Shown here: positions 1 through 64,000 of the stretch, one piece after another
How the letters are laid out: every line of letters begins with the position of its first letter
How positions within the stretch are numbered: position 1 is the first letter of the stretch
NCBI GenBank assembly: GCA_965204725.1
Contig: OZ242005.1
Location: 3,392,001 to 3,456,000 of the forward strand
Source: Candidatus Latescibacterota bacterium
GTDB taxonomy: Bacteria; Latescibacterota; UBA2968; UBA8231
Reading direction: 5' to 3'
Length of the DNA stretch: 64,000 nt
The notes under the pieces: model-generated
Told to the model about the DNA's origin: nothing
What the model saw: the letters and a program-made list of their open reading frames with translations, nothing else
The model's database searches: none
Translations under genes and position numbers: made by a program

Positions 1-2
1 AC

Positions 3-239
3 TTCCTCGGCGACCAACTGCGCCAATTCGCGGCAGGGCCGGGCGCGGATTTGGGCTTTGAACTGGGCTTGGCCGCGTACAACGCCGGCCCGCACAACGC
101 CCGTCGGTGGCTCGAGCGCTTGCCCGCTGAGGACCCAGACGCCTTCGTCGAGCGCATTCCCTTTAAGGAGACCCGCCTCTACGTCAAGCTAGTCCTCAAA
201 AACTACGCCATTTACAAGGCCCTGTCCGATGACGCCTGA
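3..239 (+). CDS. Lytic transglycosylase (Slt-type), C-terminal part; 5'-truncated by window edge
   Basis: AAYNAGP...WL...FVERIPFKETRLYVKLV motif; frame open from position 3. Confidence 0.85.
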   Translation, partial: FLGDQLRQFAAGPGADLGFELGLAAYNAGPHNARRWLERLPAEDPDAFVERIPFKETRLYVKLVLKNYAIYKALSDDA

Positions 240-489
240 ACGAGAAGAGCAGCGAGAAAAAAGGCACAAGCTGATCGAAGACCTTTTCATCTTGCTCTGC
301 ATCGCCAGCCTCTGGCCGGTGGTGTTAGGCTGGACTGAGCCGATCTATCAGTACTTGCTCTACGCGGCGTTGGCGGGCCTGATCTTCATTTTCGTGCGTC
401 GCATCCGCCGCTTCCACGCCGCCCGCGACGCCCTGCGCGACGCCGAGACCGACGACCCCCTTACTGAGCCCAACGGCAACAGCCGCTGA
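229..489 (+). CDS. Small two-TM membrane protein
   Basis: Two hydrophobic segments; start overlaps the upstream stop. Confidence 0.65.
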   Translation: MTPEREEQREKRHKLIEDLFILLCIASLWPVVLGWTEPIYQYLLYAALAGLIFIFVRRIRRFHAARDALRDAETDDPLTEPNGNSR

Positions 490-498
490 GAAGCTCCT

Positions 499-1398
499 CT
501 ACCGCCTTCCGCTCAGCCGCTCCAGCGCCAAGACGAGCACAACTCCCACCACGATCAGCCCCAAGCTCAGCCAAGCCTCGCCGTTGAACTCCTGCGGCCA
601 CGCGCATTCGTAGCGCCCTTCCTCCAGCGCATTGCGGAACGGCCACACCTTGCGCAGAGACCCCAGCATCAACCCCACCAACAAGGCCATGGTGCCGGCG
701 CGAAAGCGGGTCAGCAGGTGCTTGAGCAGCCGCGAGAAGCCCAGCAGACCAATAACCGCCCCAGAGCCGAAGAGGGCCAAAATGGCCCAATCAAACTCGT
801 GTACCGCGGTCAAGACCTGCTGGTATTTGCCCATGACCACCAGCAGAAACGAGCCGCTAATCCCCGGCAAGATCATCGCGCATATCGCCACCATGCCGGC
901 CAGCGTGAACTTGTAGGCCTCGACGCCGGTCTCGACCGGGACCAACGTGGTAATGGCGTAGCCAATCGCAGTGCCGAGAGCGGTCAGCCCCCACTGCGCC
1001 AGCCTCCATCCGGCGACCTGCCGAGCGACCACGAGCGCACTGGCCAAGATCAACCCGGTGAAAAACCCCCACACCGGCTGGGGGTGCGTCTCCAACAGCG
1101 AGGTTATGAACTTGGCCAGCGCGGCAATAGACAGGCCGATACCGCACAGCAACGGCACCAGAAAAGGGGCATTGACTCGGTGCAACACCTCAATGAAGCG
1201 CCCCCGCACCAAGGCCCCCACGATCCGTTGATCCACTGCGGCAATCGTCCCGACCAACTCGTCGTAAATGCCCGTGACTAAGGCAATCGTCCCCCCGGAA
1301 ACCCCGGGAATTACGTCGGCCGCGCCCATGCACAGCCCGCGCAAGACCAGCCCAGGGGCGCGGCGTCGGCCCGCGACTAGCAACTCATTTTTTTTCAC
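499..1398 (-). CDS. DUF368 family membrane protein
   Basis: MGAADVIPGVSGGTIALVTGIY and AMILPGISGSFLL motifs. Confidence 0.9.
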   Translation of the reverse strand: MKKNELLVAGRRRAPGLVLRGLCMGAADVIPGVSGGTIALVTGIYDELVGTIAAVDQRIVGALVRGRFIEVLHRVNAPFLVPLLCGIGLSIAALAKFITSLLETHPQPVWGFFTGLILASALVVARQVAGWRLAQWGLTALGTAIGYAITTLVPVETGVEAYKFTLAGMVAICAMILPGISGSFLLVVMGKYQQVLTAVHEFDWAILALFGSGAVIGLLGFSRLLKHLLTRFRAGTMALLVGLMLGSLRKVWPFRNALEEGRYECAWPQEFNGEAWLSLGLIVVGVVLVLALERLSGRR

Positions 1399-2512
1399 GA
1401 AATAGCTCCTTATGCTGTGCGTGTTGGCGCATGAACTCCACGATCAGGCGATCGGCCCGCGGCAGCGCGAAGTCGTCCAAAGCCTCTGGAGCGACCCAGC
1501 ACCAAGCAGCGCAACCGAGTGCCTGCGGGGTGCCGCACACGTAGCGGGCGGCAAATGCGTGTAGGGTAATGCTAAAATGCGAATAGGCGTGATCCACGCT
1601 CGTCAGGTGCTCATCCACCTCAATTTTAATGCCCAACTCCTCGCGGATCTCGCGCACCAAGCATTCGGGCAAGGTCTCGCCGGGCTCCTGCTTCCCCCCG
1701 GGGAATTCCCACAGGCCGCCGAGCATCCCCTCGGCCGGCCGCTGGGCAATTAGCAACTCGTCGCCCCGGCGAATCAAGCCAGCCGCCACTTGGTAATGTG
1801 GCTTAGGTTTCTTAGGGGCCTTGCGCGGCAGGGCGGTCGGATCGGCCAGCTCGGCCTTGGCCCGGCACCAGCCGCCGACCGGACATGTTGGGCAGCAAGG
1901 GCTTTGCGGCGTACAGACCCGCGCCCCCAACTCCATCATCGCCTGATTGAAATCGCCGGCTTCGCCCCGGGCCAGCAGGGCCTCGCCAGCGGCGATGAGG
2001 CGCGCCTTGACTTGGGCGCGGGTCGGCTCTTCCTCAATCCGCAACAAGCGGCAGAGTACGCGGGTCACGTTGCCGTCGAGCACCGGGTGGTCGCGGTCAA
2101 AGGCAATGCTGCTAATGGCCGCGGCCGTGTATTGGCCAATCCCCGGCAGTTTAATCAGCTCTTGGTACGTCTCCGGGATGCGGCCTCCCAGCTCAAAGGC
2201 CATGCGTTTGGCCGCCTTGTGCATGTTGCGCGCCCGCGCATAGTAGCCCAAGCCCTCCCAGGCCTTGAGTACCTGGTCCTCAGAAGCAGCGGCCAGCGAT
2301 TGGAGCGTGGGAAATGCGCGGATAAACCGATCGAAATAAGGCGCCATCTGATCCACCCGGGTCTGTTGCAACATGACCTCAGATACCCAGACGTGATAGG
2401 GATTGTCGCTGTCGCGCCAACTGGTCTGCCGCTTGTTTTGGCGATACCAAGCCAATAGCCGGGCGCGGAAGTCGCTGAGCGCGTCCTGATCGTCGAGCAA
2501 GCGGACGCTCAA
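1385..2512 (-). CDS. mutY: A/G-specific adenine glycosylase with C-terminal Nudix-like domain
   Basis: VWVSEVMLQQT, WEGLGYYARARN, HhH LPGIGQYTA, C-x6-C-x2-C-x5-C Fe-S motif, GLWEFPGGK. Confidence 0.95.
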   Translation of the reverse strand: MSVRLLDDQDALSDFRARLLAWYRQNKRQTSWRDSDNPYHVWVSEVMLQQTRVDQMAPYFDRFIRAFPTLQSLAAASEDQVLKAWEGLGYYARARNMHKAAKRMAFELGGRIPETYQELIKLPGIGQYTAAAISSIAFDRDHPVLDGNVTRVLCRLLRIEEEPTRAQVKARLIAAGEALLARGEAGDFNQAMMELGARVCTPQSPCCPTCPVGGWCRAKAELADPTALPRKAPKKPKPHYQVAAGLIRRGDELLIAQRPAEGMLGGLWEFPGGKQEPGETLPECLVREIREELGIKIEVDEHLTSVDHAYSHFSITLHAFAARYVCGTPQALGCAAWCWVAPEALDDFALPRADRLIVEFMRQHAQHKELFREKK

Positions 2513-3468
2513 CCGTCCCCCGCTTCCGGCCAGCCGGTCTGCGGCATAGCTTTGAGACCCCCGACCGTTTCAGCCGCCAAAAGGGCATCGACGACCGCGG
2601 CCGCGGCCGCCGTGGCCGCCGCGGCAAAGAGCGAATAGAGCCTTTCTTCGCCCACCATCTGCACCGATGCGGCCGGCTCTTGGGTGGAAAAGGCAAGGAC
2701 GAGGCCCTCGCGCGTATGCGGGTTCCACAAGCCCGTCCGCGCCAGCCCCAGTGCGGCGCGACCCGCCAAACGCTCTAGTTGACGCGGGATCAGGGGTGCG
2801 TCCGTAGCCACGACCGCAGCAAAGGTTTGCGGCTCCCCGATCTCCTCGCCCACCGGCAAGCTGCGACCGGCCCAATGCAACTGTTGGCCCCCGTTGACTG
2901 CGACCAACAGGCCCAGCGCGTATTCATCAGCCCGGCGCGAGGCCGTGCCGATGCCGCCTTTGTAGCCAAAGGCCCGCAACCCACCGCCGACTCCGGCATT
3001 GCCCGTGGGCACCGCACGGTCAGCACGGGCCAACACCTCATCTACGTGGGCGTGGGTCACGGTCTTGCGGACGAGCGCGGGGTCGTTGACAGCCGTGTCG
3101 TCGATCCCCACGACCACCGGCGGCCAACCGGCCTCGGTCGATAGCCCGGGGTCGCGGCCCAAACTGTGGCGGATTAAGGCTTCGTACACCCGGCCGACGA
3201 CCGGGGCCGGGGCGAGGACAATGGGCGAGGAAAAGGTGCCGAAGTCTTCGGCGACCCCAAGGCCGCTCATGGCGTCGCCGCCGTCTATGGAGAAGCGACC
3301 GATAAACAGCTTGCGCTCAGCCACGGCGGCCGGATACGGGACGATGGCCGTCAGGCCGGTGTGCAAGTCGGGTGTGCGAATGTCGATGTGCCCCACCCGG
3401 ACTCCGGCCACATCGACAATGGCGTCGTGCGGCCCGGCCGCAGCACCCGATGGGCGCGAGCGATTCAT
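2509..3468 (-). CDS. DmpA/P1 (S58) family peptidase-like protein, divergent
   Basis: DAIVDVAGVRVGH, KGGIGTASR, VATDAPL; ATG at 3468 overlaps the upstream stop (ATGA). Confidence 0.8.
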   Translation of the reverse strand: MNRSRPSGAAAGPHDAIVDVAGVRVGHIDIRTPDLHTGLTAIVPYPAAVAERKLFIGRFSIDGGDAMSGLGVAEDFGTFSSPIVLAPAPVVGRVYEALIRHSLGRDPGLSTEAGWPPVVVGIDDTAVNDPALVRKTVTHAHVDEVLARADRAVPTGNAGVGGGLRAFGYKGGIGTASRRADEYALGLLVAVNGGQQLHWAGRSLPVGEEIGEPQTFAAVVATDAPLIPRQLERLAGRAALGLARTGLWNPHTREGLVLAFSTQEPAASVQMVGEERLYSLFAAAATAAAAAVVDALLAAETVGGLKAMPQTGWPEAGDG

Positions 3469-4562
3469 TTGAGCCGACCGTAGGCGCGCATGATTTCGAG
3501 CAAGCGGTCCAGCGGCAGCGCGTGGATGGTGTTGCCAGCGCGGCCAGTCATGGTGTAGGCCGTAGTCAGCGCGTTGAGGATGGCTTCCTCCGTAGCCTCG
3601 ACTACGCCTTGGAACAAGCCCGAGATCCAGCGGTCGGCGAGCATGGCCCCGGGAGGGGCCGCGGCAAAGGCCAGCACTAAATCGCCGCTGCCGTGAGTGG
3701 AATATGCGCCCGTGCGCGCCATGCCCAAAGCCACCCGCTTGCACACGCGCTGGAGCTGAATGGGGATCAGGGGCGCGTCCGTGGCCACGGCCGCGAGCAT
3801 GGACTTGCTCTTGCCTCGCGCCGGCATCAGATCGGGGATCTCCCGGCCCACCGGGACGCCGTCAACGCGCAACTGGGGCCGCCGGCCAAAATTCGCCTGC
3901 ACCAGCACCCCCACAGTGTAGTGCCGGTCGCCGCAGGGGACTGTGCGCGACGCCGTGCCAATCCCGGCCTTGAAGCTATAGGCCCGCATCCCGGTCCCGC
4001 CGCCGACGCAGCCTTCGGCTACCGGCCCGCTGGTCGCCGCGTCGAGGGCCGCGGCCGCGTGGGCGGGCTGCACGTGCCGCCCGACTTCGTCGTGGAGGAA
4101 CGCAGCCCAGGTCTCGCCGACTATGGGCGCGGGCTGCCAAGCGCTCTTGAACAGGTCGGGGTCGCGGGCCAGCATCCACTCCACCGCTCCATCATGCACC
4201 GCGCCGACGCTGGATGTGTTGGTAAAAAGGACAGGGCCGCCCAACAGACCCGTGCGGCGCATAGAGCCTACTCCCATTAGCTCGCCGTTGCCGTTGAGCG
4301 TGAAGTCGGCGGCAAACGCGGGCGCGGGCGGCACAATCGCCGTCACCCCGGTGCGCACTAGATCATCCTCAATCAGGGTTAGATGGCCAACCCGCACGCC
4401 CTCGACATCGGTGATGGCGTTGTGGGGGCCGGTCGCCAATTCGCCAATGACAATGCCCAACTCGCGCAGGCGCACCCGCTCCGGCTGCCCGGGCGCGGCG
4501 CGGCCCAATGCCGGCCACGCGGCCACCCCTAGGCCCAAGCCGAGAAAGGTCCGGCGGGCCAT
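3465..4562 (-). CDS. DmpA/P1 (S58) aminopeptidase with Tat-type signal
   Basis: MARRTFLG twin-arginine leader; NAITDVEGVRVGH, NGNGELMG, VLVQANFG, GSGD. Confidence 0.88.
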   Translation of the reverse strand: MARRTFLGLGLGVAAWPALGRAAPGQPERVRLRELGIVIGELATGPHNAITDVEGVRVGHLTLIEDDLVRTGVTAIVPPAPAFAADFTLNGNGELMGVGSMRRTGLLGGPVLFTNTSSVGAVHDGAVEWMLARDPDLFKSAWQPAPIVGETWAAFLHDEVGRHVQPAHAAAALDAATSGPVAEGCVGGGTGMRAYSFKAGIGTASRTVPCGDRHYTVGVLVQANFGRRPQLRVDGVPVGREIPDLMPARGKSKSMLAAVATDAPLIPIQLQRVCKRVALGMARTGAYSTHGSGDLVLAFAAAPPGAMLADRWISGLFQGVVEATEEAILNALTTAYTMTGRAGNTIHALPLDRLLEIMRAYGRLK

Positions 4563-4563
4563 G

Positions 4564-5622
4564 TCAGAGTGCTTGGACAATCCGCTCCCCTAGCGCACGG
4601 CAGTTCAACGCACCGCCCAAATCGGGCGTCCCCGCGCCCTGCTCGCCGATTACAGCGCGCACCGCTTCTTCGATTCGCTCCGCCCCGCTGGTGGCCTCTA
4701 AATCGCCGTGTTGCTGGCCCAACCAGCGCAGCATCATGGCTGCCGACAGGATCATGGCCACTGGATTGGCCTTTCCCTGCCCGGCAATGTCGGGCGCAGT
4801 GCCGTGCGAGGGTTGGAACACGGCCGCGTCCTCGCCGATGTCCCCCGAAGGGGCCAGCCCCAGACCACCGACTAAGCCAGCGGCCAAGTCCGAGATAATG
4901 TCCCCGTACATATTCTCGGTGACCAGCACGTCGTATCCGGCCGGTTGCTGCACCAAGTACATGCTCAGGGCATCGATGTACGCGTAGTCGCGCTCGACGT
5001 CTGGGTAGTTGGCCGCGACTTCGTCGTACACGCGGCGGAAAAAGGCCATCGAGCGGAAGACGTTGGCCTTGTCAACGCACGTTACCTTCATCGGCGTCCG
5101 GCCGCGCTGCCGCGCTAGCTCAAAGGCGTAGCGCACCACGCGCTCCGTGCCCGTGCGCGTAATGACCATAGAGTCAACGGCCACTTCTCCGCGCAGCTCA
5201 ATGCCGCCGTTCATGGAGGCAAAAAGCCCCTCGACGTTCTCGCGCAGGACGACAAAGTCTATGTCGCCCGCCTCCAACCCTTTGAGCGGGGTATGCGCGG
5301 CCGCGTAGAGGTAAATCGGCCGCACCCCGGCGTACAGGTCCAGCTCGATCCGCAAGTCAACTTGTGGCCGCATCTCCGTCCCGTCCGGCCAGCGCACGTG
5401 CGGCAACCCCATCGCGCCCAACAGCACCGCATCCGCCCGGCGACATCCTGCCACGGTCGCCTCCGGCAGCGGATTCCCTTGCTCCAGATAGCACCCCGCG
5501 CCACAGGGGTACTCGGCGAAGGCCAAGGCAGGAGCGCCCAACGCCTTGAGCACCTTCAGGGCCTCGTCCATCACTTCCGGTCCGATGCCGTCGCCTTTGA
5601 GGACGGCGATGTCGTAGGCCAT
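4564..5622 (-). CDS. Isocitrate/isopropylmalate/tartrate dehydrogenase family protein
   Basis: GDGIGPEV, RENVEG, VDKANV, ENMYGDIISD, HGTAPDIAG. Confidence 0.92.
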   Translation of the reverse strand: MAYDIAVLKGDGIGPEVMDEALKVLKALGAPALAFAEYPCGAGCYLEQGNPLPEATVAGCRRADAVLLGAMGLPHVRWPDGTEMRPQVDLRIELDLYAGVRPIYLYAAAHTPLKGLEAGDIDFVVLRENVEGLFASMNGGIELRGEVAVDSMVITRTGTERVVRYAFELARQRGRTPMKVTCVDKANVFRSMAFFRRVYDEVAANYPDVERDYAYIDALSMYLVQQPAGYDVLVTENMYGDIISDLAAGLVGGLGLAPSGDIGEDAAVFQPSHGTAPDIAGQGKANPVAMILSAAMMLRWLGQQHGDLEATSGAERIEEAVRAVIGEQGAGTPDLGGALNCRALGERIVQAL

Positions 5623-5624
5623 CT

Positions 5625-6896
5625 TTAGCTCCACAAGCGGTCGTGTGGCCGCTCGTCGTCCCACTCCTCGGTGGGGCCAAATAGGTCCGGCTGCTCTGGA
5701 TCGGCAAACGACCGCAGCACTTCTTCGTTGAGGCCGCTAAAGCCCAGCCCCGGCCCCTCCGGCACCGCAATGTGCCCGTCCTCAATTAGAGGCACCGGCA
5801 AGCCCTCGACCAAGCTGCTCCACTGCTCTAGCTGATCAACCGAGTGGTTTTCGAGCACCATGAAGTTTTCGGTCGCCGCGGCGCAATGCACCGAAGCGAG
5901 TGCCGCCACCGGCGACATGGCCATGTGCAGCGCCATGGCAATGCCGCAATCCTGCGCTAGGTCGCCGATCTTTTTGGTCTCGAGGATTCCGCCGGAAGAG
6001 GCCAAGTCTGGGTGGACGACGGCAATGGCGCGCCGTTCAAAGAGCGGTAGGAAGTTTTCCTTGAGATAGATATCCTCGCCTGTACACAGAGGCGTATCTA
6101 CGGCTTCGGCGAGCCGCTGCCATTGGTCGGCCAACTGCCAAGGGATCATGTCCTCGTACCAAGCTAGGCTGAACTGATCGAGTGCCTTGCCCAAGCGGAT
6201 GCAGGACTCAACGCCGAGGTGGCCAAAGTGATCGACGGCCAAGGGCACTTCATAGCCGATTACCTCGCGCACCTGCGCCACGTATTCGCAGAGGACGTCA
6301 ATGCCTTTGTTGGTGATCTGAATCCCCGTAAATGGGTGCATGACGTCGCGGCTTTCCAACATGCCCGGCGGGGCGATCAGCGCGTCTTTAACCCCCTGTA
6401 GCAACCCAATGCCAACGTCCATTTTGAGGAACTTAAACCCCCGCTCCACGCGCTCCTTGAGCAACTGCCCCATCTGGCGGCCATCGCGCCGCGTGGGGGT
6501 ATCGCAGTAGCAGAGGATGCGGTCGCGGAACTTGCCCCCGGCCAGTTGGTAGGCCGGCACATTATAGGCTTTGCCCGCCAGATCCATCAGCGCCATCTCA
6601 ACGCCGCAGACGCCGCCGGCTTGGCGCGCGTGGTGGCCGAATTGTTTGATCTTGCGGAAGAGCTTATCGACGTTGCAGGGGTTTTCCCCGAGCAAGCGGC
6701 TTTTGAGCATGAGTGCGTAGGTCGGGCTGCCGCCGTCGCGCACCTCGCCGTAGCCCGAGAGCCCTTGGTTGGTGTCGATGCGGATGATCGTCGCGCGGAA
6801 CGGCGCACCGCGCATATTGGCAACGCGCACATCGGTGATCTTTAGAGCCGAGGGTCGGGAGTGCGGGTTTGCGTTCTCTTCCATTCTTGTCTCCAT
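5625..6896 (-). CDS. Mandelate racemase/muconate lactonizing enzyme family (acid-sugar dehydratase-like)
   Basis: GVEMALMDLAGKAY, KMD, WYED, TGEDIY, HPDL...GGILETKKI; exact start uncertain. Confidence 0.88.
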   Translation of the reverse strand: METRMEENANPHSRPSALKITDVRVANMRGAPFRATIIRIDTNQGLSGYGEVRDGGSPTYALMLKSRLLGENPCNVDKLFRKIKQFGHHARQAGGVCGVEMALMDLAGKAYNVPAYQLAGGKFRDRILCYCDTPTRRDGRQMGQLLKERVERGFKFLKMDVGIGLLQGVKDALIAPPGMLESRDVMHPFTGIQITNKGIDVLCEYVAQVREVIGYEVPLAVDHFGHLGVESCIRLGKALDQFSLAWYEDMIPWQLADQWQRLAEAVDTPLCTGEDIYLKENFLPLFERRAIAVVHPDLASSGGILETKKIGDLAQDCGIAMALHMAMSPVAALASVHCAAATENFMVLENHSVDQLEQWSSLVEGLPVPLIEDGHIAVPEGPGLGFSGLNEEVLRSFADPEQPDLFGPTEEWDDERPHDRLWS

Positions 6897-7002
6897 TTTC
6901 GCTGGATGTATTTTAGGGGCTTCCAATGATATTCCGCCCGCATTTTTTCGTCAACTTAGGAGATCGGACGAGACACCACCAATCCCATAGGAGATTAGCG
7001 AA

Positions 7003-9675
7003 ATGACCAATGCAAATGTTGGAATCTTGATGGCTCTACTCGTGGTGTTAAGCAGTGGCCCAACTCAAGCAAGAGTCGCGGCCTTGGCGGGCGAAAGTCA
7101 GCCGGTTCCGCTTTGGAGTAGATCTGCAACCTCGCCAGAGCAGGAGTGGTCGTCGCCGCGCCCGGCGGCCAAAGCGCAAGCGGACGACTCCATAAGCCCC
7201 ACAGTCTCCGTGGGGAGAACCCATTGGTATTGGCATCCCTATATGATCGGAGGGTTGAGCGACGAAACGACTCCCCGCTGCTCACGCTCCGAGGTGGCTT
7301 CCCTCAATGGAGACGATCTGGTCAACTACCTGCGGACTCACACGCCGGAATGCATCGAACGCCTGCCCATCATCTACAGCGACCAGAATATGCAGTCGGT
7401 GCTTGCAGCCATTGAAGATCTGGCCACTGCATACAACGGTACCAATAACACTGGTCTGTACCAGCTCTGGTACTTCGTATGGATAGGCTACTGGTTCCAC
7501 GAATCATACCCCGACGAGATCGGTGGACCATTCGGCGAAATGACTCACCGCGCCTACATCGCCGCCTCAGAGGCCTTTGCCGCCAATGACCACTTCTTCG
7601 ATTTCAATGACGAGGCTGGTGAGATCTTGTTCGCTTATATGGAAGTTGCCGACCGGGACGGGATACGCCAGTTCCATCTAGAGCAGATCAAATTGGTCCT
7701 TTCGGGTATGACTCCTGAGCGGATGACCAACTTCTTTCAGGAGCAGGCGTTCTGGATGACCGTCCGTCTGATATACGAAGGCCTATTCCGCAACGACCAA
7801 GGGTTCATTGATGTCCTCGCGCAGGATTCGGAAATCGTCGAACTCCTGTTGCAGGCTACCCAGTTTGGTGAATTGCCCATTGACACACTGGGGCTGTTGG
7901 CCACAATTCCAAGCATAGGGGAAGCTGCCATCGCCGCGCTGACCACTTTCCTCATGGAGCAAGAACGCCTCAGCAACACTTTCATAATCGCGGCAGATGC
8001 CTTGGAAGACAAAGTCGACTGCACCAGCTTGAACATCTGCCGAGATGTGCTGAAGCGCGAACTCCACGCCCGGGTCTTCCCCAACACGTACCGCTTCGAC
8101 GATGGTTCCTTAGTCTTTGAGACTCCCCTAGACCTGAATACAGTGCAGACCTTATACCAAGCGGCCAAGGAGGTGAAGGCGCAGTTTCACAGACTGTTGG
8201 AGACGGATCAGCCTGTGCCGGGTGCCATTGACGATGTGCTCCACGTCAAGATATATGGCTCTGCTTCGGAGCACAGAAATTTTCAAGGCTATCTATTCGA
8301 TGCGGACCTTAGGCGGAGTTACGCCGCCGGCTACTACGAGAATGGTACCGTGTACACCTATCGGGCCAATTTTCCCACTGAACCCCGTGAAGGCATAGCC
8401 CTTGAAGAAAAGTTTCGCCACGAGTACGTACACTACCTAGCTGATCGCTTTGTGCCCACAGGCCTGTATGATGACTGCCTACTGACTTGGTTTCACGAAG
8501 GTCTAGCCGAGTTCCTGATGGGCAGTACCCAAGCCGAGGGCATTTCCGTACTTCGATTCCACATAGAAGAGATCATGGGCGAAGAGCAAGATACCGGCGT
8601 CGGACGATTCGACCCTGCACGAATCTTCAAATTTTGTTACACTGGCTGGCCCCCTTTCAAGCTCCGTGACTACCGCTACTCCGGCCTTTTCTTTCATTTC
8701 ATGCATCAGCAGCGGCGCACCCAGTTGTTGGAGCTAGTCGGCATGGTCCGTAGCGGGGATGTGTCAGCCTACAACGCTGTGATCGAGACTTGGGCCGGAA
8801 ATACCCAACTAGCCGCTGATTACTCCGCCTTTGTGGATGAACAGTTCGCCAACGTTGATCAACTGCCCTATCATCCCGATTACTCAGTCCACCTACCTGA
8901 TGTCGACCCACAACTCTACCCTCCCCAAACGACCACTTTCCACCTACCGGCCCATCTTACCAGCGACAGTCCTGCGGAGATAGAAACTGCCCTGCAACGA
9001 ATTAACGGCGAGTTGAACTTGAATTGTCGTACCGTGGCGACCGAACTCAGTCCTCGCTTCGGATGCTCTGGAACCTTGTCAGGGGAGTCCCGGTCGGTAG
9101 AGTCTCTTTCCAGCAGCAATCAGGGCGAGCCGAGCCTTTTTGATCTTTTCGCCACCGGCCAAGTTGCCCCGCTCATCGGCGATCGGGGGCCACTCAACGA
9201 ACGACTAAATACCCGGCTAGACAGCTTTATCGTCGCTGCCGTAGAAGATGGAGAGATCAATAACTTTGAGGACATGAATTGCTACTTTACTAATGTGGGG
9301 GGCTGGCCCCCGGTTGCCGACCTGTACTGTGAAGGCCCCCTGCGGCCCATGGCTTTGGCACGGGCACTGGTGGATTCTGTACAGACCGGCCTGCCCGACA
9401 GTGACCAATTGCAGCAAAACGCGCCCAATCCGTTCAACAATCAGACGGTCCTTTCCTACTTCTTACATACCCCCGGTCCGGCGCGCTTAGAAGTATTCTC
9501 CCTGACTGGGCAGCGCGTGGCGGTCTTGCGCCAAGGGCCGCAGAAAGCGGGCTACCATCGCCTCCGTTGGAATGGCCGCGACGACGTAGGCCGTCCCGTG
9601 GCCAGCGGCATGTACCTGTACAGGCTCGTGACGGACGAAGGCGCGTTGACGCGCAAGCTCATGCTGCTGCGTTGA
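7003..9675 (+). CDS. Secreted M9 collagenase-like metalloprotease with C-terminal FlgD-Ig-like domain
   Basis: Signal peptide; HEYVHYL plus WFHEGLAE gluzincin motifs; QNAPNPFN...WNGRDD...ASGMYLYRL tail; AGGAG RBS. Confidence 0.8.
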   Translation: MTNANVGILMALLVVLSSGPTQARVAALAGESQPVPLWSRSATSPEQEWSSPRPAAKAQADDSISPTVSVGRTHWYWHPYMIGGLSDETTPRCSRSEVASLNGDDLVNYLRTHTPECIERLPIIYSDQNMQSVLAAIEDLATAYNGTNNTGLYQLWYFVWIGYWFHESYPDEIGGPFGEMTHRAYIAASEAFAANDHFFDFNDEAGEILFAYMEVADRDGIRQFHLEQIKLVLSGMTPERMTNFFQEQAFWMTVRLIYEGLFRNDQGFIDVLAQDSEIVELLLQATQFGELPIDTLGLLATIPSIGEAAIAALTTFLMEQERLSNTFIIAADALEDKVDCTSLNICRDVLKRELHARVFPNTYRFDDGSLVFETPLDLNTVQTLYQAAKEVKAQFHRLLETDQPVPGAIDDVLHVKIYGSASEHRNFQGYLFDADLRRSYAAGYYENGTVYTYRANFPTEPREGIALEEKFRHEYVHYLADRFVPTGLYDDCLLTWFHEGLAEFLMGSTQAEGISVLRFHIEEIMGEEQDTGVGRFDPARIFKFCYTGWPPFKLRDYRYSGLFFHFMHQQRRTQLLELVGMVRSGDVSAYNAVIETWAGNTQLAADYSAFVDEQFANVDQLPYHPDYSVHLPDVDPQLYPPQTTTFHLPAHLTSDSPAEIETALQRINGELNLNCRTVATELSPRFGCSGTLSGESRSVESLSSSNQGEPSLFDLFATGQVAPLIGDRGPLNERLNTRLDSFIVAAVEDGEINNFEDMNCYFTNVGGWPPVADLYCEGPLRPMALARALVDSVQTGLPDSDQLQQNAPNPFNNQTVLSYFLHTPGPARLEVFSLTGQRVAVLRQGPQKAGYHRLRWNGRDDVGRPVASGMYLYRLVTDEGALTRKLMLLR

Positions 9676-9800
9676 TTGCTTCGCGTTGCACCGACACGTA
9701 CTCTGCCGGTCTCGTGGGCAGAGTTCTTTGCAGCCGCCGGATTGAAAGGACATATCGCATTTTTTATTCACTTCAACATCATACTTAGGAGGAGATCGAC

Positions 9801-10583
9801 ATGAAGCTAAAAGACAGAGTGGCCCTCGTCACCGGGGGCAGCAGCGGCATTGGCCGAGCTGCGGCCGTGGCCATGGCCCGCGAAGGGGCCAAGATCGCGC
9901 TGACAGCTCGCCGCGCCGAGCGCTGTGCGGAAGCCGTAGCCGAAATCGAAGGGCTAGGCGGCCAAGCACTGGCCTTGCCCGGCGACGTGGCTAACGCCGA
10001 GCACGTAGCCGGGCTGGTCGCGGCCACGGTTGAGCGGTGGGGCCACCTCGACATCGTCGTGCCCAACGCCGGCATCAACGGAGTCTTTGCTCCCATCGAG
10101 GACATCACCCCCGAGGAGTGGGATCAGACGCACCACATCAACGTGCGCGGCACCTTCCTCTCCGTTAAATACGCCATCCCCCATCTGCGGGCGGCGGGCG
10201 GCGGCAGCATCATCGTGGTCTCCTCGGTCAACGGCAACCGCATCTTCTCCAACTTCGGCTTTACCGCGTATTCCTGCTCCAAGGCCGCGCAAGTGACCTT
10301 TGCCAAAATGGCCGCGGTCGAGCTAGCGCAGTGGGACATTCGCATCAATGTGGTCTGCCCGGGCGCGACCCAAACCAGCATCGGCGAGAACACCTTCCCC
10401 CGCGACCTCGACAAAATTCGCATCCCCCGCGAGTTCCCCCAAGGCATGATCCCCCTACAACAACGCGCCGCCAGTGCCGAGGAGGTCGCCAACGCCATTG
10501 TCTTTTTAGCCTCGGACGAGGCCAGCTACATCACGGGGACCGAGATGTACGTCGATGGGGCGCTGTCGCTGTTTCAGGGGTGA
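9801..10583 (+). CDS. SDR family oxidoreductase
   Basis: TGGSSGIG, PNAG, YSCSK. Confidence 0.93.
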   Translation: MKLKDRVALVTGGSSGIGRAAAVAMAREGAKIALTARRAERCAEAVAEIEGLGGQALALPGDVANAEHVAGLVAATVERWGHLDIVVPNAGINGVFAPIEDITPEEWDQTHHINVRGTFLSVKYAIPHLRAAGGGSIIVVSSVNGNRIFSNFGFTAYSCSKAAQVTFAKMAAVELAQWDIRINVVCPGATQTSIGENTFPRDLDKIRIPREFPQGMIPLQQRAASAEEVANAIVFLASDEASYITGTEMYVDGALSLFQG

Positions 10584-10636
10584 GAGCGTCCGCTGCACAA
10601 ACCGGAACACCACCAATCCTTACGGAGATAGACGAA

Positions 10637-13357
10637 ATGACCAATGCAAATGTTGGAATCTTGATGGTCCTACTCGTGGTGTTAAGTACTAGCCCAACTC
10701 AAGCAAGCGTCGCGGGCGAAAGCCAGTCGGTTCCTCCTTGCAGTAGAGCCGCAGCCTCGCCAGAGCAAGAGTGGTCGTCGCCGCGTCCGGCGGCCAAGCG
10801 GCTGGCAAATTTGAACGTCGGCGTACCGCGCACCGTACGGCTCATCTACTTCTTGCCCAACGACCGTCCATACCGCGCCGAAGTGGTCCATTCGATGAAA
10901 GCGATGGTTCGCCGGGTTCAGACCTTCTATGCAGAGCAGATGCAGGTGCATGGCTATGGGGATAGAACCTTCCGCTTTGAAACCGATGCCGCAGGCGAGC
11001 CGATGGTGCATCGCGTCGATGGGAGGCACTCCGATAGCTACTATCTCAACTATACGTATCGCGATGTGCGCGAAGAGCTCGATCAAGTTTTTGATCTCTG
11101 GAGTAATATTTACATCATCGTAGTTGATAATAGTATCCATGGGATTGGTTTTTGGGGTGGATTAGTGGGAGGCATTGGAATCTATACCGGCAAAAGCAAT
11201 GGTGGCTTGGGGATGTTTTCTGAAGAATCCAGCTTTATAACAATGGCCCATGAACTGGGCCATACCTTCGGATTATCGCACGATTTCAGGGATGATACGT
11301 ACATCATGTCGTATGGCCCGGGGGGACGGCTGTCGGCGTGCGCTGCCGGACTTTTGGCTGTACATCCTTACTTCGATTATGATGTCCCAACTAGCTACAT
11401 AGAGTCGCCAACCATCGAACTCATTTCACCGCGATATCCGGCCGGGTCAAACAGTGCCTCCGTCCAACTCAGAGTCCGCGATTCAGACGGGCTTCACCAA
11501 GTGACCTTATTCAATTTTACAAGAAAGCCACATTTTTCCGCTGGGGCTAAGGAAGTGAAGGCGTGTCGTAGATTGATGGGTGAAAGAGGGGCCATCGTTG
11601 AATTCGATTATGATGGCGTTGTTCCATCTGCGCCTCTTACGACGAATCTTTCTATGTCTCCCGTGCATACTATTCAGGTTGACGCCATTGATACGGATGG
11701 AGATACAAATACAGGCTATGGACTGTTTATCCTCGCGGAAATTTCGCCACATCATATCGCCACCCTTGAGGGACATGGGGGTGAGGGGTATGGGATTGCG
11801 GTAGCATTTTCGCCGGATGGGAAAACCCTCGCAACCGGATCAGAGTATGGTGCAGTTAAGCTGTGGGACGCGACCACGAAAACAAATATCGCCACCCTCG
11901 GAGCTACAGAGGGTGTCTCTTCGGTGGCGTTTTCGCCGGATGGAGCCACCCTCGCGACCGGATCGTGGAATGGTGTAGTTAAGCTGTGGGATGCGACCAC
12001 GAAAACAAATATCGCCACCCTTGAGGGGCATAGGGAGACTAGGATTGTGGTAGCGTTTTCGCCGGATGGAGCCACCCTCGCGACCGGATCACGGAGTGGC
12101 GAGGTTACGTTATGGGACGCGACCACGAAAACGAACATCGCCACCTTCGGAGCAACGGGAAGCATATCTTCGGTAGCATTTTCGCCGGATGGGATCATCC
12201 TCGCGGCCGGGGCAAGTGATGACACGATCCAACTGTGGGATGTGTCTGAGTGGGCGGCGTCCCGTACTCAAAGTCTGGTGATAACCTCCGACGATGAGCA
12301 ACAGGAGGCCGAGCAGGATACTACCACCGATGAGCAACAGGAGGCCGAGCAGGATACTACCACTAACGGGCGATCTATGACCCAGACCGTGGCTAAGGTC
12401 TCCGGCGATGGCCAAGAAGGCCCAGCCTTCACACAACTGGACGAGCCGTTTGTGGTTTCGGTGTTGGATCAAGACAGTTCACCCCTTGCCGGGGCGGTCG
12501 TCACCTTTTCGGTTGCCGTTGGCGGAGGACTGCTGTCATCTGCCAGCGACACCAATCCTTGCACCATTGCGTCCTCTACGTCTTCTACCACCGCCACTAC
12601 CGATGCCAACGGCCAAGCCGCAACCCGGCTGACGCTGGGCAGCGAGCCGGGAATGAACGCCGTGGAGGCCATCGTGGAGGGACTAAAGCCGGTGACCTTT
12701 ACCGCTACCGCCGCCGCGCAAGCAAGGCCCCATAGTCTGACGAAGCTCTGCGGCGATGGCCAAAAAGGTACGGCCTACGAACAACTCGATGAGTCGTTTG
12801 TGGTTTTACTATTGGACGAAAATGGAGCGGCGATGGCCGGGGTAGCTGTGTCGTTTTCGGTTGCCGCTGGCGGGGGGACGCTGTCGTCCACCACGGCCAC
12901 GACCAATGCCAATGGTCGTGCTGCGACCCGGCTGATGCTGGGCAGCGAGCCGGGAACGAATACCGTAGAGGCCGCCGTAGAGGGACTAGAGCCGGTGACC
13001 TTTACCGCTGTCGGGCAAGAGTCGCCCTTGGCTAGTCTTTTCGATGATTTTCTGAGTGGTAAGCTGGTAGCCCTGCCTAATAGCCCGCAGTTGGTGCAAA
13101 ACGCGCCCAATCCGTTCAACAGCCAGACGATCTTTGCCTATTTCCTGCCAGCGGCCGGTCCAGCGCGTTTAGAAGTATTCACACTGACCGGGCAACGGGT
13201 GGCGGTCTTACACCAAGGCCCGCAGCAGGCCGGCTACCACCGCCTCCGCTGGAATGGCCTCGACGACGCCGGTCGCCCCGTAGCCAGCGGCCTGTACCTA
13301 TACAGGCTCGTGACGGACGAAGTCGCATTGACACGCAAGCTCATGCTGCTGCGTTGA
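10637..13357 (+). CDS. Secreted metzincin-like protease + WD40 repeats + Ig-like (Big_1) domains + FlgD-Ig-like tail
   Basis: HELGHTFGLSH with Met-turn YIMSY; four VAFSPDG..LATGS..LWD repeats; TTDANGQA Ig-like repeats; start 10637 chosen by homology to 7003 and GGAG RBS. Confidence 0.85.
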   Translation: MTNANVGILMVLLVVLSTSPTQASVAGESQSVPPCSRAAASPEQEWSSPRPAAKRLANLNVGVPRTVRLIYFLPNDRPYRAEVVHSMKAMVRRVQTFYAEQMQVHGYGDRTFRFETDAAGEPMVHRVDGRHSDSYYLNYTYRDVREELDQVFDLWSNIYIIVVDNSIHGIGFWGGLVGGIGIYTGKSNGGLGMFSEESSFITMAHELGHTFGLSHDFRDDTYIMSYGPGGRLSACAAGLLAVHPYFDYDVPTSYIESPTIELISPRYPAGSNSASVQLRVRDSDGLHQVTLFNFTRKPHFSAGAKEVKACRRLMGERGAIVEFDYDGVVPSAPLTTNLSMSPVHTIQVDAIDTDGDTNTGYGLFILAEISPHHIATLEGHGGEGYGIAVAFSPDGKTLATGSEYGAVKLWDATTKTNIATLGATEGVSSVAFSPDGATLATGSWNGVVKLWDATTKTNIATLEGHRETRIVVAFSPDGATLATGSRSGEVTLWDATTKTNIATFGATGSISSVAFSPDGIILAAGASDDTIQLWDVSEWAASRTQSLVITSDDEQQEAEQDTTTDEQQEAEQDTTTNGRSMTQTVAKVSGDGQEGPAFTQLDEPFVVSVLDQDSSPLAGAVVTFSVAVGGGLLSSASDTNPCTIASSTSSTTATTDANGQAATRLTLGSEPGMNAVEAIVEGLKPVTFTATAAAQARPHSLTKLCGDGQKGTAYEQLDESFVVLLLDENGAAMAGVAVSFSVAAGGGTLSSTTATTNANGRAATRLMLGSEPGTNTVEAAVEGLEPVTFTAVGQESPLASLFDDFLSGKLVALPNSPQLVQNAPNPFNSQTIFAYFLPAAGPARLEVFTLTGQRVAVLHQGPQQAGYHRLRWNGLDDAGRPVASGLYLYRLVTDEVALTRKLMLLR
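12292..12363 (+). repeat. Exact 36-bp tandem duplication encoding the DEQQEAEQDTTT linker twice
   Basis: cgatgagcaacaggaggccgagcaggatactaccac x2. Confidence 0.9.
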
Positions 13358-13425
13358 TTGCTTCGCACGGAACCGGCACGTACTCTGCCGATCGCTTGGG
13401 CGATAGAAAGATGAGAGCACACCAT

Positions 13426-13460
13426 GGGAGCGGTCCCACACAGGAACCGCTCCCTTCTTT
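13426..13460 (+). terminator. Putative intrinsic terminator
   Basis: GGGAGCGGT/ACCGCTCCC stem followed by TTCTTT, downstream of the 13357 stop. Confidence 0.5.
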
Positions 13461-13561
13461 GCGGCCATTCCCGGTGCGGTTGTCGCCGATAGAGTGGGGA
13501 TATATTTTCAGAATTACGGACAAAGTGGCTACATACGCTTCAAACTGGACGAGGCTCCGGT

Positions 13562-14683
13562 ATGACGATACATAGACTGAAAGTCTCAGGACTGTTGTCC
13601 TTCGGGCCGCAGGGGATCGATCTGCCGATGGAACCGCTGAACGTCCTGATCGGCCCAAACGGTGCGGGAAAATCTAATCTGCTCGAAGTGCTGGCCTTGC
13701 TGAGGGCTGCGCCGCGTGAACTGGCGAGACCGATCAAGCGAGGCGGCGGAATCTGGGAATGGCTCTGGAAGGGCGACGAGTCGCCTCACAAGGCAACGAT
13801 GGAAGCCACCGTTGACGATCCCAAGAAGGACAGTCCCTTACGACACGTGCTGGAATTTACCGACCACGGTGGACGCTTTGAAGTCACTGATGAGCGCATT
13901 GAATGCGCGGAGACCAAGTTCTCCTATCGCCTTTATCAGGAATTTCACAGGCTTGGCCGCGCTACTCGTACGAGAGAAAAGCCGGAGGAGTCTGTTCTGT
14001 CTCAGGTCCGCGACGTACAAACGTATCCCGCGCTGCACTGCCTACAGGAGCAATACGAGCGCATTCGCCTGTATCGAAATTGGTCATTCGGTCCTGCGGC
14101 GGAGTTGCGCCGGAACCAGAGTACGCACGACCCCTCCGACTTCCTGAGCGAAGGAGGATCGAATTTGGCCCTCGTCCTGTCACACTTCCGGGGGGAGCAC
14201 AAGCGGAAACTCGTCGCGGCGTTGCAGGAACTCTTTGACGGCATCGTGGACGTCAACTGCCCGGTGACGGGCGGGACGGTGTCGCTTTTTTTAGAAGAAC
14301 GGGGCGGACGCGAGATTCCAGCGAGCCGCCTGTCCGACGGCACCCTGCGCTACCTGTGCCTGCTGGCCGTTCTGCTGCATCCCGAGCCGCCTTCCTTGGT
14401 CGCCATTGAGGAGCCGGAGTTGGGCCTTCATCCCGACGTCGTCGCTCAGGTTGCGGAATTGCTCGTCGATGCCGCTCAGCGCATGCAGATCGTGGTCACT
14501 ACCCACTCGCGCATGTTGGTTGACGCGCTGTCGGACCATCCGTCAAGCGTCGTAGTGTGCGAGCAGGAGAACGGCGAGTCGCGGTTCGAGCGGTTGGACA
14601 GCACGAGATTGAAAACTTGGTTGGACGAGTATAGCCTCGGCGAGCTCTGGGGTTCGGGGCAACTCGGCGGTAATCGCTGGTGA
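13562..14683 (+). CDS. AAA_21-type ABC-like ATPase (toxin/defence-associated)
   Basis: GPNGAGKSN Walker A, LSDGT signature, IEEPELGLHP, TTHS, LGELWGSGQLGG end. Confidence 0.9.
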   Translation: MTIHRLKVSGLLSFGPQGIDLPMEPLNVLIGPNGAGKSNLLEVLALLRAAPRELARPIKRGGGIWEWLWKGDESPHKATMEATVDDPKKDSPLRHVLEFTDHGGRFEVTDERIECAETKFSYRLYQEFHRLGRATRTREKPEESVLSQVRDVQTYPALHCLQEQYERIRLYRNWSFGPAAELRRNQSTHDPSDFLSEGGSNLALVLSHFRGEHKRKLVAALQELFDGIVDVNCPVTGGTVSLFLEERGGREIPASRLSDGTLRYLCLLAVLLHPEPPSLVAIEEPELGLHPDVVAQVAELLVDAAQRMQIVVTTHSRMLVDALSDHPSSVVVCEQENGESRFERLDSTRLKTWLDEYSLGELWGSGQLGGNRW

Positions 14684-14712
14684 GTGCCGTCCTCTATATC
14701 GAAGGCGGTTGA
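14680..14712 (+). pseudogene. 10-codon remnant of a DUF4276/TOPRIM-like partner gene
   Basis: GTGA overlap with the ATPase stop; reads MSAVLYIEGG then stop. Confidence 0.55.
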
Positions 14713-14753
14713 GGATACTCGTACCTAATCGATAAAATCGCTACTCATACCTA

Positions 14754-14791
14754 TTGCAACGGCATCATATATGTAGTACGCTGTACTACAT
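14754..14791 (+). promoter_or_regulatory. Sigma70-like promoter with overlapping palindromic operator
   Basis: TTGCAA-17nt-TACGCT; inverted repeat ATGTAGTAC-gct-GTACTACAT at 14771-14791. Confidence 0.55.
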
Positions 14792-15068
14792 GAACAAAAG
14801 CGAACTATATAGCTGGCGCGTCTCGCCCGAAGTGAAGAATGGTCTTGAAGCCGCGGCCCGAGCCCATAAAACGAGCGTAGCCCAACTTCTCGACCAGATC
14901 GTGTCTCAGTGGCTCAACCGGGAAGAGGCTGGAGACGACGAAATGCAAGAACAGATTCGCAACGCCGCCATGCAGACCTTTGGCACCATCCGGGGCGGCG
15001 ATCCCCTCCGTTCACAGCAAGTGAGGCAACGGGTGCGTACCCGATTACAACAACGCCGTGCGGGCTAA
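14790..15068 (+). CDS. Orphan ribbon-helix-helix antitoxin-like protein
   Basis: YSWRVSPEVKNGLEAAAR...SVAQLL N-terminus; FGTIRGG in C-terminal part; no toxin gene follows. Confidence 0.65.
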   Translation: MNKSELYSWRVSPEVKNGLEAAARAHKTSVAQLLDQIVSQWLNREEAGDDEMQEQIRNAAMQTFGTIRGGDPLRSQQVRQRVRTRLQQRRAG

Positions 15069-15070
15069 GG

Positions 15071-15847
15071 TCAAAAAGCCGTCGGTCGGCCCTGCGCCCC
15101 ATCCACGGGAATCATCGCTCCATTGATCCAATTCGCACGCTCGGACACCAAAAACGCCACCACATCTGCCACCTCTTTTGGCGTTCCCAAACGCCCAGCG
15201 GGAAACTCCCGTTCCACAAACTGGGCAAAACGCTCGGGTTGCTCCTCCTGAAATCGCGCCCACCCACCGCCGGGGAAAAATATCGACCCCGGCGCGACCG
15301 CATTGACCCGCACTCCGCACTCGGCCAGTTCCAGCGCCAGCGCCCCAGCGAGAAAAATCTCCGCGGCCTTCGCGCTTCCGTATTGAGACTTAGGCCCGGG
15401 CTTCCAGCCCGAGATCGACGAGACGATCACCACCGCACCCCCGCCTCGCTGCCGCATGTAAGGCAGCACCGCCCGCGTCGTGCGCACAGCGTGGAGCGCG
15501 TTTAGGTCAAAGGTTTCCTCCCAGTCCTCATCAGCGGTTTCGAGCAGGCTCTGTCCGCCAGCCGCTCCGCCCACATTGTTGACCAAGACATCCACACCGC
15601 CCCACTCGGCCGCGCAGCGCGCGACAACGGCCTCCACATCCTTCCGCGAGCGCACATCGGCGACCTCGGCGATGGCTTCGGCCCCAGTGGCCCGCACCTG
15701 CTGCAATGCGCGGTCGAGCGGCTCTCGGTCGCGGGCGCAAATCGCCACCTTGCACCCCTCGTTGGCCAGTGCCAACGCAATCGCCCGGCCAATCCCCCGA
15801 CTCCCTCCAGTTATCAGCGCGATTTTGTCTTTCAGTCCTAGATCCAT
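15071..15847 (-). CDS. SDR family oxidoreductase
   Basis: TGGSRGIG, NNVG, YGSAK. Confidence 0.93.
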   Translation of the reverse strand: MDLGLKDKIALITGGSRGIGRAIALALANEGCKVAICARDREPLDRALQQVRATGAEAIAEVADVRSRKDVEAVVARCAAEWGGVDVLVNNVGGAAGGQSLLETADEDWEETFDLNALHAVRTTRAVLPYMRQRGGGAVVIVSSISGWKPGPKSQYGSAKAAEIFLAGALALELAECGVRVNAVAPGSIFFPGGGWARFQEEQPERFAQFVEREFPAGRLGTPKEVADVVAFLVSERANWINGAMIPVDGAQGRPTAF

Positions 15848-16996
15848 TTACGACCTCCTTTGTGCAAAGCGGGAAAGGCGCAGGAATTCGATGGGGTGTT
15901 TGGTATCGCCTTCCAACGCCAATTCAGCCAAAATTTCGCCCACCACCGGTGCGAACTTAAAGCCGTGGCCGGAAAAGCCCGCGCCGAGCACCACGGCCGG
16001 GCATTCGGGGTGGACATCCAAGACGAAGTGCTTGTCCGGCGTCAGCGAATACATGCAGGCCGCGTACTTGCTCAGCGCGGGTTGCAGCGCGGGGAAAAAT
16101 CGCGCCAGAAAGTCGAGGACAGCGCGCTGATCGCCGGCGGTCAATGCGCGATTGAGTTGGAGCGGGTCGGCCACCGGGTCGTGCGACACGTTGTGCTCGG
16201 CCACCTTTAGGCCCCACGGCACCTCGGCGGGAAAACCATAGAAATAGTGTGCGCCAGCGGCGATGAAGAAGCAGGGGAACGCGCCGCGCGCGTACTGCTC
16301 TACGCCGCGTCCTTGGTACCACAACTGCACCTTGCGAACTACTTGCGCCGCTACGCCCAGCCGGCATAGCTCCGGCACCGCCCAAGCCCCGGCTGTGAGC
16401 ACCAACCGCGTGGCGAGCAAACGCCGTCGCTCAGTTTCTACAACCACCCCTTCGCCATCGCTCTGCCACGACAGCATGGCCTCTCCGGCGTAGAGCTGCG
16501 CGCCGTGCTTTTGGGCCAACGCGACGTGCCGGCGGACGCCCTCCTCGACCCGGAGGAAGCCGCCCAAGGGATCGTAAAAGCCGCTCCACTCCGCCGGCAA
16601 GGCCAAGCTGGGATAGCGCGAAGCAATGGCCGCTGCATCGAGCGATTCATGCGGCAGGTCGTGGGCCTGATAACAAGCGGCCTGCCCCTGCATGGCCTCC
16701 GCGTTGGGATCGCCCGCGACTAGCAGCCCGACCTCGGCCAAGAGTTCTCCGGCCTCTTCGGCCGCTAGCTCCTCCCACAGCGCGTAGGCCCGGTGTAGCA
16801 AGGGCACGTAGTCGGGATGCTCCATGTAGGCTTTGCGAATGATGCGGGTGTCCCCGTGCGAAGACCCCCGGTCGTGGGCGATGCCAAAGCGCTCCACAGC
16901 GCACACGCGCACGCCGCGGCGCGCCAAGTGGTAGAGCGCGGCACTTCCCATGCCGCCCGCCCCGGCGACGACGACATCGTATCGTTCTGTGACCAT
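15848..16996 (-). CDS. solA: N-methyl-L-tryptophan/sarcosine oxidase family flavoprotein
   Basis: GAGGMGSA, HDRGSSHGDTRIIR, CMY, GFSGHGFKFAP. Confidence 0.85.
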   Translation of the reverse strand: MVTERYDVVVAGAGGMGSAALYHLARRGVRVCAVERFGIAHDRGSSHGDTRIIRKAYMEHPDYVPLLHRAYALWEELAAEEAGELLAEVGLLVAGDPNAEAMQGQAACYQAHDLPHESLDAAAIASRYPSLALPAEWSGFYDPLGGFLRVEEGVRRHVALAQKHGAQLYAGEAMLSWQSDGEGVVVETERRRLLATRLVLTAGAWAVPELCRLGVAAQVVRKVQLWYQGRGVEQYARGAFPCFFIAAGAHYFYGFPAEVPWGLKVAEHNVSHDPVADPLQLNRALTAGDQRAVLDFLARFFPALQPALSKYAACMYSLTPDKHFVLDVHPECPAVVLGAGFSGHGFKFAPVVGEILAELALEGDTKHPIEFLRLSRFAQRRS

Positions 16997-17040
16997 TAGC
17001 TCAATTCCCTCCTTTACTACCCGATCCCAGCCCGTCGCCT

Positions 17041-17096
17041 GCCTGGGATCGAGGGCATCTTGCCCTCGCGAGGGCGGGACGCCCTCGATCCCGGGC
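17041..17096. repeat. REP-like doublet of two inverted GC-rich hairpins
   Basis: gcctgggatcGAGGGCatcttGCCCTC-gc-GAGGGCgggacGCCCTCgatcccgggc; whole unit is an imperfect palindrome. Confidence 0.7.
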
Positions 17097-17210
17097 GCAA
17101 CGGCAACACCCGAAAAGGCGGACGCAAAGCAAGTGTCGCGTACTTAGCTTGACGCTACTATGCCCAACCGCGATACTTTTTTCTTCATCACCCCAACTCA
17201 AGGCTTAGCC

Positions 17211-17774
17211 GTGCGCATTGTCACTGGCACCTATCGCGGTCGGCAGATTCCCTCCGGGCGACGCCTGCGCCAGATCCGCCTCACTTCGACGCGCCTCAAA
17301 GAAGCCGTATTTTCCATGCTCGGCCCCGACTTGAACGGCCGGACCTTCCTCGACTTGTGTGCTGGCTCGGGCCAGATGGGGCTCGAAGCACTGAGCCGGG
17401 GCGCACATGTCGAGCTCAACGAACCCGATCACCGGCGGCGGCGTCAGATCCGCGCCCTGCTCTACCAATGGCGGGCGGGCGTCGCCGGCCTGCACTCGGC
17501 CAAGGCCCAACACCTCATTCCCCAGCTAGCAGCGGCCGGACACCGCTTCGACATCGTGTACGCCGACCCCCCGTACCATGCCCGCTACTGCGGTGCCCCG
17601 CTACTGCTGGGCCTAATCGAAGCCCTTGGGGAATCCCCGCTCCTCAACGACGAGGGCCTGCTGTTCGTGCAGCACCAAATCGACTTGGCCGTGCCCGAGC
17701 GGACAGGCCACCTCGCGCACATCGAGCAACGAGCCTACGGCAACACCACCCTCAGCATCTATCGCCTCGCCTGA
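17211..17774 (+). CDS. rsmD: 16S rRNA m2G966 methyltransferase family
   Basis: RIVTGTYRGR, LDLCAGSGQMGLEALSRGA, DPPY, RAYGNT. Confidence 0.88.
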   Translation: MRIVTGTYRGRQIPSGRRLRQIRLTSTRLKEAVFSMLGPDLNGRTFLDLCAGSGQMGLEALSRGAHVELNEPDHRRRRQIRALLYQWRAGVAGLHSAKAQHLIPQLAAAGHRFDIVYADPPYHARYCGAPLLLGLIEALGESPLLNDEGLLFVQHQIDLAVPERTGHLAHIEQRAYGNTTLSIYRLA

Positions 17775-17778
17775 TCCC

Positions 17779-18876
17779 ATGAAAATTACCCACGTCGAAG
17801 CCATACCCGTGCGCGTACCCAGGCCGCAGCCGTTCCAAAGCAGCCTCGGCACGCATCAAGCCTCTGAAAACGCCATCGTCTTGATCCACACCGACGCCGG
17901 TCTCACCGGCCTCGGCGAAGCCTCCAGCATCTGGGACCGCCGCGGACGCGGAGAAAGCGAGGCCATCAACGGGCTGCTCGCCGAGGTGCTGTGCGGCTTG
18001 GACCCGCGCCGCATTCGCCAGATCGCCGACCGCATGGACCGAGCTTTGCATCGCTCCTTCCCCGCGAAGGCCGGCATTGAAATGGCCCTCTACGACTTGG
18101 TCGGCAAAGCCTGCGGCGTGCCCGTTTACCAACTGCTCGGTGGGCTAGTCCGCGACCGCGTGTTGCTGAGTCATTCGCTATCTATGGGCGACCCCGAGGC
18201 CATCGCCGCCCAAGCCCAGAGCCTAGTGGCCGAGGGGTACAAAACCCTCAAGGCCAAAATCGGGCGCGACATTCGCGCCGACCTAGCCGTGCTCGCAGCC
18301 GTGCGCCGCGCAATCGGCGACGAGATCGTTCTGCGCGTAGATGCCAACATGGGCTGGTCCTCCGCCAAGGAAGCCGTGCGCCACATCGAGGCGATTGCAG
18401 ATTTTGACTTGGAGCTGGTCGAGCAGCCCTTAGCAGCCGACAACTTAGAGGGATTGCGCTTTGTACGCGAGCGCGTCTCACTGCCGATCATGGCCGACGA
18501 GAGCGTCTGGACTCCGGCCGACGCCCTCAACTGCATCCGCCACCAAGCCGTTGATGTTTTTAACGTGTACGTGTCGGAGGCCGGCGGCTTGGGTGCGGCC
18601 GCGCGCATTTTCGCCATTGCCGAAGCGGCGCGGCTTCCCTGTATCATCGGCAGTATGCCCGAGCTGGGGATCGGCACAGCGGCCCAAGCCCATCTCGCCT
18701 TTGCCATGCCCAACTTGGGCTACGCCAGCGACGTGAACGGCTGCGTCTATCACCGTGGTGACGTCATCCGCGAAAAGCTGCCCATCGCCGACGGGTACAT
18801 CCTCCCGCCCGCCGGGCCGGGCCTCGGCGTCAGCCTCAACGAGGACGCGGTCGCCGAGTACCGTTGCGACCGCTGA
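17779..18876 (+). CDS. Muconate cycloisomerase/dipeptide epimerase-like enolase superfamily protein
   Basis: KAKIG, RVDANMGW, VEQP, MADES. Confidence 0.88.
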   Translation: MKITHVEAIPVRVPRPQPFQSSLGTHQASENAIVLIHTDAGLTGLGEASSIWDRRGRGESEAINGLLAEVLCGLDPRRIRQIADRMDRALHRSFPAKAGIEMALYDLVGKACGVPVYQLLGGLVRDRVLLSHSLSMGDPEAIAAQAQSLVAEGYKTLKAKIGRDIRADLAVLAAVRRAIGDEIVLRVDANMGWSSAKEAVRHIEAIADFDLELVEQPLAADNLEGLRFVRERVSLPIMADESVWTPADALNCIRHQAVDVFNVYVSEAGGLGAAARIFAIAEAARLPCIIGSMPELGIGTAAQAHLAFAMPNLGYASDVNGCVYHRGDVIREKLPIADGYILPPAGPGLGVSLNEDAVAEYRCDR

Positions 18877-19685
18877 TGCGCTTCCGGCCCTGTATTGACC
18901 TGCACGAGGGGCGAGTCAAGCAGATCGTCGGCACCAGCTTGCGCGACGGCACGGCCCCCCAAACCCACTTCATCGCCCCCCATCCTCCTGCGTACTTTGC
19001 GGCGCGCTATGGCCGCGACCAACTCGCCGGCGGGCACGTCATCATGCTCGGCCCGGGCAACGAGGACGCGGCCACGCAGGCCCTCGCTGCCTTCCCGGGG
19101 GGCTTGCAGGTCGGCGGCGGCATTCGCCCCGACAATGCGGCGGCTTGGCTCGGCCGGGGTGCCGCGCAGGTGATCGTCACTTCCTATATCTTTAGCGACG
19201 GCCAGCTTCACCGCAACCGACTGGCGCGAATGGTCTCGGCAGTGGGGCGCGAGCGGCTGGTCTTAGACCTTAGTTGCGGCAAACGCGAGGGGCGTTACGT
19301 GGTGATGACCAACCGCTGGCAAAAGGCCACGGACTTGGCCCTTAGCGCGGACAACTTGGCACTCCTCGCCGAGTCTTGCAGCGAATTCCTCATTCACGCT
19401 ACCGGGGTCGAAGGCAAGCAGCAGGGCGTCGATGCCGAACTCGTCGCGCTCTTGGGCGAGACCGCGCCCATCCCGACGACCTATGCGGGCGGCGTGTGCA
19501 GTGCCGAGGACCTCGAGATTCTCGGCCGGCTCGGCCAAGGGAAATTGGATTTTACGGTGGGAGCAGCACTCGATATTTTCGGGGGCACAGGGCTGCGCTA
19601 CGAGGATATGGTAGCCAACTACCATCGGCTAGTGCCCAAACAGCTTAAACAGATTGATCGCCGTGAAGTTGATGATGGCCCATAA
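18876..19685 (+). CDS. hisA: ProFAR isomerase, His6 (eukaryote-like) type
   Basis: FRPCIDLHEGRVKQIVG, GGHVIMLG, LQVGGGI, LVLDLSC, TYAGG, TVGAALDIFGG. Confidence 0.9.
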   Translation: MRFRPCIDLHEGRVKQIVGTSLRDGTAPQTHFIAPHPPAYFAARYGRDQLAGGHVIMLGPGNEDAATQALAAFPGGLQVGGGIRPDNAAAWLGRGAAQVIVTSYIFSDGQLHRNRLARMVSAVGRERLVLDLSCGKREGRYVVMTNRWQKATDLALSADNLALLAESCSEFLIHATGVEGKQQGVDAELVALLGETAPIPTTYAGGVCSAEDLEILGRLGQGKLDFTVGAALDIFGGTGLRYEDMVANYHRLVPKQLKQIDRREVDDGP

Positions 19686-20966
19686 GGTAAAGAGCAAGGC
19701 CAGCTCCGTCTTGAGCGACATGCGCTCGTCGGCCGGGGTGCGCATGGCCAAGTGTAGCACGGCGTAGGCCATGGGAATGAGCAACAGATTGTTGGCGTTG
19801 GCCCCTTTGAGCACAAAATCGAGGGTGCGCGGGTCAAACAATATGAAGAGCAGCCATCCAAACGGGAAGCCGATTTGTAAAATGCGGACCCAGCGGCGAT
19901 AGCCCTCTTCTCCGGCCAGCGCACTGACCTTTAATTGTCGCAGAAAGTCCGCGCCGATCCGCCCCGAAGAAGCGGCGAACACCAGCAGCGTGGAAAAGAG
20001 CGTACAAAATCCTCCAAACATGAAAAGATAGTACGCCCAGCCGCCAATGCTCTCGGTAAAAATGAGCGAGACTTGCTCAACGACCTTCATGCCTTCGGGC
20101 AAGACTTGTAGCTGATTGAGCACCGACGCGCCGAGCAGGTAATACGCGCACGTGACCACCAGCGCAATGCCCGTACACACGCCGGCATCGGTGATCAAGA
20201 CCCGCATCCAGCCCCGATACCGCGCCTGCCATTCCGGGCTATCGTCTTTTGGCCCGACGAAATCTGGGTAGCCTTTTTCCACGATCCAGTAGGGATACAT
20301 GAAAAGCTCAACCGCGGTCGCGCCGACCGATCCCATTACCGCGAGGGCCACAAACGCGCCTTCGGCGGGCATGGCCAAGCGAAGGCCCGAAGCGATTTGG
20401 GCACTACTGATGGCATAGCCCGTGCCTTGCAGTGCGAGCACCGATCCGACGACGACCAAGCTGAAGGTCGCCACCAGCGCGGAGACCATTTTCTCCAAGT
20501 CGCCGTATAGCCCCCGCCAGAGCAAGACCGACATGGCGAGGAACAGTACTACCGCCCACACCTGTTCGGACGCAAAGGGAAAAACCGCGCCCATCAGCCC
20601 GGCCACCGACCCCAAGATGCCAATGACGGCCACCGTCACCGAGAAGTACCCTGCCACGCAGAGCCACGCGATCCACGAGGTGCCGCGCCAGCGCACACCC
20701 GGCACTTGGTCGAGGATTTGCACGGTGCTGCTTTTTCGCAACAGACACTGCCGCCCCAATTCGAGCTGAATCGCAAATTTGACCAAACAGGCCAAAATCA
20801 CGCCCCAGAGAAAGACAAAGCCGACCTCAGCCCCCATCCGCGTCGTCACCAACAACTCGCCTGAGCCGACCACCGACCCCGAGACGATGACGCCGGGGCC
20901 GATGTTGCGTAAGAGGCCGCCGAAATGGGTGGGGGCCTCGCGGATGCTGCTTTGTTCGCTGTCCAT
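19629..20966 (-). CDS. Nramp-family membrane transporter
   Basis: GPGVIVSGSVVGSGEL motif; about 11 TM segments. Confidence 0.8.
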   Translation of the reverse strand: MDSEQSSIREAPTHFGGLLRNIGPGVIVSGSVVGSGELLVTTRMGAEVGFVFLWGVILACLVKFAIQLELGRQCLLRKSSTVQILDQVPGVRWRGTSWIAWLCVAGYFSVTVAVIGILGSVAGLMGAVFPFASEQVWAVVLFLAMSVLLWRGLYGDLEKMVSALVATFSLVVVGSVLALQGTGYAISSAQIASGLRLAMPAEGAFVALAVMGSVGATAVELFMYPYWIVEKGYPDFVGPKDDSPEWQARYRGWMRVLITDAGVCTGIALVVTCAYYLLGASVLNQLQVLPEGMKVVEQVSLIFTESIGGWAYYLFMFGGFCTLFSTLLVFAASSGRIGADFLRQLKVSALAGEEGYRRWVRILQIGFPFGWLLFILFDPRTLDFVLKGANANNLLLIPMAYAVLHLAMRTPADERMSLKTELALLFTLWAIINFTAINLFKLFGH

Positions 20967-21186
20967 AGATGCGTCCTATTTGGCAACGCGAGCGGTGCGC
21001 CCGCAAAAGCGGCTTTAAGATAGGAACTCAGGCCGCAGATGCCAGCAGTGCGAGGGAAAATGGGCGGTCGGAGGGCCGATTTTAGCTTGAGATTGCATTT
21101 GGCATAGCCTCGCGCTACACGCTATATTATTGCAACTCATTTGCAAAAGAGTAACTGCGGCTCATCCCCTTTTATCAGTATTCGTC

Positions 21187-21273
21187 ATGCCACTTCCCCT
21201 CATAGTAATAGGTATAGGTGCTGCCGTTGCGAGTGCTTTAGGCGGCGGTGCTACGATACTAGCCTCTCGGTAA
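21187..21273 (+). other. 28-aa hydrophobic micro-ORF or gene remnant (MPLPLIVIGIGAAVASALGGGATILASR)
   Basis: ATG 21187 to TAA 21273, ending 4 nt before the ATPase start. Confidence 0.35.
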
Positions 21274-21277
21274 TCTG

Positions 21278-22360
21278 ATGAAAAACACACATTTGGCAAC
21301 ACTCAAAATTAGAGATTTTCGCGGGCTATCGCGCCTCGATCTCAATGGCTTGGGAACGTTCAACATCTTGCTGGGCGCAAACGACGTGGGCAAAACTTCC
21401 ATTTTGGAAGCGATATTCCTCTTGTCGGGTTCTGCCAATATGCAACTGCCCCTGCAAATACAGCAGACCTTTCGCAATTATGGGGTTCGCGAATTAGCCG
21501 ATTTATCCGCTCTCTTTCACAAACTCGACTTCGACCAACGCATAACATTGGAGGCGCGTTATTGTGATTCCACGAAGCTAACCTTGGCTATATCGGCTCC
21601 GCACGAATCCCTTGCCACCAAAATACAGAGCGAGGTGCCGCCGAGTGATCCCTCATCTTCTTCGGTTTCCTCTGGCCAGCGCTACTTGCGCTACGATGGG
21701 ACGGTGCAGAAAGCCGCGCAACAAAAGCCGTTACCGTTTTCCGGCGAACTGATTGAACGCGGCGACAATCTCGAACTGACCAAAATGCCGGATGCCCTCG
21801 CCAACGATTTGACTGCCGCTAGTTTTATCGGCGCACGATTTCAATACAATAGCAGTGTCATCGGCGAGGTAATAGTCGAAAAAAAGAAAGACGCGCTTCT
21901 TCGCTATCTACGGATCATCAACCCCCGCGTGGAGGAAATCGCGGTACGTGGGGACAAAGCCTATTTGGACATCGGATTGAAGAAAATGATGCCGCTGAAT
22001 ATGTTCGGCAGTGGCATGATCCGCGCCGCAACTATTCTCTCGCTATCCATTTTAAGGGCCGAACAAATTCTCCTCATCGACGAGCTCGAAAATGGCCTTC
22101 ACTATAAGGCCATTCCGCCGCTCCTAAAGACACTCCTCAAATTTTCCAGCGAGCAGCACTTGCAGATTTTTGTCACCACGCACAGCCACGAAATCCTCAA
22201 AGCACTGAAGGATGTGCTGAGCTTGCCCGAATTTTCCGGTTATCGGCAGACGACAAACTGCTATGTATTGCAGAGAGACAAAAGCGGATTGGTGCATTCC
22301 TATAAGTACGAGTACCGTCAATATGAGCACACCATTGAGTACGATATAGAGATCAGGTGA
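21278..22360 (+). CDS. AAA_15/AAA_21-type ATPase
   Basis: GANDVGKTS, FGSG signature, LIDELENGLH, TTHS. Confidence 0.88.
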   Translation: MKNTHLATLKIRDFRGLSRLDLNGLGTFNILLGANDVGKTSILEAIFLLSGSANMQLPLQIQQTFRNYGVRELADLSALFHKLDFDQRITLEARYCDSTKLTLAISAPHESLATKIQSEVPPSDPSSSSVSSGQRYLRYDGTVQKAAQQKPLPFSGELIERGDNLELTKMPDALANDLTAASFIGARFQYNSSVIGEVIVEKKKDALLRYLRIINPRVEEIAVRGDKAYLDIGLKKMMPLNMFGSGMIRAATILSLSILRAEQILLIDELENGLHYKAIPPLLKTLLKFSSEQHLQIFVTTHSHEILKALKDVLSLPEFSGYRQTTNCYVLQRDKSGLVHSYKYEYRQYEHTIEYDIEIR

Positions 22361-22917
22361 TGAGTAGCCAATGGCAGATATTCGTCGAAGGACCGGACGA
22401 TCGAGCCTTCCTCAAGGACCTGTTACAACACCTGAACATTGCCAACGTCAACACGTCTATCATCGGCGGCGGCGTGGCGAAACTTCCCAACATTGCCAAT
22501 GAAATACAACGTGCTTACGATGCGGGCAAACGCATCGCTATCGTACTGGACGCGAACTCCAATTTCGCGAGTCGGTGTGCCGAGTTTGCGACACAGAAAG
22601 CAAGCCTCAAACTTCCAATTGACCGCTTCTTCCTCCTGCCAAACAACAAAGACTCCGGGAGCCTTGAGACCCTGCTCGAAGCGATGGCCATCTCCACTCA
22701 TCGCGTCGTGTACGACTGCTTTGACCAGTACAAAACCTGTTTACAAGACCGCAACACGCCATATAAACTTCCCAATCACAAGGCGCGAATTTATGCTTAC
22801 TGCGAAGCTCTCGGCCTTGAGACCCGTGCAAGTAAGCGGGAATATGTGAATTCATCGTATTGGAATCTGGACGCACCCGATCTGGAACCGCTGAAAACGT
22901 TTCTTTGTGCCCTGTAA
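22357..22917 (+). CDS. DUF3226-like TOPRIM-fold protein
   Basis: IFVEGPDD, IVLDAN, FLLPNN..GSLETLL; GTGA overlap with the ATPase. Confidence 0.75.
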   Translation: MMSSQWQIFVEGPDDRAFLKDLLQHLNIANVNTSIIGGGVAKLPNIANEIQRAYDAGKRIAIVLDANSNFASRCAEFATQKASLKLPIDRFFLLPNNKDSGSLETLLEAMAISTHRVVYDCFDQYKTCLQDRNTPYKLPNHKARIYAYCEALGLETRASKREYVNSSYWNLDAPDLEPLKTFLCAL

Positions 22918-22933
22918 ATCGCTCCTCCGAGCA

Positions 22934-23743
22934 TTAAATTAGTGCCCGCAACCCCTCGGCATATTGCCCCAACACCGCATCGGCCCGCTCCCCACTCCCC
23001 CGCTTATAGATCACTTCCACCGAGCAATACCCAGCAAACCCGGCTTCCGCAATTAGGCGCAGCGGCTCGGCGTGATCAAAGACGCCCGCGCCCAGCACCT
23101 CGCTGACCTGCACCTTGCCATCGACGATCACCCCGTCGTGGGCGTGAATGTGGCGCGTGTGCTCGCCCAGCAGCCGGAAGCTCTCGGCCGGCTCTTCCAA
23201 CACCCGCTGCGTGTGCATAAAATCCCACAACACCTGCAAATTCGGGTGCCCGGCCCGCTCGACGACGGCGCGTACCGGAGCCGAACAGCACCAATCGTCG
23301 TGCGTCTCCAGCAGCAATGTCACACCGCATCCAGCCGCGGCCGGCAGCACCTGTGCAAAACCCTCGACCACGTAATCGACGACCGCTGTCCACTCGCGGC
23401 TCCGGTCGCGCTGGCCGCCGAAAACCCGCACCAAGCCACAGCCCAAATCAGCCGCCAAGTCAATGTACTTTTTCACGTCCTCCACGTGCCCGGCCCGCTC
23501 AGCCGCGTCGGGCGCAGCCATCCGCGCCCCGGTCGCAATGCAGCAGATTGCTAGGCCCTCGTCCTCCATCCGCCGGCGAATGTCCCGCCGCTCTTGGGCC
23601 ACAAGCACGGCCTCAATGCCGCAGGCGTGATCCCACTCGACGCGCGGCTCAAACCCCTGATAGCCGTGCCGCTTCATGCCGGCGACGACCTCGTCCAAGG
23701 TCCAGTCTGGACACGCGCTGCTCATAGTCGCCAATTTGATCAT
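22934..23743 (-). CDS. Sugar phosphate isomerase/epimerase (xylose isomerase-like TIM barrel)
   Basis: LLETHD, LWDFMH, HIHAHD, SVE metal ligands. Confidence 0.85.
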   Translation of the reverse strand: MIKLATMSSACPDWTLDEVVAGMKRHGYQGFEPRVEWDHACGIEAVLVAQERRDIRRRMEDEGLAICCIATGARMAAPDAAERAGHVEDVKKYIDLAADLGCGLVRVFGGQRDRSREWTAVVDYVVEGFAQVLPAAAGCGVTLLLETHDDWCCSAPVRAVVERAGHPNLQVLWDFMHTQRVLEEPAESFRLLGEHTRHIHAHDGVIVDGKVQVSEVLGAGVFDHAEPLRLIAEAGFAGYCSVEVIYKRGSGERADAVLGQYAEGLRALI

Positions 23744-23913
23744 GGTCCCTCGCTCTCCTAATAGCGTTGCGAATTTAACAAATGGACAGGATAGACGGGA
23801 TTGTATTGTTTTATCCCATCCCATGTCAAACCCCCTCAATTGATGCAAGGCCCATCATGCAAGACTCAACGCTCAGGCCGGCGGCCAAAGTAGCGACGAG
23901 AGGTTTGAAAACC

Positions 23914-24111
23914 ATGGTTCTGACGCGAAGTTTCAAGGAAACGATCCAAGCGCGCATGGAGCGCGATCCGACCTTCCGCGAGGAACTGCTCAAGGAAGGG
24001 GTCGAGTGCCTGCTTTCGGGCGATATGGACACTGGCAAGGCGATATTGCGCGGCCTCCAACGGAACCCAGCCGATCATGGACTTACAGGCGACCGGCTTC
24101 GTCAATACTAA
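23914..24111 (+). pseudogene. Truncated addiction-module (HigA-like) antitoxin
   Basis: MVLTRSFKETIQARMERDPTFREELLKEGVECLLSGDMDTGKAILR matches this family's N-terminus; HTH half missing, sequence runs into the sigZ 3' end. Confidence 0.65.
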
Positions 24112-24704
24112 TGGGGTGTGCAGCCGCTATCGTTTTGCAGCTTGGTGCTGCGGCGCGGTTCGCAGCCGATCACCTCACCGCGGCAATCGAGCGCGATAGC
24201 ACAGCAGCGCAGTATCGCCTGCTTCAGCTTAGAACGGCCGCGCTGGACGCGGGATTTCATGCCGGAAGTGGAAAGGCCGAGGCGAGCGGCAGCTTCTGCT
24301 TGGTTGAGACCGGCGATGTCTGTGAGCAGCAACGCTTCCGCATAAGATTCCGGCAGGTTGCGGATAACAGACGTCAGACACGCGGCGATTTCGGCGGCGT
24401 TGCTTGCATGGCCGGACGCACCGCCGTTCTGCTCGATTTCGGCGGCATATCGAGTCAACGCCCGGGCCTCCGCAGCGCGGCGACGATGGTGATCCGCGAT
24501 CGCGTTGGCCGCCACGCGAAACACCCAAGCGGCCGGCTCATCAGCAACGGCGAGCCGGTCCTGATGGCGGGCGAGCAGTAGCAGGATGTCGCCGACAACA
24601 TCGTCCACAGCACCCGCTTCAACGCGGCGACTCACATAGGCGTGTAAGCTCGTCTGGAAATCCCGCCAATGGTCCTCGCCGAGGTTCTGCGTCTCAGTGC
24701 TCAT
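24108..24704 (-). CDS. sigZ: ECF sigma factor, SigZ-like
   Basis: AWVFRVAANAIADHHR, MKSRVQRGRSKLK, CC...D..G C-terminus. Confidence 0.82.
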   Translation of the reverse strand: MSTETQNLGEDHWRDFQTSLHAYVSRRVEAGAVDDVVGDILLLLARHQDRLAVADEPAAWVFRVAANAIADHHRRRAAEARALTRYAAEIEQNGGASGHASNAAEIAACLTSVIRNLPESYAEALLLTDIAGLNQAEAAARLGLSTSGMKSRVQRGRSKLKQAILRCCAIALDCRGEVIGCEPRRSTKLQNDSGCTPH

Positions 24705-25120
24705 GCACAGCAGCTATCTTCTTCGCCAGAATCGCGGGGGGAGCAGGCACGCTCCACCGGCTGGTCATCGACAATGCGATACCACTCCCAACGCAAGCCT
24801 TGCGGATCGCTCGACCAGACTTTGTTTTGCGTCGCGTGGCAGCAGGTTTCGTCGCGTTGCACTTGGGTCAAAATGCCCGCGTTCCGCAGGCGTTGCTCGG
24901 CGTCGACCACCTCGGCTTCTGCAAACGCTTCGACGCCTAGGTGGTTGAGGCGTTCTGCCGCCTCTGGATCTTCAAATAACACCAACTTCAACGGCGGCTG
25001 ATCGATGGCAAAGTTGGCATAACCGGGGTGCCGCTTGTGAGGCTCGGCGTTGAAAAGTTCGCCGTAATAAGCGACGGCTTCGTCCAAATCGCGGACGTTC
25101 AGGGCCAATTGCAAGCGCAT
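24701..25120 (-). CDS. ArsI/CadI family VOC metalloenzyme
   Basis: QLALNV, PGYANF, PPLKLVL, NHLGVE, TCCHATQNKVW..DP.G..WEWY. Confidence 0.9.
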   Translation of the reverse strand: MRLQLALNVRDLDEAVAYYGELFNAEPHKRHPGYANFAIDQPPLKLVLFEDPEAAERLNHLGVEAFAEAEVVDAEQRLRNAGILTQVQRDETCCHATQNKVWSSDPQGLRWEWYRIVDDQPVERACSPRDSGEEDSCCA

Positions 25121-25152
25121 AACTCGCTCCTTTCATATTTTCTGTACTCAGT

Positions 25153-25181
25153 AAGACGCAAGCCACCTAAAAAAGACGCAA
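25153..25181 (-). promoter_or_regulatory. Candidate ECF promoter: TTGCGTCTT repeated with 20-bp period
   Basis: AAGACGCAA at 25153-25161 and 25173-25181, upstream of the ArsI-like start. Confidence 0.4.
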
Positions 25182-25229
25182 AAAATTCTGTCTGATCGCA
25201 ATGCGCCGATATACCTTTCACCCGACCGC

Positions 25230-26381
25230 ATGGAGCCGATTGTGAAAATCGCGACCATCCAACTCTCGGTTTTCGAGCTTCCAGCGACCACTTCCCTCTT
25301 CGATCTAGAGCGCGTCCCCTACGGCCATCGCACCCGCTGGCAGCCCCGCGGCCACCGCCGCGCCGAGGCCCCCATCCACGTGCTACACGTGCTGACCGCC
25401 GAAGGCTTGGAGGGCATCTGCACCGTCGGCGACGCCCGCTACCAGACCATGCGCCGCGAGGAATTGGAGGCTCTGCGAATCATGGCCATCGGCCGCGACC
25501 CGCTCGATCGCGAGCGACTCGACGACAAGTTGCGTTGGGCTACCCGCTCGCTGTTTTCGCGCCCGGGCTGGCACGGGGCTTTCGACAATTGCCTCTGGGA
25601 CATCGCCGGGCAAGCGGCCTCCCTCCCCGTCCACGCTCTGATCGGCCGAGCGCGGCCGCGTTGCCGGGCCTATTACAACTTCCCTTCCGGCAGTCTCGAC
25701 GCCGCCCTAGAAGGGGCCGACCAAGCACTCGCATCGGGCTTTGTCGCGCTCAAAGATCACTGGTCTGGCTCCCCCGACACCAATATCGCGTGGTCGCGTA
25801 CTATCCGCGACCACGTCGGCCCGGACGTCGATCTATTGCACGACGCGGCTGGCAGCCCCTACAGTCTGCGCGAAGCACTGCGCGTTGGCCGTGCGCTAGA
25901 GGAACTCAACTACGGCTGGTTTGAGGAGGCGATTTCCGACCGCGACCTCCAAGGATTGCAAACGCTCTGCGCCCAGCTCGACATACCAGTCATGGCCCTG
26001 GAGACCTTGATGCACGACTATGAACTCTGTACCGCTTGGGTCCGCGCCAATGCCACGGATCTCGTCCGCGCCAATGCCCGCCACGGCACCACAGCCACGC
26101 TCAAACTCGCCGCGCTGGCGACCGCCCACCGCACCACCATCGAACTCAACGGCCCGGGCGGCCTTTTTGGCCTAGTCCACGCTCATCTAGTCTGCGCCCT
26201 GCAAAACACCACGTACTACGAGTATTTCCCCGGTGGCAGCCGCGACGAGATCGGCCACGAGATCGGCCTGCTCAATCCCCCACTTCCCGTCAATGGCCAC
26301 ATCGCGCCGCCGGCTGGTCCCGGCTGGGGAGCGGAGTGGGACCGGGCTTATTTTGCCAAAAAGCGCGTGGCCGAATGGTAA
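25230..26381 (+). CDS. Mandelate racemase/enolase superfamily protein
   Basis: DNCLWDIAGQ..LPVHALIG, WFEE, GPGWG. Confidence 0.82.
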   Translation: MEPIVKIATIQLSVFELPATTSLFDLERVPYGHRTRWQPRGHRRAEAPIHVLHVLTAEGLEGICTVGDARYQTMRREELEALRIMAIGRDPLDRERLDDKLRWATRSLFSRPGWHGAFDNCLWDIAGQAASLPVHALIGRARPRCRAYYNFPSGSLDAALEGADQALASGFVALKDHWSGSPDTNIAWSRTIRDHVGPDVDLLHDAAGSPYSLREALRVGRALEELNYGWFEEAISDRDLQGLQTLCAQLDIPVMALETLMHDYELCTAWVRANATDLVRANARHGTTATLKLAALATAHRTTIELNGPGGLFGLVHAHLVCALQNTTYYEYFPGGSRDEIGHEIGLLNPPLPVNGHIAPPAGPGWGAEWDRAYFAKKRVAEW

Positions 26382-26387
26382 GCTGCC

Positions 26388-27848
26388 ATGAAAATTCGGT
26401 CTAAATTTCAACGATTGATCATGGTGCTGCTCCACAGGGCACCGCTACCTCTGTTCGTGATTACACTAGTGTTAGCGGCGTTCTTAGGGGGCGTATATGT
26501 CAGCACAAAAAAAGTGTTTCCGTACGATCTTTTAAGAGATGCCCATAGGGCCGGTGAAACGCTGTACGCTTTGTATAAGGAGCATGAGGAGGGTAAGCCT
26601 TGGTTACTTAGATCCGCGGATATCAGCCCCGATAGTTTGGCAGCGCGTCGCTTTGAATTCATCGGGGCTGATGAACTCGCCGATCCGATCCTCGTTATGG
26701 GAGGTCTGGATTACTTCGCCGAGTATTGTCCCAGCGCCAGAGGGTGCCTCGCGGTCGAGTACGACAGCCGAGGGGAAGTGCGGCATGCCTACCCGTACCA
26801 CCCCGATAAGTTAGAGACCGCGCCGCTCCTCAGCGACTTTCCTCATGAGCAGTTTGGGGCCTCGTTTGTTCCTTATGCTCACCCAGTAGGTGCATCCACC
26901 TACTCAAACGGCGACCTGTTAGCTGTTTTCCACTTCCGCCATAGCTTTCCATTCGCCGGCGGCGTGGCGCGGATCAATCGCCATGGTCAAGTAATCTGGT
27001 TCCGCCGCGACTATAGCCATCATATACCGTATATGACCGATGGCGATATTGCGCTGGTCCCAAGTCTGAGGGTTGGCGAAGGACCTATCGAGATCAAGCT
27101 CAAAAACAACCGAACATTTGCACATACTGTAACGTTCCCTTTTAGAAGAGCAAGAACGTTCTATAACGATTTCGTCCACGTCATTGACGGGAACGGGCAG
27201 CTTCTCAATGCTATTTCCGTGCTCGACGCGATCCTCGAATCCCCGTTTGTACCGTCGCTGCGTTTCGCGCATATCCGCGACCCAACGCATCTCAACTTTG
27301 TCCACCAACTGCGGGAAGACGCCGGCGGCGCAGCCGGTATTGCACCGGGCGACCTCGTGGTTTCTCTGCGAGATTTAGACGCATTCGGCATTCTAGACGG
27401 CACAAGCCATCAGTTGAAAAGGTTCGTGCGCGGCAGCTTTTTTCGCCAACACAGCGTCATGCATCTCGAAGGTGCCAAGTTCCTCATGTTCGACAACTGG
27501 GGCGGCGATGGGGTGCATGGCCCCTCTCGCTTGCTCATGGTCAATCTGGCCAATGGCGAGGAGACCACCATCTTTCCAAACGACACGACGCCCGAACATC
27601 TGCGAGACATGTTTTCTGAAGCTATCGGGCTTATCTCCATTTCTCCAGACCGCCGCCGGGTTATCGTTACATACCACGCCGAAGGCACGGCGGTTGAAGT
27701 TCGGCTTGCCGACGGCGCGGTGCTCGCCGTGTTCACCAACTTACACGACATGTCGCATTTGGATTCGTTCGCCGAAAGAAAAAAGGCTATCGTTGTAATC
27801 CCGTTGATGTGCGTAAAATACATTGACAACAATACGCCGACGGGCTAA
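26388..27848 (+). CDS. Arylsulfotransferase-like beta-propeller protein, membrane anchored
   Basis: N-terminal TM; SHH, DPTHLN, LVVSLR, RQHS, FDN motifs. Confidence 0.75.
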   Translation: MKIRSKFQRLIMVLLHRAPLPLFVITLVLAAFLGGVYVSTKKVFPYDLLRDAHRAGETLYALYKEHEEGKPWLLRSADISPDSLAARRFEFIGADELADPILVMGGLDYFAEYCPSARGCLAVEYDSRGEVRHAYPYHPDKLETAPLLSDFPHEQFGASFVPYAHPVGASTYSNGDLLAVFHFRHSFPFAGGVARINRHGQVIWFRRDYSHHIPYMTDGDIALVPSLRVGEGPIEIKLKNNRTFAHTVTFPFRRARTFYNDFVHVIDGNGQLLNAISVLDAILESPFVPSLRFAHIRDPTHLNFVHQLREDAGGAAGIAPGDLVVSLRDLDAFGILDGTSHQLKRFVRGSFFRQHSVMHLEGAKFLMFDNWGGDGVHGPSRLLMVNLANGEETTIFPNDTTPEHLRDMFSEAIGLISISPDRRRVIVTYHAEGTAVEVRLADGAVLAVFTNLHDMSHLDSFAERKKAIVVIPLMCVKYIDNNTPTG

Positions 27849-27850
27849 CC

Positions 27851-28936
27851 ATGCAATTCCAAGATCGGTATTCCAAGCTGGACCGGCTCCTGCATCGCTG
27901 GGCCTTTTCCGCGATTGAAATACAAAAGGCCCTAGCCGATATTGAGGCCCGCCTCTACGCCCGGCACTTGGATGGCATTGAAATTGACCGGCCACTATTT
28001 ATCACCGCGCTTCCCCGGGCGGGGACCACGCTCCTGCTGGAAACGCTTGGTTCCCTAGAGGTATTCGCCACGCATACCTATCGGAACATGCCGTTTTTGC
28101 TCATTCCGCTCCTGTGGAACGCCCTTTCGCGCCGCTTTCGCGCACCCGATGCGGTTGTCGAGCGCGCTCACGGCGACGGCATGACCATCGGCTTTGACAG
28201 CCCCGAGGCGTTTGAAGAAGTCGTGTGGCGTGCGTTTTGGCCTGAGAAATACCTCGACGATCGCATCGCTACATGGACAGCGACCGACGAGGATGTTCAT
28301 CGGGAGTTCGGGCCGTTCATCAAGTCCCACCTCGCTAAGATGATCGCCCTGAGAGCGGAGACAAAACCGGAGGCGGTGCGCTATCTCTCGAAAAACAACG
28401 CCAACATATCCCGCATTGCCAAAATCGTTCAGTTGTTTCCCGATGCCCTCATCCTCGTCCCGTTCCGCAATCCCCTCGACCACGCCGCCGCCCTGTTGCG
28501 GCAGCATCTCAACTTCCTGAAAATACACGCCGCCGAGCCTTTTACTCGGCGGTACATGGCGGACATCGGCCACTTCGACCTAGGAGCGAACCTCCGTCCG
28601 GTTGATTTTGGTCACTGGTTGAGCCGGGAGTATTCCCAGCTCACGCATACCGCGGGCTTTTGGCTCAACTATTGGTGCGCGGCCTACGCCCATATCCTCG
28701 CCAATCCCGGCCCCAACCTCCTACTCGTCAGCTACGATTCGCTTTGCGCCAATCCCGGCCCGACCCTGCGGCGCATCGGCGACGCGATAGGCATTGATAA
28801 CCCAACAGACTTGGTCGCCCTCGGCGGCCGATTTCGCCCGCCGACCCGCTACGATGCCGATGCATTGAACATCGATCAAAGCCTGCTCACCACGGCCTCC
28901 GAACTTCACCGCGAATTGCAAAACCGTTCTATATGA
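27851..28936 (+). CDS. PAPS-dependent sulfotransferase family protein
   Basis: LFITALPRAGTT (5'-PSB), PFRNP (3'-PB), YLSKNN. Confidence 0.85.
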   Translation: MQFQDRYSKLDRLLHRWAFSAIEIQKALADIEARLYARHLDGIEIDRPLFITALPRAGTTLLLETLGSLEVFATHTYRNMPFLLIPLLWNALSRRFRAPDAVVERAHGDGMTIGFDSPEAFEEVVWRAFWPEKYLDDRIATWTATDEDVHREFGPFIKSHLAKMIALRAETKPEAVRYLSKNNANISRIAKIVQLFPDALILVPFRNPLDHAAALLRQHLNFLKIHAAEPFTRRYMADIGHFDLGANLRPVDFGHWLSREYSQLTHTAGFWLNYWCAAYAHILANPGPNLLLVSYDSLCANPGPTLRRIGDAIGIDNPTDLVALGGRFRPPTRYDADALNIDQSLLTTASELHRELQNRSI

Positions 28937-28966
28937 GCGTATTGCGAAGCGTCGGTAAAGCCGAGT

Positions 28967-31351
28967 TTAGTAGGCCACGCTGATGATGCGGTGCCGGCTC
29001 GCGGCCCCGGCTTGGGCATCCACCTCCACTCGGCACAGGTACGAACCGGGGGGGACTAGGCGCTCGTCTTGGTCTTGGCCGCTCCAAGTGTAGCGGTAGG
29101 ACTGGTCGGGCTGGCGCTGGCCCGCAAGGGCGCGGACGAGCCGACCGCCGAGGGTGTAGATCTGCACTTGAACGGGTGCGTCCGTCTTTAGAATGTGGAA
29201 GCGGATTTCTGCCGAGTCGCCGATTCCGTCCCCGTTGGGGCTGATGAACGCTTGCACCGAAAGGTTGGCGATTAGCTGCTCGGTGTCTGGGACGCTGGGC
29301 AGATAGACGGTCGTGGCGGCGCGGCGCACCGGATCAACCGGCTGCCAGACCCCTAGCTGCCGCTCGTGGCCGACGAAGGCCCGGAAGAGGGCGGCGTTGC
29401 GCTCGACAACCGCGCTGAACGCCAGCGCGACTTCCTCGCGCCGCACCGTGCGATTGAGCTCCACGAGCAGCGAATCGCCGGCAACGCGCACCGCGGCCGG
29501 CTCGGCTTCGGTGCCATCTATGGTGAGGACGAGCGCGTCGGGGTCGGCGGGCGAGGGCGTTTGCAGGAGGATGCGGTCAAACCCCGGGTTGAGCCGCTCT
29601 AAGGTCGGCGTAATGCGGAAGGAGAAGCGCTGAGCCACGCCCGCCTCGGCCGTGCGCGGCAACACCTCGCCGGTGACCTCGGCGAGGAAGGCGTCGGTAA
29701 ATTCGATCTCTAAGGCGCGCACGGTCGGCGCAGTGGTCGGGCGGTCTGAACTGAGGATGAGCTGAACTTGGACGAAGCGACGTGGGCTGGGGGAGAGGAA
29801 CTGCTCGCCGGAGCGCTGGTAAAAGTTGCTCCACTCGCTCCAGTCCTCGCCAATGCCGATGGTGCTCTGGGTTTCGCCCCGCAGTGCCTTCGGCATCTGG
29901 TCGTACTGCTCGGCCGTTACTTCGGTGCCGTCCTTGCGGAAGTAGCGAAAATTTTCTTGCAGCGCGTTGCCCGAGCGAGTGCGCGCCTGAATGCGAGCAC
30001 CCGGGGGCAAGTCGGCTTCCCAGCGCAGGGACTTGATCACCTTTGCCCGGTTGTCGCCGGCGATTTCCCCCAAGTCGATGAAGTCCGAATTCATTTCCAC
30101 TTGGGCCACATGGCCCACCGCAAACACCAGCGTCTCGATCAAAAACCCGCTCTGGAACTCAAAGCTCGACTGCGCCCCGCCGCCGCCGACCCATTCGGCG
30201 GCGATGAAGCGGACGGGGCGCGGCTCAAAAAGATACGTCAACTGGCCGGGGAACTCGGTCGAGGACGCGAGCAAGGCCGCCGCGTCGCCGATGAAGAGTT
30301 GCTCGAAATCGACTTCGCCCGTCAGGGTGCGGCGACCATTGGAAACGCTCAAGCTATGGGTGCGAATCTGCGGCAGATTGGAGCCGTAGGTCAGAGTGCG
30401 GAGGAGAAAGTCCGAAGTGCGCATCACGATTCGATCCACCCAAAACAGCGCACCCAAATCCCAGTCCCAAGCGATGGGGTCTTGACCGCGCTCCCGCCGT
30501 GCGCCCCAATCGGTATTGGCGTTGCCGTCGGCCATATTGAAGGCAAATCCCCGGCCCGCGCGCTCCTGAATTGTGCCGCCGCGCGCTAGGGTCTGCAAGG
30601 CGATATTTTCTCCGAGCGTATATACTTCTACCTCGGCGAGGGCCGCGTCCGGCGTCTTGGCGTCGACCAAAATCCTTATGTATTGCAGCAGATCATAAGT
30701 AGTATCCGCAGGGGCCTCCTCGCGGCGGCCCCACGCCCGCGTCGCTTCCCGCACCAGCGGCTTTACATCGTACGTCACCACGGTCTCGTCAATGGGCTTG
30801 GTCGTGCCGCCTATTAGGTGAAAGGAGAATATGTCTCGGCGCGTCACGCGGCGGCCCTCAGAGCCGAAAACGCGGAATTCGCGGAAGGGCCGCGCCCCCT
30901 CTTGATCGGGGAAAATGAGGCGAATCTCCGACACGAGTACGGCCCGGCCGAGGTTGATCTCGATCCACCAGTCGTCTAAGGGGGCGTCCGGGTCGGGTTG
31001 CCAGAAGGTATGGGCGCGGCCATCTATGGCCCGGCCGGCCGTTGCGAGGTTGGAGCCGGCCTTCCACGCGCCGCCGCGCCGCTCTTGGCCGCTCACCAGC
31101 TCGTGGGTGAACTCGCCAGCGTTGGCCGCGGCGTTGTGCGTCCCCTTGAATTCGACCGGGGTCACCGACCCGTCCGGGGAAAATGCGAGCGTACCGGCCG
31201 GAAAGGTCCACTGCTGCCACTCGGCTTTGCGATCCACTCGGTACACGGATAAATCGGCGCGCTGAGTCTGGGCGTATGCCGCCAGCACGAGGGCCGCCAA
31301 ACCCAAGCCCGCGAATAGGAGGAACGTTTGGTGCGAGCGAACGCGCTGCAT
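28967..31351 (-). CDS. Secreted discoidin-like + FlgD-Ig-like domain protein
   Basis: Signal peptide, AAGGAG RBS; RAIDG..TFW, WSEWS, ISPNGDG, WSGQD, ends ISVAY. Confidence 0.78.
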   Translation of the reverse strand: MQRVRSHQTFLLFAGLGLAALVLAAYAQTQRADLSVYRVDRKAEWQQWTFPAGTLAFSPDGSVTPVEFKGTHNAAANAGEFTHELVSGQERRGGAWKAGSNLATAGRAIDGRAHTFWQPDPDAPLDDWWIEINLGRAVLVSEIRLIFPDQEGARPFREFRVFGSEGRRVTRRDIFSFHLIGGTTKPIDETVVTYDVKPLVREATRAWGRREEAPADTTYDLLQYIRILVDAKTPDAALAEVEVYTLGENIALQTLARGGTIQERAGRGFAFNMADGNANTDWGARRERGQDPIAWDWDLGALFWVDRIVMRTSDFLLRTLTYGSNLPQIRTHSLSVSNGRRTLTGEVDFEQLFIGDAAALLASSTEFPGQLTYLFEPRPVRFIAAEWVGGGGAQSSFEFQSGFLIETLVFAVGHVAQVEMNSDFIDLGEIAGDNRAKVIKSLRWEADLPPGARIQARTRSGNALQENFRYFRKDGTEVTAEQYDQMPKALRGETQSTIGIGEDWSEWSNFYQRSGEQFLSPSPRRFVQVQLILSSDRPTTAPTVRALEIEFTDAFLAEVTGEVLPRTAEAGVAQRFSFRITPTLERLNPGFDRILLQTPSPADPDALVLTIDGTEAEPAAVRVAGDSLLVELNRTVRREEVALAFSAVVERNAALFRAFVGHERQLGVWQPVDPVRRAATTVYLPSVPDTEQLIANLSVQAFISPNGDGIGDSAEIRFHILKTDAPVQVQIYTLGGRLVRALAGQRQPDQSYRYTWSGQDQDERLVPPGSYLCRVEVDAQAGAASRHRIISVAY

Positions 31352-31370
31352 GGTCTGCTCCTTTTTTACC

Positions 31371-33317
31371 TTAGTACGCAACGCCCACCACGCCGAGGCG
31401 CGTGAAGCGCGCCCGCTCGGCGTCGGCGGTCACTTGGGCGAGGTACAGCCCCACGGGAACCGGGTTGCCGCGATCGTCGCGGCCGTCCCACTCCCAAGCA
31501 AAAGAGCCGCTGCCTCGCGCACCCACAAACAAGGTGTGCACCCGCTGGCCGCCAACCGAGAAAATTCGCACTGCCAACTGTACGGGCTGCTGGAGCTGGA
31601 CCAAGGTACAGGAAATGCGGACGCGCTCGTTGATCCCATCGCCATTGGGCGTCACCGTGGCCGGCTGCACCGCGAAAAACGGGAGCAGATTGCGGCCCGA
31701 AGCGGCCGTGGTCAGCACTCGTAGGTCGTTGGTCAAGACCGCGGGGTTGGCGTCCCCGGGCAGGACCTGTTGCGGGGACTCGTCGCTTTGGGTGTCGAAG
31801 ACTCGGGCGCGAAAGAACGTAGATTGGACGAAGACCTCGGCGTTAAAAACGACGCGCAACGCACTCGGGGATTGATGGGTCAGCCGTTGACTGGGGAAGA
31901 ATAGCTTGAGGCTCCGCTCGCCCTCAACGACGCTGTCGGGCGCGGTGGCAACCGGCGGATCGCCCGCGAACATCTCCGCAAACTGCGGCCTAGCGGGCGT
32001 GAAAATCTCCAACGCATCAAAGCCCACGTCCGTCTCGTTTATGTCGGCGCGGATGTCGTAGGCAAAGGTCGAGAGGGCGCCGGCCGGCACTCGGGGCTTG
32101 TTGCCCGAGGGGCGGGGGGTTTCCAGCGTGGAGATTTCCCCTATTAGTTGCTGGGCCAACGGCGGGATGGAGTGCTCGACCACCAGCGAGTTGACCCGGA
32201 TGCCGTCGAGGATGGAGTGGCTGGTCAGGACGATTTCGAGTTGGAAGAAACGGCGCGGGCTCGGCAGCTCAATCCGCTGGCCGGACTCGGCGAAGGGGGG
32301 CGACCACTCGCTCCAGTTGACTTGGTCGTCTTCAACCGGGCCGCGCACGTTCAGGCCCAGCCGACCGTAGTCGCCTTCCGAGACTTCCCGCACATCGCCG
32401 GTGAAAACATTGACGATCTCGTAGAAGACCTGTGGGGTATCGTCGCGGCCCGTGCGCATGCGAATGGAGACCTCGGCATCGGCCCTAGGCTCGACGTCGA
32501 TGCGGCCCTCCTCTTGGCGCAAGCCCTCGGCTGTCCACAATAGGCGGCTGAAGTTGGCCACCTCGCCCAAGTCGATGATCTTGGACCGATAGCGGCCCTC
32601 CGGGGGAAAGCCCGCTCCGTACACCTCAAACTCGGCTATCTCAAAGGGGTTGGTCGAAGTGACGTTGAGCTGGATGTAGCGGACGAATTGCAATGGGAAG
32701 GGAATGTGCGCCACGCTTTCCGTGGTGAAATCCACTTGGGTCAGCAGGTTGTACACCGGCAGGTTTTCCGGCGTGAAGCGCACGCCATCGCTGACCTGAA
32801 TTTTGTAGCCGCGGATGAAGTCGTCGGCAAAGGGCCGCCCGCGGCTGTCAGCCCCGGCTGGGCGCGGGAAAAACGAGATGCGGTTGATCGGAAAGCGCGT
32901 CCCCAAGTCGAAAAAAAAGGCCCGGCCCGCTTGCAGCACCCCAAATTCCTTGAAGCGATTTTCGCTGGAGGTCTGCGCGTCGCCATCGACGAGCGGGGCA
33001 TTCGTCTGCTTGAAGGGCACGTTGTCCCACACCCGCGCCTCGGCCACCTCTGCGACGAAATCCAAGGGAAAACCCTCGGTCCACCGTAGCTGCCGGACGA
33101 TGTTGTCGTTGGGATTGAACCCGACCAATTGAATGGCCCCGGCCGCGTCGAAGCTGATGGCCGTGGAGTTTAGCTCGTCGTCCCTCCAAGCCCGGCCCGC
33201 GCCCCCCAATTCCCACGGCCGCACCTCGCCCGCCGCGGCCGCGGCCAACCACGCGACTCCAACGAGCGCCCTAGCAGTAGCAGCACAAAACAGCGATTTG
33301 AACGCGGACAAAAGCAA
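31371..33317 (-). CDS. Secreted FlgD-Ig-like domain protein (paralogue of 28967 and 39853)
   Basis: RTGRDDTP, WSEWS, VTPNGDG, WDGRDD, ends VGVAY. Confidence 0.78.
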   Translation of the reverse strand: MLLSAFKSLFCAATARALVGVAWLAAAAAGEVRPWELGGAGRAWRDDELNSTAISFDAAGAIQLVGFNPNDNIVRQLRWTEGFPLDFVAEVAEARVWDNVPFKQTNAPLVDGDAQTSSENRFKEFGVLQAGRAFFFDLGTRFPINRISFFPRPAGADSRGRPFADDFIRGYKIQVSDGVRFTPENLPVYNLLTQVDFTTESVAHIPFPLQFVRYIQLNVTSTNPFEIAEFEVYGAGFPPEGRYRSKIIDLGEVANFSRLLWTAEGLRQEEGRIDVEPRADAEVSIRMRTGRDDTPQVFYEIVNVFTGDVREVSEGDYGRLGLNVRGPVEDDQVNWSEWSPPFAESGQRIELPSPRRFFQLEIVLTSHSILDGIRVNSLVVEHSIPPLAQQLIGEISTLETPRPSGNKPRVPAGALSTFAYDIRADINETDVGFDALEIFTPARPQFAEMFAGDPPVATAPDSVVEGERSLKLFFPSQRLTHQSPSALRVVFNAEVFVQSTFFRARVFDTQSDESPQQVLPGDANPAVLTNDLRVLTTAASGRNLLPFFAVQPATVTPNGDGINERVRISCTLVQLQQPVQLAVRIFSVGGQRVHTLFVGARGSGSFAWEWDGRDDRGNPVPVGLYLAQVTADAERARFTRLGVVGVAY

Positions 33318-33362
33318 TTCCCCCTCTTTATGGCGAAATATAGCCCGTTCTCACCCAGCCCT

Positions 33363-35303
33363 TCAACCCCAGAAAATCACGTTGCCGACCATGCCTGTGT
33401 AGTGATCGACGAACAGAAAAAGGCCCCCCGGCACGATGTGCCCGGCGATCATGCCCATGAAAAAGGGGCGCGTCCGGCGGTAGAGGGCCACCCCGCCGTA
33501 GCGCAGCACCGACACCTTAATCAGCCAAGCCAAGAACATGTCAAACCAAAGGTGATCCATAATCACGGTCGGGCCGATGGGGTAGCCGAGGGGATGGAGG
33601 GGCCACCAGACATAGTACCAGCGCGCCAGCATCAAGAGCAGCATCACGCCGGCCCCAATCCCGGTGTTGATCCAACCCCCTAAATGCGGCTCGCTCGGTG
33701 TGCGAATCAAGCCGGCCGCGTAGTCGTAAAACCCGTGCTTCCCCCCGGGTATTTTCAGGTTGAGTGCCCCGTAGGAATAGCCCAGTTCCATAACCACCCA
33801 CATCGACGAAACCATCCCGATGGCCATGGCCAAGAGCATCGTCCAGAACAGCGGGCGTTTGGAACCGCCGAAGCCCTCGCCCAATTTGAGGCTGTTGGCG
33901 GCCGAAGTCATGGCGAAACTGCGCCCCGTAGTCCAGAAATAGGTCGTCGCCAGCACGACTAAGCCCTGCGCCCCGATGGCCGAAGAGCCGAGGGCGGAGA
34001 CGACGATGGCGGCCGAGCCGACCGGGACCGAACCGTCCGAAAGCCCCCCTTCGGCAATCAGGCGGGTAAAACCCACAAAGAGCGCGGCCGCGGTAAAGAG
34101 AAAGGCTAGGGCAATCCAGACGGGCAGGCCCGCCAGCGCGAGCCACGCGACAATCACCGCGCTGCTGCCCAGCAGAACGAGCACGGCCGTCCGGTAGGAG
34201 AGGATTTCGCCGGAGTCATCCACCTTGGGATCTCCCCACACGGCCTTGCACCACACCGCCCGCAGGTGCTTGCGAGCCGCGAACAGGCCAAACAGAAACA
34301 GGACCAGCATGCCGCCCATCGACTGGTGGACGAGGATCGGGTCGATGATCGAGTGCCCGCCCCCCAGCATCTCCGAGCTGGTGACGCCGAGGACGGCAAA
34401 CGCGGTGCGCAAGGCGTTGGCGAAGAGGTTAAAAAACCACAGGCTGAAGGCGATTTCGGTCTTGAGAAAATAGAAGAAGCCGAGGATGTTGAAGCGGAAC
34501 TTGAATTGCAGTTCGGACAGATTGTCGAAGATGGGCAGAATGAAGTGAATGGGATCTACATTGGTGGCGATGGGCACGGTCTCTGGAAAGTAGTTGTGCA
34601 GCCCGTGCAGCGTGCCCCAGACGGCCGGCACGGCAAAGCCTACCCACATCACCGGGTTTTTGAAGAAGGGGGCCATGCGTTCCCCCCCGGCGTCCTGTTC
34701 GGTGAGGGCCATGGGCACTTGCACCAGCGGATAGGTCAGCCGCTCGTGGTCGTTCCACTGCTTGCGCAAAATCGCCATCGCGGCAATCATCGCCAAAAAC
34801 AAGGCCCACACCAGCGGAGCCCAGCGCAGGAAAATCGGCAGCCAGCCAGCCCACGGAGTGGACCGGCCCTGCTCCAAGCCCTCGTAAAAAGGACCCATAA
34901 CCGCTAGGTCACGCGGCTCCAGCCAGTCCGCTAGGTGGGGCTGGATGAGGGTGTGCCAGTCGTTTTCCGGCGTGGCAAAGTAAAAGGGGGTGAGAATCGT
35001 GCCGATGAACCGGCCGGCAAAAAACACCGGCAGGGGCGAGGCCATGACCATCATTATATAAATGAGTAGGAGCTCGCCGCGGTTCAGCCCGGCCCGAGGG
35101 TGGATCCACTTGAGCAGCGGGTTGACCAAGCCGGCGAGGAAGAAGAGCAAGAACAGGGCACCGACCGTGCTGGTCCCCAGCGTCATGTACGAGCCGCGCA
35201 GATAGAAGACGCCGTAGGAGTCGCCGGCAGCCACGAAAAACGTAAACAGGCAGCCGAGAAGCAGGGCCTTGGGCGTGAAGGCTCCGGCCGCTGGGGGGCG
35301 CAA
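33363..35303 (-). CDS. DUF6785/DUF6784-like polytopic membrane protein (putative transporter)
   Basis: RKQWNDHERLTYPLVQVP, WWPLHPLGY, FFMGMIAG; many TM segments. Confidence 0.8.
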   Translation of the reverse strand: MRPPAAGAFTPKALLLGCLFTFFVAAGDSYGVFYLRGSYMTLGTSTVGALFLLFFLAGLVNPLLKWIHPRAGLNRGELLLIYIMMVMASPLPVFFAGRFIGTILTPFYFATPENDWHTLIQPHLADWLEPRDLAVMGPFYEGLEQGRSTPWAGWLPIFLRWAPLVWALFLAMIAAMAILRKQWNDHERLTYPLVQVPMALTEQDAGGERMAPFFKNPVMWVGFAVPAVWGTLHGLHNYFPETVPIATNVDPIHFILPIFDNLSELQFKFRFNILGFFYFLKTEIAFSLWFFNLFANALRTAFAVLGVTSSEMLGGGHSIIDPILVHQSMGGMLVLFLFGLFAARKHLRAVWCKAVWGDPKVDDSGEILSYRTAVLVLLGSSAVIVAWLALAGLPVWIALAFLFTAAALFVGFTRLIAEGGLSDGSVPVGSAAIVVSALGSSAIGAQGLVVLATTYFWTTGRSFAMTSAANSLKLGEGFGGSKRPLFWTMLLAMAIGMVSSMWVVMELGYSYGALNLKIPGGKHGFYDYAAGLIRTPSEPHLGGWINTGIGAGVMLLLMLARWYYVWWPLHPLGYPIGPTVIMDHLWFDMFLAWLIKVSVLRYGGVALYRRTRPFFMGMIAGHIVPGGLFLFVDHYTGMVGNVIFWG

Positions 35304-35306
35304 GGA

Positions 35307-37946
35307 CTACACCCCGCCAGTGGCGGCGAAGATGCGGACGAAGACGACCGATTGCTTCTGGGTCTGCTCGGCGAAGAACTGGCGCTCTAGCAGGAAGCCG
35401 GCGTTCATGGTCAGCTCGTACCCTTGATAGGACGACACATTCGTCAGCAGGGCCGAAAAGACCAAGCTGCGGAAGTCATCGACATAGCTCGGCGACGCCT
35501 CGGCTGGACGCTCAATTAGGTTCTCAAAGAGGCTGAATTCAACGCCAAAGTCCAAGTGCGTCTTAGGCAGGAGCAAGTACTGGCCGATGAAGAAGAAGCT
35601 CTCGGTCAGTTCGTCGGCCGGCAAGTCAACCAACGCGGTGGGGGTTTCTCGCAGGTACATGCTTTTCCACTTGGGGTAGAAAGCGAGTTGGTCGCTGGGG
35701 CGGATGGCGTAATCGGCCTTGTTGATCAGGCCCAAGAACGAGCGGTCGCGCTTTAGGCGGGCCTGCTCCCCGAGTTGGTTGAAGTGCTCGTACTTTAGCT
35801 TGGCCTCGACGTTCAGGTTGGGGATGCGAAAGTAGCGGGCCTGCAAGTACAGCGCGTTGACAAAGGTGTCTTGGTTGTCGAGCGGATCGTCAAAATCCGT
35901 CAGGCCGACGGGATCGCGCCAGACGATGCGGTCTTCGGGCAAGGTGTCGGCCACGAGTTTGGCGTGTTCAAAAAGGGCTAGGTCCAGCCCGGGATAGGAT
36001 TTTTCCACGGTCAGCAGCCCGTAGAACGAGCGGCTCGCGCGGTCGCTGCTCAACTGGTGCTCGGCGAGCCGGCCGACGGTCAGCCGAGTGCTCTCGGTGA
36101 TTTTTAATCCCCCGTACGCGTTGTAGCCGCGGTGGTCGCGCTCGTAGGGATAGTCGGGCAGGCGGTCGTCCTCAAAGCGGTCGATGATCGTGTTGTTGTT
36201 CATGTCCATGCCAAAGAGGAACTCCGGCGGATCGACCTGATAGCGGAGGAAAGGCTCGACGTAATCCGGGCGGCTGTTCTGGTTTTGGTTGAAGTCGGAG
36301 ATAAAGTCGTTGTTCTCGTCCAGCCCGGGGAAAATCTCCGTGTCGCGGCCCAGCGAGCCGCCCTGCCCTCCAAATCCTTGGCTCTGGCGATAGCGCTGCC
36401 AGTCGGTGAAGCGGTCTTGGTCGTCGTTGTCATCGACAAACTCAAAGAGGTTTTGGGTCTCGCTGGCGTAGTCAATGACCCCGCCCGGGTCGGCGATAAA
36501 GGCCGTGGTGCTGTAATCGGGATCTATGGAGAACACCTCGCCGTATGCAAAGAAGGGGTAGCGCTGGTACGAGGCCGTGACGTACCCGGCTTCGGCCGTT
36601 TCCTTGTAGGCCAGCAGCTTGCGAAAGTTCTGGTTGGGGAAGCGGCGAAAGCGCCGATTGACCGCCCATTCGGCCCGCAAGTCGAAGTGGGCGAGGTTGA
36701 TCAGCTCTAAATCCATGCCCACCACCTCGTGCCCGGTCGGCAGGCCGTAGGCAAAGCGCACAAAGGTCTGATTGGAGCCATCGGTGATCTCGTCGCGGGC
36801 TTGGGCCACCGGCAAGAAGACCTGCTCGCCCCGGGCGTTGGTCTGGAGATTGGAGGCGATCTCTATGCGGTAGTCGTTGGACACCACCAGCTCGAATTCG
36901 AGCTTCTGGGCCTCGCGGAAGGTGCCCACTTTTTCGGTTGGGCTAAAATCGTTGCGAATGTCGTAGATAAGCTCAATTACGTCCGAGCCGCTCACCTCCA
37001 AAATGCCCTCGCGCCGCACGCCGCCGCGCACCAAGGGCACGATTTCCGGGTGCAGCTCGCCATCGATGATCACCTGATCGACGAAAAACGAGGCCCCGGT
37101 TTGCTCGGATTCGGGCGAATCGTCCACGATGCGGATGATGACCCGCTCGACATTGCCCGTGTTTTGGGGGCCGGTCAGCAGGCCCTTGAGCGAGTTGTCC
37201 CCGAGGCTTAGCTCGCTGCTGGTATTGGACACGTTGACCCACGTCAGGCCCAGCTTGGCGAAATCGCCCACTTGGGCCACGCCCCGCGCCCCGAGCAGGC
37301 GGGTCGTGTTTTCGAGTGCCGAAGACCCGGCCGCCTCGTTGAGCGCGGTAAATCCCGGCGCGTTGAGCCGCGAGCCGAGGAGGGTCAGGGCGTACTTGTC
37401 GGCGAGAAAATCCCACTGCAACCCATTGAACGTGGGCTTGGAAAAGGTCAGGGGCGTGAGCGTCGTGCGAATGGCGTCGCCCACGGTCAGGGAGGTGTGG
37501 AATTGGCCGTGGCTGGCCGACGAGATGACGAGGCTGTCGAACCACCGCCCAAAGCGGGTTCCCTTTAGGAGGGCGCTGCCTTGGCGCAGGGGGCTGGTTT
37601 CGGTCCAGTCGTAGATGACCCAGCCGCGGTTGATATACTGGCCGAAGAGGTTGTAGTTGCGGGTGCCTTCGAGCAGGATATTCACGTAGCGCTCGTAGTT
37701 GTCGCGCGCGTAGTTGCTGTATTCCCAGCCGCGCCACTGGTATTCGTAGTACAGGTTCTGCGGCAAGTACCACTTGCGCCGATTGGGCGCCAAGGCCCCG
37801 GGATGGATGCGCACCCCGCGAATCCCCGGTTGCTCAACCGGGCGAAAGCCGGTAGATAGCTGGGCAAGAGCCGTGGATTCTGAGAGTACAAACGCGCACC
37901 ACAACAGCAAGATCGACCCTCTGCGGTAAAGGGTTGTAAGCCTCAT
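35307..37946 (-). CDS. Large secreted/outer-membrane protein of unknown function
   Basis: Signal peptide, AGGAG RBS, DDNDDQD and DENND calcium-type motifs, beta-strand-rich C-terminus. Confidence 0.7.
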   Translation of the reverse strand: MRLTTLYRRGSILLLWCAFVLSESTALAQLSTGFRPVEQPGIRGVRIHPGALAPNRRKWYLPQNLYYEYQWRGWEYSNYARDNYERYVNILLEGTRNYNLFGQYINRGWVIYDWTETSPLRQGSALLKGTRFGRWFDSLVISSASHGQFHTSLTVGDAIRTTLTPLTFSKPTFNGLQWDFLADKYALTLLGSRLNAPGFTALNEAAGSSALENTTRLLGARGVAQVGDFAKLGLTWVNVSNTSSELSLGDNSLKGLLTGPQNTGNVERVIIRIVDDSPESEQTGASFFVDQVIIDGELHPEIVPLVRGGVRREGILEVSGSDVIELIYDIRNDFSPTEKVGTFREAQKLEFELVVSNDYRIEIASNLQTNARGEQVFLPVAQARDEITDGSNQTFVRFAYGLPTGHEVVGMDLELINLAHFDLRAEWAVNRRFRRFPNQNFRKLLAYKETAEAGYVTASYQRYPFFAYGEVFSIDPDYSTTAFIADPGGVIDYASETQNLFEFVDDNDDQDRFTDWQRYRQSQGFGGQGGSLGRDTEIFPGLDENNDFISDFNQNQNSRPDYVEPFLRYQVDPPEFLFGMDMNNNTIIDRFEDDRLPDYPYERDHRGYNAYGGLKITESTRLTVGRLAEHQLSSDRASRSFYGLLTVEKSYPGLDLALFEHAKLVADTLPEDRIVWRDPVGLTDFDDPLDNQDTFVNALYLQARYFRIPNLNVEAKLKYEHFNQLGEQARLKRDRSFLGLINKADYAIRPSDQLAFYPKWKSMYLRETPTALVDLPADELTESFFFIGQYLLLPKTHLDFGVEFSLFENLIERPAEASPSYVDDFRSLVFSALLTNVSSYQGYELTMNAGFLLERQFFAEQTQKQSVVFVRIFAATGGV

Positions 37947-38185
37947 GATCCATCTCCTAATGAGGGAAAGCCCGTCTAGACCTGCGAGCGCTGACAATAT
38001 ACGCCCCGTTCCCACTGCCTACCAAGTCAGTAGCCTATTTCGCCTGTTTGGGTTTTTTTGTTATAATGTAAAATCACTTGGCAGTATCACTTATCCGAAA
38101 GGAGGTTGTGTAGCGTGCTAAACAGCAATTCTCGCATTCCCTTTTTTACTTCATCTCATCTCTTCCAATCAAGGAGCGTAGCATA

Positions 38186-39097
38186 ATGAGAAAGTTCGGC
38201 TTTTTCGCCTTGTCTTGCGGGCTGGCGTGCCTGCTGAGCACGGCCGCTTTTGCCCACGTGGGCGTGACCGTGTTCTATCCCCAAGTGCCCGACCCGGCGG
38301 CCATTACCATCGACGGCAACGACGATGACTGGGGTTGGTACGACCCGGCCCTCGCCCTCAATCAGCCCGATTTCTTCGACCGGGCCAGCGATTTCGTCGA
38401 GTTGTCGGACTACGATTTCACCATCCTCAACGGTTGGTCCGCGCCGCCGGACAACAAGTGGTACGGCTTTGCGCGCTTTGTCGATGACACCCTCAAGTAC
38501 GATTCGCCCGTCAAGGAGTGGTGGAAAGACGACTGCTTGCAGATAACCGTGGACGCCGATCATCTCGGCGGCAATATCCTCGGTTCCGACCTCGAGCAGA
38601 TCGCCAATGGCCAGCGCTGGCACGTGCGCATCTTCCCGCCCGCCGGCGAGTCCCTGCTGCCCAATCAAACTCCCTTCTTCTACAGCCAGCTAGAGTTCAT
38701 CGACTCCGAAGAGCTCCTCTGGGGAGTGGAGCCGGAGTTTTTCGAGGCCGCGTGGACCGTCCTGCCAGCCGGCGCCGAAAACCTGACGGTTGGCCCGGTC
38801 ACGTACACCTATGAGTGGCGGGGTGCCCTGTGGGACATCTGGGGCCTGAGCGAGAGCGAGAGTGTGCGGCACGTGTTCGCCGAGGACGACGTGATTCACC
38901 TCGGCTACCGCCCGCTTGACGCCGACCGCCCCGGCGGTGGACGCAAGCATTCCATGTACATCAACGACGGCAGCCAGTCGCAGGACGTCGACGCTTCGCA
39001 GATGCCCGACTTCTGGGCACTGGCGGCCCCCGAGACGAGCGTGGAAAACGAGACTTGGGGCCACATCAAAAACAGCATGTCCCAACGCCTCAAGTAG
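38186..39097 (+). CDS. Secreted CBM9/DOMON-like protein with C-terminal TWGxIK motif
   Basis: Signal peptide, ITIDGNDDDW, DDCLQITVDAD, ends SVENETWGHIK... Confidence 0.72.
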   Translation: MRKFGFFALSCGLACLLSTAAFAHVGVTVFYPQVPDPAAITIDGNDDDWGWYDPALALNQPDFFDRASDFVELSDYDFTILNGWSAPPDNKWYGFARFVDDTLKYDSPVKEWWKDDCLQITVDADHLGGNILGSDLEQIANGQRWHVRIFPPAGESLLPNQTPFFYSQLEFIDSEELLWGVEPEFFEAAWTVLPAGAENLTVGPVTYTYEWRGALWDIWGLSESESVRHVFAEDDVIHLGYRPLDADRPGGGRKHSMYINDGSQSQDVDASQMPDFWALAAPETSVENETWGHIKNSMSQRLK

Positions 39098-39114
39098 GAG
39101 TTCGCGGCGCAACC

Positions 39115-39156
39115 ACGAGGGAGGGGGGCAGCAGCCCTTCTCCCTCGTTTCATTTT
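39115..39156 (+). terminator. Intrinsic terminator
   Basis: CGAGGGAGGGGGGC-agca-GCCCTTCTCCCTCG followed by TTTCATTTT. Confidence 0.7.
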
Positions 39157-39183
39157 CTATGAATTTGCTCAAGGAACAGGAAC

Positions 39184-39828
39184 ATGGCTGAAGAGAATGT
39201 CCGCACCGAGGTCGCCCAAGTGCGAGGCGAGATGCGCGAGAAGTCTGCTCAAGCCGATGCGAAATTTGCCGAGATGAACGGCCAGATGCGCGAGGGCTTT
39301 GCTCGCGTCGATAAAGAGGTCGCGCAGGTACGAGGCGAGATAGAGACCGGATTTGCCCAAGTGCGAGGCGAAATGGACGCCGGATTTGCCCGCGTCGATA
39401 AGGAATTTGCCCAAGTGCGAGGCGAAATGGAAACCGGGTTTGCCCGCGTCGATAAAGAGGTCGCGCAGGTACGAGGCGAGATGGAAACCGGATTTGCCCG
39501 CGTCGATAAAGAAATTGCCCAAGTGCGAGGCGAAATGGAAACCGGATTTGCCCAAGTGCGAGGCGAAATGGAAACCGGATTTGCCCAGGTACGAGGCGAG
39601 ATGGAAACCGGATTTGCCCGCGTCGATAAAGAAATTGCCCAAGTGCGAGGCGAAATGGAAACCGGGTTTGCCCAAGTGCGAGGCGAAATGAGAGAGGGAT
39701 TCTCGCAAATGCGGAGCGATATGGAGAAATCGATCAAGACCTTGCTCTATGCGATACTCAGCACTGGCGGCATTCTCGTCATTGGGATGATCACCGCGCT
39801 CATCAAATTCTGGTTCACCACGCCATAG
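39184..39828 (+). CDS. Repeat coiled-coil protein with C-terminal TM (DUF1640/CCDC90-like)
   Basis: AQVRGEMETGF and ARVDKEI/V units; hydrophobic tail. Confidence 0.8.
   Translation: MAEENVRTEVAQVRGEMREKSAQADAKFAEMNGQMREGFARVDKEVAQVRGEIETGFAQVRGEMDAGFARVDKEFAQVRGEMETGFARVDKEVAQVRGEMETGFARVDKEIAQVRGEMETGFAQVRGEMETGFAQVRGEMETGFARVDKEIAQVRGEMETGFAQVRGEMREGFSQMRSDMEKSIKTLLYAILSTGGILVIGMITALIKFWFTTP
39285..39710 (+). repeat. Intragenic tandem repeats of mixed 33-bp and 54-bp units
   Basis: gcccaagtgcgaggcgaaatggaaaccggattt with or without gcccgcgtcgataaagaaatt; boundaries approximate. Confidence 0.85.
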
Positions 39829-39852
39829 GCGGCCACCGTTCCGGCAGCCTCA

Positions 39853-41919
39853 ATGAAGACGACGAAACCTTCACCGGAACCTTCGCCTCGGAGAAGGCTG
39901 CTCCTTAGGTGGGTGCGATGGGCACTGTTGGCTTGCGTCGCGCTGATGTGCAGCCCTGGGGCGGCGCAAGAGTGGTGGCAGCTCGGCGGGCAGGGCGGCG
40001 TCTCGCCGGTAGATGTGGCGGATTTCAGCCTGATGATAGACGATGCAGCCGCTTCCCAAGTGCTCCAGCCTTTCGAGCTCGACCCGCATGAAAACATCTT
40101 GCCGCAACTCGGCCCTTGGCAGCGCTGGCGCTTTCCCACCGACCCGCAATTCCGCCCCGGCCATCCGCGCTTCTGGACGGACATCAACCACAACACCCTA
40201 TACAAGGCCACGGAAATTTTTCTCTTCGTCGATGGCGACTCAACCACGTACGTGGAGCGGCGAGATGAGCAGGAGATTTTCTATACCATAGACCTGGGTA
40301 TCCAAGTGCCGGTAGAGCGCTTTGTCTTTTTCCCTCCCCAAGGCGTCAGCCCCGAAAGCGACGAGCCTTTCAGACCCAATTACATCCTCAAGTCCTATAG
40401 TCTGACGGCCGCCAAAGCCGAGACCGGCATCCTGCAAGAGGAGACAGAGCGCGGGTTTGTCTGGCGAGGCGACGGGCCGTGCTGTCCGCTGGCCATCCCC
40501 CTCGCCTACGAAGAGCGCAACACCGACGCGGTGACCGCAATCGCTTTTCCCACCCAATACCTCCGCTTTTTCCGCCTAATCGCCATCCCCGACGGCTTTA
40601 CCCTATACGGCGACCCCATCGTCACGCGCTCAGCCTTTGCCGAGATGGAAATCTACGGCCGGGGGTTCGCCCCGCAGGCGATCTATGAGTCGCAGATCAT
40701 AGATTTGGGGCGGGAGGTCAATTTTGGGCAGGTGCGCTTGGGGGTGAGCAAATGGCGCAAGGACGGGGAGCAACTGCTGCCGTCCAACGGGCCAGCCCGC
40801 GCCCAAGTGGAAATCCGCACGGGGCGCGACGACAGCCCAACGGCTTATTTCGGCTTTGACGATCTGGGCGCCCATGTAGAGGTGACCAAGAAGCAGTGGG
40901 ACCGGCTGATACCCCTAGAGACGCGCGGCGCGACCATAGCGGTCGGCTATCGCGGTCCGGTGGCCGAAGACCTGCAAAACTGGAGCTTTTGGTCGCTGCC
41001 GCTAGAGGGCTCGGGCCAGCACCCGCGCCTGCCGTGGGGTCGGTATTTCCAATTGCGCGTCCAGCTAGCAACGGACGCGCTGTGGGAATTTGCCCGCCTC
41101 GATTCCCTGCAAATCGAGATCGCGCCCCTGCTGGCTGACCGGGTTGTCGGCGAGGTCGTCCGTGCGGACCAACCCCATCCCCAAGGCGGGCAAGTGCGCG
41201 TCCCAGCGGGTGAGAAAACCTCGTTCACGTACGACCTAGGCGTAGAATTTGCCAGTGCGGACCGCGTCGGCTGCGACGCCGTGCGCGTCTCGGCACCGGC
41301 CGAAGCCACATTTCGCTATCTGGAGATGGGCGACCCGCTCAGCGCAATAGAGCCAGACAGCCTACTGCGCGAAGAAAGCGGCTTTGTCGTATTCTTGCCC
41401 CGCCCCTTACACCCAAGCGGCGACCAGCGGCTGCGCATCGGCGTCGAAGCCGTGCTGTACGGCGAGGCCGGCGAATTTGGCGGCGAGGTCTTTAACCGCC
41501 GCGAGCCGAGCTTGTTGCAGCGCGTCGAAGGAGGCGACGTCAGCGCGGCACTAGGCTCCAACCAGTTGCTCGTCGTGGCCTCTGCCACTTCCAAGAGTGG
41601 GGTACTGGGAGACATCGAGGCGGGTAGCGGCGCGTTTACTCCTCAAGGCGACGGCGTAAACGACCTGCTGCCCATACGATACACCCTCTTCCGGGTGCGG
41701 CAGTCGTCCCAAGTGCAAGTCGGCGTGTACGCCCTCGACGGGCGGGCGGTATGGCAGGCGCAGCCTAGCGTGCAGGGGGCAGGACGCCATGCGGTCTATT
41801 GGGATGGGCGCGATAGCACCGGCCAAAGAGTCCCTCCCGGCACCTATTTGGCGCGGGTGGAAGTAGAAACGGATAAGGGACGTGAGGTGCGGTTGCGGCC
41901 GGTGGCCGTGGCGTATTAA
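39853..41919 (+). CDS. Secreted FlgD-Ig-like domain protein
   Basis: RTGRDDSP, WSFWS, FTPQGDG, WDGRD, ends VAVAY. Confidence 0.78.
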   Translation: MKTTKPSPEPSPRRRLLLRWVRWALLACVALMCSPGAAQEWWQLGGQGGVSPVDVADFSLMIDDAAASQVLQPFELDPHENILPQLGPWQRWRFPTDPQFRPGHPRFWTDINHNTLYKATEIFLFVDGDSTTYVERRDEQEIFYTIDLGIQVPVERFVFFPPQGVSPESDEPFRPNYILKSYSLTAAKAETGILQEETERGFVWRGDGPCCPLAIPLAYEERNTDAVTAIAFPTQYLRFFRLIAIPDGFTLYGDPIVTRSAFAEMEIYGRGFAPQAIYESQIIDLGREVNFGQVRLGVSKWRKDGEQLLPSNGPARAQVEIRTGRDDSPTAYFGFDDLGAHVEVTKKQWDRLIPLETRGATIAVGYRGPVAEDLQNWSFWSLPLEGSGQHPRLPWGRYFQLRVQLATDALWEFARLDSLQIEIAPLLADRVVGEVVRADQPHPQGGQVRVPAGEKTSFTYDLGVEFASADRVGCDAVRVSAPAEATFRYLEMGDPLSAIEPDSLLREESGFVVFLPRPLHPSGDQRLRIGVEAVLYGEAGEFGGEVFNRREPSLLQRVEGGDVSAALGSNQLLVVASATSKSGVLGDIEAGSGAFTPQGDGVNDLLPIRYTLFRVRQSSQVQVGVYALDGRAVWQAQPSVQGAGRHAVYWDGRDSTGQRVPPGTYLARVEVETDKGREVRLRPVAVAY

Positions 41920-42031
41920 TTCAATGAGATTTTTTTAGAATAGGGGCGGTCTGATCCCAGATATAGTTAGTGAGACATTTCGCCATATGAGAAAACAACA
42001 TCAAATAGCCTAACATAGAAAGGAAATCGAC

Positions 42032-42454
42032 ATGCCAATACCACTATTTCTTGTCGGATTAGCTAAAACGGCAGCCATGACATTAGCCTCCTCTGCTGCT
42101 AACAAACTCGTAGAGGAACTTATGAATGAGCCATCTGATGAAGAAATCCAAGAGTTACTCGAAGAAACTAGGAGGCAACTCGAAGATGAACAGCGAAAAC
42201 GTAAAAAGCAAGTAATAGCAATAGGAGTGGTGTGTTTCCTCCTAGGAGGCTTAGTAGCCAGTTCAGGCACTTGGTACGCCCTTCAATCTAGTCAATCTAG
42301 TGAACAGATAATTGCACTTGAGGAACTCGAGAAGTACGAAAAGGCGCGGGATGCAGGTCTCCAAGCTCTAGAATATTATGTCATTCAAAATCCCAACAGT
42401 CCGTACATTTCCCAAGCAAAAGATTTAATTCGAGCTTATAAAGGTAAGGAGTAA
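42032..42454 (+). CDS. Small membrane-anchored hypothetical protein (AT-rich)
   Basis: GAAAGGAA RBS; central TM; NPNSPYISQAK tail. Confidence 0.7.
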   Translation: MPIPLFLVGLAKTAAMTLASSAANKLVEELMNEPSDEEIQELLEETRRQLEDEQRKRKKQVIAIGVVCFLLGGLVASSGTWYALQSSQSSEQIIALEELEKYEKARDAGLQALEYYVIQNPNSPYISQAKDLIRAYKGKE

Positions 42455-42457
42455 CTC

Positions 42458-43315
42458 ATGCGCTATATTTTTTTCCTTCTCTCTATAGCAGGCTGTATAA
42501 GTCTGGCAGCCTGTAGTGATGAGGACGAGAAGGCACGGCTCTTAGAGGGAATAAAAAAAAGATCGGCATTGAATAACTCTCTAAAGGAAGAGATAATCCA
42601 ATCCGAGAGCGACATAGCCGCTTTGGAGGCTATGAACGACAGTCTGAGTAAATCTGGGGAACTTCTCTTGGTGAAGAACAATCAGCTCCGCAAGGAAGTG
42701 GAGAACGCCGAGCAAGAGGCCAACAAATACCGCCGACACAATGAGCACTTGCAAGAGAAGGTTAGCCAACTACAGAAGGAGACTGACCAACTACAGAAGG
42801 ATAAGCGTACCAACGAACGGGAAATCCGCAGACTAGCTGTTAAGATAGACAGTATTTCCGTAGATCGGGACCTCCTAATAGGCGTCAATCAAGACTTAAA
42901 AAATAAACTAAACGAGATTAGGGAGACTCACAACGCACTCCACAGGATTCGGAAATCGGTACGTCTCCTAGTAGGTACTGAGAGTCTTCTCAAAAGCAAT
43001 CGCTTTCTCAAGACGAGCCGCAATGCGATGCTGCGCAAACAGTACAAACTGGTTAAAAAGCTCGAAGGCGACGACTCCCGGGTCAAAATTGTGCCCCTCA
43101 ATCAGCAATTGGACTTGACCCTAAATTCAGCTCCAGAAGCCCTAGTTGGTAGTTCTGGCAAGCTTAAACTAAAAGCACTGGTTGACCGTTCTGGCAAGCT
43201 CAAGGAAGATCGCGATTACATAGTCGATAAAAGTAGAGGTACTACAATCATTACCTTTATAAATCCCGTTTTAGAAGGGACGGATGTATTGGCCGTGGTC
43301 GAGGTCGAAGATTGA
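42458..43315 (+). CDS. Coiled-coil lipoprotein
   Basis: AAGGAG RBS; LAAC lipobox; long heptad region and beta-rich C-terminus. Confidence 0.75.
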   Translation: MRYIFFLLSIAGCISLAACSDEDEKARLLEGIKKRSALNNSLKEEIIQSESDIAALEAMNDSLSKSGELLLVKNNQLRKEVENAEQEANKYRRHNEHLQEKVSQLQKETDQLQKDKRTNEREIRRLAVKIDSISVDRDLLIGVNQDLKNKLNEIRETHNALHRIRKSVRLLVGTESLLKSNRFLKTSRNAMLRKQYKLVKKLEGDDSRVKIVPLNQQLDLTLNSAPEALVGSSGKLKLKALVDRSGKLKEDRDYIVDKSRGTTIITFINPVLEGTDVLAVVEVED

Positions 43316-43346
43316 GGGAATTATACCCAGCGAGGACTTGGACCCT

Positions 43347-43691
43347 ATGAATGCCATTGAAACCCAGATCAACAACGCTACCATTGAGGCCATAGCGCGA
43401 CTGATCGTCGAACGCTTTGAGCCGGAACAAGTCATTCTCTTCGGCAGTCACGCCTGCGGAGAGGGGGGATCGCATAGCGATGTGGACCTGCTGGTCGTGC
43501 TTCGCACCGGCACAGAAAAACTACCGCCCGGCAATCCAATCCGTCGAGCGATTGCCGAGCGTTTCGTCCTGCCCGTTGATGTCCTTATCCGCTCGCCGGA
43601 AGTTCTCGCCGAACAGCGCAATGACCCATATTCCTTGATGCACCAAGTGCTAAAAGAGGGAAAGGTATTGTATGAGCGGCACGTTGCCTGA
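43347..43691 (+). CDS. Minimal nucleotidyltransferase (MNT antitoxin)
   Basis: ILFGS.A.G...SDVDLLVV, PVDVL, EGKVLYE. Confidence 0.88.
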   Translation: MNAIETQINNATIEAIARLIVERFEPEQVILFGSHACGEGGSHSDVDLLVVLRTGTEKLPPGNPIRRAIAERFVLPVDVLIRSPEVLAEQRNDPYSLMHQVLKEGKVLYERHVA

Positions 43692-43773
43692 ACGGGACTG
43701 GTTCGATAAGGCAAATCAAGATTTGGAGATGGCGCGTCGGGCGTTGGGTCCGAAAACACCTTCTCATCTATGA
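43672..43773 (+). pseudogene. Truncated HEPN toxin (33 codons)
   Basis: Overlaps the MNT end; reads MSGTLPERDWFDKANQDLEMARRAL.., a HEPN-type N-terminal helix, then stops. Confidence 0.65.
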
Positions 43774-43799
43774 CCTAATGAAAATGAAGAGAGGCTGTT

Positions 43800-44714
43800 T
43801 TGCGTAGAATCATACAGATCGTCTCGGCAGGCATCCACAAGGTGGGCGTCTTCCTTGTAGAAAAAGTCAGCACGATCCAGTATATTGTATTTTTCGCTGC
43901 GGTAGTCATAGTTTTCGGGATTCTTTATACCTATCTGACCCCAATAGGGCACGGTATTGGGCAAAATCTCAAGCCGCTTTCTGACATTGCATTTCTCACA
44001 GGCATATACTTCAGTATTGTCACGATCTCCTCGTTAGGGTACGGTGACATGCACCCGATGGGGTTCTCAAAAGCTCTCGCCTGTATAGAAGTCCTCCTAG
44101 GACTCGTAGTGATAGGCATTATGATAGCTAAAGTTACTTCGCGACGTCCGTCATACCATGTTGAACGTCTTTTCAGTTCCGATGCTCAAAAACGACTTGA
44201 ACATTTTGCTACAGAATTCGTGGCGTTTCACGGAAATTTTGAAACAATTATTTCGGACTTTGGGGACGCCTATCAGAGAATTCCTGGCAAACCACCCCCT
44301 GCCGACAAGAGCACATTGATCGCACGTTTCCAAGAAATTATCACTGCATTCCAATCACAATGTACTGAGTTGCATTCCTACTTCTTAGATGAGACTGATC
44401 AGGGGAACTACTTCGAGATCGTCCCAGCTATTGCAATGGTGCAAGTAGGTAATGCCGTTGACGGTGCTTTCTTTAGACTTAGTCAACTTCTTATAAATCT
44501 GTCACCGCAAGCGAAAATTGAAGTTCTTGATAGGCGTAGCAGACAGGGGATTGCAAGGGCAATCGACGCCCAGATAAAGGCATGTGATTTAGTTGATCAA
44601 TATGCGACTGATCAGGGTACACGCGATGTATTCCGGCGCATTCAAGATATTTGTAGTAGGTTGCCAGAAAGTTATTTCGCAGAAGTATCGCAACCCGACC
44701 AACTCCCACAATGA
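43800..44714 (+). CDS. Two-TM potassium channel family protein with unknown helical C-terminal domain
   Basis: IYFSIVTISSLGYGDMHP pore and filter flanked by TMs. Confidence 0.8.
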   Translation: MRRIIQIVSAGIHKVGVFLVEKVSTIQYIVFFAAVVIVFGILYTYLTPIGHGIGQNLKPLSDIAFLTGIYFSIVTISSLGYGDMHPMGFSKALACIEVLLGLVVIGIMIAKVTSRRPSYHVERLFSSDAQKRLEHFATEFVAFHGNFETIISDFGDAYQRIPGKPPPADKSTLIARFQEIITAFQSQCTELHSYFLDETDQGNYFEIVPAIAMVQVGNAVDGAFFRLSQLLINLSPQAKIEVLDRRSRQGIARAIDAQIKACDLVDQYATDQGTRDVFRRIQDICSRLPESYFAEVSQPDQLPQ

Positions 44715-44750
44715 TCCTGACGAGTCGCAATAACTTTAAGGAGGTGTAAG

Positions 44751-45140
44751 ATGAACGAACAGCTTCTTCATGGACACGAATTGTCGCTAGAGCTGGAATG
44801 GATGAGATGCTGGGGCGATGTCTGGTGCAATCTCAACCTTGTAAACCTAAACCATGAGTATTTCCACAAGGACGTCTCTGGCGTCTATATAATTTGGCAC
44901 GGAGGACCAGACCCCAAGGTGGTGTACGTCGGTCAGGGAAATATCAGGGATCGCATAGCCGAACACCGGAACGATCCAGAGATACAGCGATATGATTCTC
45001 TAGAGCTTTATGTCACTTGGGCACCAGTACCCAAGGAATACCAAGACGGTGCAGAAGCGTCCTTGGCTAAGCGATGGTCTCCAATAGTCGGCGAACGCTA
45101 TCCAGACGCCCTGCCCATAAAGGTAAACTCTCCGTGGTAG
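44751..45140 (+). CDS. Small GIY-YIG nuclease family protein
   Basis: GVYII...VYVGQG..RDRI..H, later conserved E; AAGGAGG RBS. Confidence 0.78.
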   Translation: MNEQLLHGHELSLELEWMRCWGDVWCNLNLVNLNHEYFHKDVSGVYIIWHGGPDPKVVYVGQGNIRDRIAEHRNDPEIQRYDSLELYVTWAPVPKEYQDGAEASLAKRWSPIVGERYPDALPIKVNSPW

Positions 45141-45190
45141 CCATTGCGACCATCCCACCCCAAACAGCACCTCCTAACGAAAGCCTAGCT

Positions 45191-45964
45191 ATGCCTGCAT
45201 CGTCTCACCACCTATTCGCCCTGCTGTGCGCCGTGCTGCTCGTCGGAGGCTGCGGCCACAAGCTCGGCTACCGCCACTTTGCTGGCCCCATCTTGCCAGC
45301 CGCGGATTTAGCGGCAACGGATTTCGTCGTCCGCGACGACCACAGCATCACCTTCGTCAAAAACCGCTTGGAGGTGAGTTTGCTGCCGCTGACCGTGGCC
45401 ATGCTCAATCGGCAGCTAAGCAGCCACTCGCAGCGGCCCGAGGGCTTTCACGACCCCAACCCCTATCTCGCGCCAGTCAATCCCTACACCTACGGCGACT
45501 GGAAACCGGGGTGGGAGGAGGACCAGCCCACCCGCTTTACGGTTTTTCTGATCAAGGTCAAAAACTACGCGTACCCCAAGGTGTGGCTCAATCCCTACGC
45601 CATAGAGATCGCCACCTCCAATGGCCGGCGCTACCAAGCCTTCACCCGGCTGGCGTTAGACGAGTACTTCGCCCCGTATGCCATAGGCTATGCCGGCAAT
45701 ACCTTTCTCCCCTTCCGCGAGCGGCGCGACTTACTCCTCCGCACCTTGTATCCCGAAGACGAGATGATCTTCAGCGGCCAAGAGCGCGAAGGCTTTGTTG
45801 CCTTTGCCCCGCTGGCACACGATGTCGAAGCGTTTGAGGTGCGGGTCGCGGAGATGGTGCTGCGCTTCGACTACCGCGATCAGCCGGTGGAGACCATAGA
45901 CATCGCCTACCCGTTTACGCGCGAAGTGTACTTGGCCAAGCACCGCCGCGCCGAGGAACTCTAA
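45191..45964 (+). CDS. Hypothetical lipoprotein
   Basis: VGGC lipobox after hydrophobic stretch; first gene of a tight four-gene run. Confidence 0.7.
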   Translation: MPASSHHLFALLCAVLLVGGCGHKLGYRHFAGPILPAADLAATDFVVRDDHSITFVKNRLEVSLLPLTVAMLNRQLSSHSQRPEGFHDPNPYLAPVNPYTYGDWKPGWEEDQPTRFTVFLIKVKNYAYPKVWLNPYAIEIATSNGRRYQAFTRLALDEYFAPYAIGYAGNTFLPFRERRDLLLRTLYPEDEMIFSGQEREGFVAFAPLAHDVEAFEVRVAEMVLRFDYRDQPVETIDIAYPFTREVYLAKHRRAEEL

Positions 45965-45966
45965 CG

Positions 45967-47637
45967 ATGCTCGCTCGGGTCGTTGCGGGAGTCGCCCTCG
46001 CGTCGCTGTGGTGGAGCGGCTGCGAGCCAAAAGTGGATGGCGACGTGGTCGCTAGGGTCGGAGACGAAGCGATCAAACTAGCAGACCTGCGCCAGTTCCG
46101 CGCCGAGTCCACCGCCAACTACCGCGACCCCGAAGAGGGCCTCAAGGCGTGGCGCTTCTACTTGCAGACCATGATCGACATGAAGTTGATGCTCATGGAG
46201 GCGCGGGAGCGGCGGCTGGAGCAGACCGCGGAGTTCGTCCGCCAATGGGAGCGGGAACGGCGCAAGAAACTGGTTGACGAGTACGCCGTGCGGACCATCC
46301 TCGCGGATGTAGATCTCGCGGTAGAAGAGATGCGGCAGGGTTTTGCGACGAGTAAGTGGAATCGGATGTTGCGCTTGGCCCATATCCGCACCGCGAGCGA
46401 GGCCGAAGCCCAAAAGGCCCTGCGCGACTTGGAGCAGGGGCGAGATTTTGCCGAGGTGGCCCGAGCGCGTTCTATCGCGCCGACCGCCGCCCACGGCGGG
46501 GCACTCGACGCTTGGTACGGACGCGGCAACTTGGAGGAGATGGGCCTGCCCCTAGCCGTGGGGGAGCAGGTATTCGACCTACAGGTGGGGGCCTTGAGCC
46601 AGCCCTTACTCGTGGGGGAACACTACGAGATTTTCAAGGTGTTGTCTCAAGGGCCAGCGCCTGCACACTACCGAGCGTCCTTCTTGCGCGAACACTATTG
46701 GAAGGAGTTTCGCGCCCGCTGGAACGCGCTGACCGCCCAACTCAAAGACCGCCTCAACGCCCAGCTCGATGGCGAGGCGATCCGGTTGCTGGTCGATAGG
46801 ATGGCCGAAGCCGATGGCCGCCGAGGGATGCTGCTGGGTCCCGACGAGCAGGATGTGATCCTCTGTCGCTTCGAGGGCGGTCAGGTAACGCTGCTCGATT
46901 TCGCGGAAACCTACAACGCCTATTGGTTTATCCGCTCGGTTTCCTTTGACAGCAGCGGGATTGCCGAGTTCGTCCACCGGGATCTCTTGCCGCGGACCCT
47001 CGTCTATCAAGCGGCGTTGCAGGAAGGCCTAGACCAAGATTCGACCATCGCCGCTTGGTTGCAGGACAAAAAAAAATCACTGCTGCTCGAAGCCCTCCGC
47101 CGCGAGGACGTCGTGCAGCGGGTCGAGGTGGATAGTGCCATGGCCCGCCAGTACTACGACGACCATCCGCAAATGTTCATGGAACTCGAAGAAATTCGGG
47201 TGGCCGAGGTACTGGTGGCGACCCGCGCCGAGGCGGAACAACTCTTGCGGCGGATCCGTGCTGGCGAACCCCTAGCAACGCTGGCCGCTCGCCACACGCT
47301 CCGCACGGATGCCGAGGGGGCATACCACATCCACAACCATCCCTCCGAGCGGCGGGTTTTCGGTGCGCTCTACGACTCGGTGGTCGCCGCACCCGTGGGG
47401 GTGCTGACCGGCCCGGTGGCTCTCGACGAGGGCTACTCGATCTTCGAGGTGCAAGAGCGCATTCCCCCCCGTCCCACGCCCTTTGCACAGGCGGCTTCGC
47501 GGGCGCGGTGGTGGGTGCAGAAGCAGCAAGAAAAGACCCTCTTCGCCTCCTTGTTCGCCCGGCTCAGAGATCAGTACGCCGATAGGGTTGTGGTATTTGA
47601 AGAGCAGTTGAGCGCGCTAGACGCCAGCCCTGACTAG
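45967..47637 (+). CDS. PpiC/parvulin-type peptidyl-prolyl isomerase (SurA/PrsA-like lipoprotein), two rotamase-like domains
   Basis: VVARVGDEAI, AHI....A.....L..G.DFAEVARARS, GYSIFEV. Confidence 0.8.
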   Translation: MLARVVAGVALASLWWSGCEPKVDGDVVARVGDEAIKLADLRQFRAESTANYRDPEEGLKAWRFYLQTMIDMKLMLMEARERRLEQTAEFVRQWERERRKKLVDEYAVRTILADVDLAVEEMRQGFATSKWNRMLRLAHIRTASEAEAQKALRDLEQGRDFAEVARARSIAPTAAHGGALDAWYGRGNLEEMGLPLAVGEQVFDLQVGALSQPLLVGEHYEIFKVLSQGPAPAHYRASFLREHYWKEFRARWNALTAQLKDRLNAQLDGEAIRLLVDRMAEADGRRGMLLGPDEQDVILCRFEGGQVTLLDFAETYNAYWFIRSVSFDSSGIAEFVHRDLLPRTLVYQAALQEGLDQDSTIAAWLQDKKKSLLLEALRREDVVQRVEVDSAMARQYYDDHPQMFMELEEIRVAEVLVATRAEAEQLLRRIRAGEPLATLAARHTLRTDAEGAYHIHNHPSERRVFGALYDSVVAAPVGVLTGPVALDEGYSIFEVQERIPPRPTPFAQAASRARWWVQKQQEKTLFASLFARLRDQYADRVVVFEEQLSALDASPD

Positions 47638-47681
47638 CCCATGACCGCACTCCTCGCTCACTCCTACTCCTACTCCTAAGC

Positions 47682-49325
47682 GTGGTCGCCGCGTTGTCTT
47701 TGTGGGTGCTGCTCGTGGTGGGCGGCGCGGGATGCGGGCCAGCGGACCCGGAGGTCAAACCGGCGTTTGTAGCGGTGGAGGCGGGCCTTGAATTCCACCA
47801 TCAGAATGGGGCGAGCGGGCGCTACTACTACGTGGAAACCTATGGGTCGGGGGCGGCCTTCCTCGACTACGACAGCGACGGGGACCAAGACCTCTATGCG
47901 GTCAACAGCGCACCGCTGCCGGGTTTTGTCGCCGAGGACATCCCTACCAACGCGCTCTACCGCAACCGGGGCGACGGCACTTTCGCCGATGCGACCGCGC
48001 AAACGAGAACGGGCCATCCGGGCTATGGCATGGGCAGTTGCGTCGGGGACATTGACAACGACGGGCACGTGGATTTGTACGTGACCAACTTCGGCCCCAA
48101 CGTCCTCTATCGCAATCAGGGCGACGGCACCTTTGCCGATCAGACTGCCGACGCCGGGGTCGGCGACCCCCGCCTGAGCACCAGCGCGGCGTTTGCCGAC
48201 ATCGACAACGACGGCGACCTAGACCTCTATGTAGCCAACAACGTCTCCATTGACCTAGCGCACGACGAAGGATGTCGCCAAGGGGCGATCTCGGTCTATT
48301 GCGCCCCCACCCAGTACCCAGGAGAATCCGGCGCCCTCTTTCGCAACGACGGCGGCGGGAAGTTCGCCGATATTACCCGGCCGGCTGGTGTGCATAACCG
48401 AGCCGGCCGCCAGTTGGGCGTAGTCTTTGGCGACTACGACGGCGACGGGGACGCAGACCTGTATGTGGCCAACGACATGAAGGCCAATTTCCTCTTCCGC
48501 AACGACGGCGCGGCGCGGTTTGCCGAAGTGGGATTGAGCGCGGGGGTGGCACTCAGCGAGAGCGCTCGTCCCGAGGCCGGCATGGGCACGGATTTTGGCG
48601 ACTGCGACCGGGACGGCGACTTGGATATTGTGGTCTGCAACTTCCAGTGGGAAAGCTGCCGCCTCTATCGCAACGAGGGCGACGGCACCTTTGCCGACCT
48701 GAGTTTTCCGGCGGGGCTGGGCGAACCTACGCTTTCGACCTTGACTTTTGGCACGGATTTTCTCGACTACGACAACGACGGCGACCTAGACCTCTACCTA
48801 GCCAACGGCCACGTCCATCCAGAAGTGCAGGCGTTCGATCAAGCCGCGTCCTATCCGCAGTCGGACCAGCTCTTTGCCAACGACGGGGCCGGGCGGTTTG
48901 CGCTGGTGCAGGCTACGACCCTGCGCGGAGTCGGCCGGGGCGCGGCCTTTGCCGACATCGACAACGACGGCGACCTCGATGCTTTTGTCTCCAACAACAA
49001 CCAACGAGCGTTTTTGTTGCGCAACGACAGCGGCCAGCGCAACCACTGGATCGCCTTTAAGACCGTAGGCCGGGTTAGCAACCGCGACGGGATCGGGGCG
49101 GTGATCCGGGTGGTAAGCGGCGACTTGGTCCAGGTCGCGGAGGTGCGCAGCGGCAGCAGCTATCTTTCGCAAAACGATCTGCGGGTGTACTTCGGCTTGG
49201 GCCAGCGAGAAAAGGTGGATCGCGTCCAGATCCGCTGGCCCAGCGGGATCGTGCAGACGCTCGTACAAGTGCCCATCAACCAGATCCACCAAGTGAAAGA
49301 ACCTCCTTCCGCTGGCGGCGCATGA
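47682..49325 (+). CDS. CRTAC1 family (FG-GAP repeats + ASPIC/UnbV) protein
   Basis: Repeated D.DNDGDLDLYV.N; SNRDGIGA, GSSYLSQND..VYFGLG, IRWPSG. Confidence 0.92.
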   Translation: MVAALSLWVLLVVGGAGCGPADPEVKPAFVAVEAGLEFHHQNGASGRYYYVETYGSGAAFLDYDSDGDQDLYAVNSAPLPGFVAEDIPTNALYRNRGDGTFADATAQTRTGHPGYGMGSCVGDIDNDGHVDLYVTNFGPNVLYRNQGDGTFADQTADAGVGDPRLSTSAAFADIDNDGDLDLYVANNVSIDLAHDEGCRQGAISVYCAPTQYPGESGALFRNDGGGKFADITRPAGVHNRAGRQLGVVFGDYDGDGDADLYVANDMKANFLFRNDGAARFAEVGLSAGVALSESARPEAGMGTDFGDCDRDGDLDIVVCNFQWESCRLYRNEGDGTFADLSFPAGLGEPTLSTLTFGTDFLDYDNDGDLDLYLANGHVHPEVQAFDQAASYPQSDQLFANDGAGRFALVQATTLRGVGRGAAFADIDNDGDLDAFVSNNNQRAFLLRNDSGQRNHWIAFKTVGRVSNRDGIGAVIRVVSGDLVQVAEVRSGSSYLSQNDLRVYFGLGQREKVDRVQIRWPSGIVQTLVQVPINQIHQVKEPPSAGGA

Positions 49326-50860
49326 GCAACCTGTGGAAAAAGACCAGAGGGGGCCGCTGGGCTGTCGCCTGTTTGCCAGCCCTGCTCTGCGGATGCGTGC
49401 CCCCCGAAGAGAGCCTAGGCGAGCGCGAGAGCCGCTATCAACGCCAAATCGCCGAAGATCCGACAGACGCCGAGGCCCATTACGCGCTCGGCCAAGTGTA
49501 CCACGAACAGGCGCACTACCCCGAGGCCCTACAGTCCTTTCGTCAGGCTCTGGTGCTGGATTCCACCCACACCGGAGCGCGGGTGGGGCTGGGCAACATT
49601 CTGTTTAGGAGCGGCGAATTAGATCGAGCTGCAAGCGCATACCAACGGGCCGCGCAGGGATGTGCCGATTGTGCGGACGCGCACCGGGGGCTGGGAACGG
49701 TCTATCTGCGGCAGCGGCGCTTTGCAAAGGCCCGTCAAGCCTACCAGCAAGCCCTTTTAAGCGAGCCGGATCACGCCCCCTCGCACTACAATATCGGCGC
49801 GGCCTTCGCCCAAGAAGGCGCGTATCAAGAGGCGGCTGCGGCAATGGAACGGGCTCTTGCCAGCGACTCTAAATACATCCGAGCGTACACCGCGCTGGGC
49901 GATGTGTACTGCCTCAAGCTCGGACAGTGCGAAAAGGCCGCCGCGCTCCTCGCGCAGGCCGCGACCTTGCAACCAACGGCGGTCGCCCCCCGGATCGGCT
50001 TGGGGCGGGCACACCTCCGGCTAGGGCGATACGAGGAGGCCGCGGCCAGCTTTGAGGCGGCCATTGCAGGGGATTCGACGGCCGCGGCTGCATTTAACTG
50101 GCTGGGGGTAGCCCACACCAAGCTGGGGCAATACGAACTGGCGGCCCAAGCCCTGCGCCGCGCCATCCACCTCGATATGCTCTACCCACAAGCCTATTAC
50201 AACCTATCTCAGACCTACCAAAAGCAGGGTAAGACCAAAGAGAGTGAAAAGGCCCTTCGCGCCTTCAACCGCATGGACGCGTACTCGGGGGACATTCTCC
50301 GGTGGAAAACAATACTAGACGGCAATCCGCACGATGCTATGGCGCTCTTTGAATGGGGCCGGATCTATGCGAGATTGGGCGTAGCAAGCCAAGCGGTCGC
50401 GGCTTTTGAGCGCGCGTTGATGATCAACCCCGCTCATGCGCCGGCTTGGCACAATCTGGGCAATGCCTACGCTCGTCTCGACCGCTTGGACGAGGCCATC
50501 GCCGCCTACCGCAGGGCTTTGTCGCTGGACGAAGGGTATGCCCTCGCTTGGAACAACCTCGGCAACGCCCATTTTGCAAAGGGGGAACTGGCTCAAGCCC
50601 GCGAGGCATTCACTGCGGCACTCAATCACCGGGCCGGGTACGCGGACGCGCACCACGGCCTCGGGGGGGTGGCCCTGCGCGAAAGGGCGGCCGAGGAGGC
50701 CGTTGACCACTTTCGCGCGGTTCTAGCGGCCGACTCGAGCTATGCCCGCGCCCATTACGGCTTGGCCTTGGCTTACCGGGCACTGGGCGATTCGCTACGT
50801 GCGGTGCAGGCACTGGCGCGTTTTAAGCGGCTGCGCGCTGGGCCGCAGAATCCACCCTGA
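49322..50860 (+). CDS. TPR-repeat lipoprotein
   Basis: About 12 TPRs (AHYALG, AWHNLG...); LCGC lipobox. Confidence 0.88.
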   Translation: MSNLWKKTRGGRWAVACLPALLCGCVPPEESLGERESRYQRQIAEDPTDAEAHYALGQVYHEQAHYPEALQSFRQALVLDSTHTGARVGLGNILFRSGELDRAASAYQRAAQGCADCADAHRGLGTVYLRQRRFAKARQAYQQALLSEPDHAPSHYNIGAAFAQEGAYQEAAAAMERALASDSKYIRAYTALGDVYCLKLGQCEKAAALLAQAATLQPTAVAPRIGLGRAHLRLGRYEEAAASFEAAIAGDSTAAAAFNWLGVAHTKLGQYELAAQALRRAIHLDMLYPQAYYNLSQTYQKQGKTKESEKALRAFNRMDAYSGDILRWKTILDGNPHDAMALFEWGRIYARLGVASQAVAAFERALMINPAHAPAWHNLGNAYARLDRLDEAIAAYRRALSLDEGYALAWNNLGNAHFAKGELAQAREAFTAALNHRAGYADAHHGLGGVALRERAAEEAVDHFRAVLAADSSYARAHYGLALAYRALGDSLRAVQALARFKRLRAGPQNPP

Positions 50861-50861
50861 T

Positions 50862-52337
50862 TCACCGCCTCCAGTCCTTCTCCAGCCGACTCGCCTGTTT
50901 TTTAGACAGCCCACCCAACGCCTTCATGGCGTCCAACAGCCGCATCCGCGTCAATTCCGACCCCAAGAGCGCAGCGGATTCAAACAGCGGAGGCCCCACC
51001 CGCTCGCCAGTCAGCGCGACAATGAGCGGTACGGTCACGTCGCGGACCGGCCACGCCCAATGCGCGACCACCCGTCGCACGGCCTTTTCTACGCTGTCTT
51101 TGTCCCACTCCCCCACCTCGTCCAAGGCCCACACGGCCGTTTGCAACATCCGCGTCACCTCGGCGGCCTCCCGCTTTTTCGGGATCAAATCCTCGGCCTT
51201 TGGCACTACCTGCCGGGCAAAGAAAAACGCCACGCGCGGCACAAAATCCCCCAGCGTCTCTAGCCGCGGCTGCATAAACGGCAGCATCTGCCCGACGTAT
51301 TCGTCGTTGAGCAGCCAGTCCTTTAGCTCCGTCAACAGAGCTTCCGGCGTCCGCTCCTCGCGCAGGTAGCGTCCATTGAGCCAGCCCAGCTTGTCTATGT
51401 CAAAGATGGAGCCGCTCAAGTTGAGCTTGGCCGGGTCAAAATGCTCTGTTAGTTGCGCCAAGGTGAACTTTTCTTCTTCGAGCGGCGGATGGACCATGAG
51501 GGCCAAGTAGTTGATCAGGGCCTGCGGCAGATAGCCGGCGCGGCGATAGTACTCCACTGAGGTCGGGTTGCGCCGCTTCGACATCTTGGAGCCGTCGGGG
51601 TTGAGCAACAACGGCAGGTGTATGTACGTCGGCGGCGTCCAGCCAAAAGCCTCGTAGAGCATGAGGTGCTTGGGCGTGGAGGTGATCCACTCCTCTCCCC
51701 GAATCACGTGGCTGATCTGCATCAAGTGATCGTCCACCACCACGGCTAAGTGGTAGGTCGGAAAGCCATCGGACTTTATCAGCACTTGATCGTCCATGTT
51801 CTCCCACTGTAGGGAAATTGGCTCGCGGAGCAGGTCCTCAACTATACACGCGCCCTCCTTAGGCATCTTCAGCCGAATGACGTGTGCACAGCCCGCCCGC
51901 ATCTGGGCTTCAACCTCGCTGGCGGCTAGCACTCGGCAATGGCCATCGTAGCCGAGCGGCTCTCTGCGCTGCTGCTGCTCCGCTCGCAGGGCGGCCAGCC
52001 GCTCGCTCGTGCAAAAGCAGGGATAGGCGCACCCGCTCGCCACCAACTTTGCGGCGTACTCTGCGTAGATGGACAAGCGCTCGCTCTGCCGATACGGGCC
52101 GTAGGGTCCGCCCACATCCGGGCCTTCGTCCCACGCCAGCCCCAGCCACCGCAGCGACTGCATGAGCAGCTCTTCGTACTTCCGGTGCGACCGCGCTTGG
52201 TCGGTGTCCTCAATGCGCAGCACAAACCGCCCTCCGTTTTTCCGCGCCCACACCCAGTCGAACAGTGCTTGATACGCAGTCCCTACGTGCATGGGGCCGG
52301 TCGGCGAAGGTGCGATGCGCACTCGCACATCTGCCAT
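50862..52337 (-). CDS. gltX: Glutamate--tRNA ligase
   Basis: RIAPSPTGPMHVG, RIEDTD, IRGEEW, KMSKR. Confidence 0.96.
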   Translation of the reverse strand: MADVRVRIAPSPTGPMHVGTAYQALFDWVWARKNGGRFVLRIEDTDQARSHRKYEELLMQSLRWLGLAWDEGPDVGGPYGPYRQSERLSIYAEYAAKLVASGCAYPCFCTSERLAALRAEQQQRREPLGYDGHCRVLAASEVEAQMRAGCAHVIRLKMPKEGACIVEDLLREPISLQWENMDDQVLIKSDGFPTYHLAVVVDDHLMQISHVIRGEEWITSTPKHLMLYEAFGWTPPTYIHLPLLLNPDGSKMSKRRNPTSVEYYRRAGYLPQALINYLALMVHPPLEEEKFTLAQLTEHFDPAKLNLSGSIFDIDKLGWLNGRYLREERTPEALLTELKDWLLNDEYVGQMLPFMQPRLETLGDFVPRVAFFFARQVVPKAEDLIPKKREAAEVTRMLQTAVWALDEVGEWDKDSVEKAVRRVVAHWAWPVRDVTVPLIVALTGERVGPPLFESAALLGSELTRMRLLDAMKALGGLSKKQASRLEKDWRR

Positions 52338-52510
52338 CTGTTACCTCCTCGTCTTTTGGCTTACAAGTTAAGCCCCAGCTGCTCCCGCGCAACGCGGCCT
52401 ATTGCACATTTAGCTTTTTTTCGTAAGTTTATAACTTATAATAATTAACGCGCATTCGCTAGCGTCTCACCGCCCCTATTTCCCGCCCTTTCAACCCACA
52501 GACAGGATTT

Positions 52511-53695
52511 ATGCAGTTTACCGAGCTCGATCTAGCCCCCCACATCCTCAGAGCACTCGACGAGATGGGCTACGAGGACATGACGCCCATCCAAGAACAA
52601 ACCGTTCCCCACATTATCGCCGGCAAAGACGTCATGGGCCTAGCCGAAACCGGCTCTGGCAAGACCGGCGCCTGTGCCATTCCCCTAATCCAAGCCACCG
52701 ACGTGTCGCTCAACGCCATCCAATTCCTCATCTTGGTCCCCACCCGCGAGTTGGCGCTCCAATACGTCCAAGAGGTGGACGAAATCGCCCAGTACTCAGG
52801 GGCTGTGCCGTTTGCCATCTACGGCGGCTTTGACATGGACATCCAAAAGGCCAAGCTCAACCACGGAGTCCACATCCTCGTGGCCACGCCCGGCCGCCTC
52901 ATCGACTTTATATGGAACCACAGCCTTGACTTGACCCAAGTCAAAACCGTGGTCCTCGACGAGGCGGACGAAATGCTCAAGATGGGATTTATCGAAGACG
53001 TAGATTTTATCATGTCCTGCATCATGCAGGAATACCAAACCCTGCTTTTTTCCGCGACCATGCCCCCAGAAATAGAGCGGCTGACCCAACAATACCTCAA
53101 GTCGCCTGAGCGCGTCCACCTCAACCGCCACCAGCGGGCACCCCAATCGCTGGCCCATCACTTCCTCCACGTCTCCCGCCGTCGCAACGACGCACTCGTC
53201 AATTACATCGAGGGCCAAGAGATCCAACAGGGTATCATATTCTGCAACTCGCGCGACAAAGCATCCGTCTTGTTCCGCGACCTCCAACGGCGCATCCGCT
53301 CGGTCGATATCATCCACGGCGGGCTAGACCAAGAGCGGCGCACCTCCATCTTCCGCCGCTTCCGCCAGCAGAAAATTCGCTTTATGGTCGCCACGGACGT
53401 GGCCGGGCGCGGCCTCGATTTTTCGCACGTCACCCACGTCATCAACTACGACTTTCCCTTTAACGCCGAAATCTACACCCACCGCACAGGCCGGGCCGGG
53501 CGCATGGGCCGGGTCGGCAAGGCCCTGACCTTGGTCGGCGACCGCGACCTCCGCGACCTCAAGCGCCTGCTCAACGCCAACCGCATCCACGCGCATTGGG
53601 AAGGGACTGCGCCCGACTTGGACGATGTGAAACGCAATGGCCGAGGACGCCGGCGAAGGCCGCGCGGCAGAAAACCCGCAGCCAAAGCCAACTAA
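52511..53695 (+). CDS. DEAD-box RNA helicase
   Basis: AETGSGKT, PTRELA, TPGR, DEAD, SAT, HRTGRAGR. Confidence 0.95.
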   Translation: MQFTELDLAPHILRALDEMGYEDMTPIQEQTVPHIIAGKDVMGLAETGSGKTGACAIPLIQATDVSLNAIQFLILVPTRELALQYVQEVDEIAQYSGAVPFAIYGGFDMDIQKAKLNHGVHILVATPGRLIDFIWNHSLDLTQVKTVVLDEADEMLKMGFIEDVDFIMSCIMQEYQTLLFSATMPPEIERLTQQYLKSPERVHLNRHQRAPQSLAHHFLHVSRRRNDALVNYIEGQEIQQGIIFCNSRDKASVLFRDLQRRIRSVDIIHGGLDQERRTSIFRRFRQQKIRFMVATDVAGRGLDFSHVTHVINYDFPFNAEIYTHRTGRAGRMGRVGKALTLVGDRDLRDLKRLLNANRIHAHWEGTAPDLDDVKRNGRGRRRRPRGRKPAAKAN

Positions 53696-53717
53696 GTGCT
53701 TTTCGCAACGCGGCCGG

Positions 53718-54488
53718 CTAATTGGCCTTTTCCAATTCGGGCAGCAGCACGTCCTTGACCCAGCCAAAATCCGGGTCGATTTCAAGCGCCTTTTCAAAGG
53801 CCGCACGCGCCGACTCTAGCTCGCCTCGGTCTTGGTACGCGAGGCCGAGCCAAGCGTAAGTGCGGCTGTGTCCCCATGTCGGTTGGATGGGATCGGTTGG
53901 CTCTTCGCGGGCAAAGAGTTCGGCCGCGCGCTGGAATCCTTGCAGGCCCTTTTCCTTGCTTCCACCAAACATTTTTGGGGTATTGAAAGCACTGATGGCC
54001 GCGCTCAGCATCACGCGCGGATTGTCGGGGGCGAGCTGTAGGGCTTTTTGGGCAGCCTTTCCTGCTCTGGGGCCTAAGACCATGCTCTTGACCGGGTTGA
54101 GGGCGATCTGTCTTCCGTACGCACTCGACAGCAGAGAATAGGCTTCGGCGGCTTGAGGATCGAGCCGGGTGGCCTCTTTCAAATGCTCGACAGCGGTTTT
54201 GAGATGTTCAGAGACCGCGTCTTTGTTTTGTTCGCCCGCGGCGAATAGGCGATCGGCGATGCGGTAATCGGCCAAGGCGATGTAGTAGTGGCCCCACGCG
54301 GTCGAGCTGGTATCGGCCAAGGCGCGCTCGAATGTGGCCCGCGCCGCGTACATCGCATCGAGGTCGCTCGCGTTTTCACCGGCTTGCAGCATCTGTTTTC
54401 CACTGACGAGGAGGCTGTCGCCCGATTGCGCGCGAGTGGGATAGGCGATAGAGGCGACAAAGACGAGGGAGAGCAGCAAACGTTGCAT
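53718..54488 (-). CDS. Secreted TPR protein associated with a TonB-dependent receptor
   Basis: Signal peptide; PDNPR...TPKMFGG; TPR at C-terminus; AGGAG RBS. Confidence 0.82.
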   Translation of the reverse strand: MQRLLLSLVFVASIAYPTRAQSGDSLLVSGKQMLQAGENASDLDAMYAARATFERALADTSSTAWGHYYIALADYRIADRLFAAGEQNKDAVSEHLKTAVEHLKEATRLDPQAAEAYSLLSSAYGRQIALNPVKSMVLGPRAGKAAQKALQLAPDNPRVMLSAAISAFNTPKMFGGSKEKGLQGFQRAAELFAREEPTDPIQPTWGHSRTYAWLGLAYQDRGELESARAAFEKALEIDPDFGWVKDVLLPELEKAN

Positions 54489-54526
54489 GGACGTTCTCCT
54501 GAGTAAGGGAATCGGGTTGGGCGGCT

Positions 54527-56775
54527 TTAGTAGTTTAAGGAGAAACTGGCCCCGAAGTATATGGAGCGGCGGAAATTGGTGGTACGCGGTTGGCGTTGGG
54601 TATAGTCAATGCTGTAATCGTAGTCGAGCACGTTGGCGCGGTTGAGCAGGTTGCCGATGGCCAAGTAGAAAACGGCTTGGTGGCCGCTACCAAAGAACAG
54701 CACGTAACTCAACTGCCCATCCAGCTCTTGAAACGACGGCAGACGCTGTGAGCCGACCGGCCCTCTATGGGGAGGTAGTAATTTTGGTCCGCTACTCGAA
54801 TGGCATCGATAACAGGGGTAATGGGCCGACCGGTGGCGTGTCTTAGGGTCAGGCCGCCGCTGAGTGCGCCGACGAGTCGCGCTTTGGCGACCAAGGTCAG
54901 GTTGTGGGTAATGTCAAAGGGCGAAGGGGCCACTTCGTACTCCATATCCATCCCATTATAGCGCACCTGCTCTCGGCGCGAGCGCAGCAGACTGTAGGCC
55001 ATCCACCCGCTCAAGCGCGTATTGAGAAAAGCGCCGTACTTGAGGAACAAATCGGCCCCCGAGGCCCGGCCCTCGCCTGTGTTGGCAACATGGACCGGAG
55101 CAGGATGGTCAATGACGAGGTTGCGATACGGTTTGTAGTAGAGTTCGAGTCGAGCGGTGAAGTGGTCGCGCTCGTGGTGTAAGCCGCTTACCCAGTGCTG
55201 GGCGCGTTGGGCCTTCAGCTTGGGGTTGCCGCTGGTCGGATTGTACTCAAACGGCGCGGCGAATTGGTGATAGATGCCCCAAGCGAGCCGCACACTCGTG
55301 TACTTGGATAGCAGGTATCGCGCAGACAGGCGCGGATCTACGACAAAACGGCCGGATAGATCGTGGTGGTCGGTACGCACCCCAACTTGGGCGACGATGC
55401 GGCGCATGAGTCTAAAATCGGTTTCAACATAGGCCCCCGTGCGCCTAGTGCTATAGGAGGTATCGAACTCAAAGACCGCTGCCCCGGGGTCGAGAATCTC
55501 TCTCTGCGGAAAACTGCCCAGCAATCGGTTCGCACTGTGTTCGCTTTCGGCCCCCAAGCGCACAGCCTTATCAGTGCCGAGGGGACGTTCTAGATCGGTG
55601 CGAACTTTGAGGGTCCAGTCGCGGGGCGTCAAGTCTAGGTTGCCTAGCTGCTGCCGGGCATTGTAGCGGTTGAGCGAGGCACTGGTCTGGATGCTCCAAC
55701 TGGCCCACTCTTCTGTCCACTGGAGGTTGTGCAAATAGCTGTCCGTGCGGCTGCGATAAAGGCCATTGAAGGAAGGCTCGACGACTTTCACCCCGAGGCG
55801 GTTGTTGGAGTTGAAGTTGAATAGCTTGAGGCGTCCAGTCGGCGAGTATTGGTACACTAGGTTGAGATTGCCGTCGTACCCACGCGGGGTAGTGGTAAAG
55901 GTGTTGCGGTAACCATTGACGCGAAACAGGAGATCGGTAAAGCCGAGGTTGCCGGTGAAGCGCAGGCCGAGCTTGTCGTCTATCAGCGGCAGGTCCAGTG
56001 CAAGCGAGCCGGCCGCGAGGCCCAAACCGAGCGTATAGCGCCGTTGCTCGGGCATGTTTTGACTTTCCATGGACAGCACCGCAGAAAGCGCGTTGCCATA
56101 GCGCGCCGAGAACCCGCCGGTGGAAAAGACCGTGCCCTGTACCATAAAGGGAGAAATCGTGCCAAATACTCCGCCGGTGGGCGATTCGTATCTATAGGGA
56201 TGCACCACCGTGGCTTGATCGAGCAAAACAACGGTCTCGCTCACATCGCCCCCGCGCACAAAAAGACCGGCCCCGTCATCTACGGTGGCAACGCCGGGAA
56301 AGGTCTTGACCGCGAGAAAAATATCGGCCGAGGCCCCAGCCGTCGTCACTACGTCCAAAGGCGAGAGCGTGACGGTCTCATCCTCTCCGGTGGTATAAGT
56401 GCTCACTGAGACGACGGTTTCCCCGAGCTCGATGAGGGCGAACCTGAGTATTAAGCGAACCGTTGCGGTGTCGCCAGCGACTAAGTGCATGGTTTGCCGG
56501 GTAGGCTCAAAGCCGATGCAGGAGGCACTCAGGTCGTGTTGCCCGAGGTGGCGCGTGGAAAAGGCAAAGCGGCCGTCGCGCCCGGTTGTCGCGCCGGCTG
56601 TGGTCCCGACGATTTGTACATTGGCAAAGGCAACCGGCTGTCCAGTTTCATCGACGACCCGTCCCTGTACGAGGGCCACGCTCTCAGCAAAGGTTGGGCC
56701 GCCGTGCAGACCGACGAGCAGGAGAACCCAGAACAGGACCAGCGCGGCCTGTCGGGCGGTGCATCTTCTATCCAT
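54527..56775 (-). pseudogene. TonB-dependent receptor, frameshifted near the 3' end (or a sequencing error)
   Basis: Carboxypeptidase-regulatory-like N-domain, plug (LFVRGG, TGGFSARYGNALS); adding one base near 54760 joins ...LPIEG to PVGSQRLPSFQELDGQLSY...FGASFSLNY. Confidence 0.8.
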
Positions 56776-56781
56776 TGCGTC

Positions 56782-56997
56782 CTAATGGTCCAATCCCGGC
56801 AATAAGTGGTCTTTTACCCAGCCGTTGTTGGGGTTCACTTCAAGAGCTTTGACAAAGGCTTGCCGCGCCCCTTCGGGGTCGCCGGTCTCCTGACGCATGA
56901 TGCCGAGGTGGACACAGGCTTCGTCGTAGCCCCAAGAGGGTTGGAAGGGGTCGCGGATTTCCTCTTTGGCGAACAACTCAAGGGCTTGATCCGGAAG
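56782..56997 (-). pseudogene. C-terminal remnant of a TPR protein paralogous to 53718..54488
   Basis: ALELFAKEEIRDPFQPSWG...AFVKALEVNPNNGWVKDHLLP aligns with AAELFAREEPTDPIQPTWG...AFEKALEIDPDFGWVKDVLLP; no N-terminus. Confidence 0.75.
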
Positions 56998-56998
56998 A

Positions 56999-57700
56999 CT
57001 AGCCGATACTGCCTAGGGCAGCGGCGAAGGAAAGCCAAACAATCGTTATGATACCAACTCCAGCGTAGGCTTTGCGGCGATCAAACTGCCCGATAATAGA
57101 CAGGCCGAGACCAGTGATTACAACGCTCCAAACGACAAAGGGATCAATGAGAGACAATAAGTGCCCACTGAAGCTTCGGAGAGCCTCTTCGGAGAGGAAC
57201 ACCCCCAAGCCTATTTGCACTAGCGGTGTCTCTGTGGCCAATATTAGCAATGTCTTGACAATATGTTGGGGGATATTTATCAACCCCGCATAGACTACTA
57301 TGGTTAGGACTTGTCCGTAGGAGAGCAGGCCGCCTAGTAATTTACCCACCAGTAGGCAAAGCGCGGCAAATATAAAAATAAAAACGAAAAGCACAATAGG
57401 TGTAACGATCAGAGTACTAGCCTGCATGATGCCTTGGGTTCGGTATTGCTCCACTATCTTGCGCTCTTCGTCGGATATGCCCTGCATCCGTTGCTGCATG
57501 ACTTCTCGGTTGAATTCAGCCGTAAAGGGCAGGATAAGCACAGCGGCAATCGTGGCAACTACAACGTTCAAAGTAGCAGGCACAAGCCAGTCGGCAGCAC
57601 TGCGCTTGCGGGCGAGGGATTCAAAGGTTTCTCTCGGCGTGTAGAAGAGGCGAATCATGCGGTTGATGAGGCCGATTTCGGCTTGGGATGTAGGTTCCAT
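56999..57700 (-). CDS. Yip1 family membrane protein
   Basis: LFYTPRETFESL, five TMs, IDPFVVWSVV..GLGLS; AAGGAGG RBS. Confidence 0.85.
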   Translation of the reverse strand: MEPTSQAEIGLINRMIRLFYTPRETFESLARKRSAADWLVPATLNVVVATIAAVLILPFTAEFNREVMQQRMQGISDEERKIVEQYRTQGIMQASTLIVTPIVLFVFIFIFAALCLLVGKLLGGLLSYGQVLTIVVYAGLINIPQHIVKTLLILATETPLVQIGLGVFLSEEALRSFSGHLLSLIDPFVVWSVVITGLGLSIIGQFDRRKAYAGVGIITIVWLSFAAALGSIG

Positions 57701-57824
57701 GAAGACTCCTCCTTATTAAAAGAGATGAGTTTATCTCTATAACATCGTATTTACTAAAAACGTGTTTGACATATAGCAGACGAACCATAAACTAAAATGG
57801 GACCGAGGATTTTTCTAGTACCAA

Positions 57825-58628
57825 TTAAGGTTGAGCTGGTATAAAGGCTGATAGCTCCAGAGCCAAAACTGACATATTGCGTATAAAGTGGTATATAATG
57901 GAAGGATAAAGGGAGCGTGTTCCCTGATACAAAAAAAACGAAAGACTCTGTGTCATAAACGTAACGATAAATTCCCTTAGATGTTCCTCTGAAAACGGAG
58001 AGTAATGGTGGTAGCTGAAGATGAACGCGGTAATAGTGAAACCGAGAACGAACCCCAATCGATTTCTCAAAGCAGGGAATATCAGGCCGGTAAAATATGC
58101 CTCCTCTATAACAGGGGCAATCAGTAAAACGCGAACTGAGTGTGGAATGATAAGGAGAAATATAGTACGAGATTTTTCGTCCCAGTCGGCTTCCTCAGTC
58201 CAAGGTGTTAGAATGGGATTGGGATTTATTAAGTGGATATCAATTCCCTGGAGCTTCATGTAAAGGAAAAAGGCCAATACACTTACTCCGGATATCAACA
58301 ATAAAAAGTTAAATTTTAAAACGAACTTTTTTGATTCTCTGGGAATTTGAATGGACAATCCCAGTGTTTGGGTGTTTAGATCCTGTTTTTCTATTTTGGA
58401 GAATGCTACGACAACCAAAATAAGTAGAACATAAGGAATAGTACATAATAATACGAGAAGGTAGTCGCTCAAAGCGAATAGATTAAGTATAGTATCGACA
58501 GTATAGCGAAAGAAAAAGAACATAAAAATGGCTAGTAGAAAGGTAGAAAACATTCTACATCGTATATTTTCAAACTTTCTGGTAAATACGGAATAAATGT
58601 ATTGGTCCATTGTATGGATTTTTTTCAT
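57825..58628 (-). CDS. CPBP (CAAX/Abi) family intramembrane glutamic endopeptidase
   Basis: APVIEEAYF.G, FSYHH, SLYPSIIYHFIRN; start 58628 preferred because 58709 would read through a hairpin. Confidence 0.82.
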   Translation of the reverse strand: MKKIHTMDQYIYSVFTRKFENIRCRMFSTFLLAIFMFFFFRYTVDTILNLFALSDYLLVLLCTIPYVLLILVVVAFSKIEKQDLNTQTLGLSIQIPRESKKFVLKFNFLLLISGVSVLAFFLYMKLQGIDIHLINPNPILTPWTEEADWDEKSRTIFLLIIPHSVRVLLIAPVIEEAYFTGLIFPALRNRLGFVLGFTITAFIFSYHHYSPFSEEHLREFIVTFMTQSLSFFLYQGTRSLYPSIIYHFIRNMSVLALELSAFIPAQP

Positions 58629-58668
58629 GAATACACCTGCTTCTTCCATTAGTTGCTGGCGAAGACTT

Positions 58669-58704
58669 TGAGCTACCAGTCTCGATAAGGAGACTGGTAG
58701 CTCA
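58669..58704 (-). terminator. Perfect 15-bp stem-loop between precursor and CPBP genes (stabiliser/attenuator, no U-tract on the coding strand)
   Basis: TGAGCTACCAGTCTC-gataag-GAGACTGGTAGCTCA. Confidence 0.65.
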
Positions 58705-58706
58705 TC

Positions 58707-58738
58707 CATTCACCATGTAGAGGTTGTGGGTTTCATCT
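58707..58738. repeat. Arm of the inverted repeat on the 3' side of the precursor gene
   Basis: cattcaccatgtagaggttgtgggtttcatct; 26/32 identical to the reverse complement of 59079-59110. Confidence 0.85.
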
Positions 58739-58781
58739 AGGTTGGCTTCTTACTGATTTTGTTTGTTGTTTTTCAGGCTTC

Positions 58782-59054
58782 TTACGGATTGCGGGCGTAT
58801 GATGCTTCTCGGTCTTGCCTTGAAGACTCTAGGGTACCGTAGAGGGCCATCGCAGCAGCTGTGAGGGCGACGTCAGCCGCTAAAGCAATTCCTATTATTG
58901 CCCAAGGAATAGCTCCCCCTTTGATATCTCGAGCTTCAGAAGACGTAATAGGTTTTGAAACGATCTCACTGTTGCTCGGTGCGATACTATAGGCGCACAA
59001 ACCCAAGGCTGTCGCCAGAGCTGTTACACCTTTAGTTTTGATAAGTTTAGTCAT
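58782..59054 (-). CDS. Double-glycine (GG) leader precursor peptide, bacteriocin/RiPP-like
   Basis: ITSSEARDIKGG|AIPWAIIGIALAADVALTAAAMALYG...; strong GAAAGGAG RBS; adjacent C39 peptidase. Confidence 0.8.
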   Translation of the reverse strand: MTKLIKTKGVTALATALGLCAYSIAPSNSEIVSKPITSSEARDIKGGAIPWAIIGIALAADVALTAAAMALYGTLESSRQDREASYARNP

Positions 59055-59078
59055 GATGTTCTCCTTTCTTTAGGAAGA

Positions 59079-59110
59079 AGATGACAACCCTTACCTCCAC
59101 ATGGTGAATG
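59079..59110. repeat. Arm of the inverted repeat on the 5' side of the precursor gene
   Basis: agatgacaacccttacctccacatggtgaatg; reverse complement cattcaccatgtggaggtaagggttgtcatct. Confidence 0.85.
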
Positions 59111-59112
59111 TT

Positions 59113-59658
59113 TTATTTTTTTGTCAATATCAAAATCTCTCCTTTCCATATACGATTGAATGCCCCTTTTCCAATTCTGAGCCTGCCAATGGCTGGATCT
59201 CTCAAGATGACCTCACCATGTTCATCGATTCGGTCTAACACCGCAAAGTGATCATCCTCAATAAAGACCACTGCCGGAAGCGGTTTGCTTTCTAGGTCAT
59301 CTATATTTAGTCTCCAAGCTTCAGCATGTACTCCTTGACTTTCGGCGTATTTCATCAGGTCGAATAAGGAAGAACCTGTCTCGTCCAGTCTAATCATGTC
59401 TTCAATATCTGTAAGATCTTGGTCTATACCTAGGCTATCCAAAACCATTTTAAGAGCTACAGGACCACAATTCATTTTACGTGTCTGTAGAATGACTCCT
59501 TCTGTCCCTTCGTATTCCGCACCTTTCAACCATGCCGCCAAGTTACGGTATATGGTTTCACTCGTAATGGATACGGCGACTAATTGCAAGCTAGAAGCAA
59601 AAAAGATGACTAATACTATTGCCGCTCCAATCGTTAATTTACTTTTCCAAAGCGTCAT
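59113..59658 (-). CDS. Stand-alone C39 cysteine peptidase with N-terminal membrane anchor
   Basis: QTRKMNCGPVAL, GSSLFDL, HFAVL, DPAIG; no ABC domains. Confidence 0.9.
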   Translation of the reverse strand: MTLWKSKLTIGAAIVLVIFFASSLQLVAVSITSETIYRNLAAWLKGAEYEGTEGVILQTRKMNCGPVALKMVLDSLGIDQDLTDIEDMIRLDETGSSLFDLMKYAESQGVHAEAWRLNIDDLESKPLPAVVFIEDDHFAVLDRIDEHGEVILRDPAIGRLRIGKGAFNRIWKGEILILTKK

Positions 59659-59676
59659 ACTTGATATAAATTATTA

Positions 59677-62226
59677 CTATCCTTTTGCGAAGGTATCGTC
59701 TGTGATATTACACTGTAGTGCTGGTTCCTGAACAGTCTTTATCTTTTCTTCGACTCGATTAGCATAGTCATACATATCTATTCCGACGAAAATTTTTGAT
59801 GCCATCATCCACAAAGCAATAGCTTTTGCTTTTGACTCTTTTTGGGCAGCCACATCTCCCATACCTGTATAGGCAAGTCCTTGTCCTAGTTCGTCACCTA
59901 TCCTTTTGCATATAGACAGAGCTCTACCATAACAAGCTTCAGCTTCACTCCATTGTCCTCTAAGCTGATGTATCTCGCCCAGACTAGCAAGTCCGTAGGC
60001 GGATCCCTTTTCGTCATCCTCAGCTTCGTATATCCCCAGTGCAGTCCTCTGCTCTTGGTACGCGTCTTCATATTGTCCGCATTGGATATATACGAGACTT
60101 AAAGTAGTTCGGGCTGTAGCAATAGCTTGCTGATTAGGCGAGTCTGGAGTAAGGCGTAGGTAATCGCATAAGAATTCCTTGGCTTTATCAAATTTTTTAC
60201 TATGAGCATACAATTTTCCGAGAGATAAATAGCACTCATTCACATCGGATGACATACCTATACGTTCAAATAGACCTATCGAGTGATGCAGGTAGGATTC
60301 TGCCAGAGGGAAATCTCCGCGATAGAAATGTACATTCGCTAGTATTTTATATGAGTACGCTTTTCCCTTTTCATCCGCCAAGCTTTGGTTAGCCTCTAAG
60401 GCAGCTTTGCCGTACTCTAGTGCTTTTTCCATATTTCCCATTAGAAGGTGTATCGAAGAAAATAATCCATAATGTAATGCCAATCCCTCTTTTCTATTCG
60501 CCTTTTTGTCTATATCAATAGCCTGTTCCAGTAGAGTATGTGCTTCGTAAATACGGCCTTGGATTTTTCTCAAATTTGCAAGCGAATTGTACTGGTTAGC
60601 AATCCCCTCGGAGTCTCCGATTTCTTTGTAAATAGCTAAAGATTCCTCGTAAAGTTTCTCTGCTGAATTCAAGTCGTCTTTTAGAAGATGCACAGTACCC
60701 AAGTTGCTAGTAACTAAGGCATAATCTTCTCGACAACTTATTTTTTTGTGAAGACTCTGTGCTTTTATATAAAAATCCTCAGCTTCGGCGAGATTTCCTT
60801 GTAGCTGCGTGATAAATCCTTTGCAGGTATATCCTACAGCTAGCTTCCTCTTACTTTTATCATCCCCAGTTTGTGAAAAAATTGATATGGCCTCATCATA
60901 GCATTGACTCGCCTTATCTAATTCGCCTTTCAGCTCGCAAACCTTACCTTGGGAGATCAGTATGTTAGCCAATCCTGTAGTTGTTCCACCCCGAAGCCGA
61001 TTAACTTCTTTGGCCAATTCGATTTGAGATAAGGCAGATTCTAGACGACCGTTCTGCCAGTGCTCGTCAGCAGAGGCTAAAATAATTTCCCATTCTTCAG
61101 GATCACCTTGCTGATCAACCCGTTTGGCTACCTCGCTTTCAGTAGGGCTAAATTTGCAATGAGTAGGAAGCTCGGTCTCTAGGTTGAGCTGTGGGAGCAC
61201 ATCCAAGACCTCTTGATACTCTTTCCTGTCTGTTGCAGAGATCGTTCGATAGATATGGTCAAATTCAATCAGACTGTCTATAACTGACTCCTCTGGAAGA
61301 AAAGGATTAGGCCACAGATGCGCCCACCAGAAGTGGATCAGACGCACCAAGGGATCGCTATGTTTGCAGGCTATGTACTCAACCGCGGCGTATCGCTTCA
61401 CGCTTTCTGCTTTTGCCTTCTCAGGATCGGAGAAATTATGAGGATGGTACAGGTGATAAGAAGAGGCTTGGACACTGATAAATTGTCCACCTGTCGCCCC
61501 TAGGCGGTAGCCAAGTTCCCACCCTTCACAGAAAGGTATGGCATCATCGAATCCCCCTACTTTTTCTAGCAGCTTTAACGGTATGGCCATATTGTGAGGG
61601 TATAACCCAATCCAGCCTAGGGCCGGTTCTGCGACAGTTTCGTAAAGATCGTGAAATTCTCTCTGTATAGTACGGACTTCTTCAAACGGATAGCCTCCTT
61701 CCACTGCTTTTTCGATAATACTATCGAACTCATTGCACACCATACTCTCTGTGACAATCATCTTATCTCGATGTAGAGCCAAGAACCGGCGCAGTGAATA
61801 AGGCAGTGAGGTATCGAAAGGTGAACCTGTCTGAGGATCTTGGAAATACTCTAGGTCGGGAAGGACATATTGACAGCCACATAATACTGATTTCTGACCA
61901 TTCTCTTTATAGGCTTCTAAGTAGCACTGGAGTAGTTCCGGGGCTGGTAGTGCATCTCCATCTAGGAAAACGACTAATGAACCGCATGCTCGCTCAACCC
62001 CTCTATTTCGTGCTCGACACCGGCCCTGATTCGTTTCAAAATATTCAACTTTGAGATTGTGCATCTTCAGTGATTCTAGCATTGCTCCAGTGCCGTCGGT
62101 AGAACCGTCGTCAACCACTATTACTTCAAAACGATCACTTGGAATATTCTGATTTTCTAAGCCACTTAACACGAGACGGAGGCGTTCTTTCTGGTTATAC
62201 GTGGCTACGATTACACTTGTATCCAT
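59677..62226 (-). CDS. GT2 glycosyltransferase with long C-terminal TPR array
   Basis: SVIVATYN, VVDDGSTD, ARNRG, FLDGD, VGGFD, HLYH; about 10 TPRs; TAATG coupling to the upstream gene. Confidence 0.9.
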   Translation of the reverse strand: MDTSVIVATYNQKERLRLVLSGLENQNIPSDRFEVIVVDDGSTDGTGAMLESLKMHNLKVEYFETNQGRCRARNRGVERACGSLVVFLDGDALPAPELLQCYLEAYKENGQKSVLCGCQYVLPDLEYFQDPQTGSPFDTSLPYSLRRFLALHRDKMIVTESMVCNEFDSIIEKAVEGGYPFEEVRTIQREFHDLYETVAEPALGWIGLYPHNMAIPLKLLEKVGGFDDAIPFCEGWELGYRLGATGGQFISVQASSYHLYHPHNFSDPEKAKAESVKRYAAVEYIACKHSDPLVRLIHFWWAHLWPNPFLPEESVIDSLIEFDHIYRTISATDRKEYQEVLDVLPQLNLETELPTHCKFSPTESEVAKRVDQQGDPEEWEIILASADEHWQNGRLESALSQIELAKEVNRLRGGTTTGLANILISQGKVCELKGELDKASQCYDEAISIFSQTGDDKSKRKLAVGYTCKGFITQLQGNLAEAEDFYIKAQSLHKKISCREDYALVTSNLGTVHLLKDDLNSAEKLYEESLAIYKEIGDSEGIANQYNSLANLRKIQGRIYEAHTLLEQAIDIDKKANRKEGLALHYGLFSSIHLLMGNMEKALEYGKAALEANQSLADEKGKAYSYKILANVHFYRGDFPLAESYLHHSIGLFERIGMSSDVNECYLSLGKLYAHSKKFDKAKEFLCDYLRLTPDSPNQQAIATARTTLSLVYIQCGQYEDAYQEQRTALGIYEAEDDEKGSAYGLASLGEIHQLRGQWSEAEACYGRALSICKRIGDELGQGLAYTGMGDVAAQKESKAKAIALWMMASKIFVGIDMYDYANRVEEKIKTVQEPALQCNITDDTFAKG

Positions 62227-63998
62227 TATATACACTCCACCCTCAGATGATATTGGCATTTCAGATTTGGTATATAGTTCCACCCATCTTTACCTTCTAT
62301 TAGGCAGGAGGGCAGTGTCTTAGCAGAATTGGAAAACATTAGTCGTTGGTTATCTAAGTGGCCAAAATAGTAAGAATCAAAAGATCGAGTATTTCGTTTT
62401 ATGTATGTTTTTAATTTAAGATCTTCGACATTGTATTCGTTTATAGAAACTTCGCCGATAGCCATACTGAGAAATTCAACGGGTATCCAGCCTGATTCTT
62501 CTAGATAAATTTCGGCCCACGTGTGGCCTACCATAGGCTCGTCTATACTTCTGTATTCGTACACCTGTCCAGAAATTGGAAATCCCAACAAGGTTCCACA
62601 TCTCTCTCTAGCAGGAATACCGACCATTCTACACAGAGCTATAAAGGTTCTCGCAAAGTGAATACAATTGCCACCGATGTTATTCAGCAAAATAGCCGAA
62701 CTATCGGCCAGACCCACCGCAGGTATCTTAGTCTTCCTGAATTTTTTAGTTCTGATTAGTTTGCTGTAGAAGGCCCAAGCCAGTTCTTTTTTATCGCAAG
62801 GCGCGGATGCTTCGAGTATCTCGGAGAGCACTTGCTCCAGTTCTGGCAGTTTGTCTAAGACCTCGTCGGTATATAAATACTTCGACCTCTCCCAGTCCGA
62901 GAGGGTGTGTTCGCCTCTACCTTCAGCATTATACTCGCTGACTTCAAGTTCGCAAGTATATGAAAAATTTGCCGAATTTGATTTTACAGTGAAGGGATAT
63001 GCATAGAAGAATCCAAACTTGCTGCGTAAACAGTATTTCATATTCTCTGGGAAACAGTCGATTAGACTAACGGCCTTTTGGTCTTCTGTCTCCAAAGGAT
63101 ATGGTATAAAAGCTCTTAACTGGTGATCCGGTTTTTCAGTGAGATGTATGTCGTAGGAGTAGGTCATTTTATAACGCTGGGTATGAGATTTTGAACGTAT
63201 GTTACCTGTTTCATCTATATCGAAAAAGACACGTCGTCTTTGATCGCAGGCCTTGTATTCAGCCTCAAAAAATCGAGCCTCTCTTTCGTATAGCCAGTTC
63301 CAAGAGTCTATTCTATCGAAGAAATACTGATTGCCCTGTCGCCAGTGAGGTATCCCTTTTTTAATACCTTGCCTTAGCATTTCACGCAGCGATTCAATTG
63401 ATAGGGTGGAAGGAGTAGTACCGTCGAGTTGCTGTAAGAATTCATTTTCACCTACCAGAAATTTAGGATCGTAACGGAGTGCCGTATAACGGTTTAAAAA
63501 ATAATCATCCACCCAGTCTGCTACTACGTCTTTTTCACACCATCGCTTCAATAAATTGGCAATAGAATCCAACTGAATCTCCATTTTATCCCAGACATCT
63601 AGAGTTCTCCCTAGTATTTGTGTAATATTGTGATAATTAAATCTATCCGGATCTATTTTCAGACCTAAACTAACCGCTTCGAGTCTATCGAGATGGAGAT
63701 CCTGATCTAAAGTGGTTGCTATACCGATAGGCAAAACTCCATGAAGTAAAGCACTATATAGGGTCTCTATATCTAAATCTCCAATTATTATATGTATTCT
63801 TTCCCATGGCGGATCTCTATAGATTTCATCGACAAACTCTATGTGGCTTTCAGGTCGCTTTACTCCTCGGGTAGATTCTACTAGTAAGCGATAAGGGATC
63901 TCCATCCCGGATGTATTCTGTCTCAGTATATCTTCTTTTAGAAGATTTCTGGGATCTTTTATATAGACGACAGGAAATGACTTATCCTGTTTGCGAAG
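62226..63998 (-). CDS. Multidomain transglutaminase-like protein; 5'-truncated by window edge
   Basis: GNCIHFARTFIALCRMVGIPAR, GHTWAEIY...GWIPVE, YYFGHLD; frame stays open from 63905 to the window end. Confidence 0.85.
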   Translation of the reverse strand, partial: LRKQDKSFPVVYIKDPRNLLKEDILRQNTSGMEIPYRLLVESTRGVKRPESHIEFVDEIYRDPPWERIHIIIGDLDIETLYSALLHGVLPIGIATTLDQDLHLDRLEAVSLGLKIDPDRFNYHNITQILGRTLDVWDKMEIQLDSIANLLKRWCEKDVVADWVDDYFLNRYTALRYDPKFLVGENEFLQQLDGTTPSTLSIESLREMLRQGIKKGIPHWRQGNQYFFDRIDSWNWLYEREARFFEAEYKACDQRRRVFFDIDETGNIRSKSHTQRYKMTYSYDIHLTEKPDHQLRAFIPYPLETEDQKAVSLIDCFPENMKYCLRSKFGFFYAYPFTVKSNSANFSYTCELEVSEYNAEGRGEHTLSDWERSKYLYTDEVLDKLPELEQVLSEILEASAPCDKKELAWAFYSKLIRTKKFRKTKIPAVGLADSSAILLNNIGGNCIHFARTFIALCRMVGIPARERCGTLLGFPISGQVYEYRSIDEPMVGHTWAEIYLEESGWIPVEFLSMAIGEVSINEYNVEDLKLKTYIKRNTRSFDSYYFGHLDNQRLMFSNSAKTLPSCLIEGKDGWNYIPNLKCQYHLRVECI

Positions 63999-64000
63999 CA

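Follow-up and report, generated by a model that had tools for sequence, protein, structure and literature searches.

The window, the whole 64,000-nucleotide stretch of Latescibacterota DNA analyzed here, ends in a cluster of six open reading frames (ORFs) that lie co-directionally on the minus strand (Table 1). An ORF check found each at the place given in the initial annotation, and further parts of its description of the cluster were borne out as well: gene A and the GT2-TPR gene overlap by TAATG, 18 nt separate the latter from the C39 gene, and GC content is 0.40 to 0.47 within the cluster versus 0.58 to 0.63 outside it in the window. Because the overlap could be read directly in the sequence, the start of GT2-TPR is placed at 62226 (849 amino acids) and not at an upstream GTG. 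The start of the CPBP gene probably lies downstream of 58709, as a conserved hairpin occupies the opening codons of the long ORF; CPBP ORFs are shorter in other loci.

Table 1. Features of the cluster and of its edge, in window coordinates
Feature	Position	Strand	Support
Gene A (TGase-like), 3′ part	62226..64000	-	PF01841, E = 2.7e-13
GT2-TPR fusion	59677..62226	-	PF00535, E = 1.3e-26; TPR_12, E = 1.1e-45
Stand-alone C39 cysteine peptidase, 181 aa	59113..59658	-	PF03412, E = 5.5e-28
32-nt inverted repeat, upstream arm	59079..59110	.	Brackets peptide gene
90-aa precursor-like peptide	58782..59054	-	ORF, relatives, conservation
32-nt inverted repeat, downstream arm	58707..58738	.	Brackets peptide gene
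Stem-loop, 14-15 bp	58669..58704	-	Directly 3′ of peptide gene
CPBP/Rce1-like intramembrane protease homologue	57825..58709	-	PF02517, E = 5.9e-13
Yip1-domain membrane protein	56999..57700	-	PF04893, E = 8.2e-17
TPR-protein remnant, 64 aa, island edge	56782..56976	-	52% identity, GC step

The window end cuts gene A, which continues for about 700 nt to coordinate 64700 (6226 to 8700 of locus L005). Inspection of the sequence past the window, as the initial annotation had advised, indicated that gene A adjoins a GyrB/ParE-type gene at host GC; thus, the cluster is complete, and no enzyme or transporter is hidden past 64000. At the other edge, the TPR-protein remnant, which resembles the C terminus of the protein at 53718 to 54488 and has host-like GC, marks the island boundary. 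The same six genes in the same order were found in all five related loci, here called class I, that combine these enzymes with the double-glycine (GG) peptide, with protein identities of 56 to 94%, and in four of the five the GC content was 42 to 44% against 52 to 64% in the flanks. We conclude that the cluster is a conserved unit.

No gene for LanM, YcaO, a radical SAM enzyme, or a lasso cyclase was found in the island or the adjoining genes, in agreement with the earlier description. Within the island there was likewise no gene for polysaccharide export, a flippase, or sugar nucleotides and no exporter or outer membrane component. No tRNA was found in a 20-kb stretch, no mobility gene in the stretches scanned, and no convincing direct repeat in the flanks. 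Scans for promoters (16 versus 15.2 in shuffled sequences) and terminators (8 versus 6.3) did not rise above the shuffles. At least half of the locus's sampled words were contained in 13 sequencing runs, the stated sources of which include sponge and marine metagenomes; no RNA sequencing run containing the locus was listed.

The precursor-like peptide and its membrane partners

The 90-residue ORF matched no Pfam family. Its gene carries AGGAG 7 nt upstream of the ATG, and its product divides, as first described, into a 47-residue leader ending in IKGG (residues 44 to 47, with the double glycine at Gly46-Gly47) and a 43-residue core. The leader starts with a basic N terminus and a hydrophobic segment (residues 9 to 25) and fits the double-glycine consensus of hydrophobic residues at −4 and −12 with Glu at −8. 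The core contains no Cys, no Lys, and some Ser, Thr, and Tyr and consists of a variable hydrophobic stretch (residues 48 to 72) with a near-invariant Asp61, followed by a conserved polar tail (residues 73 to 90). The GG motif was invariant in 10 of 10 peptide sequences, and Gln80 was likewise unchanged in all 10 close relatives. A profile search of 1.84 billion representatives returned five matches, all from the same small family, and none of 107 pattern matches from a metagenome scan with the peptide alignment was confirmed. Nine relatives at 55 to 96% identity, together with pN/pS values of 0.22 to 0.39, indicate that the ORF is more than chance. Moreover, pN was 0.071 in the leader versus 0.205 in the core, consistent with the precursor role first proposed, and the features expected of a RiPP precursor were present: a conserved leader, a more variable core, and, in all five loci, adjacent enzymes and C39. 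Judged by its relatives, the gene is genuine and under selection, with a pattern of conservation resembling that of a precursor.

A lipoprotein reading of the leader through Cys20 was rejected under the lipobox rule, the preceding residue being Leu or Phe. Cleavage by signal peptidase I after Ala25 is doubtful under the rule on proline after the cleavage site, as Pro26 is invariant. In a protein atlas, the best score for the peptide was 0.87, below the guide value of 0.9, and a "putative bacteriocin" cluster scored 0.77; neither was used.

The inverted repeat around the peptide gene is kept in all five class I loci, and its arms pair both in the minimum-energy RNA fold (z = −8.25) and in the consensus fold. 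In L007 and L009, the stem-loop shows two-sided changes that keep pairing (columns 421/452 and 428/445); because no U tract follows, a role in RNA stability or attenuation is probable. The conserved RNA structures flanking the peptide gene are compatible with the precursor message being handled separately.

The C39 protein keeps the Cys and His motifs of C39 peptidases and has one N-terminal membrane segment (residues 13 to 31) by hydropathy; it is membrane anchored, with its catalytic domain probably facing the periplasm. It has 15 relatives at 55 to 92% identity and is the only C39 match in the whole genome, long C39-bearing ORFs (478 to 1,248 aa) being found in other genomes of the phylum and none in the host. 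The periplasmic maturation peptidases FapD and FilB are likewise short C39 proteins unfused to a transporter, but the island's C39 scored far below their NCBIfam cut-offs (FapD, E = 9.7e-11, 41 bits versus 330; FilB, E = 2.2e-8, 34 bits versus 475), and no amyloid or pilus genes lie at the island. The CPBP protein keeps the EE, FxxxH, and HxxxN motifs and gave sub-threshold NCBIfam matches to the sorting proteases MrtS and MrtJ. The Yip1 protein is YknW-like, has five hydrophobic segments by hydropathy, and scored 71.5 bits against NF052650, below the curated cut-off of 110.

Gene A and the GT2-TPR protein

The initial annotation called gene A transglutaminase-like, which was half of the picture: a PF01841 domain (50.6 bits versus a cut-off of 23; presumably not the lasso-type family) with an intact catalytic triad is present, but the gene encodes an 824-amino-acid GT1-transglutaminase fusion, with a TTG start and an N terminus that aligns with homologues. 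Residues 30 to 400, approximately, form a GT1-type GT-B glycosyltransferase, after which come a linker of helical/beta-sandwich structure and a core with the transglutaminase fold (Cys679, His726, and Glu742). Foldseek comparison of an AF2 model (pLDDT 82.6) matched the N-terminal half to SpnP, OleD, EryCIII, GtfA, and YjiC (E = 8e-13 to SpnP, OleD, and others) and the C-terminal half most closely to 3isr, a putative cysteine protease, and a gene A profile searched against the PDB matched YjiC (E = 2.1e-22) and, weakly, 6g49 (E = 9.1e-4). Among 43 gene A sequences, Cys679 and His726 were invariant, residue 742 was Glu or Asp, and the GT1 DQ[ED] motif was always kept. The donor loop reads GDLDIET or GDLDIKT in class I versus GIVGIGA and GIGGIGS in other classes. 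Compared with the canonical nucleotide-sugar loop motif of GT1 enzymes, GDLDIET is not Gly rich, and thus the class I GT1 half may be inactive or use another donor. Fold, profile, and the DQ[ED] motif are common to gene A and the natural-product enzymes YjiC, OleD, SpnP, and GtfA/D, from which it differs in its fusion to a TGase-fold domain, in its class I loop, and in having no small-molecule pathway genes nearby.

Lasso B proteins (cf. PMC10885120) are TGase-fold proteases with a papain-like Cys-His-Asp/Glu core encoded beside a precursor, as in gene A, and by this analogy the gene A domain could be a processing protease. In contrast to lasso systems, the island and flanking genes have no Asn-synthetase-like cyclase and no RRE, and the TGase domain is fused to a glycosyltransferase.

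GT2-TPR contains a GT-A glycosyltransferase at approximately residues 1 to 345, with DGD as the DxD motif, and TPR repeats at approximately residues 420 to 830. The two parts are fused only in class I loci and are two separate genes elsewhere. A GT2 model (pLDDT 82.7) gave K4CP, AvpGT, TarS, WrtF, and ppGalNAcT2 as top Foldseek matches, and 50 PDB sequence matches were led by chondroitin synthase and generic GT2s. No match named SunS was among those 50 or among the Foldseek matches listed, SunS structures being, we presume, present in the PDB. The SunS comparison made in the initial annotation was therefore not supported, as the likeness, by sequence and by fold, is of a generic GT-A kind. Complex prediction of GT2-TPR with the peptide scored 0.00 in both of two runs made without controls. 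Hydropathy indicated no membrane segment in the gene A product or GT2-TPR of the window, and none was found in 137 of the 142 triad ORFs scanned.

Distribution of the enzymes and of the peptide module

We define the GT1-TGase fusion (gene A), GT2, and the TPR protein as the triad. The triad was found in 50 loci within one family of Latescibacterota-labelled genomes, with five copies in the host genome. A search for co-occurring loci, which the initial annotation had proposed, recovered the full set of enzymes, C39, and GG peptide in the five class I loci. Separate occurrence, which it had named as counting against its proposal and which formally does so, was seen both ways: 45 of the 50 triad loci had no C39 or GG peptide, and a CPBP-C39-peptide-CPBP arrangement without glycosyltransferase or TGase was present in three sister-genus genomes, on contigs or stretches of 14 to 20 kb. 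Peptide forms without the triad carry different C-terminal tails, and the class I C39 was found in 3 of 31 genomes of the genus. Since both modules also occur alone, their linkage could reflect co-transfer and not function. We conclude that the two are separable and that the island combines a double-glycine peptide module with a putative glycosylation triad that is associated with peptides.

In 39 of the 50 triad loci there was a small peptide with a signal-like leader from one of four families, a count for families that were defined from the same loci, many of them close kin. Seven of the 11 loci without a match have truncated or short flanks; L019, L022, L044, and L062 do not. In class II, the median distance between the peptide gene and gene A is 35 nt, L011 carries a tandem duplication of the peptide gene, and the triad is surrounded by genes for sigma-54 activators and histidine kinases. 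Class III peptides, the distance of which from gene A reaches 9.6 kb, occur in up to six copies per locus and have a conserved leader and a hypervariable core with 4 to 10 Cys; the loci also carry AhpC/TSA-type redoxins. The TGase-fold domain is conserved in classes II to IV, the peptides of which are unrelated to that of class I. In the host genome, 9 of 13 peptide-family matches were no more than 16 kb away from a copy of gene A, and such intervals make up about 3% of the genome. No curated family was found for 9 of the 10 class II to IV peptides tested, and a NapC/NirT match of the tenth (E = 0.0053) was taken as chance. The occurrence of the triad beside three further small-peptide families is the strongest new support for a putative peptide-modifying role.

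Possible functions of the island

PMC6405829 describes glycocins as having a double-glycine-type leader, a GT2 with helical repeats, an immunity gene, and glycosylation that is proposed to be cytoplasmic and to precede export, in clusters with a SunT-type C39-ABC exporter and thiol-disulfide oxidoreductases. With sublancin, pallidocin, glycocin F, and enterocin F4-9, the island shares a GG-type leader, an adjoining GT2 with helical repeats, and a candidate immunity gene. It differs in that its core has no Cys, whereas glycocin cores have Cys residues in nested disulfides and are glycosylated on Cys, Ser, or Thr; in having no thiol-disulfide oxidoreductase (no thioredoxin or DsbB gene); in a C39 with no ABC domain and unfused to an exporter; in a second, GT1-type transferase fused to a TGase-fold domain; in a leader with a long hydrophobic N-terminal part; and in a host that is not a Firmicute. 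Given a core free of Cys, the lack of an ABC exporter, and a GT2 without close similarity to SunS, we agree with the initial annotation that the island is not a classical glycocin cluster. Class III loci, with their Cys-rich cores and redoxins, resemble glycocins more than the window's cluster does.

From its genes, the island appears to encode a secreted peptide system of a sort not yet described, with a putatively sugar-decorated product. No description matching the gene set was found in the literature searched, which, with the triad beside peptides elsewhere, partly supports the first suggestion of a new RiPP class; the loss of the SunS likeness and the separability of the modules weaken it. 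Our preferred reading, to which we give slightly less than an even chance, is that the peptide is glycosylated by the cytoplasmic triad, then exported, and cut after Gly47 by membrane-anchored C39. One module would comprise C39, the 90-residue peptide, and CPBP, here with Yip1, and the other would be the cytoplasmic triad, which may recognize the peptide through its TPR part and attach sugar to it ahead of export. A disaccharide may be built by the two transferases, the likeliest target being the Ser/Tyr/Asn-bearing tail specific to triad-linked peptide forms, and the TGase-fold domain, with its intact Cys-His-Glu/Asp triad, may carry out a further step, either hydrolytic or transamidating. 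The peptide would enter the membrane by the general secretion route via its signal-anchor-like N terminus, and periplasm-facing C39 would release a 43-residue, putatively antimicrobial peptide comprising a hydrophobic helix and a polar tail. CPBP and Yip1 may confer immunity on the producing cell or deal with the peptide while it is in the membrane. It counts against this preferred reading that glycosylated peptides are not usually exported by Sec.

It is also possible, if on the unlikely side, that the triad defines a hitherto unrecognized, lineage-restricted superfamily of ribosomal peptide natural products with at least four mutually unrelated types of precursor (GG-hydrophobic, acidic with a P.PE end, multicopy hypervariable Cys-rich, and short Cys-rich). 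Sec-type signal-like leaders would then replace classical RiPP leaders, modification would be cytoplasmic, and TGase chemistry would go beyond glycosylation, for example, by transamidation involving sugar or Gln.

Alternatively, the product could be an unmodified class II-type double-glycine peptide for which C39, peptide, and CPBP are self-sufficient, the triad glycosylating some other acceptor, such as a different protein, lipid, or small molecule, and merely traveling on the same island. A GG leader, C39, adjoining CPBP, and a hydrophobic helical small-xxx-small core are all shared with class II bacteriocins, for which CPBP/Abi proteins are immunity factors, and the peptide weakly matched TIGR03949 (lactobin A/cerein 7B, class IIb; 14.2 bits, E = 0.028), below the cut-off of 21.5. 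Consistent with self-sufficiency, each module occurs alone, in the three sister-genus genomes and in the 45 triad loci. However, the enzymes and the peptide module are adjacent, co-directional, and overlapping or nearly touching in all five class I loci, the triad lies beside small peptides in other loci as well, the GT2-TPR fusion is restricted to loci with the GG peptide, and the island has no polysaccharide export, flippase, or sugar-nucleotide genes. The island further departs from class II bacteriocins in having no peptidase-ABC exporter, a membrane-anchored C39 of 181 residues, a 90-residue peptide with a signal-like start, and two glycosyltransferases and a TGase-fold domain in the unit. 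We consider an unmodified peptide unlikely.

Less probable again is a role other than an antimicrobial one, in which a membrane-retained or cell surface (glyco)peptide, or a signal, would form a hairpin cut by C39 in its outer loop, with CPBP serving in sorting or maturation, the protease role suggested for CTERM-type systems, and not in immunity. The two hydrophobic segments of the peptide, the near-invariant Asp in the second, the absence of an exporter or outer membrane component from the island, and the regulatory genes around the class II triad are consistent with such a role, as are the MrtS/MrtJ and FapD/FilB matches, but none of the NCBIfam matches comes near its cut-off. Moreover, greater variability in the core than in the leader is more typical of antagonistic peptides, and the patchy, island-like spread of the class I C39 in the genus suits an accessory competition trait.

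The macrocycle first envisaged, in which the TGase-fold domain cross-links Gln80 of the tail to the N-terminal amine freed by C39, finds some encouragement in the invariance of Gln80, the intact TGase triad, and the match to 6g49, a protein-glutamine gamma-glutamyltransferase entry, but is very improbable as stated, because the enzymes have no membrane segment and C39 is anchored and probably periplasm facing (positive-inside rule and hydropathy), so that the only new amine in a core without Lys would arise across the membrane from a soluble enzyme, and because the nearest fold match is a putative protease, bacterial PF01841 members are, we presume, mostly hydrolases, and the same domain is conserved where the peptides are unrelated.

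If the peptide is unmodified, the island would be a double-glycine system that has no transporter and relies on a membrane-anchored C39, a modest addition. If the triad modifies peptides, it would constitute a new RiPP enzyme set composed of a GT1-transglutaminase fold, GT2, and a TPR adaptor. The use of Sec-type leaders as RiPP leaders, and the role of a TGase fold fused to a glycosyltransferase, would become testable, with some 50 loci offering naturally varied cores for study. Glycosylated peptides would then extend beyond Firmicute glycocins to an uncultured, partly sponge-associated lineage.

A six-gene, low-GC island

From position 56999 to the window's end, the minus strand carries six open reading frames (ORFs) in tandem, and across them GC content falls to 0.40 to 0.47 from 0.58 to 0.63. 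A TAATG overlap, read directly in the sequence, joins the first two genes, and the GT2-TPR gene therefore starts at 62226 and encodes 849 aa. The C39 start lies 18 nt beyond its stop, and AGGAG lies 7 nt upstream of the ATG of the 90-aa peptide ORF. The ORFs, Pfam matches, overlap, and 18-nt gap bear out the gene description of the initial annotation as far as the window reaches.

The contig holding the window is 5.38 Mb long, and the next 12 kb beyond the window were examined. The first gene, here called gene A, extends to coordinate 64700; read from its TTG start codon, its product has 824 aa and an N terminus that aligns with homologues. Directly beyond gene A, GC content returns to 0.57 to 0.61 and the next gene encodes a GyrB/ParE-type topoisomerase subunit. 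The end of gene A, the GC return, and this neighbor therefore delimit an island of ~7.7 kb and exactly six genes. No ABC exporter, LanM, YcaO, radical SAM enzyme, or cyclase was found in the ~7.7-kb island; for the last four, the earlier observation held beyond 64000.

Other features were noted at or near the island's edges. A 64-aa ORF shares 52% identity with the C terminus of a TPR protein and is probably what remains of a paralogue truncated at the edge of the island. Immediately beyond the island's edge, a gene with the GC content of the host codes for a TonB-dependent receptor that has a CarboxypepD_reg domain, and no link between this gene and the island was seen. A second low-GC patch (0.36 to 0.40), ~4 kb past the island and about 5 kb past the window end, encodes a restriction endonuclease of the BanI type (E 3.1e-110), with which an N4/N6 DNA methylase ORF overlaps.

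Coordinates of the island and related features (L-numbers designate loci; L005 covers the window's end and beyond)
Feature	Coordinates	Strand	Match or content
Gene A	62226-window end, continues to 64700	-	Transglut_core, E 2.7e-13 (Pfam)
GT2-TPR	start 62226	-	Glycos_transf_2, E 1.3e-26; TPR_12, E 1.1e-45 (Pfam)
C39	59113-59658	-	Peptidase_C39, E 5.5e-28 (Pfam)
90-aa peptide ORF	58782-59054	-	no Pfam family matched
CPBP	57825-58709	-	Rce1-like/CPBP, E 5.9e-13 (Pfam)
Yip1	56999-57700	-	Yip1, E 8.2e-17 (Pfam)
32-nt inverted repeat	59079-59110 and 58707-58738		brackets whole peptide gene
Stem and hairpin	58669-59110
64-aa ORF	56782-56976
TPR protein	53718-54488
TonB-dependent receptor	54709-56775
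Second low-GC patch	L005:12968-15758
CPBP-C39-peptide-CPBP module	L075:4046-6772, L076:4231-7128, L077:9896-11777		no glycosyltransferase
Small-peptide families beside triad paralogues	L010-L050, L060-L063 (e.g., L011:9425-9970, L012:687-1395, L021:5740-5952)		three further families
Class III peptidase	L012:6505-7662 and relatives		385 aa, A24/FlaK-like

Gene A, the GT2, and known systems

In Foldseek searches with an AlphaFold model of gene A (43 aligned homologues as input; mean pLDDT 82.6), the first ~400 residues matched the GT1 natural-product glycosyltransferases SpnP, OleD, EryCIII, GtfA, and YjiC (E down to 8e-13), and the C-terminal part matched 3isr, a putative cysteine protease of transglutaminase fold. 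Moreover, the gene A family profile matched YjiC (E 2.1e-22) and, weakly, 6g49, a protein-glutamine gamma-glutamyltransferase entry (E 9.1e-4). All 43 sequences shared Cys679 and His726, position 742 was occupied by Glu or Asp, and the GT1 DQ[ED] motif was kept; the Gly-rich donor loop reads GDLDIET in the window's subgroup, where the GT1 half may be inactive, and GIVGIGA or GIGGIGS in others. The first gene, earlier described as transglutaminase-like, runs past the window and is a fusion of a GT1-type glycosyltransferase and a transglutaminase-fold domain.

The window's GT2 sequence matched generic GT-A enzymes, with chondroitin synthase on top (E 3e-14), and none of its 50 sequence matches was named SunS. 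Its model (pLDDT 82.7) also matched generic GT-A folds, namely, K4CP, AvpGT, TarS, WrtF, and ppGalNAcT2. Glycocin clusters, as described in passages of PMC6405829, combine a precursor carrying a double-glycine-type site and a SunS-like glycosyltransferase with a SunT-type peptidase-ABC exporter, thiol-disulfide oxidoreductases, and an immunity gene, and their disulfides are essential. Of these features, the island shares just two with glycocins: the GG site and a GT2 that carries helical repeats. The peptide scored 14.2 bits against the class IIb model TIGR03949 (cutoff, 21.5), the Yip1 protein scored 71.5 bits against the YknW family (cutoff, 110), and C39 gave subthreshold matches to NHLP exporters, FapD, and FilB. 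No description of this gene combination was found in full-text searches of the literature outside subscription journals, and passages of a paper on sponge Latescibacterota report generic antiSMASH classes.

Conservation of the cluster and its peptide

Scanning the gene A alignment against one genome per species returned 48 loci, mostly in metagenome-assembled genomes labelled Candidatus Latescibacterota, with a few labelled Gemmatimonadota, Poribacteria, or Planctomycetota. All six genes occurred in the same order in four of these loci and in the window, which together we define as class I (the sequence of one, L009, ends inside CPBP). Class I gene A identities were 56 to 89%, and GC content was 42 to 44% against flanks of 52 to 64% in four of the five loci (53% against 57% in the fifth). 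Among 31 genomes of the genus, 3 had C39 of the class I type, as did 4 of 8 in a sister genus. Class I is rare and patchy.

The 90-aa peptide has nine relatives (55 to 96% identity), and a profile search of 1.84 billion representatives added just a few more distant ones. In the 10-sequence alignment, residues 1 to 47 were best conserved, indels fell directly after GG, and Cys20, Pro26, Gly46-Gly47, and Gln80 were invariant. With four genes compared in six pairs and the sums taken, pN was 0.071 in the leader and 0.205 in the core, and pN/pS was 0.22 in the leader and 0.39 in both core and tail; the peptide ORF is therefore a selected coding gene whose core varies more. Before GG, positions -4 and -12 are Ile and position -8 is Glu, in agreement with the double-glycine consensus. 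Unlike classical double-glycine leaders, residues 1 to 25 resemble a signal anchor, with three Lys followed by a hydrophobic stretch (residues 9 to 25), and the core is a second hydrophobic stretch. Hydropathy indicated no membrane segment in the window's gene A or GT2-TPR and one in C39 (residues 13 to 31), with positive charges ahead of it. By hydropathy and the positive-inside rule, the gene A and GT2-TPR enzymes would be cytoplasmic and the C39 domain would face outward.

The inverted repeat around the peptide gene was kept in all five class I loci, shortened to just 15 nt in the most distant one. The 456-nt RNA that includes the long-range stem folds at -161.9 kcal/mol (z = -8.25), and 0 of 100 shuffles folded as well. 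A strong 14- to 15-bp hairpin follows the repeat-bracketed gene in 5/5 class I loci, and in the consensus fold both partners of some of its pairs change while pairing is kept. The long stem is nearly invariant across class I, and its conservation therefore indicates constraint and not, by itself, base-pairing. We take the repeat and hairpin as a sign of separate handling of the precursor message, with message processing and message stability as candidate roles; they may instead act at the DNA level. The long CPBP ORF begins within the hairpin, its orthologues are 15 to 30 aa shorter, and its annotated start probably lies too far upstream.

Separable modules and a possible role in peptide modification

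Of 168 genomes from the phylum, 33 contained the gene A family, each of them belonging to a single family, and some genomes scored five or more matches; the window's genome has five gene A copies and one C39. Outside class I, gene A always adjoined a separate GT2 (~360 aa) and, in most cases, a TPR protein that was likewise separate (~400 aa); near this triad, phmmer found no C39, GG peptide, CPBP, or Yip1. The search for co-occurring loci recovered the proposed six-gene set in four loci besides the window and also gene A loci lacking C39 and a GG peptide. The initial annotation would formally fall where the enzymes occur without precursor or C39 neighbors, as they do here; we read this as modularity instead, because the enzymes were again found beside small peptides.

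These loci were sorted by neighboring genes into class II (sigma-54 activators, histidine kinase), class III (FG-GAP/FlgD_ig proteins, A24/FlaK-like peptidase, AhpC/TSA redoxins, DUF4159), and class IV (ABC-2 permeases, DUF1573, outer-membrane efflux protein), such that counts within classes are not independent tests. Just upstream of gene A, 8 of 11 class II loci carry a 72- to 89-aa ORF (median distance, 35 nt; two tandem copies in L011) whose start is signal-like and whose acidic C terminus is conserved; the other three begin inside gene A. An HMM search found 45 peptide ORFs in 19 class III loci, up to six per locus, with a strongly conserved shared leader and hypervariable cores of 4 to 10 Cys; some matches are longer proteins ending in an FlgD_ig-type domain. 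Class IV peptides (44 to 92 aa; seven loci) have a signal-like start and 2 to 6 Cys. No credible curated family was found for 10 representative peptides of classes II to IV. A prepilin/preflagellin peptidase-domain protein is conserved beside the Cys-rich class III peptides, and since in their leaders a hydrophobic run is preceded by a short polar segment that ends in Gly, it may be their leader peptidase.

Among 50 loci whose match to gene A was strong, 39 contained a member of one of the four peptide families. Seven of the other 11 have flanking sequence that is truncated or short (L017, L031, L038, L039, L042, L046, L049), and four do not (L019, L022, L044, L062). In the window's own genome, 9 of 13 peptide-family matches lay no more than 16 kb from a copy of gene A, a range that covers ~3% of that genome; this check is less circular than the locus counts, and six of the nine lie at a single locus, so independent events are few.

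In three sister-genus genomes, C39 (45 to 48% identity) is accompanied by a related peptide and by one or two CPBP genes, with HTH regulators and housekeeping genes around them, and no gene A, GT2, or TPR gene was found in the 14- to 20-kb stretches examined. Their peptides have GA or GS in place of GG and tails unlike those of class I. The peptide module can therefore stand alone. From the comparative pattern over 50 loci and four peptide families, we tentatively favor a peptide-modifying role as the best single explanation. An unmodified peptide beside an unrelated triad ranks next and is less probable. The specific Gln-to-N-terminus cross-link proposed earlier is unlikely.

The original observation was thus confirmed and extended and its interpretation partly supported; the label "new RiPP class" is premature, because modification has so far been inferred. 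We conclude that the cluster, as judged from its genes, is conserved and undescribed and that it joins a double-glycine peptide module lacking a transporter to a putative peptide-associated glycosylation triad.

Follow-up and report, generated by a model that had tools for sequence, protein, structure and literature searches.

The locus under study raises the question of why the gene for a small putative precursor peptide, lying inside an operon, should be enclosed by the two arms of an inverted repeat, and whether these arms act as RNA, as DNA or as binding sites for a protein. The window (the whole stretch of 64,000 nucleotides that was analysed) has a GC content of ~60%, and the part from ~57000 to its end is about 42-43% GC. 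This low-GC stretch ends ~700 nt past the window and is followed by ORFs which, by eye, resemble type II topoisomerase subunits. The island within it comprises six genes, all on the minus strand, coding for a transglutaminase-like protein, a GT2-TPR protein, the C39 peptidase, a 90-aa ORF, a CPBP protease and a Yip1-domain protein (Table 1). The C39 protein is not fused to an ABC exporter, and neither an ABC transporter nor a regulator gene was found in the island. CPBP proteases are of the kind that serve as immunity proteins in bacteriocin loci. Part or all of the stretch is contained in 20 of the 23 listed runs, all of them assembled contigs, and the runs containing it include sponge metagenomes; no RNA run containing the locus is listed among the 23.

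Table 1. Genes of the low-GC island and putative RNA elements around the precursor gene, with the basis of each assignment
Feature	Position in the window	Strand	Basis
Transglutaminase-like protein	62226-63905	-	Pfam; synteny
GT2 glycosyltransferase fused to TPR repeats	59677-62283	-	Pfam; synteny
Standalone peptidase C39, 181 aa, hydrophobic N-terminus	59113..59658	-	Pfam PF03412, E 5.5e-28
5' arm of putative long-range stem	59079..59110	-	Repeat search and RNA fold
12-nt conserved core of 5' arm, TTCACCATGTGG	59108-59097	-	Invariant or compensated in 8/8 loci
Ribosome-binding site GGAG of precursor ORF	59064-59061	-	Sequence
90-aa putative precursor ORF	58782..59054	-	Homologue alignment; no Pfam family
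3' arm of putative long-range stem	58707..58738	-	Repeat search and RNA fold
12-nt conserved core of 3' arm, CTACATGGTGAA	58720-58709	-	8-locus alignment
Predicted perfect 15-bp hairpin, 6-nt loop	58669..58704	-	Repeat search, 100% complementary
CPBP/Rce1-like membrane protease	57825..58709	-	Pfam PF02517, E 5.9e-13
Yip1-domain membrane protein, last gene of low-GC island	56999..57700	-	Pfam; syntenic in 4 genomes

The 90-aa ORF has nine homologues at 55-96% identity. Its leader is nearly invariant up to DIKGG, a motif that is itself present in all ten close homologues, and the segment after GG is hydrophobic, membrane-like and hypervariable, with a conserved tail SYARNP. A C39 peptidase domain occurs together with a conserved leader that is followed by a GG/GA/GS site, and the ORF shows the pattern of a double-glycine-leader precursor. 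No match to the precursor alignment was obtained in JGI metagenome contigs, and none to a pattern of arm plus hairpin. On the other side of the 3' arm, tblastn alignments of CPBP homologues begin at residues 21-38 in five of the six relatives searched, and conservation around the CPBP start resumes at ~58640 in the four-way alignment described below. The true CPBP start is thus likely to be the ATG at 58628, which would make the arm and the hairpin intergenic.

The repeat search recovered an imperfect inverted repeat of 32 nt around the precursor gene, with arms that are 81% complementary and 340 nt apart. The 5' arm begins 2 nt past the C39 stop codon (59115-59113), its core 4 nt past, as is visible in the minus-strand sequence, and the ribosome-binding site (RBS) and the whole 90-codon ORF lie between the arms. 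RNA folding of 58660-59125 of the minus strand predicts 18 pairs (one G-U), a 2x3 internal loop, five pairs, a 1-nt bulge and six pairs. The minimum free energy of this fold is −162.6 kcal mol−1 (z = −8.0), and equally good folds were obtained in none of 100 shuffles. The repeat, this pairing layout, its distance from the C39 stop and the enclosure of RBS and ORF in the 340-nt loop had all been read from the sequence in the first-pass annotation, and they are reproduced here. The arm 18-mer, with up to three mismatches allowed, has two matches in the window, a number that none of 100 shuffles reached; in a search of the whole 5.43-Mb genome it again returned only the two arm sites. The shuffle counts and the two-site genome count therefore indicate that the arm pair is neither a product of chance nor a dispersed repeat.

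Relatives of the locus are labelled as Candidatus Latescibacterota MAGs. Synteny over all six genes of the island extends to two congeneric genomes (G007 and G027) and to a contig of 9 kb that is binned as Candidatus Poribacteria; these three are 81-90% identical to the window in DNA sequence, and each of them has the 32-nt repeat. A C39 homologue was found in just one of the 176 Poribacteria genomes searched, so that this copy reflects either horizontal transfer or mis-binning of its contig. Of the 64 arm columns in the four-way alignment, 59 show no difference among the four sequences; most coding windows of 20 nt have 10-17 identical positions and those of the core-peptide region 9-12. The arms are, by this measure, conserved well beyond background among the four low-GC loci. 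The changes seen in the arms include a U-A pair that has become U-G in G007, a wobble that pairs in the mRNA sense only, an A to G change of the internal loop in G007 and the Poribacteria contig, and the outermost C-G pair, which is broken by a change to U-U in G027. Hence the four low-GC loci display arm conservation, but zero compensatory changes. A 16-mer pattern of the arm was found at 18 places in 13 of the 76 genomes of the family that were searched. Nine of these places, in five genomes (G000, G007, G009, G027 and G076), are real arms, and the other nine are single matches in high-GC coding DNA without the hairpin. Viral contigs contain 18 single arm matches, none of them paired.

A search of the phylum with the C39 protein (168 genomes) revealed standalone C39 proteins in another genus of the same family, with 59, 48, 46 and 45% identity in G078, G076, G075 and G079, respectively. 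The remaining 17 C39 matches are weak (28-33% identity) and lie within open frames of 478-1248 aa, i.e. they are not standalone. The whole island is kept in G078; G075, G076 and G079 retain of it only C39, a short ORF (86-93 aa) and CPBP (35-38% identity). Across the four distant loci the amino acid identity of CPBP is 35-43%, the local GC content is 52-58% over the region examined, and the leaders end in KGG, KGA, NGA or KGS. The untranslated regions of these loci align with those of the window only at a 12-nt core, TTCACCRTGTGG, at its complement, CCACAYGGTGAA, and at the RBS with the start codon. This 12-bp core is kept in all eight loci found to carry a standalone C39, a small peptide gene with a cleavage motif of the Gly-Gly type and CPBP, namely those of the window, G007, G027, the Poribacteria contig, G075, G076, G078 and G079. 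The repeat search also recovered the inverted repeat in three of the four distant loci, and in the fourth it is visible in the sequence.

The 12 core pairs of the eight sequences give 96 standard pairs in 96 cells. Nine of the pairs are invariant. One has changed on both sides, being A-U in five loci and G-C in three (G075, G076 and G079), and two have changed on one side: the first from G-C to G-U in G078, the second being G-U in the four low-GC loci and G-C in the other four. All core wobbles are G-U on the mRNA strand and C-A mismatches on the opposite strand, and no A-C occurs in the mRNA sense. The view of the first-pass annotation that a coding-strand wobble favours an RNA role is supported by these G-C/G-U changes, which pair only in the mRNA sense. 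When the 3' partners were slid by 1-3 columns as a register control, the paired cells decreased from 97% to 35-47% (stem and hairpin together). The events in the long stem are three, all compatible with RNA pairing, and one outer-end pair has been lost in G027. Covariation in homologous loci, a check that the first-pass annotation had named, thus comes to one compensatory pair and two G-C/G-U changes, with the stem present in all eight loci; it is thin in the long stem, because there are only one compensatory and two wobble events and the eight loci are related.

The length of the stem differs among the loci. Contiguous pairs number 12-14 in the four high-GC loci (in G079, 15 of 16 positions pair, with one mismatch). 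The stem of the four low-GC loci comprises 18+5+6 pairs and extends inward past an internal loop and a bulge; that of G079 extends outward, with CCU/AGG across a U-U mismatch. Such lineage-specific extensions fit selection for helix stability and not a fixed DNA site. Partition-function folds of segments of ~420-470 nt gave a mean pairing probability of 0.92-1.00 for the core in all eight predicted ensembles. Taken as a comparison of sequences, these observations suggest that the pairing is probably a selected feature of the RNA. As to the sequence of the core itself, the nine invariant pairs of 12 are neutral with regard to pairing, and they would fit a sequence-specific site in two inverted copies equally well.

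The hairpin begins 2 nt past the 3' arm and had no mention in the first-pass annotation. It has neither a U-tract nor a terminator consensus, as evident from a scan of the locus. An Rfam scan of 58300-59400 with E up to 1 gave no match, and the locus has no promoter consensus on either strand and no sigma-70-like promoter at the arms. Across the eight loci, seven of the 11 hairpin pairs compared carry a change on both sides. This covariation shows, as far as aligned loci can, RNA-level selection on the minus strand at this spot. A third arm-like copy, ATTCACCA, occurs after the hairpin in G027, and weaker ones in G000 and G007.

The geometry of the elements is similar in all eight loci. The C39 stop is separated from the 5' core by 4-7 nt, the 5' core from the RBS by 32-36 nt and the precursor stop from the 3' core by 20-63 nt; the loop between the cores is 327-382 nt, without helical phasing, and a hairpin of 14-21 bp starts 0-5 nt past the 3' core. 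The stem thus lies outside the precursor ORF by fixed distances, and ribosomes translating the precursor would therefore not reach it.

The evidence favours, at the level of sequence comparison and predicted folds, a long-range duplex on the coding strand which, together with a terminal hairpin, brackets the precursor cistron. According to the mechanism proposed here, the arms would pair in the polycistronic minus-strand mRNA to give a duplex closing a loop that contains the RBS and the whole precursor ORF. The GC-rich hairpin would follow directly past this duplex, and both would set the precursor cistron apart as a structural unit. If RNase III or a single-strand endonuclease cut within or next to the duplex, a discrete message of ~450 nt would result; an RNA of this size may alternatively originate from an internal promoter and stalling at the hairpin. 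The released RNA would have a base-paired 5' end and a 3' end capped by duplex and hairpin, so that the precursor RNA would outlast the enzyme-coding parts of the transcript. The genome encodes RNase III (PF14622, 127.8 bits, in an open frame of 274 aa). The substrate of RNase III is a duplex of about two helical turns (about 20 bp), and a stem of 12-14 contiguous pairs is short for this enzyme. A ribosome ending the translation of C39, 4-7 nt upstream, would unwind the stem in the unprocessed transcript, which would stand against the stem reading.

Ribosomal-peptide operons need far more substrate peptide than enzyme, and to our knowledge only a few RNA devices that raise substrate over enzyme have been described. 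Segmental processing or protection, giving a precursor message that is more abundant or longer-lived than the enzyme message, would be the most economical function for the arrangement. From the elements described, we infer that the stem forms in vivo, that the message is cleaved or protected and that the precursor is in excess. Marking of the precursor cistron by stem and hairpin, for processing or protection in the mRNA, is the reading that we prefer, with a probability of roughly 0.55.

The stem could also serve as a gate rather than to stabilise the message. The ribosome terminating on C39 would melt it, coupling precursor expression to the translation of the protease, and the closed stem would fix in a single state either the precursor message or the read-through into CPBP. 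With regard to the footprint of ribosomes, one halted at the C39 stop would melt the adjoining stem, and the position of the 5' core in all eight loci is inside the footprint expected of the terminating ribosome. The hydrophobic, membrane-like core of the peptide would suit such a control. The predicted folds agree with it in part: the RBS pairs with a UCUUC tract stacked on the stem in three of the eight, all low-GC. It is largely unpaired in the Poribacteria contig, G075 and G076 (probability of being unpaired 0.43-0.89 at three or four of four bases), ~0.3 unpaired at three bases in G078, where its partners in the minimum free energy fold are far from the stem, and half open in the predicted ensemble of G079. 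Conserved sequestration of the RBS was rejected on these grounds, the site being paired in just three of the eight predicted ensembles. A consistent alternative partner for the 3' arm is also lacking downstream in ten loci, and no antisense RNA or switch element was identified at the locus. A precedent for the fold-back is found in the hok mRNA (PMC9841398). On balance, a gate of this kind is unlikely.

A stricter form of the gate would be a lock embedded in the operon, in which the closed, stable mRNA of a membrane-active peptide is opened only by ribosomes finishing C39, since the base of the stem is next to the C39 stop in every locus. If true, the peptide would be made only where the protease and, via read-through, the immunity protein are also made, and the fold-back logic of type I toxin mRNAs would have moved into a bacteriocin-like operon. 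Such a lock is doubtful.

Each arm may instead be bound sequence-specifically by a protein, at the DNA or at the RNA level, the complementarity of the arms being a by-product of two inverted copies of one site. The invariance of nine of the 12 core positions, though the flanking proteins are only 35-59% identical, agrees with such a site, and so does the lone 3' arm that is kept without a partner at two orphan CPBP loci, one in G009 and the other at a second site in G007. Each of these loci is ~1 kb of low-GC DNA amid high-GC DNA and retains the outer 3' arm (17/17 and 16/17 nt) plus the hairpin, the latter with compensatory changes; both are without the inner arm owing to a common 9-nt deletion. 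Compared with shuffled arms, the orphan 3' arm had no significant 5' partner in the 1.5 kb upstream (p = 0.15 and 0.53); the 3' arm therefore seems to be constrained independently of the stem, which also counts against the preferred reading. It may have a second role, perhaps in CPBP expression. A search for a partner of the 3' arm downstream of the hairpin gave no consistent one in ten loci (p = 0.04-0.85).

Several features of the arms argue against the protein site. The two copies differ by G-U-type changes in the mRNA sense only, the arm extensions contain indels and differ by lineage, and the spacing of the cores varies from 327 to 382 nt with no helical phasing. The absence of a regulator gene from the island and of a sigma-70-like promoter from the arms points in the same direction, and we consider it rather improbable that the arms are protein sites. 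The idea of the arm as a recombination junction, based on orphan homology that seemed to begin at the arm, was dropped because a decayed 3' remnant of the precursor lies upstream of the G009 arm and the 9-nt deletion is shared.

At the level of DNA, the arms could be sites for a site-specific inversion, i.e. a phase-variable switch, or for the exchange of precursor cassettes, and the first-pass annotation had allowed for both. Known invertible segments consist of short inverted repeats flanking a few hundred bp, and inverted repeats of 12-32 bp about a segment of ~340 bp are of this size. Two contigs of run X14 end at 58725 and 58727, where the likeness of the arms stops, and run X12, of low depth, has pieces that end at 59112, 59043 and 58689; the X14 contig starting at 58727, however, crosses the 5' arm unbroken. 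A single orientation was observed in all eight loci and in both spanning contigs (runs X4 and X8), the inverted one being absent from these assemblies. Inversion joints were not seen in the four runs examined as contigs, which drop rare variants, so that a rare inversion could be missed. In agreement with the first-pass annotation, none of the 49 non-overlapping window ORFs of 110 aa or more matched a recombinase family, nor did inspection, by eye only, of the ORFs of 100 aa or more in the adjoining 9 kb reveal one. Serine recombinases are absent from the genome (94% complete), and the closest of its three tyrosine recombinases lies ~285 kb off. A cassette swap is further at odds with the leader between the arms, which is conserved, hypervariability being limited to the core peptide. 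The inversion or swappable cassette is thus unsupported, and a DNA-level role of the arms appears very unlikely.

That the repeat is what remains, without function, of a mobile element (as a MITE or as terminal inverted repeats) or of an ancient inverted duplication is hardly credible, although the arms resemble diverged copies of one sequence with small indels: just two copies exist in the 5.43-Mb genome, there is no target-site duplication (the flanks, ending in ATAAAA and beginning with GATGAG, are unlike), and the core survives a ~15-point GC shift and heavy protein divergence in which the surrounding untranslated sequence has been lost. A repeat family or MITE was ruled out by the two-copy count in the genome.

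The arrangement of duplex and hairpin around the precursor cistron may be compared with several known systems. Like invertons, it has short inverted repeats around a few hundred bp; unlike them, it has no second orientation and no nearby invertase or serine recombinase, and its wobble pattern points to RNA. Hairpins follow lantibiotic structural genes, and here likewise one separates the precursor gene from the gene downstream. In the icaR mRNA of Staphylococcus aureus, pairing of the 5' and 3' untranslated regions hides the RBS and lowers expression, with the involvement of RNase III. The locus resembles icaR in that two untranslated regions of one bacterial mRNA are predicted to pair, and differs from it in that the RBS is 32-36 nt inside the loop.

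RNase III processing stems bracket rRNAs and some phage or operon messages. As in these, the flanking sequences of the precursor gene would pair over a distance and the base of the stem would delimit the RNA on both sides; the genome encodes RNase III, and a duplex is predicted in 8/8 loci. The differences are that the enclosed unit is a translated mRNA of 90 codons inside a biosynthetic operon, and that in half of the loci no more than 12-14 pairs of the duplex are contiguous.

In the hok mRNA, long-distance 5'-3' (tac/fbi) pairing closes a message for a small peptide and makes it stable (PMC9841398). The two systems share 5'-3' pairing, predicted here, around a message of a few hundred nt for a small hydrophobic peptide. 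As compared to hok, the unit here is part of an operon, with a protease gene before it and an immunity-like gene after it; hiding of the RBS is not conserved, no antisense antitoxin was found at the locus, and the peptide has a putative cleavable leader of the Gly-Gly type. Microcin C, for its part, has a short, abundant and stable precursor transcript (mccA) within its operon, with an RNA structure beside the gene (PMC4231749). The likeness to mccA lies in the RNA structure beside the precursor gene and in the excess of precursor message, which is known in mccA and proposed here. The mccA system differs in that mccA is the first gene and that its device is a ribosome-controlled intrinsic terminator, whereas the precursor gene here is internal and bracketed on both sides, and its hairpin has no U-tract.

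Long-range processing stems and 5'-3' pairing in bacterial mRNAs are thus already known. In the open-access full text searched, no bracketing repeats around bacteriocin or lantibiotic precursors were found, nor anything on point for Latescibacteria, sponge and bacteriocin, and the open-access literature searched provided no precedent for the looping out of an entire translated precursor cistron by a conserved stem in a bacteriocin-like operon. Despite heavy turnover of sequence, these uncultivated, sponge-associated bacteria have kept the predicted stem, and the pair of 12-mers with the hairpin offers a search signature for an unstudied module of standalone C39, peptide and CPBP. Set beside the systems above, the looping out of a whole translated cistron by a stem would be a compact and transferable means of setting stoichiometry within an operon.

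A third arm-like sequence lies just 3' of the hairpin that follows the precursor stem, both in the window and in G027, a congeneric Latescibacterota genome carrying the island; the other loci have a weak version of it or none. This copy could form local pairs with GGTGAA in the 3' arm, thereby lengthening the hairpin. A 14-nt imperfect complement of the outer 5' arm also occurs within the CPBP coding region (window 58547-58560 with 59101-59114). In G027, the first arm position has changed from C to T and this complement carries a matching G-to-A substitution; the latter is non-synonymous (Met to Ile), and the match between the two changes is probably a coincidence.

In one sequencing run (X14), two Logan contigs end back to back within the 3' arm, at window 58725-58727, where the two arms diverge from each other. 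Strain variation, the low depth (∼6.7) or a rare rearrangement could account for these ends.

The orphan CPBP genes of the related genome G009 and the congeneric genome G007 display 66-72% amino acid identity and occupy ∼1 kb of low-GC DNA inside high-GC surroundings, each with a lone outer 3' arm and hairpin upstream. The G009 locus also retains a decayed 3' remnant of a precursor ORF, now open through the arm as far as a TGA. Yip1 gene fragments and a truncated high-GC gene occur close to the G007 gene.

Location of arm-like copies, orphan CPBP genes and low-GC regions (L029, L049 and L050, loci of G027, G009 and G007; L009, sequence continuing past the window end)
Feature	Location	GC content	Sequence
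Third arm-like copy, just 3' of hairpin	L029 ∼4390-4400		ATTCACCA
Third arm-like copy, just 3' of hairpin	window 58655-58665		CTTCGCCA
Orphan CPBP gene, G009	L049 ∼9055-9965		
Orphan CPBP gene, G007	L050 ∼9170-10131		
Low-GC island, seven genes	window 56999-64000 and L009 1-700	∼42% vs ∼60%	
Further low-GC patches	window 42000-45100; 21278-22917; 13562-14683; L009 4968-7758		

Two congeneric Latescibacterota MAGs share the low-GC island at 81-90% nucleotide identity, as does a 9-kb contig assigned to a Poribacteria bin. Since a C39 homologue is present in only 1 of 176 Poribacteria genomes, the Poribacteria-binned copy would either have moved horizontally from one sponge symbiont to another or lie on a contig that was mis-binned.

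Among the further patches, one contains a nucleotidyltransferase, an ion-channel-like protein and coiled-coil ORFs, and another AAA_15/AAA_21 ATPases, one adjoining a DUF3226 gene (defence-like). In the L009 patch, a 348-aa ORF lies next to a 594-aa ORF whose translation resembles a DNA methyltransferase. Window 10331-13357 encodes WD40 beta-propeller repeats in a 1008-aa protein, a eukaryote-like repeat protein.

The precursor (window 58782-59054) displays a signal-peptide-like hydrophobic N-terminus followed by a long leader ending in GG, and its peptide may be modified by the GT2-TPR and transglutaminase-like gene products. The C39 peptidase (window 59113-59658) is a standalone 181-aa protein and likewise has a hydrophobic N-terminus; the island encodes no ABC exporter. 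Together, these features suggest extracytoplasmic GG cleavage, an unusual arrangement among C39 systems.
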